Assembly (NCBI GenBank): GCA_965285935.1
Contig: OZ260661.1
Location: forward strand, 98,022,001 to 98,086,000
DNA from: Ophelia neglecta
Taxonomy: Eukaryota
DNA: 64,000 nt
Reading direction: 5' to 3'
Part shown: in pieces, positions 1 to 64,000 of the stretch
Layout of the letters: each line of letters opens with the position of its first letter
Numbering within the stretch: position 1 is the stretch's first letter
Program-made: the position numbers and the translations under genes
The notes under the pieces: generated by a model
Database searches by the model: none
Told to the model about the DNA's origin: nothing
The model's input: only the letters and a program-made list of their open reading frames with translations

Positions 1-1326
1 AGTCTTCGATCTCAAGATAAGATGATACCAAACAAAGCACAAAATGGGAGAATGATTGCTCACCGAACAAAGTAAGGCCTGGAACTATAGAGATCTATTT
101 GTTCGATTTAGCCACTCAGTAACCACTCGGATTAATGCATGTATGCATACATAGTTTCCGTCGATGGTGTTATAAAAATTCGAAATTCGTTGTGGTGTCA
201 GGAAGCGGTAATACTAGCATATGTGCACAATCCACCTGTTTTAATCGAATTTTTTTCTACTGCAAAAATAAAAAACAAGGGGACCATTCATTGTTTTACA
301 GATTCTAACCGTACCACTGTTCGCTTGTAATCCGTAATCATATATAGGCATATTCCGGTACATCCTGCCGACTATAATGTCCTATGTACTTTAATTTTTT
401 TATTTGTCTATTTGGTTCTTCATGTAATGAGATCAAACATGCAGGCATAGAAGGACTAATTAATGGAATTAAGACTTAATAATGGGATTAATTATCTGTT
501 ATATGCTTTTGTAATTATGCCAGCTAAACAATGATGTGATAATTAGTCGAAAGGTGTTCATTTGCTCCGTAATACCTGGTGCTTTCCTGCACCTGACTTA
601 TCATATTACCTGTTTAATTTATATCATTTTATGCCAATTTGCATCGAGTCCTTTAATACAATAGTCAACCATATTGACAATTGCATCGAAGGTGCATGTC
701 GGCTGAACAGTTTAATATACATGCACTGCTCAATGTTATTTTTATACCAGAGTTTTCTATTTTCTATAATTATATTAAAAAATAACGGTAACTCTTGGAT
801 TCAAATCATACTACGACCCCGTGAGCATACCCGCGGTATACATTAGTTGGTTTGATTGATGGATTGATTTAATGTTATTTCGGGCTCATGCAGCTAGCTA
901 GCGCTACAGTAATACTGTAAATAAACATGCAATGTGTGGACGCCAAATATAGATTGTAGGGCCGTGATTTTCGGACGCCAAGGTCACTACTTGCAACACT
1001 AATCCGAATTTTAGGAACTGTATATAATGGCATGTATGAAATGAATTTCGGTGTGAACTGTTTATGATAGCAATGAGAAAAAATAATAAAATAATAATAA
1101 TAATAATTAAAGGTGTACAAAGTGCCATCCCCTAATTGTAAACAATGAAACAAAAATAAGCGATGTAATGAAATTATAAATAATTGCCATAACTTAAACT
1201 TCAAGACGATTTAACCTTTTAGATATCAGCTATCACAGTGTTCAACGCGCCAAGAGAAGGCAGATTAAATAATGAACAACATTTAACCACACCACAACAT
1301 TCATAAGACACTGCCATCATGAGTGA

Positions 1327-1375
1327 CCTAACATATGTGTGTAAAATCCCTATAAAAGTCACTAACCGCCATGAC
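1327..1375. repeat. 49-bp dispersed repeat (second copy at 61635-61683)
   Basis: CCTAACATATGTGTGTAAAATCCCTATAAAAGTCACTAACCGCCATGAC; 2 mismatches between copies. Confidence 0.85.
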
Positions 1376-4300
1376 TATCATCGCACCTCCCTGTCAACGT
1401 GAACAAGTATGATAAAATAAAAGTACATCAGGAAAATTAGCCCCTGTATAAAATAGCACCACCAAGTGGGATCACATTCTTGTTTAACGACAACCAAGAA
1501 GGAATTTATTAATTCACACAAAAGACAATCGAAAGGGGTAACACCAAAATTCTAAAATTTTTCCATGGTGGCCCTAGTGCCTCCTGCAAAATATTAAAGA
1601 TACACTGCCTGATCAATATAGGCCTAACTAAAAAAGACAATATGTGTATTTATCTTTGATCATACCTTGTGTGTTTCTTCCAAACCGCCTTTTGAAGCAA
1701 TTATGTGATTACATTAATAGACGTTATAAATGGCATGATTAAAAAGATGCTAAGGGCAACTGGCTCGCATACAAGGCATATGGTATTTTCATTTATCCCG
1801 TACTTGGTCTAATACATGTTCTTTCATTGATTGATATGTCCGTATCCGCCGGAAAAACCTTGCAATAAATTGTTACCCGAGTTAGTTGGTATAAACGACA
1901 AAATTAATCATTTACGGAGCCAGAATCAAACCCGTTTACAGTAAAAGTTCTCTTTGTGCGGTGATCGTTTATTCATATGAAAAAGGTAGCTCTAAAGCAC
2001 TAAGTTTAAATAATTTGCACTTTATTCCTAGCGCGCCGATACGGTAACCGTAAAAGCACATCCAAATAAGTAATCCCCATGTCCAATAGATCACACTACC
2101 TGCCAAAATATATAGCGCCATATTCTTATGTCGAAAAATTACGTTGCATAGTAATCCGCAACAAATTTCCAGCTCTCCAAAAAGTATTGGCTTCAGTACA
2201 CGTCTTCGATAGAGCACTGAAAGAGGGACAGGGCGGTGAAGAATTGGAAAATAGTGCCTCTGTCTGGTGCACGGTAGGACGATCGTATACTTGTTCATTG
2301 TATTGATTCATGCTGTAGTTTTATATACCTATAATATGTACATGTAGCCTTTATTCGTGTTTCCAATACGGCTGCTGGTTTCTTTATTTACAATTATTGG
2401 TAACCCAAACGGGCTGTCTTAACATACGCTAAGACTATATTAAACCAAAGTAAATCTGTTTTGCGTAAAACTGTTTAGACTTGTCATTTTATCAAAAGAT
2501 GGGATCCTGCTAATTATAATGTACGGGATGGCGTATTAGCTCTACCCGCCGCAAACTCTATAACCAGCGGTTATTTCGAGCGCCCAGACACATCCATTTG
2601 CCAGGTACTATAACTTAATCAAAACATGACACAATATAAATATTGATTAGGCATACATTGATTTACCCCCAAAAAAGTGTAATGTATTCTTTTTGCAGTG
2701 AGCAAAAAAATGATGTATTATCAATTATGCCATTCGATCATTATGACTATAAAGAAGATTGCATGTCTATAAACTATGACAGACTAAGTCAACCCGTATA
2801 AGAAGGCAGCAGACACGTCGACATTTGCCGCATGCGAACAGTTAATATATTGGGTAATGGAAAATTGGAAAATTAATTTGACCGAGAAAATTACAAACGC
2901 ATGATATAGGCAGGCTACATACTCACCAAATTTTATCGAGATTTTCCAAATCAGTTGAAGGGAGAAACAACATGTATGCATGAAATTTTGTTCAAGAGCT
3001 ACAATTTGATAACATCCCTCCATTAAAGCCTGGGATATGAACATTTGATAAAAATCAAATGTCACAGTGATCTGATACATGTATGCAGATAAATCCTAGT
3101 TTATTTATCTCAAGGCCTGGCTAATGGCTGCAATAATTAAAAAAAAACGACCAGTTCATCCCTAGTTATACTGGACAAACAGGTAGACGCAACCAGGTTA
3201 ATTCTGCTTTGCAGAGCAGATAGACATATTTGAGGCCTGGCTATAAAACAAGCAAAATCTTCTATTCCTGTTTACTGGTGTTATTATGCAAACTCGTCAT
3301 TAGGCAAGCACGTCATAACAGCTGGTATACGAATATAAAAGAGGACATGAGCAGAATCTCAGATGCTGCGCATATCATATTGACAGATATATCATTAGCA
3401 ACTGCTTCCTGTTGCCTAAGATTGAAAAAATTCGGTAAAACACTGTTGATATCTTAATTACAGATATTTTTCCGATATACTTCGGCTGTTGCAGGCCTCT
3501 AGAGGCTCTTTATGATTGACACCTATAGGCCTATGCTAATATGCATTTATAGGGGCGGTTGTAATAATTCCTGTTGTGCCTATTTTAGTTAACTGTTTAA
3601 TGCGTATAAAATAATTTATTAGGTATGTTATAAACATTTTTACTTGATTTATTGTGTCACGGAAAAAAATCAATTAAAAATTATCAGAATACACACCATG
3701 TCTTTTTCAAAGAGACAAAATAGAAGCTGGGCTCCTTGAAGAACTATATGTAACCGAACTTCTCAGGGAAATTATAAATAAAAAATAACTGCACTGCTCT
3801 TATATAAACAGACAGTGCAAGTGGTCCCATTGTTAACATAAAGAATGGTGTCGACGTCAGAAACTGAAGATGATGTACATAATGCCCTGGCATGATCTCC
3901 AGGTATAAAGCTCACTGTCGAGCAGCTTACTGCGTAGGCAAAGCTCAGAAAATGCCATCAAGCGTGATTACTTTATATTTGAGGATAGCTTTTCGGCAGT
4001 TACCGGTGTTCCCAAAAGGGCAAGTAGAACACAAATGAGCTGTGCCATTGCCAGACGGGGAGAATAATGTCTTAATATATAAAACCTCACAAATGGGACC
4101 ATTTGGCCTTCTCAAATGGTACCAACCCTTTAATCATATGCACTTCCTTAAGAAGCTGTGCCAAGAATCTATTCTCTCGATGTTCTTGTCTGTGAAGCAT
4201 TCATCCTCTTCAGATATTTTAGAATCTCATCATAAGTTATAAGCCGTCGTGGACCTGGATAACAGTTATAGTTTATTAGATAGAGGTACAGCAGCATACT

Positions 4301-6775
4301 CCGGAAATAATAGGATGTTATGATACCCCTCTTGTATTTGATCAAATAGGAGCTTGATTCAAATAAGGTACATGACCTCTAGTTAATAATAGATAGGTTA
4401 AAATGGATCAATGACAATATAATGTCAAATTAGAATGACATAAATGGTATTTCAGATGGGTTCATTATTGTATATACCAATATCCCACTACTTTGAACGG
4501 TTGAATATATTTTTAGTTACTGTTCATGATAATTATACGAACTCCCAACAACAAAAGTAAATGAAGGGGACGTTTCCACCAATCGAATGTGCAAATGAAT
4601 TGAAGTCACATTGGTAGTTTTATTTATACTTAGATGTAAAATGTGGCCAAAAATCTCAACAAAAGTAAAATGTTTATTTATTTGCTCTGAAATAGCTTCG
4701 TAAAAAACAAAATTTCGTTTTTATTTGCCAGCCAGTTGGTAGATCTAAGAACGCTCCCGTAGCATATTTCGATGCTTCTTAGCGAAACATACATTGCTTT
4801 ATACAGCAGCATTGGGTCAATACAAGGGTGTGCATCACATTTAGGACCATAAAGTGATCTCTAGGAGATGATATGATGGCAGCCAATGAAGAACTTTATA
4901 TGCTGATGTGTTCTTATGAGGTTATTTTGCCAGCCAGCTGAAAGTGACATCAGAACCGATATTCATCAGAACAGATCGTGCAGTTCCTAAGTACCGCCAC
5001 CAGGCCGAAACGACGAATGGACATTCGTCTATTAAACTGAACAGCCACTGAATTATCCTAAGGGTGCTGTGTATTGTGCCTTAATCCCTACCTAAAAGAA
5101 TTGTCAGCCCAAAGCAGGTTTAAGCGGAGATTCTCGAAATGCCTATGTTAAGTTCAGTGCACTGCCATTTACGAGTTCAGCAGTGTGCTACATGTACTAA
5201 GTAGGACCTCAGTATATGGATCTTGATATAACGCCTTGCAACAATTTATTATTAATACTTAGATTAAACAGGCGTGAAACCTGCCCCGATTAGCTGTCAA
5301 TTGAATAATGTAAGTTATCGGTTGAACTATGACCCCGATTAGGCTATCAGCAAGTCTCCCAGGCTTTGTTTATATTGAGGTGCGGTGGAGCCCAACGATA
5401 TTGTTGCATAATTTATCTCCTCACTTTTTCACCTTTTAAATAAATAATGGGCCTTATAAAAGCGATTTTATCAATACCCTTTTATTTGGCTATTTTTTAT
5501 CACCATCGACTAGCACTCATTTTCAAATGCGCTGCAGGGCCCCTGTACAGGACCAAACCCAACTCGCGGCGTTGATGAGGTCTACTGGACACAATCATCA
5601 TTTAAGTTCTTACAAAGCTCTAATCAACCGAACCATACTAGTGTCTACCCAAAACGTGCTTATGTCTTATTGTCAAAGAATCACATGGCTATTTTAGTAC
5701 TGCGATACTTAACTGAAATAACCATGTGATTCGTCCTTTAAATAGAAACAAATGACTCTACAATCACCATTAATTCGAATGTCTAATAGAGAAGTCAGAC
5801 CGAATTCCCCAAATGCCTCCAAAACTGAACGATAACAGACAATGTCACATTAGTAGCAAAGACCCTCAGTACGACTTTACATTCCCATGCATTTCTTGAA
5901 AATGGCCGGTAATCCGATTTTTGTAAAGAATGCCCCATTTTGTAGCAGAAGCAAATGACCTTCTTACTTTACACTGGATGGTAAACTCGCTGCTGCTCGC
6001 TATATGCTTCTTTCCCGCCAAGTACTATTTTACTACCTGATGGATTGTTGTCGAAGTAACATTTGTTTGAAGAAACTTGACCCTAATCAGAGCCAAACCC
6101 GTTTAAAATGCTATTGTGTAGCGCTCTAATTTCTGGACAAACTCTTTAGGTGCGTCTGCTTTGTTTTTGCGACCTATAGAAATTGAGCCAACGAGACATA
6201 TATGGGCCCCTTATCTTCAAACAGACAATTCTTCTTTCGTTTAGGAGGTCATATAGCGGACACACTGTACGGTCAAAACACCAGGTGGTCAAATTATCGA
6301 TTCTGCAAAACAAGAATCGTGGAGAAGGCAGGCTGAGGTTTATGTTTCAAGATGTAGGGCTAGTTTGCGGCTTCAAATTTACAAGTGCATGTGCATGTAC
6401 GTGTGTTCAATAAGGAAGAGACGTTTTGTTTTCAAATGTTTCCTAGTTTCCACTGGCTTCAAAGGAGTCGTGCCTTTTCGGGTGAATATCGTGTTTGCTA
6501 CTTGCAGCTCTATTGGGATATCTGTGGCGAGTTAACCAATATTCTAGACAGCATCCGGAGAAAAGACTTCTTAATCAAACCGTAGTGTGGACTTTAATAA
6601 GACTATATTCATTAAATATTCTGGCGCTCTGGAAAGAGTCAATATGTCTTGCAGGCGTCGGGTTGACTTTAATGGGCAGCATATTGCTGACAAATTACCC
6701 GATCATTTATTGAGTAGGGTAGTCCCACCTCAAGTAATACTCGAGGTCTCAACCATTCCGGCTTGGACACGCTGA

Positions 6776-7122
6776 GGGCTAGTCCAATTTAAGATCGGAG
6801 TAAGGGGCGGAACGGATCTATAATTATCACCGGGGAGGGAGGGGGCGGAACGGATCCAAAATTATCCCGGGGGGGGGGGGGTTAGAAGAGCGCGAAGGAG
6901 TGCTGGGAGCTATTTGGTCATGAAAATTGGGGGCGGGGGGGGAGGGTGTGGTATGAACTATTGCAATCCAGACAAGTACCAATGTTGGAGGCTTTTTTGT
7001 GAAAACTGCGGGGTGGGTGGGTCGGGATATGGGTTTATCAATCTTGCCGAGGCGACAAAAAGCTGCCCCCCCCCACTCTCCCCAACCACCTACCCCAACC
7101 CAATTTAAAAATGGAATAGCCC
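6776..7122. mobile_element. MITE with GGGCTA(G/T)TCCA...TGGAATAGCCC terminal inverted repeats (PIF/Harbinger-like ends)
   Basis: Left end GGGCTAGTCCAATTTAA versus reverse complement of right end GGGCTATTCCATTTTTAA; internal G and C runs; internal duplicated ggggcggaacggatc. Confidence 0.65.
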
Positions 7123-8077
7123 GTATTTCCTTCGACTATTTATGTAGGGAATTTATTCACCATTGATTGTCACAGAATTGAGTTCCTCCTGACAGGTTGA
7201 TCACCGTGCCAGGTTAGTAATGTAGCTGCTCACTTGATATTCATGAAAATACTTCGATGAAACTTATAGTAGACGCAACAGGTATGGCCAGCTTTGTCTG
7301 AGCATTATCTGCTGGCAGATTTAAGATGTAAGGGAAAGCGAGGCTAGACATGGCACATGAGGGATATATTAATATATCACTTTGAGTGATAAGATAATGT
7401 TATCCCCAACAAAACTCTTGTATGAAGTATTGCAAGACAATAGTCTAAGACTAAATGGGGCGGTAGGAAAGCATCTATTTTCGCCCTAGAAAATGGTAGT
7501 ATTAGATCCATTGTTGATTAGTTTGATACATTTCGTTTGCTGGGATTTCGGACTGATATGTGCAATTGTGGAAGTAGAGTGGTCAAATCATGATAGTTTT
7601 CCTTTTAAATGTAGAGTAAAATTAAAAATATTTAAATTAATCTGAATAAAAATAATAATGATAATAATGACAATGATTCATTCAATGATCGGACCTCCCC
7701 AAGAAAAGGAGATGCAGGATGTGATAAACTTTTGCAAAATCGTAGTGCTGGCTGGGATTCAATTAGTGCCCTGGTTAAAAATAACGTTGCCTCATTCATA
7801 TTATTACCTCTTGTGGGTGTCTTGTATTGGTCATATAGTTAGGGTTGGTCCCTGACGAACTTACAATAGCCAGGGTGGTGCCAATTTTAAGGGAGATGGC
7901 CCGACAGCATATACTACTTACAGGCCGGTCTCTGTACGCCTGGTATTTATTTATATTTTCGAGGGGCTTATTTAAACCCGTCTTATTGCATTTATTACAA
8001 AACGTAATAAATAATACGAAAATCATTTTGGGTTTTGCTATAGGCATTGAACGAACATGGCACTGATGTTGCTGGTC

Positions 8078-8460
8078 GACCAAATTTCTTCTGCCCTTGA
8101 TCGGGGCGACTGTACCATTCTGCTGACCATTATTGTATAAGAGGCCCGCCTGTGAATTGGTTTAAGAATTACTAACATAACTGTTCTCAGTTTGTCGAAA
8201 ATTACGGCGTATCCTCGGATAAATTAAAAATAATATGTTGGTCCCGCAGGGATCGATATTTGGTCCACTTTTTTGTTGTACATATAGAGTTTTGTATTCT
8301 TTAATTTCGCGGATGACTCCAATATGTGTGTATCTGGCAAGAGCCCTAATGATCTTGTTGAGATTACAACAACCTCTTTTACCCTCAATATTGCGTTGCG
8401 GTGGGGGGCAGGACATCTGATTGTTATTTGACTCAATTAGTTACTCTACTAAAACGAGCA
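8078..8460 (+). mobile_element. Decayed LINE (CR1/L2-like) reverse transcriptase fragment
   Basis: Pieces in shifting frames read DQISSALDRGD, NWFKNY..NCSQFV, VPQGSIFGPLF and FADDSN. Confidence 0.75.
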
Positions 8461-10658
8461 GCATTATCTGCTATTTAATTATCAGTGTTATTTTATGTAG
8501 CCATTTATGGTTATGCACCCTTTGTGCATTACTAAAGTAATTTTGTAAATTACCTGTTATGTGGCAAATAAGCACTCTTGGGTACTTCTCCGATTGCTTT
8601 GGGAATTCCATTTCTTTCTTTAGATTATACCTTCAGTGTAATGATATCATAATCTATTAATTATTTATGTTCTGTTTTGTGTAAAATATATAATAAGTAA
8701 TCTGATTTTGTTTTTCATCTAGCCGAACACTAATTAGTTCATGTTATTTTACATTTCTGCTACTGTTAAACTCGACACTATTCATCTGTAAATACCTCTC
8801 GGCAATAACAACATCAACGTCCGGATTATTGTCTTTCATTTGGGCCACCAGTCTTGAGGTCATCAACACCTTCTTGGCTATATTTAATAGAAATGATCAA
8901 GTAGACGGAAGTTACCCAGAATATATTTGGAAATTGATCATGTGGGTAGTATGTATGGTTGCCTCATTTAATGGATCCTTGAGCATTCACTGTGCATAAA
9001 CTGAGAGTGAGGGGGTGATCGTGTCTGTGTAAGTTTTCCTCGTGGATTTATGTAATTTGAACTTATAGCACTGCAAAATAACAGTATTGATTAAACAAAA
9101 GGCACTACTTTTATATACTTATATATCTAGGCAATATAGTCCACAATATTTTAAACATGTATGTATGTGTAGATGCTTCCATTGAGAAGGTGTGACTTGA
9201 GATTAACAAATTCCACAAACACGCCCCTCTCTTAACCATCTAGAAGATAGATTCCTAACATTAGTTCGAAGTAATTAAAACAGAGCGCTCCGTGAATATA
9301 CAGTGTCATGGCTTAATCCAGGAAACTGACATTACTATGGTAACATGTGAAATGAGTATTTGATTCGGCAATCTATATTTTCATTTCCGGACAGTCAGTG
9401 TCTTAGCTACTTTCCAGGTGTTTTTTTTTCACACCAAGCAATCATTTAGCTGAGCTGAAATGATAATAAGATAATAACAATGATAATAATAATAAATAAT
9501 TTATTGTCTTTTTTCATCTTGATAGAGAGTAATCACAAAAATATACAGCTATACACCAGATAGTATGGTAAGAAATGATGGATTGTTGGATTTGCCTTAA
9601 AAAAGATTCAGAATGGTTTCTCGTTTTTTTCCGATCGTTTGCAGTGAGTTTGGAGCCTGAAACATTTATATGATCAATGAAACTATGCATGTTACAGCTT
9701 CAAAAGTAAATATGGTCACTCGTGTTAAAATTATCACTTTATGATGCTGTTTGGCTAGTATGCATAGTAAATTGTTTTTAATTCAGAGACTAGTTTTACT
9801 AGTTTTCTCAAACTAATGAGATTTTATTATTTTAGAAACTGTTCTCATTATCCCCACATATGTTCTGGCAAGGCATGGCTTCAGATATAACCAGTAGAGT
9901 TTCTATCAGATGTATGTATTATGTGTGTATTTAATATACATGTATAAGCACTCATATAGACATTTAGATATGTATATATGTATATTATGTATGCATTTAT
10001 GTACAAGCTATTTCCATACCAGGACTAAGCAAACATATAATTTATTATTTGGCTTTAAACTCAAAGCACGACACATGGTATCATCGTGTAATAAACACTA
10101 ATCTATGCGATCGCCCATTGAACCCATACAGAATATGTTTTAGACACAGAGGAAACCGTTGTATTGGCTTTAAAGATAAATTTAACGAAACATCTGTAAC
10201 AGTTCATTTTCTTCTTCAAAGCTTTCCATTTAATCTGTTTCAACATTTTTTTTCATAGTTCCAGCAGTCATCAAGCACAATTCCCTGCAATGGATAATAA
10301 TGTTGAAATATCCTGAAAGCGGTTTGCTCTGCTGTCAAAGCGGAGCCGTTGACCTGATTAAACCACTTCTTCAGCTTCTCTAGATTACTCAATTTCTCCT
10401 ATTCTGAGACATGTACTAAATTCAATCCAGGGAATACCATATTAGTGCCTGGCAGAGTCTCCACCTGAGGTCATGGCTCGCCCTGGAATTCAGTCTTTGC
10501 AAGATTGTTTTTCTAAATGCCAATTGAATACAATTAATATCCTTGTAGTCTATCGCTGTCTTTTACTCAATTTCTAGAAACACAACATATGTGGGTATGT
10601 TATTTGGTAAATTCCGCAGTGCGTTTAGAACTCGGTTCACCTATTGGACCATTCGAAC

Positions 10659-10764
10659 ATGCGTATAAAACTAAATCATTGTAGAAAGAAACTCATGAAA
10701 CTGTTCATAGAAATAACTGGAGGGAGTACGCCTCAGAGGAAGCAGAAACATGAACCAAGGACAG
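10659..10764 (+). CDS. PLCE1: PLCE exon 1 (candidate first coding exon, [19 protein letters not shown]...EPRT)
   Basis: ATG with A at -3; in-frame TAG at 10626-10628 (which could also be an acceptor, giving an exon from 10629); donor G|GTATTG in phase 1 matches the next exon. Confidence 0.5.
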
Positions 10765-13700
10765 GTATTGTTTACCTCGGTTCGAAGCCGCGTGGAACCG
10801 TCAGCTGCAGGCCTACGAACAAAGCGCCCCAGCTCACCAACTGTAAATAAGGTTAAAAAATAAATTTGATAATACTTGCAAACGAACCTTGGTATTATCA
10901 AATCATGTTGATTTTTTCATGTGATGTTTATCATGCACGACTTGATACGTATGAACACCTGTTTTAGGATGAAAACCATGTTGAATACTTATGCATAGTT
11001 TCTGTTATTTTCTTTCAGAGCGGAGTCCGTTGGAGGAGACTGAGAAGTCATTAAACACGTTAGTCAAGCTAGCCAGCAATATAGAATGTATCCCGTCTCT
11101 CATGGAGGGCCTCGCCAACTGTATCAATGCAATAACAGCAGTCGTCTCAGAACAGACGGAAAATGTCACATTGGAAAAGCTTGTGTCCTCCTTACTTAAC
11201 CAGATAGTACAGGTGAGTTCAGTATGGCACCTATATATACCGTATCCACACAAACTGTCGGCATAGGCCTCAGTAGTATTATTCCGAGAACAGATACCTC
11301 AAACGGTATAAATAGTTATATCCGCATGTGTGTGTTACCATTTGTAGCATTAACTAAACTAATTTATTGTTTGGCAAAGATTTATCATCATTCATTCACG
11401 TCTAAGCCGGATTATTTATTTCACTCAAGAGAGGAGAAAAACAATTTGATTAGTATAAACTATTCATTGTTGCTTTGTAAGCTTCACCACTCTCCCGATG
11501 ATAAACCCAAATGTTTACTCCCTAAAAGACTCCCTACCACAATTTGGTCGAAGTGCGTCTGGACTCGAGTTCCACAAATTATTAGTCATGGCAAGACCAG
11601 CGTTCTGAGCAGAAGCAGACAGTTGTACTGGTCAGTATGTCTTGTCGCCATGGAGGTACACAATTAACCGAATAAACTTAAGGTCCCACTCTCAGATCTG
11701 TGCTCTTACCCTCCCTATTATCAACGTCTAAACGCAACGTTCACTACAACGCCGAGTTATGATCAAGGTCTTGTGTGTTTTAATATCCTTTATTCCTAAA
11801 TCAAGAAAAACAATAGAATGGCATCAGTTGACTTCATTGAGAACCGTGAAATGTGAATATAGCTTTAAAATCATAACACCATGACATAATTTACAAAACA
11901 ACGTGTGTTACTGTTTCAACATTTGAGCATCAGATGATTACGCATATCTACACCGTCAGTTTGAATATAAAAAGTATATACTTTTACAGTTTCCTGCACA
12001 GCCGATACAGATATTATTAGATCTGATCAAAGAGAGTGCCGGAACAACAGGGGCACCTGTTGTTGTGATAAATGACTGAGTGTGATGGTCTCTGACGTTA
12101 GCTTGAACAATGGCGAGAGGAAATGATGTCAGACTCCTGAGTATACAGGGCTTCCCTCCGATAATAGGTCCAGCAGAATCGTGCGTTTTGTAGCGTTATA
12201 TTAACCGATCTACCGCCCACCATCTCTTACTTGCGCTTGGTAATCATACTTGCAATGTGCCATTCATAAGGCAACAAGGGAAGAGATAATACAACATTTG
12301 TCACCAAAACTGACAATGAAAATAAATAATTAGCTTTGCGTCTGAGATTTAGCAACAATAGTCCTCCACGCTTTCGCCCTTTCATCCCTCGTTTTGATGA
12401 GCTGGATCGTCTGCTTGTGTGGTATAAACCGCCATTAAACGCTTGGTTTGGCGCAGGCTGATGCTCTTTCTCAAATGAGTACAGGTGACTAGGTATTGGG
12501 TATTTGTGCGCGCAAATTGGATGCTCTTATGCTCGTGTTTGGTGGTAAAGGTCAAGGGGTGAGGCTGGCTATAATAAGCCTGGCTTGAAAGACTGCGATA
12601 GCTGCTCACAGGCCTAGCAACGGCAGTGAACAAGCCATGCCCTCGAGTGCCCCATTCAGACAGGCAATGAGGCCAAGAGCTTCCTTTAACGATAAGCCAA
12701 TTTGGTATATTGCAATATTTGAATCAATCAATAAAGACAGGTAACACATTAATGTTTTCAGATACCGTCTTTATCTATAGGCCTCTGGTCTTCTCCTTGT
12801 GCGTATATAACTACGGTCTACAGGCCTACCGGCTGTTGGCCTGCCTTTGTTGAAGCAAAATATCCAAAACCACGGCAAACACTAATATGACACTGTTAAG
12901 AAAGACATTTCTATTATAATGGATGAAAATTTACAGGATTGCACTCCGACCAATTCATTAGTGAAATATCCAGGATAGGTTGCCTCGAAATGTATAATTA
13001 GCCACCGGAATCCCGGAGCCCTGGGGAAGGCATCATGATGGTACTAAAATATCACCAGCTTTCCCAGGGCCTTCGCCTTGCCGCCACAAGTATGGAAACT
13101 AACACCATAATATATCAAAACCTCCATACAAGATGTCTAGAAGACCTGTACGTTGACATTTGAGCCAAAGTCCCTCCTACCCGCTGATGTAATTATAGGT
13201 TATCAATAGCCATGTCTGCCTCAGCTTCCTCCATGGCATTAAGAGTTATTTCTTTTATTTGCAGACTTGCTGTGAAGAATTGGTAGGGGTTCCTGCAAAC
13301 AGAACACTGGTGCTTAAACAGTTGACCAAGCTTGTCCATATGTGCATGGACATGCTGAAAGGACAGCATAACCTTCACTTCAGTGCCCTTTGCACCATCA
13401 ACCGTATTGTAGATGTGTGCATCACTCACAGAGTGTATCATCTATGGAAACTTGAAAGCGAGTCTGCCACCATTGGCGGCCAGGCTTCAAATAAGGGTCA
13501 GTGGGCGACTCAGGCCCCACATGACCACCACAATGTACATATCAACTCCGGGGGGAGGACTGACATGAGCGAGCATCCTTCGTCCCATGTGCACGTGCAG
13601 CTGGAGAAGATCCTTCTGCAGGGCAGTCCCAAGGTGAAACAAAGTCCTAAACACAGGGCCTCGTGGCGGACTCGTCCTTTCACCCACCAGGACAGCCAGA

Positions 13701-16700
13701 GAAGCATCAAATCGGGATCTCACATTCCAGACGAGAGCTCTAGCTGGGAAACAAGCTTTATTGAAAAGGAGCTGAGCAGCGATGCAATAAACAGCATTGC
13801 GGCCAGTAGCAGCAGAGACAGTGGATACGAGAACACACCACTGGAAGTACTGAACAACGCTGATCCATCCAATATACTACATCTCCTACAAGACTCTATA
13901 GCCAAACACAAACAGCTAATGGGCGCAAGACATAAGTGTACTCCCAGTGTACGATTACGTAGCTGCTCGTACCATTGTGTACAAATACTCAGTGCCCGGA
14001 TGCTGACAATAATGGCGCATGGGCCTAGTGTACAACACAAAATAGTCAACGACGGTCATATGAAAATTCTCAACGAAGCCTTGGACCCTAATAATGACCC
14101 AGTGAGTTAAAAAATCCATCTGTAAATCGCTTTTTAGCATCATGATTACAAAACATCTGTATATGTTTCTAAGCTTCTGGACATAAACATAATTATACAT
14201 CATACTGTTTGCTTTAATCAGAACGAAAGTCGTTAGAAAGAACAATGTGGTACAATTAAAGATATTATATACTCAACCAATGCTTACTGGCCTAACATTG
14301 CATGTTAATTCATTCATCCATTAATAACTGAACGTACTAAAAAAAACTAAATCACGCATTTTAGATTTGAAAAAAATATCCCAGTTTATCCAATCCGATT
14401 TGTTACAGTTCGTTATGAATGGGTTATCATAATAGTTTTAGCAAAACATGTCATTGCTTCACTTGCAAATGGATGTACTGCAAAGCTTAAGGTTCTTTGT
14501 TAATTACTAACATTGTTAATTAATTCATCTTATAGCACTTGCTGTGTCTTCTCCTGCAAGCTCTTGCCTGTATTGCCATGAACCCTTGCTACCACCAAGC
14601 CTTGACCGAGGCAGACATTCCTGATACACTAATGCAACTTCTACTTCCGTCGGACGAATGGTATTACACCAATCACAGCACGAAATTCGCACGCTATGTC
14701 AAATATCATGCAGCCAGAATACTAGTTTACATGGGACTATTTCATCGGCTCGGCGGGCGGGTGGATCTATTTGACCTCAAAGGTGAGAATTGGTCCTGAT
14801 TGCATGAGACTTGAGGAGTATTGTTTTTCATATTCCATTCTTTTAATCGACATGCATGAGGAGATGCTCAATGATATGTGACTTATTAGTTTTGAACATA
14901 ACTTCCATAAACAGAAGTCTAAATAAAGCATGAGTTATCTTTGCGCAAAGATTGATCGATTTTTTCTTAGTCCTTCTTCTGCTAACAGATCCACGGCGGT
15001 AAATGTCAGCCAAATAAATCGTTTTAACCTTTCTTAGTGGGTTCTCCTTCTGCATTTTCTCTATGACTGGGCTCTTTGTTTTTGTCATGTGATTCTATTT
15101 TCTACCCGCCTCATGTCTTGCCTTTTTTGCAGCGTTCGATCACACCCAATACAAACCAAATCCACTGCTGCAGATGCATCATCCCGAAGATGCCTTTATA
15201 GAACAAATGGCTTTAGGAAAATTACAGGTTCAAGACTCTGATGGCAAGATCCAGGCAGGATCCCTCGAGGGCCTCATAGCTGAAATTATCAAGGTGAGAC
15301 CCGGTCAAGACAATTAAACCAGAAAAGCGTAGGCAACAGGAGCGTCCATCGGTCAACTGGTCAAGGAAAAGACAGATAAACGGCACTGACCTTTGTGTAG
15401 AATCTCAAACATTAAACAGACATGATCAGGTTTTATACTTATTTATAGCTGTTAACCATACACGTTATGATTCCCACTCCTAAAATACCAACATAACACA
15501 ATAACAGCCACAATAATATCCTTTAGTTTAGAACATACTAAAAAATATATTAAAAACGTTGCATCAGTTCAGAATGCCTAAGTTTGTGTTTAGTCCAAAC
15601 CCATTATTTATAATGTATGTACTTTATAAAGCACATAACACCTAAACAGGAAAGATTGCACGGCACTTTGTACGGTCTATTACTCTCATCCAAGGTCTGA
15701 TACACGTGTTAAGTTAAAGTTAAAGTTAAAGCGAGAATGGTTCACTTACATATTGAAAATTGTATTCCACCATCGAGGAGATATAATACCTTTTTCATAT
15801 TTAGAATACGAAGACCATAAAAGTCCATATTTTATTCTTTAATTTTTTTTTTGTATCGGGACACATCCACATCTCATTTATTAAGGAGCAGAGACTAGCC
15901 AGGGAACGGTCCATCTCTCGTCTGCTTAGCATTTTGACCCGTATCATTGACCCGTATCATTGACCCGTATCATTGACCCGTATCATTGGCAACTCCTTAT
16001 TGCATGTGATATAAGGTATAATTGTATTATTATCACTGCACTACACTACCTATGCACTATACAAACACGTGTAAGTGGATACCCTAAAGACAAAGTAAGG
16101 CATTAATCAATCATAGCACATTAAATTTGTCCGGAAGCCACAAGCCCCAATACACCAATCCCCCGCTCCCGAACAGTAAATAAACTTGAGATGCAATGAT
16201 AAAAAGAATTTATAAAACTTGCATTGAAATGTTAATAGATTTTCATGATGTGAGTCTGAGCACAAAAGAAACGAGTCAGTGGTCATCGTAGAATGGAGAT
16301 GACATCTGCCGAGAATAGGTGAGAGACTATGATGGTCTAAACTCTCAAAGTATAATAGAGACTTAAGATAAACTCATCTCAACAAACGCACGACCAAAGA
16401 TGGGTGTAACATAACGTTACTGGTTCATAAAGTGAAAAAAATATACAAGTTACGGAAGACTATAGCGCAATACTTTTCCCAATTTTCCGGAAGAACTTTT
16501 AAAGTTACGTAAGCAGAGCCTTGCAATCTATAATAATGCATGATTAGACCCTGCTATGAAAATTTTAAATGGCCTATTGTGCAACTTTGGTGGCTCGTGT
16601 ATAGTGTATTCTAGGTAGACGCAGATCAGAAGTTATAATTCTATTGGTTGCAAGGACGTATTATAGTTTGTGTGTCGATACTGCTGATTGAAGTTTGCGT

Positions 16701-19700
16701 GCCAGCATAAAAGGATCTTGATAATTTTGGACCGAACAGATGGAATTCTTGATCATTGATTTTTGCTTGTTTGTGGACTATATACTCCGTTGTTCAAATT
16801 CTCTAATCCCTTCTTCTGCTCCCTCAGGAAATATCAGTTCAATGTATATTTCCTCAGGGTTGAACATTTGTTTCATTGACATCAATGACAGGTGTCATGT
16901 GTTTACTGTTTACTGCAGATCATTATTGTTTCTGGGTGCTCAATTGTGAAAATCAGATTTGATGATTTGCTTACTAAAGAGTCCAATGAACATAAAAAGG
17001 AATTTATTTTGTTGAAATGAGGCAACTCGTCATTGACTCATCTACGAAGATTCATGTAACGAGCTTGTTGATTGGTTTTCATCTCTGAACAACAGATATG
17101 CGAAAGGCAGCTATCTAATTCCAAGTCAAACATGCAGATAATGAAAACAAATGTTAACCCGATACTGACAGTGTAGGCATACCTAAGTTTTATATCGTTC
17201 CCGGAAATAAAATGAAAATATAGACGTGCAATGGTCGCTCCCAGGCAACCATAACATCATTACACCAGGCAAGCTGGATTCCTGCAGACAGATTCTAAGG
17301 CCGTAGTTTTTGCCCAATTAATCGTGCAACATGCCGGAACAGATCTTGTTTGAACATTTGAATATTTCCTACGACAGGGACGAGTATATGAAATCCCAGG
17401 TGTAGGATCTGCAGTGATTGGCTTTTATCCGTTCATGTGGGACTATTTGTGTGTTTTTGTTAGTAGAAAAGCGACGAGCATTTATTCCTGGGGGCGAATT
17501 CTGGTTGTGGATTTTTTAACAGCTGCCAACCCTGAAATCGATACTTGGTGAGTGCACGATGCCAGTTGACAGGCTCAGAAATGTTGAACCGTTTAATGCT
17601 TTGACTTATGGTGTACATACCTGTAATAGGTGTGGCCACCGGCTATCGGTTCTCTTTGGTGAACAGACGCGGGGACACCGCACACCAAGAAACGATTGGA
17701 ATCAATGGCTGAGCCGTGGCTAGTTTATCAGGAGACCTAAATATTTATTGTAAACAAATAGCAATGCCGCCAGTTATGAGTACAAGGATGAACACGACTT
17801 GATGTAATCTGGAAGATAAAACACTGTGTAGTTGTAGCGTAAGGTATAGTTTATTAAAGAAGCCAGTCATGGCAAAAAATAGGCCTCGTAACATTTTGCG
17901 ATCAATGTACACGACAAATTACACTCATGAACGACTTCGCAAAACCAGAGATTAAAGTAAAAACATCCATTCGCATTATTAGCTTTCACTTGTCTTTAAC
18001 TTTAAAGGTAATGAAGCAACGAACTAATTGATTTTATGATTAATTAATAGTTAATATATAATAACACAAAATAAATTATTAAATTATTTAAGATATTATA
18101 ACAGAAGAATATAACTGCAGAGTTACGTGCGGTATATAAGTTTTTCGTTAAGCCCATGCTTCTATAGTATATGCTGGTTGATGTGGTTGTAGGCCGACTG
18201 GGATACACCTGTTTTCATCGAGCTCGAGTATAGATAAGGATTTGGATTGCATGAATCTGGAGAACTTGACCAAAATAATATTTCCTTGTTAATTTCAGTT
18301 ATTAATTGCCATCCATTCAGTCTTCTCGTTATGGTCTTTTCTGTTATATCAATATGTAGTTTGAACTTTGGCGCCGATTCGATCAATGACAGCCGCTGCA
18401 GTGTAGGCCAATCAGGGGCTCGTTTTAACAAACTTTGGATTTAAAAAAACAACTCATATATCCTATTAATCGTATACCATTTCCTAGGTAAAAACTTGTC
18501 ACATTCCACATTTAGGATTTTACAATATTAAAACACTATTCAGAATTCCAAATTCGCGGCCCTCCAAGTATAAGAACGACACTCAAAGGACTTTTCCCTC
18601 TTTCAAAACCATATACTGCCTGTTTCTGTGATGAGCAGTCTGCGATGCAGGAAACGGGCGTGGACATCCGGACGAAATAATAATCATGAACATTTTATTA
18701 AATAGATCGGATATCCCCCGGAAGCGTCAGTTGCAGGCCCGCGAACATCAATCAAAGGTTCCCAGACTATTAACAATCTTACTATGAAATCAGTAATCAA
18801 ACATTCAACTGAATATCACGTAAAAATGGGAAGTCAATGATGCTAGTCAGAGAAGTAAACACATGAATAGGACAAAGATGAAATATGAATTAATGGTTTT
18901 CTATGGTTGACCAAAAGTGGATGTATAAGGAGTTTCCATTCTAAAAAGTAGAGGGGTATTCTACCAAAAAGAAAAAAAAATTAAATCTGTCGAGTGATAC
19001 AGTCGCTATTTATTGTTATCGAGCACGTGCAACTGAAACATATCATATTGTATGAAGCAGACGTATGTCACCTCTATAGCTCTAGAATGGGTGGGTTAGG
19101 ACAGACACACCATTATTATAGGTCTATAGTATTCATTTAATAATATAGTGGTTAACACTGGTAACCACAGCCCACACAGGAACAGTTAAAATCCGGTGCC
19201 CGATTATATCTTGCTATCCTTAAGCCTGAAAGAAACATTTATAGGTTTCCATAAAGCCTCTAAACATGTTTAATGCTAGGATAAAATTTAAGTTGTCGGT
19301 TTATTTGGTAAACGTCTGTCTAAATTGTGACAATTCAGGTATCAGTCAGAATTTGATCGGGTATAGCACATCATTTAAAATGCCGTTTGTGGTTTAACAT
19401 GCCAACCTTGAAAGGATTTAAGTCTGGACGTCTTTTAATTAGCAGCGGAGTCTTGGTATATAATATACGTCTCAGAAACGTTGAACGACAAAAGCCATTT
19501 GACTTTTGTTTCATCTTATAATTATAATGTCCGTGAAGGCCTATAATAAAGAAAAAACATATATTGTATGCAAATTAAAAAAAGACCTTGATGTTTATTC
19601 TCATTCTTTTTCTTCTTTAAGGAGTTACTTTAGTGCGTGTAACAAATGAATAGCAACGTTCGCTCTATCAGCATATTATATTATTACAGTATGAGATCAA

Positions 19701-22700
19701 TGTTTCGACAATTTTCCTTTCTTAGGATGCCGAGCTTTCCATTAGTCCTGTGGTGAATGCTGCTCACCAGATGTTAGGACACACCAAGTCTAACAGCAGC
19801 AGTCACCAAGGCCTTCCGAGCAGCAGGCCAGGGGACCACTCGCTCCTCCGGCCGACCACCTCTCTGCCCTACGCTCATTCCCAATCAGCTCACTCCGCCA
19901 ACACCTCAGCCGACCACTACGAGGATTTCTCCACGTGCTCATTCAGGGAATACTTCTTTCATGCTGTGCCTCTAATCATTCATCCCATTATCATACTGCG
20001 AGTACTGTGCCACAAAATGTTCGGACACATGTTGCGGAGAAAGACGGCCACCTCGCCTCACAACCTAAGTCCTCCTGCGGTGGTCGACACCGAGACTTGC
20101 CCTGTTCGGATCCCGGCGTTGTCCGAGGTGGAGAAGCCACCGCCGGGTCACACGGAGACTCCTTCGTCAGCCGGCAGTTTACGGAGGAAGCGTACAAATC
20201 TCCACGTGCAAATTGCCATGCCTGACCGGGACGAGGAGGAGGAGGAGCTGAGAATGAGGCGGAGGCGGACGAGGAGAGCCGGCTCCATGGACAAACACCT
20301 CCTTCGTCTTGGGCAAACAGTCAAAAAGAACACGATGGCCGGCGGAAATATTGCGATGAGTCTGGCCATCAAAGCTATCGGCGACAGCCTCATGCAGCCT
20401 TTGGATTTAAACATATCCCCTCCGGTACAGGACGACCCCGACTCTAATGACCCAAAGAAACGTAACCATTTCAGATTTCCCACCCTGCGAAAACGCTCCA
20501 AGTCGCAAGGATACATCGCAGGTATAGGAACTAACGACTCGCTCGAGAGCGAGTTGAGTTCTAGTCATAAAAGTTCCTCTCACAGCATAGGTAAACCTGA
20601 GGAATCTGAGCTCAAAGACTTCGAAAAGGAATTAATCAATTTACCGGTGTTCGAAGTCGATACACATCGCATGGATCAGTGTACCTCGCCACTGCTGAGT
20701 CGATCAAATTCCGTTCCAGAGCAACTGGAACACATGTTGGTAGGAGTGCTTTCTCAGCATAAAGGATTAGGCGTTACCACGCCGGCTGCAACCAACCACC
20801 ACAACCACAAAAAACACCATGACCATCGCCAGAACGAGGGCAATGCAGACGTTCACATTAGTGTGACGTCAGCATGTGAAATTTCAGTTACTGCCAGCAA
20901 AGAGTGTCCTTTTCCTAGTGGAAATAGTAGTGAAAATCAGCGTACCGACTTCGGATCTCATACAAACCATGGCTTCTCGGACCAGCATGGCTCCAAAGGT
21001 GCTAATCACGACCACACACCCCCCACCCCCTCGGAAGGTCTCCCAGAGAAGGGGGCTGTGGCTAGGACGGCCGCTCACCATCTTATTCCTCCTAGCAGCC
21101 CCCCTTCCTGGCACCGAGAAACTGGAAGTGGTGTCCAACATTCGGATAGCAGTGGTGTTTTTCACAATGAGACCATCGTGTTTCATTTTGCAGCTGCAAC
21201 ACCCTGTGAAAGCCCGTCTTCCTATACCGAACAGATCACCCCACCCCCGTTTAATGACGACAGTGCAGTCAGTATAAAAAGCATGCCCACTTCTGTGTCT
21301 GGTTATTCCCTTAACCGCAATCAGAAGCCCCCTCCGCTTACTCCTATCGCCCTGGAATGCTCCCAAGACGGCGTGGCCCAGCGGCCTGGGAGCCTGCTCA
21401 CCCCTTTAAGCAATACTACCCAAGGCCAGATGTCTGTGGGTTCCAGCCAGAGCAGCTTGATGCTTTCTCCCTACTCAGGCAGTCAGAACATATCTCTTCT
21501 GGTTCCTAGTCCAGGACTCGATCTCCCCATCCACCACATGGGCGTGATGAAAGTGGTCGAAACCTGGGTCAGTATCTGTTGTGTGGACTTAGAGTGCAGT
21601 GCCAACATGAAGAAAGAAATGAAGGATTTCTTATACAAAATGGCATCCCTGGGCTCGGAGTACCGACGCTGGAGCAAAGGAATCAGAGAGAAGCTCAAAC
21701 TAGAGGTTAGTCTTCTTGTTTATAGTCTCTATTTTCATGATTGTTCTTTTTCCATCCACGCTAATTATTTCAATTATCGCTCAGTTTATTTTCATCTTTA
21801 GATATCCGATCTCCTCATTCTTTTTTGCAAATCTTTGCATGACCAATTCTTTCATTGAGTCCGTATTGTTTGCTGAACGTAATCTGCTTCCAGCCAGCGC
21901 CCATGCTAGTTTGAAATTGAGTCATGACCTAGGAGATTTGGCCTGCAGGCTGGTAATTTAGGTTTGAATTAGATATCACAAACCACGTGCAATGAAGTGA
22001 AAGCCATAAAACATCTATCTTTAAGGCATGCCGGCGTGCACACCGACCTTCCTGTACTTTGTATAATAATGGATAGGGAGTCAGCTATTAATTATATTCA
22101 ACAGTTTATGAGCAGCACAGACAAGCTACTCCTGCCCTGGTCGGAAGGCCTACCTGCGAACGCGCTTGTCGGCCTCTTATGACCACCGTTTGCTATTGGT
22201 TCGCACGATGGCGAACCAACTTGCCTACTAAAAGTTTTTTTTTTATCAATTACCATCTAGTAGATCCGTTCCAGAAAGCACGTACGCGTTGTGGGGACTC
22301 ACTGTCGTGCCTTTCATCGCAGGCGTACGAGACTAGGATATTCTAGAAATGAGAATCATCATTCGTAACACCATATACGCAAACACTGTGATATATCTAA
22401 TGGAGGTTCTGTTCTATGTACACTTAACGTGGTGAACGTGCCATCGTAGCCGATTAGTTGTCTCATGAATGCGTGTCCTCTCCATTGTATAAATATATAC
22501 ATATTTATATACCTTCTTGCTTATAGAAAATGTGATAAATCGACCAAATAATAATAATTCCGGTATTTCTAAGTCCTAAAAAAGTCCTAGATTATTTTGA
22601 GCTGATTTTTTCAGTAAAAGGCATACCCTTTTCTACCAATACCAAGCCGTGTGCAGAGTCGTGTATCAATGTGCGCTTCGTGCATGAGGCAGGTGTCTTA

Positions 22701-25700
22701 ATGTCAGACGTAAGATGTCACATAAATGGGTCGATGTGAACTTGTTTGTGTAATGAGCAGCTGGGGCAGGCTCTCTATAGCTCTTTGTATAGCATGAAGT
22801 TTAACAGCAGTTATGAGGAATAAGAAATCTTCAAATCAAAAGAAACAAGTGTCTTTGAAAAGCCATTGTCGAAGGCTTATAGTAATATATTTAACAGAAT
22901 TGGGTAATGTTTCTGCTTAGATATGAAGTGTGTGTGTACTGCCAGTTTCAATAACAGCAGTCAATAACTTTTATTTTATAAATTACTGACAAAATTACTG
23001 GTAAATTGTAGTAGGCATGCTTAAATCAGCTGGACTTTATTACTTTACAATGACACCTGCTCGTCCACTGACTTTTCCATTTTCTAAGCATTATACCACG
23101 CTTATCTATTGGCTCTTAAAGCTTATTTGACAAAATGGCAGAAGATTAAAAATGGTCCGTTGTTGGCAAAGCCACATTTAAAACAATTACTTGGCCGGAT
23201 TACCATAAGCCGACGGAACGTTTCTATATTTAAATTTTTTTAAGGGTAAATTGAGGTAACTTGACTTTAATGCTTTTATCAAATGTATTGACCACTAATA
23301 GGAAGTCAAATGTAAACAATATTGATAATTATGGAGACATTATCTGTAATGGTTTTAGACACCCCAAAAAAATTAATGTTTGGCCGTGGTATCTAAGAAA
23401 TCTGATCGTGACCTTCAACTTGGCCTTACTTTTAGGTCAGCATGTGCAAACAAAAATATATCCAATGTTTTGTCACGTGGCTCAATTAGAAGGAGGAAAA
23501 AAACACGAAATGAAATGAGGAACCAAAGAAAGAAGCACAAGATGATACGAAACTTTGACGTGTGGATATATATGAAAAATGTCGGCCTAAAAAAACCAAC
23601 GTTTAATTGATAATTTGTCTATATTTACTATACATAGCATCTAACGGGCAATAGATTGATCGATCATGTCCTTGGTCATCTGGTTCCTATTCATTTAGCT
23701 AGTAAATGGGCAGGCTGTCACAAGAATTTTTAAGAGAGTGAAACTGTATTCCGGGATATGAAAACACACGGGTGTTTGCGGTGTATTGACTAGCCTGTGA
23801 CTAACCTGCTTGTGACAAGCCTGTGACTATCCGGTGCTCGTTAATCCGAGCACTCCCTCCCCAGCCCTATTATGTCGGCGAGGAGCTTAACCATTTAGTA
23901 TTAAATTACCTAGATTGGTCAGGAGGGTGGCTTAACGAAAGCTAATGAAATTCTGACAGATCGCCTTGATCACTTTTATGTAAGCTGTGTTGGAAACAAG
24001 CAGAGTTAAGGAGATGATTCCATATTGGATAGTTTGAGCCACTTGATCTACATTCAGCCGTGTTAATTGGCCACACTGTTTCCCCTTCGTGTTGTGTCCA
24101 GTACTATAGCTGGGTAGTGGGGGGTGGGGTACGAGGGGGGGGGGGCAATGTCATCTGGAACCAGTACATATACCCTCCGCCCGAAAGGGTATCTTTTTCA
24201 GATCTTACAGTCTATAAGGTAGACCCTCCCCCCCCCCCCCTTTTTGATGGGTTGCTACAAGCTGTTCCATAATTTGTAGGCTTGCTATATAAAAACAAAT
24301 AATGAAAGAAAAATCTGCACATGTAATTTCTCTCATTAAAACCTACGCCAGCGGAGCTAAGGGGGTAACAATTCAGCTAAAAATGTATCAATTTTCGGCC
24401 ACACTAGTAAACATAGGTTGTTTCCCTTTTAAGTGATGGGCAACTTCGAGTGGAATTGCTATAGGAATGCCCCCCCCCCCATTTGAGTTTCCGGATGCAG
24501 ATTTCTGTCCTTAAACCTGGTCAGTGCCCCCCCCCCCTCCCCCCCCCGTTCCCTGGGAGGGGGGCAAGAGTGGGTCTCGGGTGTTTTCCATACGCACATC
24601 GCGTTTTGTTCACTAGTTGTCCAACCTCCGATCGAAGAAGATAACGACCCACTCCCTTATGTATTCATAAAGGTAGACCCACACTGACCAGGTTCTTGGC
24701 TAAACAAAGTTCAAGGGTCAGCGTACTCACATTGTTGGCCTCCATGTTGACTCACTCTATGCATATTCATTAAGAGACCATGAAGTATGTTGTTTTAATG
24801 CAGATATTTCAACCTTTCAGTAGTTTTTAGTATAGCTCCATGTCACTGGATCTTTTAGATCATATCAAATAACAGTTCATTGGTCAACTATGTACTTCGT
24901 ATTCCAGACATGTGTATGAAGTTGGAACTTTTTTTTGTCTTCGGTGTGAATGCTGTTTGTTTTACGTATATTATTAATTAGTAGAATTATTTATGTAATT
25001 TTTTACTTTTTCCCTTCTAGGAATCCAACGTGTGCAGAACCAACTCCGAGGTGGCTAGTGACTTAGAGAACATTCACGTGCAATATCGACTGGTAAGAAA
25101 TTTTACCTCGTATATCACTAAAATAAATGATTACTCATAAGAGGCCTGCTTATGTAATTAAAACTGGCATAAAACGTATGTGACGAGTCCTACTAGGCGC
25201 GTTAACTGAATATTAAAGAACTACCAGGTTATTAGTAATAATAACTCTTATTTATCATCTCCATCACACTCACGACAGAACGCACGGCCTATAGCCGAAC
25301 ATAGAGGCAGCGTGCCAGTGGTACACGTTTATAATATATCATCTGTCTCCTGATCTCTGTAAGCCCTACGACTATAATACTTTAATGGAATGGTAAATGG
25401 GTTTTTATTTTGTTCAGTATCAGAGATATGCTGACATCGTTTGAGGTTAGACTGAGAGTGTCGTCCTGAATAAGGCATATTCTGTTTGAACTTCTAATGT
25501 CTTTTTGTACTCCTAAAGCTGTTTATGGCGTTGAAAGTATTTATTGATTTTTCACATAAACACATATAGTATATATAAACAGATATTCTTTGTAAGCCTA
25601 TGTATGTTTATATATAGAGAGAATATTGTATAAGTTCATGTTGTGCATATTTAAATTGCGCCCACACAGTAGCGTAATGTTCTGCACAGAAAGTAGACCT

Positions 25701-28700
25701 TGAACCGTTGGAATTATTCCGCGCTCCGTGTACGTGAAGCTCCCCCTGTAGGCCTAATTATTTTCTCGTTTGACTCCAGCCAGTAAGAAGGCTTAGCCGT
25801 ATTGCACGCACGTTGTGATTAAGGCTTCTTGCTCGCCGAAATCATTAGACGCACGACACGACACAGTGCACTTTGTATTACAAATGGCATATTTGTACAT
25901 TATTCATTCATAACAATGAAATTCTGCGATTTAAGTCAATAACTATTTGCGTATGAAAACAATGCATACGATGACCACTATCATTGTTTAATAAACCTGT
26001 TTTAGCGTGTCGCCTCTTCATATCAGTCATTATGTAGGGGATATAGGGCGTGAATTATTTTGTTCATAATTATTGAGATATCTATTAGGTACATGCAGCA
26101 TCAAACTATTACTATATATTGTCGCGTCAAGGGAATGATACATGCAGCCTGGCGCTGTCGTGTAGGGATATCGGGCATGAAATACTGGCGCTCCTTTTCG
26201 CTTTCGGAGCATTATGTGGATTACTTGGCTATTCATTACATCGAATAATGCTACGTTACCAATACTTACCATTACGTGGAGTAGAAACACATCTGATAAT
26301 ATTATATTATTAATGGCAGCAACTATTGCGAATGGCAGTTAATGAATTAACATGGTGTCACAACTATCACAATAAAACGATATTAGATCTCACATATTTT
26401 TCGCAGCTGTGATCATCCTGTTATAGGGACACTAGTTGGTATAATATTCAACAGGTGAGGAAGGCTGCTATGTTATAACAGCGGATATGAGCACCAGCTT
26501 ATTGACTGTATTTAGACTTACATCCCTGGATTGTATAAAAAGTACCTTACATCCGAATATGTGAAATATAACGTTATATTAAACTTCCAATAATAAACAC
26601 CGGCTATAAGGGTTTGAAGGGGGGGGGGGTGTTAGATATATGACTATAAGCCTATCATTAACTTGACCTGGGATGTACTTCAAATGCATTATAATGTATC
26701 CATGGATACAGTATCATGATACAGATCATGTTACTGAAACGTTTAAACCGCGTCTTGATTCAAAATATGATATAGATGCCTCTTCTTCGATACACATTTC
26801 GGCCTATAACTGAATCACTCCTCCAAACGAACGCTGTTTATCGTCTGCCTATTATGAAATAAATGTTTTTAATAGAGCAATCGAGCATTAATATATTGCC
26901 TCAAGACCAATATTTTCCAAAGTCACCATAAAACACATTTAGACGGTGCCCTAATTGATGTGTGACAGAATACTAGTTAACATCAATACAATTTAACGGT
27001 ATAGTAAAAAGACGCAAAATTGTTCAGCCGCATTATTATTCTTTGGTCGTCTTTTTCCTGTGACCGCAACGTGGCGCTGCAAGTCGGGATTAACATAGCT
27101 GCGTTGAAAGTTCCGGGTTACGTGGACAGATATAATGGACTGGTCGATTTATTTTTATCTGCAGGGTATTAACTACTGTTTTTGTTTCAAATGGTGTGCC
27201 TCGTTACCGGATTCGTCGCTGGCCAATCATCTACTCTGCAGCTGCTAAACCGGCAACCAAACTTGTATGTGCGCAGTGCAGAATACATTTAGCGCGAACG
27301 ACACAGTTTGCCCATTTCAGAAACTAAATAATACTCGAGGAACCTACGGACATAAATTAGCGACCTACAGTGTACTCTTAGATCTTATGACAGAAATTGC
27401 ACCAATTACCCCTAACCTGCTCATCATGTAGGTATTTGACAATCAGGCAAATCTAAAGTAATTCGTTGATGCGCCTATACTCATAATACACAACAGTAGT
27501 TCAGGCTAAAGTTATTTTTTGATTTCAATAACGTTTCAGGCTATAGGTTGTACGCTAATAACATTCGTTATGGTGTCCTACAAGTACGTAAGTTGCGTAT
27601 CACTGAACTCGCCAGACGAGACTGGTCTTATTGTGGACGCCTCTTTACACGTTCGGCACTACTTTAGCCGCTGTAACGTGTCGAATTGGCCGTATCATCG
27701 GGATGCCGAAGGGATTTTAGCAGAAAACGACCCCTAACTGGTCAATCAAAGAGAACCTGGTAACCTACTCACACCAAAGGCGTGCAATAATACAATTGTA
27801 AATAGCTGGAAAACGTAAGAAGTCCCCACAAATGACATAAACTGAATAAACTAACAAGATACCACCGTAGGGCGAGGTCTAGGGCCGAGAAGTGTAAACA
27901 CTTGCCCAGCTTAATCTGCGCACACGTTTAAGGCAGGTGCGCCGCTTTCAAAAGGGGAACTTCTGGTAGTTTAAACAAATATCAGACGCGGAATATAATT
28001 GAATCTGGTTTAAAGCTTGACAGGTGTGTATCGTGCGATGGGACGAATTGAGACCTGTTTACGGTGGATAACGAAACCACCTGCTTTAAGGGACTTGCCC
28101 GAACGATAGACATAATCAAGCAGGAAGGCTAAAAGACACTGATACTTTATTAGTGGAAGTTGTATTCGGTAGCAGACTTCATCAGGCAGCAGAAGGTTAA
28201 TCTTGCCCACGTACCAGTACATAACTTTCAGACAACGTTACAAACCTGGCACAGTCATTGTTGTTTTCAGGCTAATAGTCAGACCAGCCTGCAACTGTTA
28301 CATGTAAACTACACGAGCAGATGTAATAATCTGACTGTTGGAGGATTTGTCGGTGATAACCGCCACTCACAAAGAAGGATATTACTTTTATTGCTAGTTT
28401 AGCGATAAGCGCAGACGACAGGTATAACAGGACAGTTTGTAGCGGCGTCACAGGCTCGAGGGTCGGCCGGTCAGATATTATGTTTACCCGCCTCCTCACA
28501 GTGTTTGATAGTCACACTAAATCCTCTTCGGCCGTCTGCTCCGGGCAGTAGAATGCGAGATATAATCACTCGTAGTGTACGTGAGGTGTTATCAGACGGA
28601 TAATGTGAGATGTTAATTGAAAAGGGTTTGGCTGTTTGGTCTACCACAGGCCGCATTAACCGAAACCTGTCATAAGAAGATGGCTCACCTCCATTGTTCC

Positions 28701-31700
28701 TTCAATTGCGAGCACTGACTTCAGGCTATTAACTTGTCCACGTCACAGAACGGAACCTAGTGCTCCGTGGGCCGAATATTTTTTGAAGGGAACATGGCAG
28801 TATCATATCTTTCAGGATAAAAATACGTAGTGGCTTGTTCTGAAATCTAGTTTGTTGTCGGCTCCGTGGAATGCTAATTTGTGTAGTTATATCGAAGTAT
28901 AGATAGATGAAACCAACCAAGAAACCCTAGCTGGAACAGTTTCACCAAGACCCAAGATCTGCTTGGTCTTATTCGCGCAGCGGAAAAGGAAATACGTAAT
29001 AGGCTTTCTGAACGTTTTTTGTGCGTGATCAATTTTATTAGACTTGGACGCGATTCATAGTCGATGCATTGCTTGTGCACGGCTGGCTTATGATTGTAGA
29101 AGTTCAACAGAAGACAGAAATGCGTTCCTGTACATGCTGTGCCACCTTATCTATCAGGATAATTCAGAAATGCCTTCTATTTGACAGAATATGTAAAAAC
29201 TTGGTTATTGACGATTGAGAAAGGAATGATTTTTACATGCATCGAGTATTTCATTCATGAAAGTTGCCACACTATGAAAAAACTTGACATATTCCACAGT
29301 TTTTTTTTATTTGTGAGGCTTAAATCTGAAGAAACATGTAACGATCAGCACTGGTAGCCCCTTCATCATCCGTCCACAGTCTCAGAAGTCCAGGGATAGT
29401 TGACAATGGCAGAGAAATTACAAACAAATGAGCTGAGTGGGAGCGGGTCAAAAGGCTCCTCGGCAGACGACTGCACGGCGTCCACAGCACTATCAGAGAG
29501 CACAGCTAGGGCAGACGAGCAGGTTAAGATTGATTTGCATTAATCTGGGGTTGTAGGAATATAAAAGCAAGAAATCCGCGCGGTTACACAAGCAATGAGC
29601 AGGTGATAAGAACAAGACTGTCGCTATGATGACCTCTTGTTCGCAGGCATTCATCTTCTTTGAAGTAGAGCCTGTGTCAGCGCTTTGTGCAGACAGTTGA
29701 ATGTCATTCATACTATTAAGGCTCCATGTTTATTTGGTGCACGCACACGGTAACCAGATTAGCAGTGTTTGAGATATGGAGCTATGTATGAAATACAAGA
29801 AGTAAACTTACTCGGATATCAATATGCTGGATTAGGCCACTTAGAACGTTTTAACAATTCATTCCTTCAAGATATATCTCTTCCACTACAGATAATATCT
29901 TGATCCCTAAAAATATAAGTTTCCCTTTCCCTCAAATAAATGTCTCTTACCTTCCAGAGAACTTTCTACTGTGGCTTGATTAGGCCACTGAGAATGTTTT
30001 TATGTCGTTCCCTCGATGTAGTTTCTCGTTCCCTGAAAATAGCTATCTCGTTCCTTCGTTTCCTCAAGATAATATCTCGTTTCTTCAAGATAACCGTATC
30101 GTTCCCTCAACACAAATATATTGTTCCCTCAAGATTACTGTCTCGTTCCCTCGCGGTAATAAGTATCTTGAGGAAAGGAGAACTTGACTCGAGCTAGGGA
30201 ACGATATTTTATCTTGATGGGCCAAGATAGCTATCTTTAAAGAACAAGATAATCATGATGTACGAACGAAAGGTTTATCTAGGGTGACCAGCTTGTTCCC
30301 TCGGGATAAATTTTTCTCTCCCTCAATATATAACTTTCTCTTTCCATAAACATAATATTTCGCTCCCTCAGGGTAACTCTCTCTGTCGCTCTAGATAATA
30401 TCTATCTGATTCTCATTAGATAATTATCTCGTTTTTGGCGTTATAAAAACGATCTCAGATGCTTAGTCCAGCCAGTATCGTGCGGTGTATGGTGGGTCTA
30501 GTACGTTTCCAGATAAAAAAGTTTTCTTCCATATTTATTTTCTATGTTTTTACACAATACAATGCCATACACTTGCATGACATACTAACCTTACCATTGG
30601 CCTGTAACATGCATTTAAATATCACATTGTCATCTCGGAGCAATGATTAGGATGGATACGTATGGGAGGAGTATGACGTTTTGGTGGTGTTTCGTTCATT
30701 GTAGGCCTGTAGCTAATGCAAATCTTACTCCAAGCATAAACATTGACGGCAATAATCTTCAGGGAATGATCTTTAATAATGTTCAATTAGCCACCTGATT
30801 ACGTCCCTTGCTTCCATATAAATCGCTCTAGGACATCTAGCCGCTGCACAGATTTACGTGTAGCTTCTACAATGATATCACCGATATAAAGGCTGTGCAA
30901 AGATTATTCAATTACACTATATTGTCCAATAGCGATACAAATATGTGTATATACGGAAAGTATAATTGTCAATTTAGACCTATTAATTCCAAATATTTTT
31001 AGTGGGATTGTACACGGAAAGGTTGACTAATTAGCAAATATTGATTTCGATCGAATATGCAGTAAAGAACTATCCGTAATTAACGAAAGAATGTAAGGTG
31101 GAATACGTGGAATGAAAGACGCGTTTAATAGCTTTTTCCAATCGTCTGTACCAACAAAGGCCAATGACCGAATACTTAATTGAGCTAATACTGTAAAGGA
31201 GCTCATGTTCGCGTCCAAGTAATCTCGCGCGTGCGCAGCCATGATTTCGATAAAACGCTAATAAATTTCATGCGTACTTAAAAAAAAGTCCAGTTAAAAG
31301 TGGCTAACGCGAATTAATGTAGGACCACGATATTAAATCGACGCGAGTGCGGATTTGTCAAAAGTCTGCTTACTGAATTTACGCGAACATTATCTCCACA
31401 AAATGATCTAAAAAAACACATAATTGTCTGTCTACATATTCAGGACTTTATTTCTCGACCCAGGCTACTAGATAATGTCCAACACTGCCAATGAGAAATC
31501 GGATCATGATATAATTCATATATCACTACCCTGGATGTCTATCTTATTCGGGGCGAAATTGACTGTAAACAGAAAATAAAGCCTGACACATCGGATAGAA
31601 TACGGTTTTTTTAGGATGATTTTGGAACTAAAGCCCTTTTATGAAATTATATCACGCAACAGAAGAGAATTTATAATAGAAAATTATACCGAAAGGACTG

Positions 31701-34700
31701 AGGGATATAGGTATTCGTTTAGAAAATAATCAAACAAATGTTTAAGTTGCGACTTACTACGTTCTGCTCCTTCCTCCATATCAAATACCGTGGTAATAGC
31801 ATGCCATATTATACAATTCACATTGTTAAGGCGTCGTGTTATATATAGCTAAGGGGGCAGAAATGTTGAAGCCAATTTGTGTTCCTTTTGGGTAAAAATT
31901 GGTGGAGATATAACATTTTATATTTAAACGTAGCTTGCAAGGCAATGCTGAGGTCATCAAATCAAGTTTGTCGGATGTCAGTCGTCGCGTCCGTCTACCC
32001 ACAATTCCTACTTTCGAAAAAAAAACATTTGTCGTACAACTTTAGCCTTACAAGTAAATGCATTAATAATGTTCTTCATTCGCATGTACATATAAAGGAT
32101 CAATGTCAGGTAACTTGTGTCGTAAACCAGTCACCGGTACATACATAATTAAAAAATCGTCTTCCCAAATCCGCTTGTATAAACCAATTGATTTTTGCAT
32201 CGGACTAAAAGTTGCAAGATAGACATGTTAAGTGTATTGACCACTGATAGGAAGTCAGATTTAAGGAATCAACTGGTGGGCGTCAAATTTCGCCCTTGAC
32301 CTCCTTTCTCAAGGTCATATTAAGAAAATCATGTCTTACGTTCACTAAACACGGCAAGATGGGCACGTAAAACGCCGTATGTTTTACATTTCCAGTCGAT
32401 TAAGAAGTGGCAATTTAAATATTTATCCGCTAATGAATAATAAAATTGGGAAAACAGTATGTGTTTAACAAACTTAAACACAATGTACTCAATTTGGCTG
32501 AAGAAAACTAATTAGAAATCTTTCATAATATTCTCAGTCTATATTAGAGAACAAAAAATGTAAAAAAAAACTCACATGGGAAGAAAAAAGTAGGGACTAA
32601 AAAGACTGGAAACAAATTTCATTTTTTCAGACAAATATCACATTTGCATGGACTCGTGAACTCCTATAATTGTTTGTTTAACGCGAAAGCAGGCGAATGT
32701 TTTTTAAATTATATTGGTGTTCAGGTAATTGTTTATTTATTATTGGTTTTGTCTGGCTTTCTTTTCCCATAGAAACTGCACTGGCCACCTTTCGATCTCA
32801 ACCGCTTTAATATTAAACATTGGCTGAATACAGGGCTACCTATCTTGAACAAACAAGTCCCCACTGCCAAGACAGCCTTAGTTATAGGAGAGGAATATGT
32901 GTATACAGTACAGCGAAAATAGTTGGTCTCAACTAGAGATAGTCGAACTCACACATAAAACATCCACTGATACAAGTCACATATGTTTTAGTCCATGCCT
33001 AGCGTGTAAGTGTGGGTCAGCGGATGAATACATAACGCACCCGCCCGGTCAAATTTAATAATCAGTTCTCGTCTGCTACACGTTTTATATATTACCAATT
33101 TTCTCGGTGTAGGCCTACTAGTTGTAACAACAACAGTAACGTTCACAAAAAATTTATTAAGAAAGCAATTATTTCCTAAAACCATGCTTAGTATAATATT
33201 TTTTTATTCCTAATCTTCTTTCATCCTTCTAGTTACAACGTGTTGTGGTTAGCGGTCGTCTGCCCGTATCCAAGGAGGAGGCGTCAACCTTGGCAGGTAT
33301 TCAGCTCCATCTGGAGGAGGCATGGCCGGAGGAGTTCCCAGACAATGGGCAGGAACCAGATGGCCAGGAACAGGACCAGCTCTTAAGGGTAACTACATGT
33401 ATTTACCACAAAACAAGGTTAAACTGGCTTTATGATAGATATAGACATGCCTAACTTACTAACCCCCAGCCAGACCCAGATAGACAAGTGATCCCTTCGG
33501 TCTTGTTAATGTTATTGAACGGTTTTGTTTTGAAGTATTTATAAGTGGGACTAGGTATGGAACATACCCGAATCTTATTTTGGTAATACGATAAACTATG
33601 TAGATAAAGAACGAATAACAATGACATATTAGATTACTAAACAATATTATGCGCAAACTCTATAAAATAGAATTCTATAGCGGCTGATCATATTCTTAAA
33701 GCACATGTTGTCTTCTTATTAAATACGTTGGCGATTGTATAGTATCATAACGATAACAGAACACACCTTATGTAAGATTAATAACCTACTGATTATTAAA
33801 TACCTTTTATCTGCAATGCACTATCAGCAAGAGATTTCACCAGTAGGAGTCAATTAAATAAAACGTACAATCATTGAATTATGTTGACACATCTCGGCTA
33901 AATAAGGTTTTCTTCGATCTTTCATCCCCGCGAAAGTTCTAGAATCATAGGGTACACCATGCAGTCAAAGTAGTCGTCTGCACTTTACAATCACGACATG
34001 TCGCTTCATGCCGACTGGTACTAAAACAGTGCAGATCGGGTCTCCCGTTGTGTCTTTGGCCTATTTTCTTTCTTCCCCGAAGAACTAATCATTGCCCTCC
34101 CATTATTTTACTCTCTTGAATGAATTATGTGCTCACGGGCCTCCTATAATGAAAGATACGGGATAACGTACAGTCTATGGATTTTAACTACCAATGTGAG
34201 AACGTGCATCGGTAAATGGAGGAATGGTAACTACAGTGAAACCTGTGAATTGGGACCACCCAATGAACTGATAAAAAAAAAACTTGTCTGATTATAGCGG
34301 TTGTCTGTTAAAACAGGTTATTTCATATTGAAATTATACATTGCGGCCTTCATATTTGTGGTCGTAATTGCTTGGTGGTCTTAATATAGAGGTGGTCTTT
34401 AAGGCTGGTTTCATTGTATACCAATAGGATGTCTTATGTCTTTGACCATACCTTGTCAGTAGGACTGGCAAAATGCTTGTGCCAGGAATGGGTCGTTTAT
34501 TTATTGAAATACACCCAAATAATTGCCATCTTTATAAATGGTAAAAAGCAGACATCACCTCTAATTTATATGCATACCTGGGATAATCTAATTCACTTTG
34601 CCCTAAGTGCCAATTTTCATTGTGGAACATTTATCAACACGTAATTTAATGCCAAGTGATTATTATTGTTTCCTTCTGGTGTGAAAATTATACACTATAT

Positions 34701-37700
34701 AAAGAATGGCCAAACAGCAAAGCCGTCAGGGAATGGTTTATAAAGAAAAACTGAATAAAAACCAATCAATATAAGATGCATACGAATTGTTTACTTGTGT
34801 AAAATCGTTTGAATTTGCCCTTGCTTTAAATCTTGCATAGCTAACCTTCAGGCAGAGGCAGAGATTGATTGGTCATAATGATGATAAAAAAAAGGTCGCA
34901 CAAGGGAAATGTTGGCCATGGATATAATTATGACAATATTTCGTACCAGACGCTCATTAAATCGTTGTCAAGATCCATCTTCCTTGTGCAGTTTAATGAA
35001 CCGAGATTTAGTACGAGAGAATTGATCTTGTTTAGTGCGTTCGGGCGTTCTGCGTGGGCATCAAGCGAGGTGGCAGGGTGTACATCGTGTATTTCTCTCC
35101 ATCTGTACCTTACCACTGAGGTGAATATACGACAGAGAACGGTGATTTTCTGTGGCCTACGGCTAGTATAGCCTGCCCAGTATTGATTCGCTAACTAATT
35201 AATGATGATCAAGTCTGCTCTGGCCCAGATTTGTGATGCCTATCTATATATAAGGATTGCACACATCTCGCCAGCCTACACTTCTTATAATGTGTACAGT
35301 CATTCTACCAGACGGAAATTTTTTGGAAAATTACTGACCATGCAGACGACATTTTGCCCACCTCACAGACATTTCTAGCCCGTGATACCACGCACTTGAT
35401 ACCTCAGTAGTCTTACTAATTCGTGTCCATCAGACCATTCTCTTCGTGTTGACATTCCCATGCTAAAAGCATGCACATTGAGTATTTCCAAAACCGGATA
35501 TCTTTTTTTTCTGGTATTTGTCGTTTCATTTCCTAATTCTCGTTCAAATACAAGTAATCTATGCAAAGAAAGTCGTGGGCACTCTGTGTTTTTAACAGTT
35601 TACCGTTACATGCAAGCTGGTCTTGTTCCGGCAAAATTGCCTCTATTGAGATCTGAATATCTGAATAGAAGCAAAAAGTTGTCTATGCTCCATGCAAGTG
35701 GACCTGTATACGTCCACAGACACCGACAAAGTCATTCGACTGTATAAAAATACATGTACTGGGGCGGGTAACCTTGGAGTAGATTCGGAAACAGAGAATC
35801 TGTACTATACAATACTTATCGGTGTGTTGGAAATAGCCGTATTTTAGTTAAAGGTAGTAAGATGACATTTAATGTTGTTGTCCAGATCCGTAGTGTTTGA
35901 GCCTATCACGTCTTAGTGTCTTATTTTTAGATTGAAGACGCTAATTGCAATGACAGCAAAGGGAAAAAGTCCATTTTAAGAAACTTAAACCGGCCTAAGC
36001 GGTTCGCCAGTAACCGACGAACTGGTCGTCTGACCAAAGGACTGCTGTGCATTGACGAGGAGGAGGGGACGCGGCTGTGCTTTCGGGTACCAGACGGCAG
36101 GATGGCCCAGGCTCTACCACCCGAGTACAGGACATCAAGACAAGTCCGACAACTCATCGAGGTAAGGACAGGTTATCTCCCCGTATTAATAACCTGGGAA
36201 AAATGTAATGTTCTAGAACATTCGCGTGACGAGGTTACTAAGTTCAGCCTATGGAAAACGAATTTGTAGGCATATAGAATTTTTTTAATGTCATTCACCT
36301 GCACTCCACTGGTAGTGTACCATGGTTTGTGTGTATTACACAGAACACAGGTACCTTTACAATAGCCGGTAGCTTGGTGTATTTACGACCTATTGACCCT
36401 TCGGTTAGTCAAATACGCTAGCCCCATGAACTTCAGTTTTATATCATATTGTAAATGTCATCTTCATACAGGAAAAACAAACCAAACTATGGCATACGAC
36501 ATACTACGACAATGAACTGAAGCTGAAGCAACTCTACATTAAGATATGCAAAAATCTGCCGGCATATGGATGTAAACTGTACCAGGTGAAAGAATTACGC
36601 AGAGGCAATACCCAGAGAAAGGTGAGCTATTTTACTCTATTATTATGGCTTTCATTATATATGATGAAGATGTGTATGTTCAGCTCAAACGTTCTTAAAT
36701 CTTAGCATTAATTCTCCAGTTTTTGCAGTATGTTTATGCATGAAAAATATCGCTATCGGGTAATGAAGGGAGCCATGCATTACTGGTGTTAATGCAAGAG
36801 GGCCGACAAGTGTACATTGACAGTGTACATTGGCATCTATTAACCCCGGCATCTATAGGTACCCAAAGAAGTACACATGTGTATTTTATGGTGTAATGGG
36901 CGAAAAATATATACGCGGTTTTACCAGTGAACGTTGTATTATTATTAAAACATAAATTGTCGTTCATTACATAGTCTTATAAGAATATGCCGAATTATAC
37001 AAATACAGGTATGGAATAAAAGTCAGGCCCATAGTTACTGAACGGCAAAAAATAGATTCATAATAGATTGAAATAAAAAACAATATTAGTACAATGGAAT
37101 AACAATAATGGTAAACCAAATAATATTACATTAAGAAGAATGACAAATTAATAAAGGATAGAACTAATAGAATGACAAATTAATAAAGGATAGAACTAAT
37201 GATGCTGTTAAACAGTTGTTCTAGCCAATACATTGTGAACATTTTAATGCCTAGCAATTAATGTGATTTTACAATAATATATTATAACTGTAATCAAATA
37301 ACAAATATAAGTAATATATAATAAATAAGGTTAAATATGGTAATTAACTTGGTTATAATAGTTACTTAATATTAAACAAGGCCTGGTGAGAAAGAAGAAT
37401 AAAAACACGAATAAATTAGTCTCAGTAAATTGAATAAATAAAGGTTATATGGTATAAATAGCTTTTTCAACATTACTCACTTTACAAAGGCCGCTGACTG
37501 TGATTGTTTAACGCATTCTAAACAGATATAACCGACACTGAGATAACCATAGGAACAAGGTCAACAACTAATTTAGGTGGATTCTTAAGTCACCCAAGAG
37601 AGTATTTGTAAACCACTGATTTAAACAGAGAAATAGACTATTGAAAACCCATATTAGCATGATATGTTATTAACACTGATGACCCCTTGGTATCTAACCG

Positions 37701-40700
37701 TTTTGCATAAATTGTACGTTGGTATTTTTGTATGCAAGGCATGCTAGCATTTCTTGTAGGTAAACGAGGTTATCAGAGTTCATAGAAACTATAGACTAGT
37801 GTTATTATACATGCGATTTATCTCAGCAATGATGCGAATGGCTTGTTTTTGTAATATTTCCAAAGGCTCCGGTTGAATATCAAAAGTACCCCAAACCTCG
37901 TCAAAACGAGATAGATAAGGGTAAAAAGAGGCTGAGGTGAAGTTTGTGTCTCGATCCAGGTGAAATTGTCTTCATAACTCAAGTTCGATGAAGGATTTTT
38001 TAAAGGTTATTGCTGTTCAAAGAGGATAATGGTCTGACATTTCTGGCAGTGCTCACAAATCACGTTTAAAGTGTAAACTGGATCAGTCTCCAGTGTGGAC
38101 AGTGGTCACCAGTTGCACGAGACCCCCCGTTACAGGGCTGAACGACTTCTCGTATGTGTTTCCTACAAGGTTGTAAAATTTCCAACAGCTAACCTAGCCT
38201 TGGCTATATGACCTGTGCCACCAGGCACATTTGGTAGTGTCCACCACTAAGTCTACCAGAGAAGATAAACTATTTTGTGTTATTAATGTTTGCTAATTTG
38301 GCAAATTATTAACAGTAGTTAATAGCCAAACACGTGACGAAAGATCTAAACATAAGATAGGGTGTAATTTCCCAAATTTACGATTAATGTGATAGGATTC
38401 GACATGTCGTTTAAAGATTGCTAGGGAATAATTAAAATAAAGAAGTCGCTCAGAAGAGACCTGGATAAAAACTAATATCCTAATATCTGACAAATCAGTA
38501 AACAAGGGTTGATATGACATATGGTATTTTAATATAGCTTGCATGACTCGTAAAGTGATTGGAACAGATTATTTAATTAAGGTTAAACCTAGTTTATACT
38601 AAGATGACTGAAGGTCGTAATGGTTCTTATACACATGTATAGCTTAATTTAGTTAATCCATATACAGTAGCTGTCTAGAGGACTGATTATAAGGTATAGA
38701 AAAAGAGTGCCCATCGAATTCTCCAGTCGCTTAGCCTCAGCCACAGTTCACTGCTCTCTTATCTACACAGGTCAACGGAGGTAGATCAAGCTAGCATCCA
38801 TACCCCAAAGAACCATACAGTTATAGACATTATAAGAAAAAAGAAATGTGATATAACTGGTTCGGCCTATTTTACCTAAGATTAGGGGTTCTCTGTGTTT
38901 AATGTATAAAAATCTAACAAGATTGAATATTAATTATACCATTGTCTCATCAAGGTATCTCGGCTTTTGTGCATTGGAAGTGAGAAGATCGCGCTGCTGG
39001 ACTGTAAGACGAAGCTGACAATTAACTCGCACCCTATTAAGGATCTTCAAGAATGGAGCACGGGCGTCGGTAAGGCCCATGACGGGCTCTCTCTCGAGTT
39101 CCGCGGCTCTCGAGCCTGGACGCTGCTGGCTCCGTCCATCGAGAACCTCAAGTCTGTTACCGCTTCCCTCTGGGAAGTAATGGGTGGTGACAGTCGCCGC
39201 TTTGACAGTCTTCCCCTGCAGAGAAATGTCCTGAACTTCGGTAAGAGGTTGCTAAGCTTCAACTAGCTTTAGTTAGCTCAGTCAAGTGGTGTTTAGCTAG
39301 AGAGATTTATCGCGGTACGGTGCCTAAAATAACATCTTAGCCCATTATCTATTGGTAGAAAACAATTCCCAGTGATGAATCATGCCATCGCAAGCTCAGC
39401 GCCTGCCACAAATTGTCATTATTTTAGTCATGCTTAGCGGATCACGCATAGTGTGTAGTCATATAGGCTTACATGACGTTAACTGATCATGTATTTTTTG
39501 TATCAGATTACGGCCGAAGGCAGGTTTCAATGGGAAGTGATATGGAGAAATGTATTGTCTACTCTCAAGAGCTTCGCGAGTTGCAGAAGATCCTCCATTT
39601 TCCCGAGGAGCTTGCCCTGCGGATGGCCGAGACAGAATACAGTTTATTTAACCAGGTGCCCCCGATGATGTATATCAGACACGTCACCACCGATCTGACC
39701 AAAACACCGGACAGTAAGCCCGACTACCCAAGAGAAAAGAGAACTCCCTCCATGCAAGATCTCATACAGCGTTTTTCCGAAGTTAGTTCGTGGATAACAC
39801 ATATCATTGTAACCCAGCCCACCCACGAAGACCGGAAGGCCGCGTTGTCCTGTATACTAAGACTACTGGAAACCTGCTGGAACACGGGAAACTTCAATGG
39901 CGCCGTGGAGATACTGGCCGGACTCAAGTAGGCACACTTTATCCTAGTAGTAGTACACTTTACTCAATTCGTAAAGGGAATCATTATTACTATACCGCAT
40001 AGCTAGAATGTGGTTCGTCTAGATTTTCTCAGCAATAAAGCAGGCAATAACGAAAAAATCATGAATAAGTATTGTGAAAAAATGGTATACCTTCCAGCTT
40101 TAGGTCTTTGTAGTGTGTACTGTATTGTCATTTTATGGCAGAATTTATAATTAGGGTGGTAATAAGAACTGCATTATTTTCAACAAATGACTCGCTTTAG
40201 TGGTTCCGATCATTGACACAATGCAAATAAAGATAGATAGAGTATCTCCCAAACCAATAAACGCTGGGATGATAAATGTGTAACGGTCTACTCAAAACGG
40301 ACAGTCGCTAACTAAACAAATGTATGCTTTAGGTCTGAAAAGCTCAAACCATTCTGGCTGTCCATATCTGATGAGGACTTGACCATACTGAACACCTTGT
40401 CCGACTACCTGCTGTCGCCGGAACCTACCAAGGAGTACAAAGACGCCGTGACGCGCGCTATGGACATACCCGGATGTAAAGTCATACCGTTCTTCGGCGG
40501 CTTCCTCCACGACCTTAGGATGGTCTTCAGCGGTATACCTAGTATGGTAGTCATTCCTAACGAGTTCGGTCAAAGTATTGAGGTAATGTATAGGTCTCGT
40601 GAGATGTAATTACATTATTGTCATGACAGACTCATTTTGACAGACAGGTCCGAATGGTCTTTCAGAATGACGTATATAGAGTAGGCCTATTTTTCCAGAA

Positions 40701-43700
40701 GAACAGCTTCTGTGAACCCATGGATAACGCACGTAAAACTAATAGCCTAAACGATACCATTGCCTTGATATCTTGGTTGCCCTGGTTTCGTGTTTGCCTT
40801 GGTATCTTGTTTGCCTAAGTATCTTGTTTGCCTTGATATCTTGTTTGCCTTGGTATAATTTTTGCCTTGGTTTCTTGTTTGGGCTTATCCAAGCGCTTGC
40901 CATTTCTTTCTATCTAAAAGGTAATGTTAACTCACTTGCTAGTTTTTTTACGCAACATCATATAATGTTTCATTGCTCCAGGCCAGTACGTAATTTGATT
41001 TCTGTTGAGTAGGGCATTCCGCCCTGGGTGACACGGTATTGCTTTAATGTGACATATACCGTGTTTCAGTTCCTGTCTGATTACAACGGGGAGGACCGCT
41101 TCATGACCCGGATAGGCGTTGGTGGACTTATTAACATGGAGAAGATACACCAGGCACATCTCGTGCTCAACGACATTCATTTGTTTCATCAGCACGCTGA
41201 CATTAACTCCCGCGCAGAAAAGATTGAAATTGAAACGTCGTCTGCCAATGATGAAAATCTCGGGAGGTAATTTACTCTCTGCCGTGCTTGCCTTTCTACT
41301 CTGTTTTGATTGAAGTGTGCCATAAATGGTGGAATTAGGAAATGCAGTCTAAATGAAGAACCGAATTACATCTTAGTAGCCAATTACATGGGCCACTACT
41401 CTTTTCATGATACTCAAAGCTATTTCTTTTTATTTCTAGGGGTCTTCAAGAGGATAGTTCCTTTGAGAACCTTGCGTGTGATTACGATCTAGACGTTAGT
41501 TACTACAAGCCTATCAAACCTTTTAACAGCAACCTACAAATCATGATGGTTTCCCCTAAATGTGCCGGGGTGAGCCAGAGTGATCTTCAACTGATGCACA
41601 ATGGTACCACCGTTGTGCGGTGGGACTCGAGCTCCGCCCATTCGAGCGTGTGTTACCTCTGTCTGGAGAGCGACAACAGGACTTTGTCTTGGAGTAAACC
41701 CAGCTGGAGCTGCCTGAGGAGTCAGGGCACCGTCGCCCCTCCCACGGACTACGTCTTCAGGGCGCCTGACACGTCGCCTTCCTCCCTGGCTCTCATGGCC
41801 CGCTACCAGAGTGGCCCACCCGTCGTCGAGGACGTCGAAGACGGCTACCTTGACCTCTTTGTTGTCAAGCGCGTTTCTAAGGGTGAATCAAGCGCTGAGC
41901 TACACCTTATTTCCAAACGTCACAATTTTGATGGCGTCTCAAAAGAGGATAACTGTCTTTCTTTGATGTTCGGTACATGTCTTGCGGATAATAAATACAT
42001 TGAATTTGTGATGCCGTCCAATGTGTGTGAAGTTTGGTCACGTGGATTAAAAAAGCTAGTGTGGGCGGCTATGGTTCATAACAAAAAGATGACTGACAAG
42101 AGGATTAACTGGCTGAAGGAGCAGTACTTACAACTGTTTGTGCAAAATGAGAGATGTATTGGGCCTACCCCTGCAGAAGCAATACAGGCTAGTCTTGCAA
42201 TACTCAATACTTCATTAAGATGTTTAGAGAGAGCACTTGTCAAGTGTCACACGAGTAAATATAGGGGGGTAAATATACCGGGCATAATTTTGTTCTTGTT
42301 AGGTTGATGTCTGATTTATCTGCCTCCATGCAATTCGGCCTTAATGGTGTGTTGTGCAAAGATGCTTTATTTATATATTCTCTGTTTTATAGGTGTTTGG
42401 TGGTCGACGATGGAATGCTGATACGGTAGGGCCAAATTCTACCGGAGAGCCCCAGAAGGGATTTCAGAGAACAGCCAGTGTTGTCGGTGATAAGCGGAGT
42501 AACAAACAAAGAAAAGGAATCTACACACTTCCGGTCTCACTCGGAAAGGTGAGACGTTCGTTTGGTTAATCCTCCTGAATTACACCTATAAGGAATGAAG
42601 CGGACCACTACATCTCAAGAATCATTGATTTTTTCCTTAATTGGGAATTAGTTTTTTGAATTCTGACTTGATTTGTTGTTCATGTTGTACTGTTATTTTA
42701 TTTTATCCCAGGAGCCGTCTTCTCGACCCTCTGTCATGGCACTGCAAGAGCGATTCCAACAAGATGCTATGAAAAATGACACTAAAAACAAGGCAGACAA
42801 TTCTATCCGGGAGAAAGGAAAATCTAAAGTCACCAATAAGAGTCACACGGAAGCCTGTTTATATGGTACGGCGACGTCTGGCAGCAAGATGGATTTAACG
42901 GTTATAAAAGGCGGGAAGCAGCATGCCCCTGTATCGGTGTACGATCCCAAAGCACTCACCTTCAATTTTGGTAAATCTGGCTACCATCCAAGGGACCCAG
43001 TCAGACTAAGCCTAGGAGCAAAGCACTGTGACCCCAATAAGCCAATAACTCACTCTACTAACATGGACTTTACCGACTTTGTAGATCTCTTCAAATGTTT
43101 CAGTCTAAGGATAAGAAAGGATCTGAGAGACCTCTTTGAGCAATTTGCCACAAGCCAGCCAAGTATTGAGCAAAAAATGCCCACGGAAATTCTTTCCAGG
43201 AAGTACTCCCGAAAGGTTTCAGGTGAGGCACTCCTCTCTTTCTTAACACTGCTCTTGTAATCTTGTTGTTTTTCCTGCCCGACCGGAAGTGATAGCCTGT
43301 GGTAACTAGGTACTCCAGGGCAATTAAATCTCCTAGGTGTCTGCATGAAGGCGACACATCCTATAACTAGATTTGCCTCGGATTACTTCTATCCTATTAT
43401 ATTCTGTAAACTCGTTATTCTGAATGAATATGCTTATTTGCAGGCTTGATAACAAGGAATGCAAACCTTGATATGTCTGCTGACAGCAACAGAAGAAAAC
43501 TATGTGACGCGCTGGCCGTAGCCAGCATCGTGTCCAACAGTGCAGGCCTATACAGTGGAAAACAGAAGTGTCTGGGCATACAAGAACTACGGGAGTTCTT
43601 AGAAGATTATCAAGAAGAAAGCTTTTCTGAACAACAAATTATGGAAATAATCCATGTATGCATAGTTATCTTGACCTTTCGGTATTTTTCAACTGTTAGC

Positions 43701-46700
43701 GTGTAAGAATACACAGACCTGTCTGCCATTGTCAACCGATCAAAGGTCGCATGCTATTTATAAATGTGTTTTCTCTCTTGCACTCTTTCCAGAGACACGA
43801 AGCAGACCTGGAATTGCGTGGATTGTGTAAGCTTTCATTCGAGGGCTTCGCTCGATATTTGATGGATAAGGATAATTATGTCTTTATTTGTGAGGAGAAA
43901 TGTCACAAGGATGTGGTAGGTCCTATGATATTGCATTAGTTAATGCTAATTTATCGACATTAATTAGTATTGTATATAAATTTCACATCTCATGTGTCCT
44001 GTCTAATTACATGACTGTTCGAGACTTCAAAGAGTTCTTTTTCCCACTAGTGAAATCATCCTCAATATTCCAAATGAAAAGGTATCCGTACGGAAACAAC
44101 ACAGAAGCTAATGACATCGTGTATTTGATAAAGGATGTAATAACATACCAACAACCTGAAACGCAATTGTAGGGGTCGTTCATAGAATGAAATTCTCTCT
44201 CTTCCGATCTTATGATCACAGTGTTGGCTTTTCTTTACCTCCAAGGTCCACTGTAAATCATAACAAACTAAAGAAGATGTGACTTAAAGCATATTTCTGT
44301 AAATTGGAACATGCATTGAAATTTAATATTGGCCAAGCTTAACGAGTATTTCATATTGCGGAACATGCCTGCATCCTTCATGGCAATCTGATAGAAGCAA
44401 TGGTTGAACGTATTCGTGTTAACATTTTTGTCAGAAAATAATAGGTGGAACCGGAGATAAGGAAAGACCAGTTGACAGCTAAGGTCGTCCAGGGATTGAC
44501 ACGAGGACTGATAGAGACCGATAGTTAGAAACCTCTACCAGGAATGACAGATGGAATATATCGGAAAGACAGACACCTGCGCCGAAGAAGACAGGCAAAA
44601 ATGGCAGATAGAAATCTACACTGGGAAAAACAGACAAACAATGACATACTGAAATCTAAAACTAGGAACAACAGATCGACAGAAAGAAAGTAGACAAATA
44701 CACAATGACGGACAAAATAACTGAGTGAGACAGAATGAATGCCAGGCAGACAAACAGTACATTCAGTTCGAAACGGGTAATAAGCCAAGAACTTAAACAG
44801 GCATAAGGAAATGGGACACACCTACAATGAGAGAACCTACACCAAGCAGACATACGGAATGTGGGGAGAAATGGGCGCTAGCCTAGGCCGACCGACACTT
44901 GAAGTCGACGAGAGTCAGATATCACCTCTCGGAAAGCGGGCAGAAGAAATAAAATCAGACGTCATTGGAAAAACTTAGCGTTATCATGTTGATAAATGTT
45001 TGATATCGTTTCTTTTTGTAGGACATGGAACATCCTTTGTCTCATTACTTCATCAAGGCATCGCACAATACCTATCTGACAGGTCATCAATTAAAGGGCG
45101 AGTCTTCTGTGGAACTATACAGCCAGGTAATTTAGACAAACATGCTATTTATCAATTTGGAAATTGTTGCCTTTATACTCTTGTATTAATCAGAAAGGCC
45201 GTTTAATAATTCCTGATCAGAGGCATAATATACAATCTAGTCGATCCCACAGTATTGTCTGCCCCTTCAGGTGCAAGTGATTTCTTTAGGCATGTAGACT
45301 GCAGTTGCCTATTCTGGGGTTGTCTTTTGTCAGGTGTTGTTGACAGGCTGCCGGTGTGTGGAGCTAGACTGTTGGGATGGAGATGATGGTTCTCCGATAA
45401 TTTACCACGGACACACGCTCACCAGCAAGATCTCATTCAAGGTGAGTTCTGCTCATTTAGTGCCAAACATCTTCTCAATTAAGGTCTCATCTTGAGGGCA
45501 AGAAGGTTAATTGGTGGCTTACTTTGGGGTAATATGAGGCCAAAGGATTTCTGAAGATGAGTGCTTCATTGAGCTTTCTTTGTCCTTGAAACGCTATGAT
45601 GTGGCTTTATGCAAACGGCGAAAGCAGCAATGCCCTCTTAGTATCGATTTTAATGAACATAATGTGAGTGCTAAGTAGATTACTTTGGCACCAATTCTTC
45701 TTTCGCCATAGCTTTCGCTTTCCCCGTTTGCACAAAGTCTAGATGACACCAGGATGCTCGGCTACTACGTGTATGATAGTTGAGCACTGTATCTTTTGCA
45801 GGAAGTCATCCAAGCTGTTAGTCGAAGTGCCTTTGTCACGTCCGCCTACCCGGTTATTCTGTCGATCGAAAACCACTGCTCCATCCAGCAGCAACAAAAA
45901 ATGGCCAAGATATTATTGGTAAAAATGTCATCATAGCGTATGTTTAGCAAAACGTCATGTCCTAGCCATGTGAAATGATTTCTTACATATGTTTCATTGT
46001 TTGCAGGAAGAACTCGGAGACAAGCTGTTGAAAGATTTTACGTTCGGTGATGACTTGTCAGAGGAGCAAAAGCTGCCCTCACCAAGTCTGCTCAAGTACA
46101 AAGTACTCATAAAGAACAAGAAGAATATAGAACCAGATACGCCTATTCCGGCGAAACAGAAGGTGGCCAACAAAAATGATTACCTCTCTCTCTCTCTCTC
46201 ACCGTAATGACAGTAGTAGCTTACCCGTTTCGTGTTGTCTAGTATAGTATACTCTTCCTATGCATGTAATTGAATATGCATTGTAAAATGATGCTTGAGA
46301 CTAGTCGGTAGTATTATAAATTAATTTAAAATGTCTTGTTATCTGCCAGACTAATCAGATGAACCGAATCAACAGTATGTCCATGGATACATCGAACTAT
46401 GAAGATTTTGATGATGAAGATGAGGACGATGATTACATACCTGATGGTACTTGCCATTGAATATTCTTTCCCTCTTTTCAACTTTGCCTTATTCGATTTT
46501 ACTCTAGATGAAAACCAGCAAGGTTCAGCCCCCTGCGTACAAGTAAGTCCGATTCTGACTACCGATATTGTATTATCTATCGAATGTCCACTCACGTTTT
46601 CTATTTCCATAGATAAAGACTTAAGGGTGAACATGCGTCGATCTGGTGGCAGCCAAGACAGCGAGACAACAGACACCCTGTTAATGAACATACAACAATC

Positions 46701-49700
46701 CCCCAGTGAGCAATCCTTCGAGCAGACGGCCAATGGCGTTAAACCAACAAGGTAAAATGTCTTGATGTCCATAATGCACATAGTTTCCTTCTCTTGGATG
46801 TCGTGGTGACATCCTGTCGATGATTTAAACAAAATCTGTTGACACAAATGTACACATACTTATTTTTTCGAATGATGTTTTTCTTTCCACCAGAAATAGC
46901 TTGCTTAACAACGGTCACAGACTAGCTAAGTCTCCTAAGGCGTGCCATGTAAGAGCAAAAAGTTTAGGAGAATTACGGGTGAAGCAGTTATCAGAAGGAG
47001 ATAGTTCCAATCTGTCAGATTCGGAGGTCCAGTGCGCCTACTCGACAAGAAAAAGTCCGAGTTCGTATTTGGAAGAAGACCCCAAAAAAGCAGCTTCCCT
47101 GGACAACTTCCTTGATGAAACCACCAATCTCAATGCACCTGTCCTGGGTATCAGCCATTCCAGCTCCCTTGACCATCTGGATAAAGCCCTCAGTCGTCTG
47201 CCATCGGTGGTCAGTACTGAGGGCACAGTCAGTCTGGGCAGCAGACGACCTTCGAGTGCCTTTCTTGTAGCGGAACCAAAACAAAAAGAACAAACTCGGA
47301 CATCCACCTGGCTATCCCACCTGACGATGTGGAAACCGAGCAAGACGAAGGACACGCCTTCTCTCGGAGACACGGACGTGCTACTGCGGCGGAGGAGTCG
47401 GGAACACAGCCCCAAGTCCTCGACCAAATCCAAGGAAAGCAAGGAAAGCCAAGACAGCCAAAGACATTCTAGTGAGGATGGAAAGTGAGTGGCATAACTT
47501 CCTCGTATACCATTTTTCCAAATTTTTTCCGTAATCTGGTGTTTATATTCCGATATCACTATCCTCTTTCATTAAAAAAAGGCGCGATTCTTCACATATT
47601 GAAGCCATTGGCGCGACCCCTGGGCATATCGTCCGTGTAAAGGACCGTGACATTCTAATAAATAAAAGCCTGTACGTAATTTGGTCAACCAAACGCTCGT
47701 GTGATAAAATGGTAATAGCTTTCTGGGTTATCGCGATAAAATAAATCAGTACAGGCTTATATATAATTTAGGGAAAATTTTTCATGGGTGGCAATCTCAC
47801 TTTCCCAAAGCATTGCTAGATAAATCCGCTGGCACGAAGTCAGCAATTATGGGTTGCATGTGCTTGCCACTTTAATAATTAAGCCTAATGCCATTCCATT
47901 CGCAATGTAGTAGGCCAAGGATCTGTTGAAGACGAGTGGATCGAAGTTGCATTTTGTCAGTCCTAGAAATCATCATATAGAATGCTGTTTTTTTCTCAGA
48001 TACTTTTGTTGTTACTGCAAAAAGTTGCAACAGTTGGGAAGTAAATCATTCTAGCATACATACACAATAACATTTTTGTGCAATGTTTATGCTCTTATAA
48101 GAGCCCGAGTTAGTTTTCTGCCTACCAATAACCATGGGCTTTTAAATAAATTCCTAAATGCGCAGTGTCCCTTATATCCAGTGGGGTTGTTCACCCTGGT
48201 TGCAATAGTCACATACCTTGTTGATCATCTCTGTCTATACATATATATATATATCAGTAAGCTATTGGTGGAAACAAAAGGCTATAGTTCTACGTCTGCC
48301 TATTTGAGATTCAGACAAAGGTCAGGCATGCCATTCACGGCGGAGACCATTCGCCCTTTTTCTGATTTATGCTCTTTATCAAACTCAGGTCGTTCGCTTT
48401 TAGCGGTGAGAAGGCCACGCGACCGCGTAGTGATCCGCAGACGGGGATGGATACTCTAATTGATGACGAACACACTCCCAAGGTCACTAAACGCAAGAAA
48501 GTGGTCATCGCCCAGGAATTGTCAGACCTAGTCATTTACACTCAGGCCGTCAAATTTAGAGGTGAGAATCGGCACATTAAAGGTACAACAATGCCCTAAG
48601 TAATATTAAAGCAGACACTTGGGAATTTGTCCTTGGTCGGTTGGTATTTTCCACTGCAATATGGGTATTGATTTGTTTGTGATTTATGTGCCTTACATCC
48701 TGCTTCAGGATTGGTGTTGAGCCCAGCCACCAGTGCTAGACAGAAGAAAGCTTTGCCAAAGAAGAGCAGCATGTTACATTCCTCCTCACCAGTATCCGCC
48801 TATCCAGGTTAATAGCTATCCATTTTCCCCACATATCTTAGTAATACATTGACTTAATTCTTATGATGCCTTGAAGTGCGAAATACATGACGGTAGTTTA
48901 ATAACATGTCTATGACACTGTACATTGAAACACTTCTAGACACCCTTTGACAAGACGTGCGGACATAAGCCAGAGATTTATATACCGATATACATCTCTG
49001 GCTAAATATTTCTAACAACCCTTTGACCCAACACTGGTAATATGATGTCTTCAGAGACGAAATAAGGGGGTTATTATAATTAAAAGAAAAATTACCATTA
49101 GAGCAATGAATCATAAATCACCCCAATGATTAACTGAAGAAAAATATAAAATCTCCGATGAGCTTCATTTTTTCATGTATAGGATTTGGCATTACATAAT
49201 TTCTCTTGAATATTTAACAACAAGTTTGTTCATCATCTAGTAGGGACAAGACGTAAGCCTCAGAACCAATTTCTGGCGGAGAAAGACTATCTTTCAAACC
49301 AGATTGTATAAAAAATTGCTCAGCTCTGTCAGACAGTGAAGAAGACAAATGGAAAAGCAGCTCAGGATACATTGTGACCGTGCCTCTTTTTCTTTCTTTT
49401 TTCAGATAAGGGGGACATCACTCCGTCTAGTGGACCTCAGTTGCGAATGAAGCTGGATTATGGAAACTACCCGACCTGTTATCAAATGTCGTCTGTCAAT
49501 GAAAACAAAGCTAAACAGATCTGTCGAAAACAACCGATCGGAGCTATCAAATATCCTTTTGTCACAACCAAAATCGTTCTAAAACTGAAATAAGAGAAAC
49601 GTTATCGAGTTTCATGTACACTTTGATCCTCTGAACCTATGACCAGCGAATAGCATGAAAAATAATGGAAAGTAGTCTATAATATAAAAATCTGCCAATG

Positions 49701-52700
49701 ATATTTTCGCTTAATAACTTAAAGATTATTCCACACATCGGTGCAATATTGGCGTGTTTAACAATGTTTTGGTTTAAACATATTTTATTTTACAATGTTG
49801 GATCTTAAAAGAGCCCGTGGATTACAATATACAATATCCCATGTTCTGCTCAATATGATATCACAATTACATTGCCTTGATTCCTCTCACTCATACCGAG
49901 AGACACTTAATGCGAGTGTATCCAGCAGGAATGAGAATAGATTCCTCGAACTTCAACCCGGTGTCATTTTGGTCATGTGGTATCCAGTTGGCTGCTCTTA
50001 ACTATCAGACCGAAGGTAAAGCCTAACCAATCCATTTTCTGCTGATATTAATTATCAACAATTCCTGAACGTAAACAAGTTGACATCAGTCATTCGAGTC
50101 AGTATTTTCCCAGATTGATGAGGAGAGAAATAGCCTGAAGTATGGCCATATTTTGATTACAATGTCTAGCTCATTTTGTGATGCCCACGCTTTACACAAT
50201 GGTCTAATTTGCAGATTGCATCGCGATGTGTATCAACTCAGCGATGTTCGAGCAGAATGGAGGCATTGGATACGTACTGAAGCCGAGAATCCTGCGGGAC
50301 AAGGCTCATCCTCTCTACAACCAGTTTGACCCCTACCAGAAAGAGTATGAAAATGTGAAGCCATCTAAACTGACAATTCATGTAAGACTTCACTTATCCA
50401 AATAACTTCCTGGTGCATTTCGTTAACTAATGATTAATCTCCCCCAAAGTCTCACAGCACTCTCAAAATCAATGTAATTATGGCCATCTTCCCACTGATA
50501 AACCCAAGATTCCATGGTTTCCAGTTGATTTCGGGTCAGTACGTTTGTCAGAACAGTTATCATAGCAGCGCCATGGTGGAAGTGGAGGTGATCGGTATCC
50601 CATCTGACTGTGCCAAACACAAGAGTAAAGTCATCTCCCGGAACTCGGTCAATCCCATCTGGAATGAAATGTACACCTTCCACGTAAGTCTCTTTGCTAC
50701 TTCGTGACCTGTTGGCGCTAGTATACGCAGTAATGACGTAGTTCATGGCGGCAATATTTTGGTTGCGCGTCAAATGGATTGTATTGTCTCAACATGCGGC
50801 CGTATAGTGTGGTAAAGGCTGTGAGTCGGCTGGGAACCAGACAACCTGAACTATACTTACGGCTGAGATTCTAGCGATGGTGTAATTGTTACTGTCATAT
50901 TATTGCAGACGGTGTTACCCGACATAGCCTTTGTTAGGTTTTCCATCTCGGATATGTCAAACAATCACGTGGCAGCCCAGCGTATCATTGCTGTAAGAAG
51001 TCTGCGCTCAGGTTCGATACAACACATATACTACAGCCGCATACTACTTTATTTTATGTCATTAGGTTCCCACGGGTTATTTAAAGGTTAAATCTAGTCA
51101 AGGTGCTGATTTTGATTAAAGGTTACCGACATGTTCGATTGAGGACCACTACCAACCAGCCATTGGAGCTGTCTACCCTGTTTATTTACTCCCGACTTGA
51201 AGAGAGCATCCAAGAAGATTTGTTTCCAAGTCCTTGGATGGGGTACGCAAAGGACGAGAAACTGGAAGCCAAGAAACAGAAAGGGCTGATGGCTAAGATC
51301 AAGGAGGTTGGGGATATGGGCAAACACGAGAAAGAGGTACTGCACTCACTGTTTATATATGTTTATATCTCTTGACAGCCACTCCTCACTTACCTAGCTC
51401 TTGCCTAGTCGTTGTAGTTTCTGTATTAGTTTTTTTGTTGTCCATGCAATGTAAATATGCGTATTTAGTTCTACAGCACACTCTTAGCATGCGTGTCTAT
51501 GTTGATTATGTTCTTCATTTGGTAATGTCTCCCTGACTCACCAAATCCATCACTGTTTGTATGGTATTTTCATTTGTAACAGAAAAAGAAATCAAGGATA
51601 TCTCGCGCAGCTACGAGGAAAAAAATGGAGAACCTTTTGCACACGGCTTTAACCAACCGATTCTCTGGCGAGAGGAAAGCGCCTAAAGCTCGCAGTACTT
51701 TCTATGCAGCCCCTGATCTTATCCAGGACAACCCAATTAATAATTCGCCATTTAGAAGATACAGTGCTGACGAATTAGATGTCGTTCCGGAGCATTTTGA
51801 GACGGGAGACTTTCGTGAGCGATCACTCACGTTCGGAGAAGGCACTGGATTCTCTAAATCGCCTACTATCGCCCGGGCCATAGCCAAGTACAGGATGGCT
51901 TCCTCCTTCAATGTAGCATCATCCAGTGTTCCTGACTTGTACACCGGAGAAGCCCACACAAAAAATGATTTATCCTATCTTATGTCTCAATCAGGCAGCC
52001 TAATAAGTTCAAATAGCGAGGTAAGCGAGCAAAGCGACGAAACTAGCCGTTCTGAAACAACACCAGATATAGATTTGACCCACTTAGAGGGAAGAGGTCG
52101 CGTGGATATTAGAACGTGTGATGAAAGACCCGCAAAACAACATGAGGTAGAAAATGTAGAGGCTAGTTACTCGGGAGTCAAAGAGCAGGAAATGAACCAA
52201 ACTGCAGCAGAGGCCGACTTAACGGCTTTATTTTCATTTGTGCCGACATCACCAGACGACATGGAATCAACAACCGAACCTAACCCAAACGCACAGGAAG
52301 ACTCAACTCGTATCTGTCAGTATAATCAAACAGCCGGAGGTCGAGATGTCCTTTCGAATTTAAAATTTATGAACAACAGAGTTTTGATTGATGAAAGCCA
52401 ACCAGGAACGACGACAAATAAGGACATTATTGAGACTGACGTTCAAGGTCATCGAGGGTCAAGTGATAGTGAGGACTCGGGCGATTCTCCCATGTGTAGA
52501 TGCACTGGAAGCGACGAGTCCGATGACTGCGATGCATTGTGCACCCATTTCTAAGAGCAGAGCACACCTGAAGAAATGCTCAGAAATAGACTTATAGGTG
52601 GTGCGTAGTCTTTAAAAGTAGAAGCTTATACTGCAATTGAAATACTTCTTTCCGAATGTGCCAATTTAGTATGTTTAGTAAGGAACCAGCTGCATGGCAA

Positions 52701-55700
52701 CGCATATCATAGTAAACAATGCAGTTGATACGTGTATAGATGTTATACTCTACATGTCGCTGAAGTTTTGTGATATATTGGCAACATATAGATAGCTATA
52801 GTGTTTGTGTTGTCATCTCACTCGTACGTGTTGAAGCATTCTTGTTTCGGAGTCTATTGTTACCAGATATTTTGAAAATAAAGATCAAAGAAACTGAACA
52901 ATTTCTTCTGAGGCAGTATCTAGTAGATAATTTGTTTAAAGTCACCTATGTGAAAGTAAGTATATTTGAATTTATAACAATCTCGATTTCCATTTAAATA
53001 GATGGAATATCTAGTTGTTTGACACCTCCATTGGCAGTTCGACATGTATGATGGTGGTGTTTTGTGCCTTTTCCAGCTGTTACACGCCATTGGACCGCCA
53101 CACCAGCCGAAGAGAAGAATCTTTTTCATTAGTGTTTATGGCGTTGTTCCAGACGAGGAATATAAGATCCTCAAAGTGACACAAGGGACCACCGCCCAGG
53201 ACGTTATTCAACAGGTAAACGCTATTCAGAGCCAAAGTGAATGGTAGGGCGTCACGAGACGGTTAAATATGAGGCGGTATTCATATACAGTGGAACCTGC
53301 CTTGAAGACCACCTTTGTCATCAGACCACCTGTAAATTCAGACCACGAATAAAAGGACTATTCTGTATACTTCCATTGTTAAATAACCTTTCTAAACAGA
53401 CCACCTCCGAAATCTGACAATCATTTTCCAGTCCCTTGGGTGGTCTTAATTCCCAGGTTTCTCTGTATTAAAACTCCCGTGCGTAACTGATTCGGTAGGA
53501 GGATGCGTGTGTTTTTCAATACTAGTAATATGAATGGGGTATTTAATAACTTTTTTTTAAACCCTATTGATGAACGATCAGTTTTGTAGCCATATTTAGT
53601 TATGGAGAGTGCTAATAAGTAAGTGGTGTGTTGCAGGCACTACAAAAGGCTGGGAAGGTGGACAAGGTTGATGATTACCTGTTAATAGAGGAAGTCCAGC
53701 AGAGCTGGGAGACCAAGTCCGATTCGGACAAGGGGATCACTCAGCGAATCCTTGATTTGGAAGAGAATGTCATGCAGGCCGAAAGTCGGTGGAGAGGAAG
53801 TGGCAGATTCCTTCTCAGAAAGGCCTGTTCTGTGAGTAACTTAAAACAGTGTCAATACTGGTTAAAAATACCTCAGTTACAAGAAATATGATAAATTAAT
53901 GAGATAGCTTAAGTCTGTGATGATGAAGACGAGGAAATATATAGAAATTTATTCATACCCGTACCTCTACGTACAAGAAAACTTAAAAAAGATGCATCAA
54001 ATATAAGAATACATATTCCCTAGATTGGATCAACTTATTCTCTCCATTTGTTTACCAGCGTCGAGAGCGCCAGTCGATGGCATATGCTAGCCCCGACTGG
54101 GATAGTGACCAGCAGGTGTTTTTGGTGTGTATATACGGAGTGTCACCGGATCAGCCATACAATATCGTCCAGGCCCCGGTCACTGCCGGCGCGCAGGACA
54201 TCATCACACAGGTCAGTCACTTCTCCGTGAGGGGGGAGGGGGGGGGAGCTCTCACTGTTCTTAGAGGCAGTTTTATTCATTGAATATACTTTAATTACCT
54301 TTACTAACAGTTGAATCGTATTGTGATTTAAGCACTGACTAAGTTTTTTTTTTCTGTCAATATCTGATGAAAGATTTATCCACTACATCAAAACTTATTA
54401 TTATCATTTTATTGATTCTTTTCAAAAACTTGCAATAGTAATATACCGGAAATAATTTAAGTGCATATTAATATCTTCATTTACATTGAATAAGTAATGA
54501 ATGTAGAGCCAAATATATACACATATACAGGCCATGATGAAAGCCCGTAGACCAGAAGACCCAAGGAACTTTGTTTTGGTCGAAGAATCTGGATTATCAG
54601 CAAATTACGACCAACAGACTAGACAAAACTCGACAAAGGTCGACAGGAGAATACTAGCAGACGATGAAAATGTTTACCAGTTGCAGCATTCGTGGAAAGG
54701 CAACGCGGGCAAATTTGTTCTGGTAGACCGATCGAAGGCTTATACCGAGGTGAAACGGAGAAAAGAACATAGTGGACCTTTTGGCAGAATAATGAAACTT
54801 GCCAGTCTGGGACGAGACAAGAAAGAGAAATTAACGAAAAGAGAATCAAACGAAGGTAGGTTATAAGCAGTGATCGGAGACATACTGTGATTTATTATTG
54901 ATATTTGTTTTATAGCGTTGTACATCATTCTATACTATTGGCATGCTCGTAAAACTTGTAAATTGAAAATGGTCTTACAAATATAAATTCCATTTGTATC
55001 AAATTTTACCAACATGTGGATTTCCTTTCTGTTAACCTTTCGGCAATTTTATTTTGAATATGTTAATGAGAATGTGACATTGTTAATACAAAAATCCTTT
55101 GTCAAATCCTGTAATAATCTGTTTCCTCTTTTTCATCCTTGCCGCCAGAATCGCCTTTGCTCCCTTCCACAGTTAATGAAATCCTCACAGTTTTGTGAAT
55201 AACTGGTCAATTCAAGAAACGTTAACTTCCACGTAAAAAAACATTGAGCTCAAACTGCATGCACTAGCCAAACGAGACTGATCTGTCTTGGTCTATAATT
55301 GACCGATCTTTTTTCGACTTCCGTTGGGTATTTTGACCAAAAGGGCACAACGAAAAAGCCATTTTTGGTGACCATCTGTCTTTGACAGAATGTCGATCTC
55401 ATCACAATTTTCTATGATTCTTTTCCTATTTTCGAAAACGTTATGGAATAGAATCAGAAAAATATTTAGGGCTGTACAATATTGGCATGAATGCAGCGGA
55501 TGGACAGATATATGTTAATGTACAACGAAGGCTGTCAGTTTTGTTTGACGAGTGCAATAGAAAACATTTTTCCTTTCTTATAGTTTTTACCTGCATGCCA
55601 AGTTGTATTCCTTAAGTTTAGCCACATAAACACAAAACCCCAAACACTCCCCTGGTTGTTGTTAACTAAAGAGACTATTTAGGCCTAAACAAACAATCGA

Positions 55701-56515
55701 AAATATTTTTTTATTGCGTAGCCACCAACTGCACATCCACCACCATTAATGTGTGCCTACCTTTGCGATGTAATTATATTTTGTATTAGATAAGATTTTT
55801 CTTAATGTCGGTTTTTTTTTATCAAAGTACATGACTGGAAGTCTTTGCACCGTGTTTAAATGCCCTCACTTTCAGCTTAAATGCCAGCCTTTCCATGCAC
55901 CAATTTACTGTTATTGGATTACCCTGTTAACCATTAATACGTGCAGGCTTATTATTGCGATCTCAATCTTTTCTGCTCGTTGTCGCCCATTGCTTGATTA
56001 TAATACAAAAAGCACGAATTCAATTTTTTTGACAAAAATTGACCTAATTATATTTTGTGCCGTACGTTACAAGGGAAACAGTGAAGCAAGTATTTGACTG
56101 TGTTTTCCTAGTACTACCGTAAAACGTTAATAGAGATAAATGTTTAATATAAAACTAATGCAATATCCACTTAGCCTGCTCAGTATCAATTCGAATTGCA
56201 CAGAATGCCAAAATGGAAAACAACAAAAAGTTCAGTTTAAAAAGAGTGCTCAACTATACTAGTGCATGTCTTTCGTTGTATTTAAATATTACACATTTGC
56301 TTTTATTTAACACACTTTCAGGAACAGACCAGGCCAGATGCCGAACGCCCAAGATTGGCCTCTCTGTCCGCCATGATTCGGACGAGATGTCTGGATTTGG
56401 CAGGAAGCCACCTCGTCTTCATGTGTCGTCTGCTAAACATAGCAGAGAAGGAAAACTGGAGACAGAGAGCAAAACTCACTCATTGCCAAGACTACCTAAA
56501 CTACTTTCGAAATAA
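10659..56515 (+). CDS. PLCE1: Phospholipase C epsilon, long invertebrate form (whole-gene span; 39 coding exons, ~3,513 aa): ARM-like, split REM, FERM F2-F3, CDC25 RasGEF, PH, EF, X, Y, C2, RA1, RA2
   Basis: PI-PLC motifs ([64 protein letters not shown]) together with a CDC25 GEF and two RA domains define the epsilon class. Exon phases join without frameshift and the total is divisible by 3. The true 5' end is uncertain. Confidence 0.93.
11019..11212 (+). CDS. PLCE1: PLCE exon 2 (helical, ARM-like)
   Basis: ttttctttcag acceptor; [12 protein letters not shown]...LLNQIVQ; CAG|GTGAGT donor. Confidence 0.8.
13265..14101 (+). CDS. PLCE1: PLCE exon 3 (ARM-like helices with Ser/His-rich insert)
   Basis: ttttatttgcag acceptor; 279 open codons; CCA|GTGAGT donor. 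Confidence 0.88.
14536..14782 (+). CDS. PLCE1: PLCE exon 4 ([14 protein letters not shown]...[15 protein letters not shown]...[13 protein letters not shown])
   Basis: cttatag acceptor, G|GTGAGA donor, ARM-like helical pattern. Confidence 0.88.
15133..15293 (+). CDS. PLCE1: PLCE exon 5 (REM segment 1: [15 protein letters not shown])
   Basis: ttttttgcag acceptor, AAG|GTGAGA donor, phase 1 to 0. Not in the ORF track; translated by hand. Confidence 0.85.
15934..15988. repeat. 13-bp tandem repeat (TTGACCCGTATCA) x4
   Basis: Four perfect copies read directly. Confidence 0.95.
19726..21705 (+). CDS. PLCE1: PLCE exon 6 (1,980 nt; REM segments 2 and 3 flanking ~490 aa of low-complexity sequence)
   Basis: ttttcctttcttag acceptor; 660 open codons; GAG|GTTAGT donor. 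Confidence 0.9.
23284..23440. repeat. Dispersed repeat, copy A (TGTATTGACCACTAATAGGAAGTCA...GACCTT)
   Basis: Shares a 25-mer (1 mismatch) and a downstream GACCT/AGGTCA motif with the copy at 32233. Confidence 0.5.
25021..25092 (+). CDS. PLCE1: PLCE exon 7 ([24 protein letters not shown]; start of FERM F2)
   Basis: Long pyrimidine tract ending ttctag; CTG|GTAAGA donor; phase 0-0. Confidence 0.85.
29406..29522 (+). CDS. Candidate alternative first coding exon of PLCE ([19 protein letters not shown]...ARADEQ)
   Basis: Kozak-like ACAATGG; in-frame TAG at 29397; CAG|GTTAAG phase-0 donor compatible with the exon at 33233. Confidence 0.55.
29860..30430. repeat. Degenerate ~21-22 bp tandem repeat (TATCTCGTTCCCTCAAGATAA) with an inverted block at ~30165-30270; probably TE-internal
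   Basis: Repeated tcgttccctc/aagata units, with gggaacga/tatcttga units in the opposite orientation. Confidence 0.75.
30500..31520 (-). mobile_element. Highly decayed LINE RT fragment
   Basis: Minus-strand remnants occur in RT order: PIS (RPISL-like), FSKQTFDK (DFSKAFD-like), [21 protein letters not shown]-like. Many disruptions. Confidence 0.45.
32233..32320. repeat. Dispersed repeat, copy B
   Basis: TGTATTGACCACTGATAGGAAGTCA...CCTTGACCT...AAGGTCA. Confidence 0.5.
33233..33388 (+). CDS. PLCE1: PLCE exon 8 (FERM F2: [29 protein letters not shown])
   Basis: tcatccttctag acceptor; AGG|GTAACT donor; FERM central-lobe pattern. Confidence 0.88.
34234..34416 (+). mobile_element. Tc1/mariner(pogo)-type MITE, copy 1
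   Basis: TA|CAGTGAAACC...GGTTTCATTG|TA; internal GACCACC/GGTGGTC repeats. Confidence 0.85.
35931..36161 (+). CDS. PLCE1: PLCE exon 9 (FERM F2 insert to [17 protein letters not shown])
   Basis: ttatttttag acceptor; 77 open codons; GAG|GTAAGG donor. Confidence 0.88.
36472..36621 (+). CDS. PLCE1: PLCE exon 10 (FERM F2/F3 junction: [25 protein letters not shown])
   Basis: cttcatacag acceptor; AAG|GTGAGC donor; FERM LPxYG motif. Confidence 0.9.
37137..37200. repeat. 32-bp perfect tandem duplication
   Basis: AGAATGACAAATTAATAAAGGATAGAACTAAT x2. Confidence 0.9.
38955..39240 (+). CDS. PLCE1: PLCE exon 11 (FERM F3, PTB-like lobe: [20 protein letters not shown])
   Basis: tctcatcaag acceptor; G|GTAAGA donor. 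Confidence 0.88.
39507..39927 (+). CDS. PLCE1: PLCE exon 12 (CDC25 RasGEF: FPEELALRM...[18 protein letters not shown])
   Basis: CDC25 GNFN motif; tatcag acceptor; AA|GTAGGC donor. Confidence 0.93.
40333..40582 (+). CDS. PLCE1: PLCE exon 13 (CDC25: [10 protein letters not shown]...[12 protein letters not shown])
   Basis: CDC25 IPFxGxFLxDL motif; GAG|GTAATG donor. Confidence 0.93.
40760..40880. repeat. 17-bp minisatellite (TTGCCTTGGTATCTTGT), ~7 copies
   Basis: Read directly; degenerate copies. Confidence 0.85.
41070..41266 (+). CDS. PLCE1: PLCE exon 14 ([25 protein letters not shown])
   Basis: End of CDC25 (GLINxEK motif); AG|GTAATT donor. Confidence 0.9.
41440..42187 (+). CDS. PLCE1: PLCE exon 15 (PH domain and start of EF region); ends at a GC donor
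   Basis: [10 protein letters not shown]...LSWSKPSW...WSRGLKKLV...WLKEQYLQL; CAG|GCTAGT donor. Confidence 0.9.
42393..42548 (+). CDS. PLCE1: PLCE exon 16 (VFGGRRWNA...SLGK)
   Basis: FGGRRW as I recall it from PLCE1; ttttatag acceptor; AAG|GTGAGA donor. Confidence 0.88.
42712..43222 (+). CDS. PLCE1: PLCE exon 17 (EF region: [25 protein letters not shown])
   Basis: ttttatcccag acceptor; G|GTGAGG donor. Confidence 0.9.
43444..43655 (+). CDS. PLCE1: PLCE exon 18 (EF region)
   Basis: GLITRN...[14 protein letters not shown]...FLEDYQ; CAT|GTATGC donor. Confidence 0.9.
43793..43915 (+). CDS. PLCE1: PLCE exon 19 (last EF hand: [15 protein letters not shown])
   Basis: PLC EF4 motif; GTG|GTAGGT donor. 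Confidence 0.92.
44430..44850. repeat. Purine-rich low-complexity tract (decayed GACA/GAGA-type microsatellite)
   Basis: Frequent gacag/agaca words and strong A/G skew. Confidence 0.5.
45022..45126 (+). CDS. PLCE1: PLCE exon 20 (X box: [35 protein letters not shown])
   Basis: Catalytic His motif; canonical splice sites. Confidence 0.96.
45334..45441 (+). CDS. PLCE1: PLCE exon 21 (X box: [36 protein letters not shown])
   Basis: Catalytic Glu, Asp and His motifs; canonical splice sites. Confidence 0.96.
45802..45918 (+). CDS. PLCE1: PLCE exon 22 (X box: [12 protein letters not shown])
   Basis: PI-PLC motif; canonical splice sites. Confidence 0.96.
46007..46162 (+). CDS. PLCE1: PLCE exon 23 (end of X box: [17 protein letters not shown])
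   Basis: PI-PLC motif; the donor AAG|GTGGCC is weak, so the 3' end is less certain. Confidence 0.88.
46350..46446 (+). CDS. PLCE1: PLCE exon 24 (acidic X-Y linker: [16 protein letters not shown])
   Basis: Acidic patch typical of PLC X-Y linkers; G|GTACTT donor. Confidence 0.8.
46613..46751 (+). CDS. PLCE1: PLCE exon 25 (X-Y linker)
   Basis: tttccatag acceptor in phase 1; AG|GTAAAA donor in phase 2. Confidence 0.78.
46894..47484 (+). CDS. PLCE1: PLCE exon 26 (197-codon Ser/Lys-rich X-Y linker exon, symmetric phase 2-2)
   Basis: ttctttccaccag acceptor; open frame; AA|GTGAGT donor. Confidence 0.8.
48389..48561 (+). CDS. PLCE1: PLCE exon 27 (start of Y box: [18 protein letters not shown])
   Basis: ELSDLVIY motif; G|GTGAGA donor. 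Confidence 0.93.
48709..48807 (+). CDS. PLCE1: PLCE exon 28 (epsilon-specific Y-box insert, part 1)
   Basis: tgcttcag acceptor; G|GTTAAT donor; phase 1-1. Confidence 0.8.
49406..49550 (+). CDS. PLCE1: PLCE exon 29 (Y box: [18 protein letters not shown]); ends at U12 AT donor
   Basis: Y-box motif followed directly by ATATCCTTTT. Confidence 0.92.
49551..49890 (+). other. U12-type (minor spliceosome) AT-AC intron, 340 nt
   Basis: 5' end ATATCCTTTT; branch-like GCCTTGAT at 49874-49881; 3' end CAC. Removing it restores [17 protein letters not shown]. Confidence 0.93.
49891..50015 (+). CDS. PLCE1: PLCE exon 30 (Y box: [23 protein letters not shown]...ALNYQTE)
   Basis: Core Y-box motif; G|GTAAAG donor. 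Confidence 0.95.
50215..50381 (+). CDS. PLCE1: PLCE exon 31 ([17 protein letters not shown]; entry to C2)
   Basis: PI-PLC motif; CAT|GTAAGA donor. Confidence 0.94.
50525..50683 (+). CDS. PLCE1: PLCE exon 32 (C2: LISGQY...[11 protein letters not shown]...NSVNPIWNE)
   Basis: PLC C2 motif; CAC|GTAAGT donor. Confidence 0.95.
50909..51011 (+). CDS. PLCE1: PLCE exon 33 (C2: PDIAFVRF...AQRII)
   Basis: PLC C2 motif; weak donor G|GTTCGA fixed by the downstream GYRH. Confidence 0.9.
51122..51336 (+). CDS. PLCE1: PLCE exon 34 (end of C2: GYRHVRLR...LSTLFI)
   Basis: GYRH motif; GAG|GTACTG donor. Confidence 0.9.
51583..52554 (+). CDS. Alternative PLCE exon between C2 and RA1: terminal (stop at 52552-52554) or internal via a donor at 52021
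   Basis: catttgtaacag acceptor in phase 0; 323 open codons; internal GAG|GTAAGC phase-0 donor. Confidence 0.7.
   Translation, partial: KKKSRISRAATRKKMENLLHTALTNRFSGERKAPKARSTFYAAPDLIQDNPINNSPFRRYSADELDVVPEHFETGDFRERSLTFGEGTGFSKSPTIARAIAKYRMASSFNVASSSVPDLYTGEAHTKNDLSYLMSQSGSLISSNSEVSEQSDETSRSETTPDIDLTHLEGRGRVDIRTCDERPAKQHEVENVEASYSGVKEQEMNQTAAEADLTALFSFVPTSPDDMESTTEPNPNAQEDSTRICQYNQTAGGRDVLSNLKFMNNRVLIDESQPGTTTNKDIIETDVQGHRGSSDSEDSGDSPMCRCTGSDESDDCDALCTHF
53077..53214 (+). CDS. PLCE1: PLCE exon 35 (RA1, N-half)
   Basis: [11 protein letters not shown]...[16 protein letters not shown]; canonical splice sites. Confidence 0.92.
53288..53465 (-). mobile_element. Tc1/mariner(pogo)-type MITE, copy 2 (opposite orientation)
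   Basis: TA|CAGTGGAACC...GGTTTCTCTG|TA; same internal motifs, reversed. Confidence 0.85.
53637..53831 (+). CDS. PLCE1: PLCE exon 36 (RA1, C-half)
   Basis: DYLLIEEV...QRILD...[11 protein letters not shown]; TCT|GTGAGT donor. Confidence 0.92.
54059..54211 (+). CDS. PLCE1: PLCE exon 37 (RA2, N-half)
   Basis: [14 protein letters not shown]...AQDIITQ; CAG|GTCAGT donor. Confidence 0.92.
54531..54855 (+). CDS. PLCE1: PLCE exon 38 (RA2, C-half, plus basic tail)
   Basis: FVLVEE...[25 protein letters not shown]; G|GTAGGT donor. Confidence 0.92.
55149..55198 (+). CDS. Candidate alternative terminal exon ([16 protein letters not shown]-stop)
   Basis: Strong pyrimidine tract ending gccgccag; phase 1 matches exon 38. 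Confidence 0.45.
56322..56515 (+). CDS. PLCE1: PLCE exon 39 (terminal coding exon, ...[10 protein letters not shown]-stop)
   Basis: cacactttcag acceptor in phase 1; open to TAA. Confidence 0.75.
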
Positions 56516-57274
56516 ATACTACGTTACTAGACTTAGGCGATAAACGGATACATCCACGAAATGTGAAACAAAAAAATCCTACAGTAAAGGTTAATTTTGG
56601 AATACTGTACATGATATGGGAGCAGTGTTGGACGAGATTTGTGAAGTGAAAAGGCATAATGTCGTTAAAGTGCACTCTATTTGAGTGTTGTGATATTATA
56701 TTGTTATGTTTCCAACTTGAGACGGGATATACTTTGTTTTAAAAAAGGATTGGTTTCAAATTCGTTTGTGTGAGCCAATCAGATTAACGGACGATCGTGT
56801 GCAATACTCTACGCGATAAATTAGGCGTTGTATCCACTTTCAAGAAGAGCACTATTATAAATGCGTTTTTCAAGTTTCATGCACACTTATTATCGTATCT
56901 ATGTTACAGAGCAGTCTCAAGGTTCGCCTCAAATAGGAGTCCATTTACTCTAATGGTACTCCAGTAGAAAAGTGTGCTTATAATACAAGTTTATGCTTCT
57001 TCCATCCCACGTTCCTTGTGTCTTATCATGAGGACCGACTATGAGATGCTTCTACGTGTACTGTCGTTTATATGATAAGCCGAAAACTTGAAGTGTGATT
57101 GTATGATATTTCTATTATAACTTGATCTCACATGAAACATAAGAGGTGATAAATTACTGATTTTGTAATACACTGGCAACCAGATATGCCAATTTCTAGG
57201 ATAATTGATGTTTTCGTTAAATATAAATAATTTACAATCCAGTGTTTTAAATATTGTATAAAAAACTTGACTAA

Positions 57275-57280
57275 AATAAA
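57275..57280 (+). terminator. Candidate polyadenylation signal of PLCE
   Basis: AATAAA about 760 nt after the stop, followed about 30 nt later by a T/GT-rich tract (tgttttggttttttattc). Confidence 0.4.
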
Positions 57281-57435
57281 CCAATATTTGAAAAAAAAAG
57301 ATTATTTAAATGTTTTGGTTTTTTATTCATTTTCGAAAAACTCCATTTCACAATTTAGGAAAATTAATAATACACTGTTAAGCAAATTCGCAGAAACATA
57401 TCGAGATAAAATATGTAGATTTTATTTGGCTATCC

Positions 57436-57800
57436 AATGACATGTCCCCCTCTGAGTAGCTATCCTCTGGCATGGCCTCATTTTAAAGCTCTCCACTGGC
57501 ATGTCCGCAGTAAATAGTTAGCCACTGGAATGTCCCTTATTATTAGATATCTACTGGCAAAGCCCCAGGCAAAAGCTACCCTCTGGCATGGCTCCACTCA
57601 ATATCCATTCTCTAGCATGGCCCCACTCAGTAGCTATCCACTAGCATGGCCCCACTCAGTAGCTTTCCACTGGCATGGCTCCACTCAATATCCATCCTCT
57701 TGCATGGCCCCACTCAGTAGCTATCCACTGGCAAAGCCTTACTCAATAACTATCCAGCGGCATAGCCCCACTCCATAGCTATACACAAGCATGACTACTC
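57436..57800. repeat. 29-bp minisatellite (CCACTGGCATGGCCCCACTCAGTAGCTAT), ~12 copies
   Basis: Head-to-tail units with no spacers. Confidence 0.9.
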
Positions 57801-60800
57801 AAAAGCATCCTCATTATTAGCCTTGACAGTAGTGAACTGACTAAGAAATTCCAATTAAGATCCTGATTTTAAGATTTATCTTGACCAGGAAAATTACTAA
57901 AATTTCAAATATCTTCGATGTAATATATTTTTATGTTTCAAAAATCGTTCAGGGGGAAATAAGGGAACTAACGCCATGGTAACCACGATATGTATTGATC
58001 GTATTGTTTATTATATTATTTTATTATATTGATCATATAAGTTATTGCCATTTTCGGTTCCTTAAAAACGGGTGAGAATAGCCGGCAGACGAGGGAAAAC
58101 CAGTTGCCAGTCCACGAAACACTGTACAAACTACTAAGTGGAATAATGGATATATTTTGATGCTATTCTAATACATTATATACTGTTATCACTGCAACCG
58201 CTTGATGAATGCAAGATTCAACCTTACCCCCTTTTATTAAATTACCTACTTATGATACACAGACATGATCTAGCATCCGGAAAAGCAGTCTTAGAGTTTG
58301 ATTGAGGGTGATTTTGGTTGGTTGTAAAATATAGGTCGCATTGCACTTTTTCTAAATGTAGAATTAAAAATTATTAGTGAAATCACGATCATATAGTGAT
58401 CAGCTAAATCGTCTTAGGTTGTGTACGTTTTTGTAAGAGATCTTGCCTTTGTTCGAGAAGACTTGTGATTGTAGTGAATGTTCATTTTGTTTTATCATTT
58501 TGCCAAATATTAATTTTCTCGGCTTTTATTTATAATTCTATTTACTGTGAGTAGTTATGTACTTTTTTTTTAATTTCTGGTGCATATTTCATGTCCATCC
58601 CATGTTTGCCACTGCCTCGTTAGGTTTGACCCATGTATTTTCTCACCTGGGTCATATTTCACGTCCTGAACTGACCACTGCCTCGTTCATTTTGTGATCT
58701 GACTCGCATTATGGAAATCTGTGAACTACTTATCATAGCACGTGATATCAATTTGATGTTTGTATGTAGCTGCCGTCTTTGGTGATTCGGACTGATCTCA
58801 TGGAGCTTCATGATTACTGGTTTAGCTTTCTCTGCCAGGTATCTACCCTGTTTTTTTTATAAATGGAACATACATGTCATGATTGTAAGAAATGGACACT
58901 GAAGTCGCAAAAAAAGGCTTCCAAGCAATAAAAATAACAGTGGATGCTAAGAAAACTAATTGTGATATTTCATGTAAAGGTTAAAAAAGGAAAAGAGAAG
59001 GTTAGTTCACATTTCTGTGTATGAATATTATATGATTAGTATGCGCAATTTGAAAATATATCTAACAGGGGTAGCAATTCTGGAACCATAGGAGTGGTAT
59101 GTAGACACAGAAAATTATGTTCTACTATTATAGTTTACCTTTATAGGTCCGTACATCTACTTTTCTATTGTTAAACTTAATATTATTCCGCGATGTCCAT
59201 TCTATTAAGCAGTAGTATCTTTAAAGCACAATGGGAATATCATTAATTTTTTAATTACCCAGTGCATTGATTTTGAACGGTACTGAAATAATACTCGTGC
59301 ACAATGTGGTTATTTCCTACTGATTATTCGTCATAATGCCGTAACATATGTTTATATTGTGTCTTTTTGTCAGTCCGCCTGTTATTGCATATATGTGTGT
59401 ATATCTGATTTGTACCAATGTCTCTCTGTTACAGTGGCACGCCGGGCAAGGTATTCGAAATTGCTGAAAGAAGAAAACCCTGGATTTCAATAGAAGAAGT
59501 GATTTTTTATTTCCTTGTCTTGCCCATAAGGACTTTTTTGTTTGAAAACTGGTCATTATTTACAGAAACAATTGAATCAATTTAATTTTAAATTTTAAAA
59601 AACTAACATTGATGTGATGTTAACGCTTATTTCATCTGTATTGCCGGTAAGTTTAATACTTATTGCTCGGCCCGTCTTGGGACTAACTGTGCAAGAATGA
59701 CGTGAGTGTTTCACCCATGACTATATTGACACTGAAGTAGAGGTTATATAAAATATATTCCACATTATAATTCGTATAAAATGCTATCACCGAAACACCT
59801 AGAACAGATTTCATAAACCTGAATGAACTGGAATCCACAGTAATCAGATATATGTCAGGTATACATATGTGCATTCTTATAGAAAGATGATTCACCATAA
59901 CGCTAACATTCTGGCTACCACTCTACTAATGCGATGGGTTGATAGGTCTATCTACGCTTGTATTTAAAGGAATATTTTGATGGGGAAAATTCTTCTCGTC
60001 GTATAGTTTGTATAGAAATTGGCTCAAATTAAATTTAAACAGCTCCATCAATAATCAATCATGTGAAATAAACGACTATCAATAGAGTGGCTTATACAGC
60101 ACCTGCACTAGAAGTATGTAAACAAAAGGCTTAGAAGTTTAAATCCCAGAATGTTTACATTAAACAAATGGCAGTTTACGCAAGCTTGGTTTGGCAACTA
60201 AAAACCTTATGAACACATAACATGTCGTATCAGTTTGTTTGACAATACAATCGAGCTGAAATAAAAATAGTTGTCGAATGCATTGACCATTAAATGTCCA
60301 TCTGCACCCATTGCATATACAGAGCTTGGGGCCTGCAATTTTCTAGAGCAATATATTTCCACATGCATTGAGCAAGAATGGGTAAACCCCTGACTCGATC
60401 TGAAAAGTAGAAAAGAATAAAATAACTATAATCCTACCTTTGTATAGAGACAGGATCAAAAATGAGAGAACGTGTCATTGAAACGCAAAAAATAACCCTC
60501 ATTTTGCTATGGTTGTTTATTTCTTAATAGTAATTTAAGTTATGTCTGTTGGGCACCACATAATAAAATTTACTACATTAAGCCTGACCTTCGACATACA
60601 TGTATTGGAGTAAGCGGTGTGTTTAGTAAACACGTTTCTAACGTGTTTGATTTCACACCCACATCATTTCATTGAAATGCATAATTTATTTAATACCCTG
60701 CATGCACAATGAGTCTATGGACATGAATGCATTTACAGTTTTTCAGATAGGTGTTATTAATTTACCTTATAAGTTACTGCTCTAATTGTTTGAAGCGTCG

Positions 60801-61460
60801 AATTTTATAAGACGGTATTTTTATAGTCCCTTTAAAACGGATTAAAAATTGATCAATATTATCAACCCTACGCTTCTAGAATTTGCTGGGTGAATCCGAA
60901 AATGACCGTGTAATGACTGTGAAGGTCCAATCCACAAACGGGGTTAGGGGGCATAATTGTGATCATTACTGCTTTCTTAGAATACTTTTTTTTTCATTGA
61001 ACTCCAAAGGACGGTTTCCGAAACAAAAATGTACACGGAAGAAAACAAAGTGCCCATAAAATTTCAATCCCGTACCTTGTTGTTATGACGAAATACGAGT
61101 CTTCACAGGCCTTGTGATGCTAATGGCAAATATTTTTGATCTAACATTGTTCCTTAATTATTGTATGTTGTAACTAATACAATTCTGTACAAGTGAAACC
61201 AAATCCTCATTGGGTACAAGTCGTGAACTAATTCCGTTTACTATTTCAAATGTATGCAATGGGTCCAACCAAACAAGAGGTGTGAGTGACGGCTATATTT
61301 GTTGAATCACATAAATTGGTATTTTTACTTTATGTTATTTTCTGCATTTACGGATAAATCAAATGTTTAATATGGCCGAACAGTATATGATGGTAACTTG
61401 TAACCTAAGCAGCAGTGAGAACTGAACAATTGCACAGCTATAAACATGCTTCCACATGTA

Positions 61461-61635
61461 CAGTGAAACCTGTGAATTAAGACCACCCAAGGAATTGGAA
61501 AATGCTGGTCTGATTTCGAAGATGGTCTGTTTAGACAGGTTATTAACATTGAAAGTATACATCATGGCTCTCATATTAGTGTTCTGAATTGGCAGGTGGT
61601 CTGATTAAACAGGTGGTTTTTAAGACTGGTTTCAC
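61461..61635 (+). mobile_element. Tc1/mariner(pogo)-type MITE, copy 3 (right TIR clipped)
   Basis: TA|CAGTGAAACCTGTGAATT..GACCACCCAA as in copy 1; ends GGTTTCAC. Confidence 0.85.
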
Positions 61636-61683
61636 CTAACATATGTGTGTAAATTCCCTATAAAAGTCACTAGCCGCCATGAC
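61635..61683. repeat. 49-bp dispersed repeat, second copy
   Basis: Matches 1327-1375 and abuts MITE copy 3. Confidence 0.85.
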
Positions 61684-64000
61684 AATGTACGGCCATCACT
61701 ACTTCCACTGTAAAGTGTCACCTGACATAACGGAGCTTAATGTTGTAGTGGGCACAGCGACGGGTGACAATGCAGTAACACGACTAGATCCAAGGATCCT
61801 CAAGAGATGCCGAGTCAACCGTGAACAAACGCCGCTCTCTTTCAACCTCGAACTTTGACCTTTCATTCATACACCCGAGAGATTTTCGTTTTGGCACTGA
61901 TAAAGTCAGTACTGTGTATTCAGTACGGCCCAATATATTGCAGTGCCCATACCTATTACTGCCTTTACGAAATGAGATAGTTCATTCGATTTAGGAACTG
62001 GGAACATGACAGTAGCAGTTGATCTTTACGGATCTATATCTCATGTAAACCCGAGGTGATTCCAATGAAGGGAGGAGGCGTACTGGAAATGGAAGGCGAT
62101 CTAAAAATGTCATCAAACAGTATTGACAAGTAACCCGGCATCATGACATTGTAAAAGTCGACTTTGAGCCCTTCCGCGTATCAGCAGGTATAACTATCAA
62201 TGCACAACACTAACCAAGAGGTATTTATCAATACATAATTTTCTTGACGGAGGCAGGTGGCAGTGTTATAATTTCAGATTTATTATGTGTAATTTATTGA
62301 CCTATTGTGATTTGGGCATGGTATCAGGTAAACTTGACACGTGTGCATCGTGTTCGTTAACTGGTTAACTACACGTCTTCTATGGTAGAAGAATTATGTT
62401 ACTGTTCAGTACAGACCTACGGAAGACCTGCGTGCTGTAAACATATACACAGCTTTCATAACAGACCAAACTACCTTTAACAGGTGAAATGCCGTATAAC
62501 TCCAGGCGTATAATATTTGCCTGTACATCTTCTGTCGATCTATATGTTATTCAAACATGTTAGTATAACCCTTAAAGCTCCACTGAAATGTGAATCTTGC
62601 ATTTTGAAATAAGTCTTATTTGAAATTGGCTTATCAAAAGCCGGACGTATATGAAGGCCTTTCTTCGGCCTTTGATATAACGATAAACACGGTAATATTT
62701 ACGTACGCTGCTGGAGACTGTACGCTGTGTGTTCACCTTGCAACAAAGACTGTCTTATCTATGTATATTGTAGAACGTTTGGTCTCCACTGATACTTTAG
62801 TATGTACTTCAGTAAATATCCTCTCAGTTTAAGTATTGAAACTTATTTACTTAGTCAACTGTTGTCCACCAAAATAACCATATTTACATAATATTATGAT
62901 ACGTAGGGAGGGGGTATTAATATATTAAATGCTTAACTGGTTCAGTAGAAGTGTTCCAGTCGAGATAAGCCCATGTAGGCCTATACAGTTCAGGTAGCTG
63001 AGAAACTGATATGCATGAATGGAATGTTGTCCATTAATTAGCCATATGCAATATTCTTTCCCGTCCTGGGCTTAATTACATATTATGCATATCAACATTC
63101 CAGAAATAGATGGAAACCATTTGTGCCAGTTCTTGAGAATAACCAGGTTGGTCGGGTCGACCAGTGCACGGTAAAGAAATCGATCGTTTGTTCCTTCGGT
63201 TCTGTCCATATTTGAAAGTGGCTCCCGGTTAGTTGTAACACAGTAACAGAGAGATAGACCTCGCTCGAGGAAGCTATTTGAGGTTAACCCCCAGACTAAG
63301 ACGAAGAGTTTCTCTTGTAGATTTCTTCTCCAATAAAGTCTCTTATTTGCTTAGTACATGCTCAATCACATTGAAATACATCAATGTTTGTTCCAAGTTA
63401 AAAAGAATCAGTGATACCTATTCGTATAAATGTGTGGATTAACTGCTAAGAACCAACTGATTCTGGGAATCAGGAAAATGGCCTGACATGCATGCTAAAA
63501 CCCTGTGTACGTTTCCCAGCTAGGTTTATTATAATATGATTATAATAAACCGACTGCTTAATAATAATAGTAGTGTAACGAGGCCGTGCCCTGGCTCTTG
63601 GGAGTGGGGTAGAACCTAAAGCCCGGGAGAGTGTAACACGGTGACCATTATTCAGCTTTAGCAAGCTTATATAGATAAATTAAACAAGTCTGTTATAAAT
63701 AAGTACGCCGAACGCCATTAGGTTAAGTCCAAATAAGGCACCCTGTACATTCAGATACCGTGATCTTTCCTAGCTAAACAATACAAGTATAATAAGAATG
63801 CTGCAATACATTATTCTTTCTCTCTATTTTCTAGTCCCAAGAACATAACTTTTCTCTGCTTCTTATATTCGCACATCTGGAGAAAGTTCGGGGGTGCCTT
63901 CGCACATGTCGGTACGTCGGTTGTCCGTAGACCAAGCATAGTCCCATCAATAACTAGAGGACTCTTTGGCCGAGTGTCCTCAATGATAGTATATAGATTG

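What the first reader, a model, noticed from the sequence alone, without database searches (positions are those of the whole stretch)
15133..21705. REM (RasGEF N-terminal) domain split into three pieces by disordered inserts
Seen: three short ordered blocks in the expected REM order: [41 protein letters not shown] and [34 protein letters not shown]. They are separated by about 70 and about 490 aa of Ser/Pro/His-rich sequence. Knowledge: these resemble the REM consensus blocks (IKxGTLEKLV; FxxxFLxTYxxFxxPxxLLxxL; RVLNVLxxWVxxxxxDF) of SOS/Epac/RasGRP-type GEFs, whereas vertebrate PLCE1 is usually drawn with CDC25 and no REM. Inference: an ancestral REM-CDC25 GEF that a plain domain scan could miss, with the FERM inserted between the two halves.
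Basis: partly seen in the sequence, partly recalled or inferred. Interest (0 to 1): 0.7.

Follow-up and report, generated by a model that had tools for sequence, protein, structure and literature searches.

The report
Hidden split REM domain in PLC-epsilon
In an invertebrate phospholipase C-epsilon gene, three short conserved blocks set far apart by long low-complexity inserts are predicted to fold into the REM helper domain of Ras-activating enzymes, a part that the Pfam scan misses here and that the vertebrate enzyme is described without.

Summary
Confirmed. The window holds most of an invertebrate PLC-epsilon gene (ARM, FERM lobes, CDC25, PLC core, two RA; ankyrin exon 44 kb upstream). The three blocks lie at 15249-15290, 19942-20022 and 21541-21642, with inserts of 73 and 506 aa. 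Pfam finds no REM. With a REM model built from non-PLC GEFs, an unguided free-gap search picks exactly these blocks (36.5 bits; 0 of 2000 shuffles, 0 of 154 real decoys). Profile-profile comparison gives 96.6%, E 7e-10, and wrong block orders score lower. AlphaFold2 of the Capitella orthologue co-folds the blocks; the top 7 of 48,161 PDB chains are all REM domains (Z 8.3-10.4; best non-REM 8.2). A spider-orthologue model places REM on CDC25 across the FERM. Corrections: a fourth conserved helix lies in the long insert; the FERM has only F2-F3; block 2 alone has lost the REM motif; 'ancestral' is untested. RasGRF has a similar long insert at the same site, so this is a new variant of a known kind, conserved across protostomes and not found in ten literature searches.

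The parts
11015..14782 (+). ARM-repeat exons (about 11015-11212, 13259-14101, 14536-14782) upstream of the REM; the ankyrin exon lies about 44-45 kb before the window (G000:C1:97976994-97978500)
   Evidence: tblastn; Pfam ARM_ARMC5 weak on P0001; model residues 1-254 match armadillo proteins at Z about 14
15177..15248 (+). Conserved helix and predicted beta-hairpin before block 1; aligns to the start of the SOS REM
   Evidence: conservation; Capitella model H30-38, E44-46, E52-55; model 38-43 aligns to SOS1 577-585
15249..15290 (+). REM block 1 (first REM helix), end of exon 15133-15293
   Evidence: PSSM 10.2 bits; pLDDT 85-93 in orthologue model
15291..19941 (+). Insert 1: 73 aa (codon before intron 15294-19725, then 19726-19941), predicted disordered
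   Evidence: 3-25% identity to eight orthologues; pLDDT under 50 in orthologue model
19942..20049 (+). REM block 2 (helices 2 and 3); the canonical TYRxF motif is lost, the spacing and the Pro are kept
   Evidence: pLDDT 84-94
20023..21540 (+). Insert 2: 506 aa, predicted disordered, carrying short conserved motifs
20599..20655 (+). Fourth conserved block (amphipathic helix) inside insert 2; aligns with the SOS helix that precedes block 3; role uncertain
   Evidence: pLDDT 66-81 and 57-65 in the two models
20701..20721 (+). RSxSxP motif in insert 2, resembling a 14-3-3 mode I site (label recalled)
   Evidence: R[SAC]x[ST]xP match in 26 of 41 sequences; no chance control run
21541..21705 (+). 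REM block 3 plus the two following helices; carries most of the sequence signal
   Evidence: 24.2 bits alone; hhalign 93% alone; pLDDT 92-95
25021..39240 (+). Linker exon 25021-25092 and FERM F2-F3 lobes (exons 33233-33388, 35931-36161, 36472-36621, 38955-39240); no F1 lobe between REM and F2
   Evidence: Pfam FERM_M and IRS weak on exons, FERM_M E 3e-11 on P0003; F3 matches at Z about 13
39507..41219 (+). CDC25 (RasGEF) domain: exons 39507-39927, 40333-40582, 41070 onward
   Evidence: Pfam RasGEF E 9e-14; SOS hits; alignment
41480..54800 (+). PLC-epsilon core: PH, EF hands, X, Y, C2, RA1, RA2 exons
   Evidence: tblastn with orthologues P0007 and P0002; domain labels from Pfam on orthologues; PH label by position (recalled architecture)

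Best explanation
The three blocks are parts of one REM (RasGEF N-terminal) domain of an invertebrate PLC-epsilon; they are predicted to fold together with the two low-complexity inserts looped out, and the folded REM likely docks on the CDC25 domain across an inserted FERM F2-F3 module, where it would brace the helical hairpin that ejects GDP from a Ras-family GTPase (likely Rap1, by analogy with mammals). Shown: sequence, spacing, conservation, REM similarity of the joined blocks. Predicted: co-folding and docking (AlphaFold2 on two orthologues). Inferred: bracing role, substrate, a regulatory role of the inserts (phospho-sites, docking helix), and loss of the ANK-ARM-REM-FERM part in vertebrates.
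For: Free-gap chain picks these blocks unguided, 36.5 bits, 0 of 2000 shuffles, 0 of 154 decoys; all three land on the homologous blocks in 16 of 41 sequences. HMM from 16 non-PLC REMs: joined blocks 25.8 bits best domain, 32.9 with the fourth block; 0 of 2000 shuffles (max 5.5); decoy triplets from outside the REM region max 8.3. hhalign 96.6%, E 7e-10, score 58 over 112 columns; three wrong orders 37-43; 100 column shuffles max 21; 23 other windows of the orthologue alignment at most 17.4. Capitella model: blocks pLDDT 84-95, inserts under 50; top 7 of 48,161 chains are REMs of RasGRP2 (Z 10.4, rmsd 2.9, 116 aligned), SOS1, RasGRP1, Epac2, Rlf, spanning model 39-728; the top 16 Foldseek rows are SOS although the model holds no CDC25. 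Spider model: REM-CDC25 structures superpose over 307-348 residues at rmsd 4.8-7.4, against 199 for CDC25-only chains. Position directly N-terminal to a CDC25 domain. REM buttressing the hairpin is established for SOS and RasGRP1 (PMC3728621, passages).
Against: Pfam RasGEF_N is not reached by any window exon or orthologue. Block 3 carries most of the signal: block 2 alone scores -2.0 bits, block 1 3.7, and one wrong order scored 29.3 against 28.9 as full-sequence score. Nematode and spider joined blocks score about 0 bits; only 14 of 41 reach 15 bits; 25 of 41 miss at least one block in the chain test. Structural Z values (8-10) lie in the range the tool warns can be a common helical arrangement; best non-REM Z 8.2; Foldseek E values are 2 or worse. 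VIA ranges give only first and last residue, so the REM-CDC25 docking is read from aligned counts; rmsd 5-7 A is loose. AlphaFold2 has seen REM-CDC25 structures. The REM model is small and SOS-weighted. Neither model is of this window's own spliced protein.
Confidence: 0.86

Rival explanations
1. The blocks are a REM-derived domain that folds but no longer serves the GEF: it packs on the ARM or FERM part, or is a scaffold relic, and the CDC25 domain works alone as in vertebrate PLC-epsilon.
For: Block 2 has lost the canonical motif and nematode copies have drifted to about 0 bits; the vertebrate enzyme is described with CDC25 only (PMC13022664, PMC12501065, passages); isolated CDC25 of RasGRF can work without REM (PMC12227644, passages); the hairpin here carries a 30-aa insert and the Phe of the SOS LINF motif is Met or Leu.
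Against: The spider model puts REM and CDC25 in the arrangement of solved REM-CDC25 pairs; blocks stay conserved from molluscs to insects and rotifers.
Confidence: 0.1
2. The blocks are unrelated amphipathic helices (for example further ARM/VHS-like repeats or binding motifs) and the REM likeness is chance plus selection of blocks.
For: VHS/ENTH, HEAT and other helical folds follow closely at Z 8.2-6.3; the region follows an ARM repeat; Pfam gives nothing.
Against: The selection-aware test, order-dependent profile scores and the seven top structural hits all being REMs from five GEF families agree; a CDC25 lies downstream.
Confidence: 0.04

Closest known systems
RasGRF1/2 REM-CDC25
   Same: REM broken between blocks 2 and 3 by a long Ser/Pro-rich insert: block 2 Pro to block 3 Trp is 260-539 aa in 8 mollusc RasGRFs, 527 aa here, 39-59 aa in SOS, RGL, PDZ-GEF.
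   Different: RasGRF keeps block 1-2 spacing (30 aa; 95 here), keeps the TYR motif so Pfam finds it, and has no domain between REM and CDC25. The inserts show no sequence similarity (0 of 9 with E under 0.2), so they likely arose separately.
Epac2 and PDZ-GEF (REM separated from CDC25 by inserted domains)
   Same: A folded module lies between REM and CDC25 in sequence (RA in Epac, PMC7084553 passages name the domains, order recalled; PDZ and RA in P0028) and REM still docks on CDC25.
   Different: Here the inserted module is FERM F2-F3, and the REM itself is split twice.
SOS1/RasGRP REM-CDC25
   Same: Best structural matches of the co-folded blocks; the N-terminal hairpin and the fourth block resemble SOS elements.
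   Different: Compact REM; the SOS allosteric Ras-GTP site was not tested here.
Vertebrate PLCE1
   Same: CDC25-PH-EF-X-Y-C2-RA1-RA2 order.
   Different: Described with no REM (word absent from PMC13022664 and PMC12501065) and about 500 N-terminal residues without predicted structure; no ANK, ARM or FERM is mentioned in the passages seen.

Membership tests
REM / RasGEF_N (PF00618) | Pfam gathering score on the natural, unjoined protein | tested here: not met
   No hit on window exons or orthologues (one E 6.9 match outside the blocks in P0019); none in the window in the own-genome search; 0 of 25 precomputed. Expected for a split domain; Pfam was not run on joined blocks.
REM / RasGEF_N (PF00618) | Profile similarity of the insert-free sequence to known REMs, in order | tested here: met
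   (own model from 16 non-PLC REMs)
REM / RasGEF_N (PF00618) | REM helical fold | tested here: met
   Predicted model of Capitella orthologue; top 7 of 48,161 are REMs, Z 8.3-10.4, rmsd 2.9-4.2, 116-132 aligned; margin over non-REM is small
REM / RasGEF_N (PF00618) | Canonical block 2 motif FLxTYRxF | tested here: not met
   Window block 2 scores -2.0 bits by HMM, 3.7 by PSSM; several insect copies reach about 20 bits
REM / RasGEF_N (PF00618) | Lies N-terminal to, and packs on, a CDC25 domain | tested here: met
   Order shown; packing predicted only, from joint superposition of the spider model
REM / RasGEF_N (PF00618) | Supports nucleotide exchange by bracing the helical hairpin | not testable with these tools
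   needs biochemistry
PLC-epsilon | CDC25 + PLC X/Y + C2 + two RA domains in one gene | tested here: met
Complete three-lobed FERM domain | Ubiquitin-like F1 lobe before F2 | tested here: not met
   Only about 25 aa separate the last REM helix from F2; no strands there in the model; F2 (Pfam FERM_M) and F3 (Z about 13) are present
SOS-type allosteric REM | Ras-GTP binding site on REM | not tested
   no residue-level or complex test was made

The most novel reading that the evidence does not exclude
Protostome PLC-epsilon is a REM-gated GEF: the 500-aa insert is a phospho-switch whose conserved helix docks back to complete the REM and whose RSxSxP site recruits 14-3-3, so kinases tune the CDC25 hairpin; the F1-less FERM ties the module to a membrane receptor tail. 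Vertebrates lost this whole regulatory arm, which would explain why their CDC25 domain has not been purified alone.
Probability: 0.15. Interest if true: 0.72.

Novelty: new variant of a known kind. Interest (0 to 1): 0.5.

Why it matters
PLC-epsilon is treated as a CDC25 GEF without a REM, and a 2026 review lists the structure and Rap1 specificity of its GEF domain as open (PMC13022664); the domain has not been purified (PMC12501065). A REM in annelids, molluscs, arthropods, rotifers and (degenerate) nematodes changes the domain map of the invertebrate enzyme, suggests vertebrates lost an ANK-ARM-REM-FERM arm, and offers a practical construct: a natural short-insert orthologue (spider, P0240) for structure and GEF assays. 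It also shows how a doubly split domain escapes profile scans. The impact is limited by the RasGRF precedent and by the lack of functional data.

Tried and rejected
Pfam scans of exons, single blocks and 18 orthologue proteins: no REM. phmmer of block 3 against PDB sequences: 3 unrelated weak rows. ESM Atlas on P0001 720-1425: best scores 0.75-0.76, one RasGEF_N cluster (28% of members) at rank 4; below the 0.9 level, a lead only. Sequencing runs: no RNA holder listed; no reads were laid. Complex prediction for REM versus CDC25 with controls was not available, so there is no controlled binding test. First decoy-triplet null (max 22.1) drew on proteins that include the REM region and was redone without it (max 8.3; 4463 of 5000 decoys reported). 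Homology of the insert to RasGRF inserts: rejected. The fourth block alone has no hhalign signal (0.18%) and adds only 1.1 score units, so its place in the REM core is unproven. Earlier scan findings: none.
Full report
Gene. The window is a + strand, intron-rich gene (G000:C1:98022001-98086000). tblastn with long orthologues maps ARM exons (11015-14782), the region in question, FERM lobes (33233-39240), CDC25 (39507-41219) and the PLC core with two RA domains to about 54800. An ankyrin-region exon lies 44-45 kb upstream of the window. The closest named relative is a Capitella fragment, P0001. All 25 long relatives found (molluscs, a nemertean, insects, rotifers, nematodes, one unnamed) carry RasGEF and PLC domains, 22 of 25 FERM_M, 15 of 25 ankyrin families, 0 of 25 RasGEF_N. 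It is a PLC-epsilon.

Observation. Exons 14536-14782, 15133-15293, 19726-21705, 25021-25092 and 33233-33388 have AG/GT borders and join in frame. The blocks lie at 15249-15290, 19942-20022 and 21541-21642, with inserts of 73 and 506 aa. Conservation over 41 sequences, scored without reference to REM, picks out the three blocks, and also a helix before block 1, a fourth helix at 20599-20655, the helices after block 3 and two weaker short motifs. Identity to Capitella is 71, 85 and 59% in the blocks and 25-52% in the inserts; to a mollusc (P0003) 71, 56, 53% against 12-21%.

Sequence tests. Pfam finds no REM in exons, single blocks or orthologues, and PF00618 over the own genome gives 12 matches, none in the window. 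I built a REM model from 16 non-PLC sequences (own-genome exons and hits; SOS-weighted; family labels of own-genome exons are by resemblance, recalled). Joined blocks score 25.8 bits as one domain, 32.9 with the fourth block; 0 of 2000 shuffles reach it; decoy triplets from outside the region reach 8.3. Against this, block 3 alone gives 24.2 bits, block 2 alone -2.0, and one wrong order scored 29.3 against 28.9 in the full-sequence score (best single domain 21.7-23.4 for wrong orders). Profile-profile comparison shows the blocks add up: 15.6, 17.7 and 38.1 alone, 58.4 in order (96.6%, E 7e-10), 37-43 in three wrong orders, at most 21 in 100 column shuffles. In 16 of 41 sequences all three land on the homologous blocks; molluscs keep blocks 1 and 3 best, insects block 2, nematodes and the spider score near zero.

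Structure. AlphaFold2 on a 728-aa part of P0001 (54 sequences; no CDC25 included) gives pLDDT 84-95 for the blocks, 66-81 for the fourth helix and under 50 for most of the inserts. Against 48,161 PDB representatives the top seven are REM domains: RasGRP2 (Z 10.4, rmsd 2.9, 116 aligned), SOS1 (10.2 and 9.9), RasGRP1 9.2, Epac2 8.8 and 8.7, Rlf 8.3; yeast Cdc25 REM is rank 12; the best non-REM is 8.2. The matches span model residues 39-728, so they need all blocks together. The margin is small and Foldseek E values are not significant, though its top 16 rows are SOS. A spider orthologue, P0240 (Parasteatoda), has short inserts (35 and 139 aa between anchors; canonical 30 and 39-59). Its ARM-to-CDC25 model (mean pLDDT 75, pTM 0.72) superposes on REM-CDC25 structures over 307-348 residues at rmsd 4.8-7.4, starting at the REM of each chain, against 199 residues for CDC25-only chains. 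I read this as predicted docking of REM on CDC25 across the FERM; only end points of the ranges are shown, and AlphaFold2 knows such pairs.

FERM. Only about 25 aa separate the last REM helix from FERM F2; no F1 lobe fits, and the model shows none. F3 matches FERM/PH folds at Z about 13; F2 is low-confidence in the model (pLDDT 37-62) but passes Pfam in orthologues.

Mechanism. In SOS and RasGRP1 the REM buttresses the CDC25 helical hairpin that removes the nucleotide (PMC3728621, passages; PMC6767298, passages). The simplest reading is the same role here, with inserts looped out. The substrate is inferred from mammals, where the CDC25 is specific for Rap1A (PMC13022664, passages). A regulatory role of the insert is inferred from the conserved fourth helix and an RSxSxP-like motif (26 of 41, absent in rotifers and nematodes apart from one acanthocephalan relative; no chance control).

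Known and new. Mollusc RasGRFs carry 238-517 aa Ser/Pro-rich inserts at the same block 2/3 site, unrelated in sequence, so a split REM is not new as such. New here: a REM in PLC-epsilon, split twice, with FERM F2-F3 between it and CDC25, across protostomes. The word REM does not occur in the 2026 review or the 2025 cryo-EM paper (PMC13022664, PMC12501065; passages by word search), which report no predicted structure in the first 500 residues of the rat enzyme. Ten searches found no description of this REM or architecture; the library lacks most subscription papers. Also seen as passages only: PMC7084553, PMC12227644, PMC3141262 (notes domain rearrangements in the Monosiga orthologue), PMC2274882, PMC12475976. 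No supplements were read; those of PMC3141262 and PMC2274882 show domain maps and may bear on novelty. PROSITE, SMART, CDD and AlphaFold DB could not be checked and may already flag part of the domain.

Ancestry. Every named carrier is a protostome; many hits are unnamed. Loss in vertebrates is the parsimonious reading because REM usually accompanies CDC25, but it was not tested.

Verdict. Observation confirmed, interpretation supported with corrections. New variant of a known kind; interest 0.5.

Noticed in passing
window 20599-20655: Fourth conserved helix inside the long insert, found in molluscs, annelids, arthropods, rotifers and nematodes; resembles the SOS helix that precedes block 3.
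   Followed up: partly
window 20701-20721: RSxSxP motif resembling a 14-3-3 site, matched in 26 of 41 sequences.
   Followed up: partly
window 25021-39240: FERM has F2 and F3 only, and F2 itself is interrupted by a roughly 100-aa variable insert; whether one of the ubiquitin-like RA domains stands in for F1 is untested.
   Followed up: partly
window 40560-41130: The CDC25 helical hairpin has a conserved 30-aa insert in invertebrate PLC-epsilon, predicted partly beta, at the turn that lies near REM in other GEFs.
   Followed up: no
G000:C1:97976994-97978500 (L018): Large ankyrin-region exon 44-45 kb upstream of the window; 10 of 25 long relatives have no ankyrin family, which may reflect shorter isoforms or partial models.
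   Followed up: partly
window 51580-52551: A 324-aa open frame between C2 and RA1 without a match in the two orthologues used for tblastn; possibly a lineage-specific or alternative exon.
   Followed up: no
L004 and L011 (G000:C8:21940427-21950684): The own genome's RasGRF-like REM is also in two pieces 10 kb apart, matching the known long insert.
   Followed up: partly
window 15930-15985: Short tandem repeat of a 14-bp unit, about four copies, in the intron after block 1 (seen).
   Followed up: no
P0226: The Pomphorhynchus PLC-epsilon model ends in a catalase domain, probably two genes merged by annotation.
   Followed up: no

What the first reader, a model, noticed from the sequence alone, without database searches (positions are those of the whole stretch)
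25021..39240. Talin-head-like FERM F2-F3 module fused into PLC epsilon, directly upstream of the CDC25 GEF
Seen: five exons splice in frame to give [38 protein letters not shown]...ALPPEY...[68 protein letters not shown]. Knowledge: this tracks the talin F2-F3 junction as I recall it (YVKLARSLKTYGVSFFLVKEKMKGKNKLVPRLLGITKECVMRVDEKTKEVIQEW), and vertebrate PLCE1 has no FERM domain. Inference: one chain would combine a PIP2/receptor-tail (NPxY-type) binding FERM lobe, a Rap GEF, a PIP2 hydrolase and Ras/Rap-binding RA domains, i.e. a possible adhesion- or cortex-anchored signalling hub. I cannot tell whether this architecture is already described in invertebrates.
Basis: partly seen in the sequence, partly recalled or inferred. 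Interest (0 to 1): 0.85.

Follow-up and report, generated by a model that had tools for sequence, protein, structure and literature searches.

The report
Talin-type FERM F2-F3 in invertebrate PLC-epsilon
Five exons of this animal's phospholipase C-epsilon gene do encode a talin-like FERM F2-F3 module just before the Rap-GEF domain, but the same layout occurs in most invertebrate PLC-epsilon genes and was already reported for the long C. elegans isoform, so it is a correct but ordinary finding.

Summary
Five + strand exons (25021-25092, 33233-33388, 35931-36161, 36472-36621, 38955-39240) have canonical AG/GT sites. They join in frame, and a split codon links the last one to the first CDC25/RasGEF exon at 39507.

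The fold call holds too. Pfam FERM_M passes its threshold in full-length orthologues. A family profile hits only talin strongly in the PDB (E 8e-11; kindlin 3e-3). AlphaFold models of the window's own last exon and of a natural orthologue give talin F2-F3/F3 as top Foldseek matches. There is no F1 lobe.

Vertebrate PLCE1 shows no trace of the module. It is present in PLC-epsilon of hemichordates, echinoderms, molluscs, a nemertean, chelicerates, a myriapod, hemipterans and nematodes.

It is not new. Pfam and UniRef already label these proteins FERM/B41. Tomioka et al. 2022 (PMC8752840) reported a FERM domain specific to the long C. elegans isoform PLC-1(L).

Function is inferred, not shown: most likely membrane or tail docking of the GEF-lipase. 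No RNA data exist for this organism. The spliced peptide was not joined; exons were searched one by one.

The parts
21466..21705 (+). End of the large upstream exon: a conserved helical block that directly precedes the module. Another first-stage note calls it REM; that was not confirmed here.
   Evidence: tblastn to orthologues E 1e-12 to 1e-14. The donor is KLKLE|gttagt at 21705/21706. Pfam finds no RasGEF_N and there is no PDB hit.
25021..25092 (+). Exon A, 24 aa: linker plus the start of F2 helix 1 (..ENIHVQYRL).
   Evidence: AG at 25019-20 and GT at 25093-94. It matches the orthologue motif IH.QYKK just before LQQL.
33233..33388 (+). Exon B, 52 aa: F2 helices 1-2 (LP.SKEEA..LAGIQL), then the start of an acidic variable insert.
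   Evidence: Splice sites and translation. Pfam FERM_M positions 20-46, E 0.021. tblastn shows 72-82% identity to mollusc orthologues.
35931..36161 (+). Exon C, 77 aa: variable, basic, probably disordered F2 insert, then a return to F2 (ALPPEY...QLIE).
   Evidence: Acceptor tag at 35928-30 and donor GT at 36162-63. tblastn E 1e-4 to 1e-6. The equivalent stretch in the P0033 model has pLDDT below 50.
36472..36621 (+). Exon D, 50 aa: last F2 helices, the F2/F3 junction ([14 protein letters not shown]), and F3 strands 1-2 with the basic loop.
   Evidence: Splice sites and translation. Pfam FERM_M positions 91-112, E 0.009. tblastn 69-81% identity, E about 1e-22.
38955..39240 (+). Exon E, 95 codons plus 1 base: the rest of F3 (PH/PTB-like sandwich plus C-terminal helix) and a linker.
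   Evidence: Pfam IRS-type PTB E 0.0015. The AF2 model has mean pLDDT 81, and its top 27 Foldseek PDB hits are all talin F3.
39507..39927 (+). Exon F: first CDC25/RasGEF exon, joined to exon E through a split Asp codon. The 3' end is approximate.
   Evidence: Acceptor tatcag at 39506. Pfam RasGEF E 8.6e-14. Orthologue HSPs abut those of exon E without loss of residues.
40328..41210 (+). Two further CDC25 exons (about 40328-40582 and 41064-41210), given as context.
   Evidence: tblastn E 1e-17 to 1e-28 to the RasGEF region of orthologues.

Best explanation
The five exons encode a genuine but F1-less FERM module. It has an F2 helical lobe, carrying a roughly 80-100 aa disordered insert, followed by an F3 PH/PTB lobe. 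Its closest relatives by sequence and by fold are the talin F2-F3 lobes.

The module is part of the long form of this animal's PLC-epsilon gene. It sits between a conserved helical block and the CDC25 Rap-GEF domain, upstream of the PH, EF, X, Y, C2 and RA-RA parts. The layout is ancestral in bilaterian PLC-epsilon and is missing from vertebrate PLCE1.

How it works is inferred, not shown. It most likely docks the enzyme on acidic, PI(4,5)P2-rich membrane through the conserved basic beta1-beta2 loop of F3, as talin F3 does. It may also bind a short cytoplasmic tail in the F3 groove. Either way the GEF would sit next to membrane-bound Rap, and the lipase next to its substrate. This agrees with the requirement for the FERM-bearing long isoform PLC-1(L) in C. 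elegans.
For: Splicing and frame.

Same chain as CDC25 and PLC: orthologues are collinear across 10997-54857, and exons E and F share a split codon.

F2: FERM_M scores above the gathering cut-off (23.8 bits) in several orthologues. P0079 scores 47.2, P0004 38.3, P0032 31.3, P0063 30.7 and P0043 29.8 bits. Window exons B and D give collinear sub-threshold hits at profile positions 20-46 and 91-112.

F3 and talin affinity: a profile of the module against PDB sequences gives 24 talin sequences at E 8e-11 to 3e-5. Kindlin-2 follows at 3e-3, myosin VIIa at 5e-3 and KRIT1 at 0.1. The AF2 model of the orthologue fragment P0033 has F3 pLDDT above 90. Its top 23 listed Foldseek rows are talin head or F2-F3 structures at E 2e-9. 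VIA-align gives Z 13-14 to ERM, merlin and talin F2+F3. The AF2 model of window exon E has pLDDT 81, and its top 27 hits are talin F3.

Conserved basic loop and Trp: seen in 45 orthologues.

Distribution.

Vertebrate absence.

Published precedent and genetics: PMC8752840.
Against: No RNA data exist for this organism, so the splice junctions rest on consensus sites and orthology.

Window exons taken singly are below Pfam thresholds.

The F2 lobe in the model is only of medium confidence (pLDDT 50-79).

Talin R358, which is needed for integrin binding (own knowledge), is Glu/Gln here. No lipid or peptide binding was tested.

Beetle and moth PLC-epsilon models lack the module, so it is dispensable in some lineages or isoforms.
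Confidence: 0.85

Rival explanations
1. The module acts mainly inside the molecule, as a regulatory or autoinhibitory insert beside the CDC25 domain, rather than as a membrane anchor. Talin F3 clamps its own rod, and Epac has a domain inserted between REM and CDC25; both comparisons are from own knowledge.
For: It sits directly N-terminal to CDC25 with a short linker. Talin F3 is used for autoinhibition in 6r9t and 2kgx, both among the fold matches. The tail-binding residue equivalent to talin R358 is not conserved.
Against: No interface could be assessed, because the tools give no PAE and no complex was run. The conserved basic loop is what a membrane binder would keep.
Confidence: 0.25
2. 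It is a full three-lobed FERM domain whose F1 lobe was missed.
For: UniRef names nematode fragments 'B41' or 'Band 4.1 domain-containing', and the SMART B41 model spans F1-F2. The paper speaks simply of 'the FERM domain'.
Against: F2 helix 1 starts in exon A. The preceding conserved block is helical and ends only 24 aa upstream. No FERM_N, FERM_f0 or FERM_C hit appears in any orthologue. Orthologue residues leave no room for a roughly 85 aa lobe.
Confidence: 0.07
3. The FERM-like exons belong to a separate upstream gene and are not spliced to the CDC25 exons.
For: There is no transcript evidence for this species. Reading through the exon E donor meets a stop after 8 codons.
Against: More than 45 orthologous proteins from many phyla carry the module and RasGEF/PLC in one chain. 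The E/F intron is 266 nt with a shared split codon. Exon order is collinear with orthologues.
Confidence: 0.03
4. It is only a generic PH/PTB domain preceded by unrelated helices, and the resemblance to FERM is convergent.
For: By VIA-align, isolated PH and PTB domains score as high (Z about 13) as FERM domains. The F2 model confidence is moderate.
Against: FERM_M is above threshold in orthologues. The profile alignment to talin runs across the F2/F3 junction at E 8e-11. Foldseek alignments cover 267-310 columns of talin F2-F3.
Confidence: 0.03

Closest known systems
C. elegans PLC-1(L), the long isoform of PLC-epsilon (Tomioka et al. 2022, Commun Biol, PMC8752840)
   Same: [quoted passage not shown] Nematode orthologue fragments (P0029, P0033, P0044, P0088) align with the window's exons B, D and E. 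The authors also propose membrane/PIP2 targeting.
   Different: The paper gives no lobe-level analysis: it mentions neither the missing F1 nor the talin affinity. It points to an Akt RXRXXT site in the FERM domain, and I saw no such motif when reading the window's exon translations by eye. The window comes from a different phylum, being about 47-51% identical to mollusc and chelicerate orthologues.
Talin head F2-F3 (for example 3g9w, 1mk7, 6u4k)
   Same: It is the best sequence and fold match. The shared features are the F2/F3 junction motif, the basic beta1-beta2 loop of F3 (talin K316-K324), the RLLGI strand and the Trp equivalent to W359 (talin numbering from own knowledge).
   Different: Identity is only about 15-20%. 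There are no F0/F1 lobes, so the talin Rap1-binding lobes are absent. A large insert sits in F2 rather than F1. R358 is replaced by Glu/Gln. The module is embedded in an enzyme rather than fused to a rod.
Vertebrate PLCE1 (PLC-epsilon 1a)
   Same: It is the orthologous gene from CDC25 to RA2.
   Different: It has no detectable F2-F3. PF00373 is absent from every vertebrate entry listed. The family HMM gives nothing significant against them: one 2298-aa rodent entry (P0198, Marmota) at E 3.2, no hit for the rest, with --max. hhalign against coelacanth PLCE1 gives probability 0.1%. The 2026 review says the mammalian N-terminus has no recognised homology (PMC13022664).
Kindlin, myosin VII/X MyTH4-FERM and KRIT1 FERM domains
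   Same: They share the F2-F3 fold and score as weaker sequence relatives (E 3e-3 to 0.1).
   Different: They are much weaker matches than talin, and all have an F1 lobe. KRIT1 binds Rap1 through its F1-F2 surface, which cannot exist here.

Membership tests
FERM domain (three-lobed cloverleaf) | F2 lobe matching FERM_M (PF00373) | tested here: met
   Orthologues score above the 23.8-bit cut-off: P0079 47.2, P0004 38.3, P0032 31.3, P0063 30.7 and P0043 29.8 bits. Window exons B and D hit profile positions 20-46 and 91-112.
FERM domain (three-lobed cloverleaf) | F3 PH/PTB-like lobe directly after F2 | tested here: met
   The AF2 model of window exon E has pLDDT 81, with six strands and a C-terminal helix. 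Foldseek top hits are talin F3. F3 in the P0033 model has pLDDT above 90.
FERM domain (three-lobed cloverleaf) | F1 ubiquitin-like lobe N-terminal to F2 | tested here: not met
   No FERM_N or FERM_f0 hit in any orthologue. Only 24 aa (exon A) lie between the upstream helical block and F2.
Talin-type F2-F3 | Closer to talin than to any other FERM family, by sequence and by fold | tested here: met
   Talin scores E 8e-11 against 3e-3 for the next family. The top Foldseek hits of both models are talin.
Talin-type F2-F3 | Basic beta1-beta2 loop of F3 used for acidic lipid binding (talin K316-K324) | tested here: met
   The window reads [14 protein letters not shown] frequency is 0.5-0.9 at the matching columns in 45 orthologues. 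Actual lipid binding was not tested.
Talin-type F2-F3 | Integrin NPxY-binding pair R358/W359 | tested here: inconclusive
   The Trp is conserved (0.9), but the preceding residue is Glu in the window and Gln/Glu in orthologues.
Talin-type F2-F3 | Binding of PI(4,5)P2 or beta-integrin tails | not testable with these tools
   This needs liposome and peptide binding assays.
PLC-epsilon (long invertebrate form) | One chain with CDC25, EF-hand-like, X, Y, C2 and two RA domains | tested here: met
   tblastn of PLC-epsilon orthologues is collinear across 10997-54857. Exon F hits RasGEF at E 8.6e-14.
PLC-epsilon (long invertebrate form) | The transcript joins the FERM exons to the CDC25 exons in this species | not testable with these tools
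   No RNA run holds this locus; the three holders look like genomic DNA.

The most novel reading that the evidence does not exclude
The PLC-epsilon F2-F3 is a talin-derived module that still binds receptor tails (integrin-type NPxY or similar) together with PI(4,5)P2. Ancestral bilaterian PLC-epsilon would then have been recruited directly to adhesion or receptor sites, where it makes Rap-GTP and consumes PIP2. That would be a built-in talin-like targeting device, which vertebrates (and perhaps holometabolous insects) later discarded.
Probability: 0.15. Interest if true: 0.6.

Novelty: new member of a known kind. Interest (0 to 1): 0.3.

Why it matters
The work on mammalian PLC-epsilon read here treats the N-terminus as a region without recognisable homology (PMC13022664). 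The invertebrate long form shows that the ancestral enzyme carried a talin-type F2-F3 lobe pair next to its Rap-GEF, and that vertebrates lost it. This gives a testable idea for how the long isoform is targeted, for example in C. elegans PLC-1(L), which is needed for taste-avoidance learning. It also offers an evolutionary frame for the unexplained vertebrate N-terminus. For this window itself the result is routine annotation: one more orthologue with a layout that databases already label.

Tried and rejected
1. Transcript evidence. The look-up of sequencing runs found only three runs of one study, holding 83-95% of words including introns. That means genomic DNA with no RNA.

2. Exons were used one by one by reference, and natural orthologues stood in for the whole module.

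3. The search for homologous proteins with the Saccoglossus FERM region alone found only hemichordates, because of the word-index limit. It was replaced by a CDC25-region search and a profile search.

4. REM identity of the upstream block. Pfam and a PDB sequence search gave nothing, so the block is left as 'helical, unconfirmed REM'.

5. P0021, P0051 and P0054 from the representative search are spurious multi-stretch hits, not relatives.

6. No F2-F3-complete orthologue closer than the nematodes was within the 1200 aa folding limit (P0004 is 1209 aa), so the full-module model is of a nematode fragment.

7. An Akt RXRXXT motif like the one noted in C. elegans was looked for by eye in the exon translations and not seen.

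Full report
**What is in the sequence**

On the + strand, five open segments flanked by canonical AG...GT sites join in phase 0:
- A, 25021-25092 (24 aa)
- B, 33233-33388 (52 aa)
- C, 35931-36161 (77 aa)
- D, 36472-36621 (50 aa)
- E, 38955-39240 (95 codons plus one base)

The spare G of exon E and the AT at 39507-39508 form an Asp codon. The frame then continues into an exon that Pfam calls RasGEF (E 8.6e-14).

Each exon was used by reference, and natural orthologues were used for the complete module.

**Are the exons real, and in one gene?**

A search of 1.84 billion representative proteins with exon E gave 65 hits. The long ones are PLC-epsilon orthologues from a spider, a tick, Saccoglossus, gastropods and nematodes.

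tblastn of these and further orthologues on the window is collinear from 10997 to 54857. It runs from the N-terminal region through the module, CDC25, EF, X, Y and C2 to both RA domains. Residue numbers abut at the D/E and E/F junctions. Exons B, D and E score E 1e-9 to 1e-25, and the variable exon C scores 1e-4 to 1e-6.

Exon A is too short for BLAST. It carries the conserved motif (I/V)H.QY(K/R) immediately before LQ..VV.G, as in mollusc, scorpion and hemipteran orthologues.

No RNA run exists for this organism. The only holders are three runs of one study that contain the introns too. The junctions therefore rest on splice consensus, phase and orthology.

**What fold is it?**

Exon by exon, Pfam gives collinear but sub-threshold hits:
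- Exon B matches FERM_M positions 20-46 (E 0.021).
- Exon D matches FERM_M positions 91-112 (E 0.009).
- Exon E matches the IRS-type PTB model (E 0.0015). From memory, this is the Pfam model that talin F3 itself matches.

In full-length orthologues FERM_M passes its gathering score of 23.8 bits. P0079 scores 47.2, P0004 38.3, P0032 31.3, P0063 30.7 and P0043 29.8 bits, always just N-terminal to RasGEF.

A profile built from the module (alignment A3) was searched against all PDB sequences. It hits 24 distinct talin sequences at E 8e-11 to 3e-5. Kindlin-2 follows at 3e-3, myosin VIIa at 5e-3 and KRIT1 at 0.1. The alignment crosses the F2/F3 junction.

AlphaFold2 on a natural nematode fragment that contains the whole module (P0033, 407 aa, 40-row alignment) gave the following:
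- F3 is a seven-strand sandwich plus helix at pLDDT above 90.
- F2 is helical at pLDDT 50-79.
- There is a disordered insert.

The top 23 listed Foldseek PDB matches for this model are talin head or F2-F3 structures (E 2e-9, 267-310 aligned columns). Myosin VII/X, kindlin and KRIT1 follow. VIA-align gives Z 13-14 to ezrin, moesin, merlin, radixin and talin over F2+F3, and about the same Z to single PH/PTB domains over F3 alone.

The window's own exon E, folded alone with 35 homologues, reaches mean pLDDT 81. Its first 27 Foldseek matches are all talin F3, at about 20% identity.

**No F1 lobe**

F2 helix 1 begins in exon A. The preceding exon ends at 21705 with a conserved helical block, and only exon A's 24 residues separate the two. 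No orthologue has a FERM_N, FERM_f0 or FERM_C hit.

Another first-stage note (s1-748395) calls the upstream block a REM domain. Pfam and a PDB sequence search did not confirm that, so I leave it open.

F2 carries a variable insert of about 80-100 aa, made up of the end of exon B and most of exon C. It is acidic and then basic, and it is low-confidence in the model.

**Distribution**

Precomputed Pfam lists for PLC-epsilon orthologues, plus my own 260-state HMM of the module, were used for the survey. The module is present (E 1e-21 to 1e-105) in:
- hemichordates;
- echinoderms (Patiria, Acanthaster, Asterias, Diadema);
- molluscs (Haliotis, Gigantopelta, Biomphalaria, Bradybaena, Ylistrum, Mizuhopecten, Mya);
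- a nemertean (Lineus);
- chelicerates;
- a myriapod;
- hemipteran insects;
- nematodes.

Every vertebrate PLCE1 listed (fish, coelacanth, amphibians, reptiles, birds, mammals) lacks PF00373. None gives a significant HMM hit even with filters off: one 2298-aa rodent entry (P0198, Marmota) scores E 3.2 and the rest give no hit. hhalign against coelacanth PLCE1 gives probability 0.1%.

Beetle and moth models of about 1,900 aa also lack it. This may be loss, or annotation of a short isoform only.

The 2026 JBC review of mammalian PLC-epsilon states that the N-terminus has no recognised homology (PMC13022664).

**Already known?**

Yes. UniRef names nematode pieces 'B41', 'FERM' or 'Band 4.1 domain-containing protein'. 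Pfam FERM_M is recorded for dozens of RefSeq PLC-epsilon models.

Tomioka et al. [quoted passage not shown] They propose PIP2 and membrane targeting, and they show that a deletion specific to PLC-1(L) impairs taste-avoidance learning (PMC8752840).

Four further literature searches found no other paper that links PLC-epsilon with a FERM domain of its own. In those searches I found no published statement of three points:
- the lobe-level description (F1-less, specifically talin-type);
- the position next to CDC25;
- the loss in vertebrates.

**How it most likely works (inferred)**

The beta1-beta2 loop of F3 reads [12 protein letters not shown] in the window. This corresponds to talin K316-K324 (numbering from my own knowledge). 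The loop stays basic in 45 orthologues, and the RLL strand and the Trp equivalent to W359 are nearly invariant. That is what a membrane-docking talin-like F3 would keep.

The residue equivalent to talin R358 is Glu/Gln, so integrin-type tail binding is uncertain.

My best reading is as follows. The module docks the long isoform on acidic, PI(4,5)P2-rich membrane, perhaps with a tail ligand. This places the Rap-GEF and the lipase at their membrane substrates. A regulatory, intramolecular role next to CDC25 is the main rival.

**Verdict**

However, this is an ordinary orthologue of an architecture that is already annotated and published. Interest is 0.3.

Noticed in passing
window 25093-33232 (intron between exons A and B): Many RefSeq PLC-epsilon models start just before F2, for example Saccoglossus at 2175 aa beside a 3249 aa form, and also P0097, P0108, P0109, P0113 and P0114. 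This hints at an internal promoter giving a 'FERM-first' isoform. This 8.1 kb intron could hold such a first exon.
   Followed up: no
window 33330-33388 and 35931-36095: F2 carries a variable, probably disordered insert of about 80-100 aa, acidic and then strongly basic (..[16 protein letters not shown]..). It recalls the basic loop inserts of talin and kindlin F1, but sits in a different lobe.
   Followed up: partly
window 1-10996: Long orthologues begin with ankyrin repeats (Pfam Ank in P0032, P0079, P0090 and others). No match to them was found in the window upstream of 10997, so those exons probably lie 5' of the window.
   Followed up: partly
window 21466-21705: The conserved helical block just upstream of the module is called REM by another first-stage note. 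It gets no RasGEF_N hit in Pfam and no PDB sequence hit.
   Followed up: partly
orthologues P0210-P0235 (beetles, moths): All listed holometabolous insect PLC-epsilon models (about 1850-1960 aa) lack the F2-F3 module, while hemipteran long forms have it. This is either a second loss or annotation of the short isoform only.
   Followed up: partly
window 39920-39931: The first CDC25 exon appears to end at a GTAGGC donor (39928-29) that overlaps an in-frame TAG. The exon end is therefore given as approximate.
   Followed up: no
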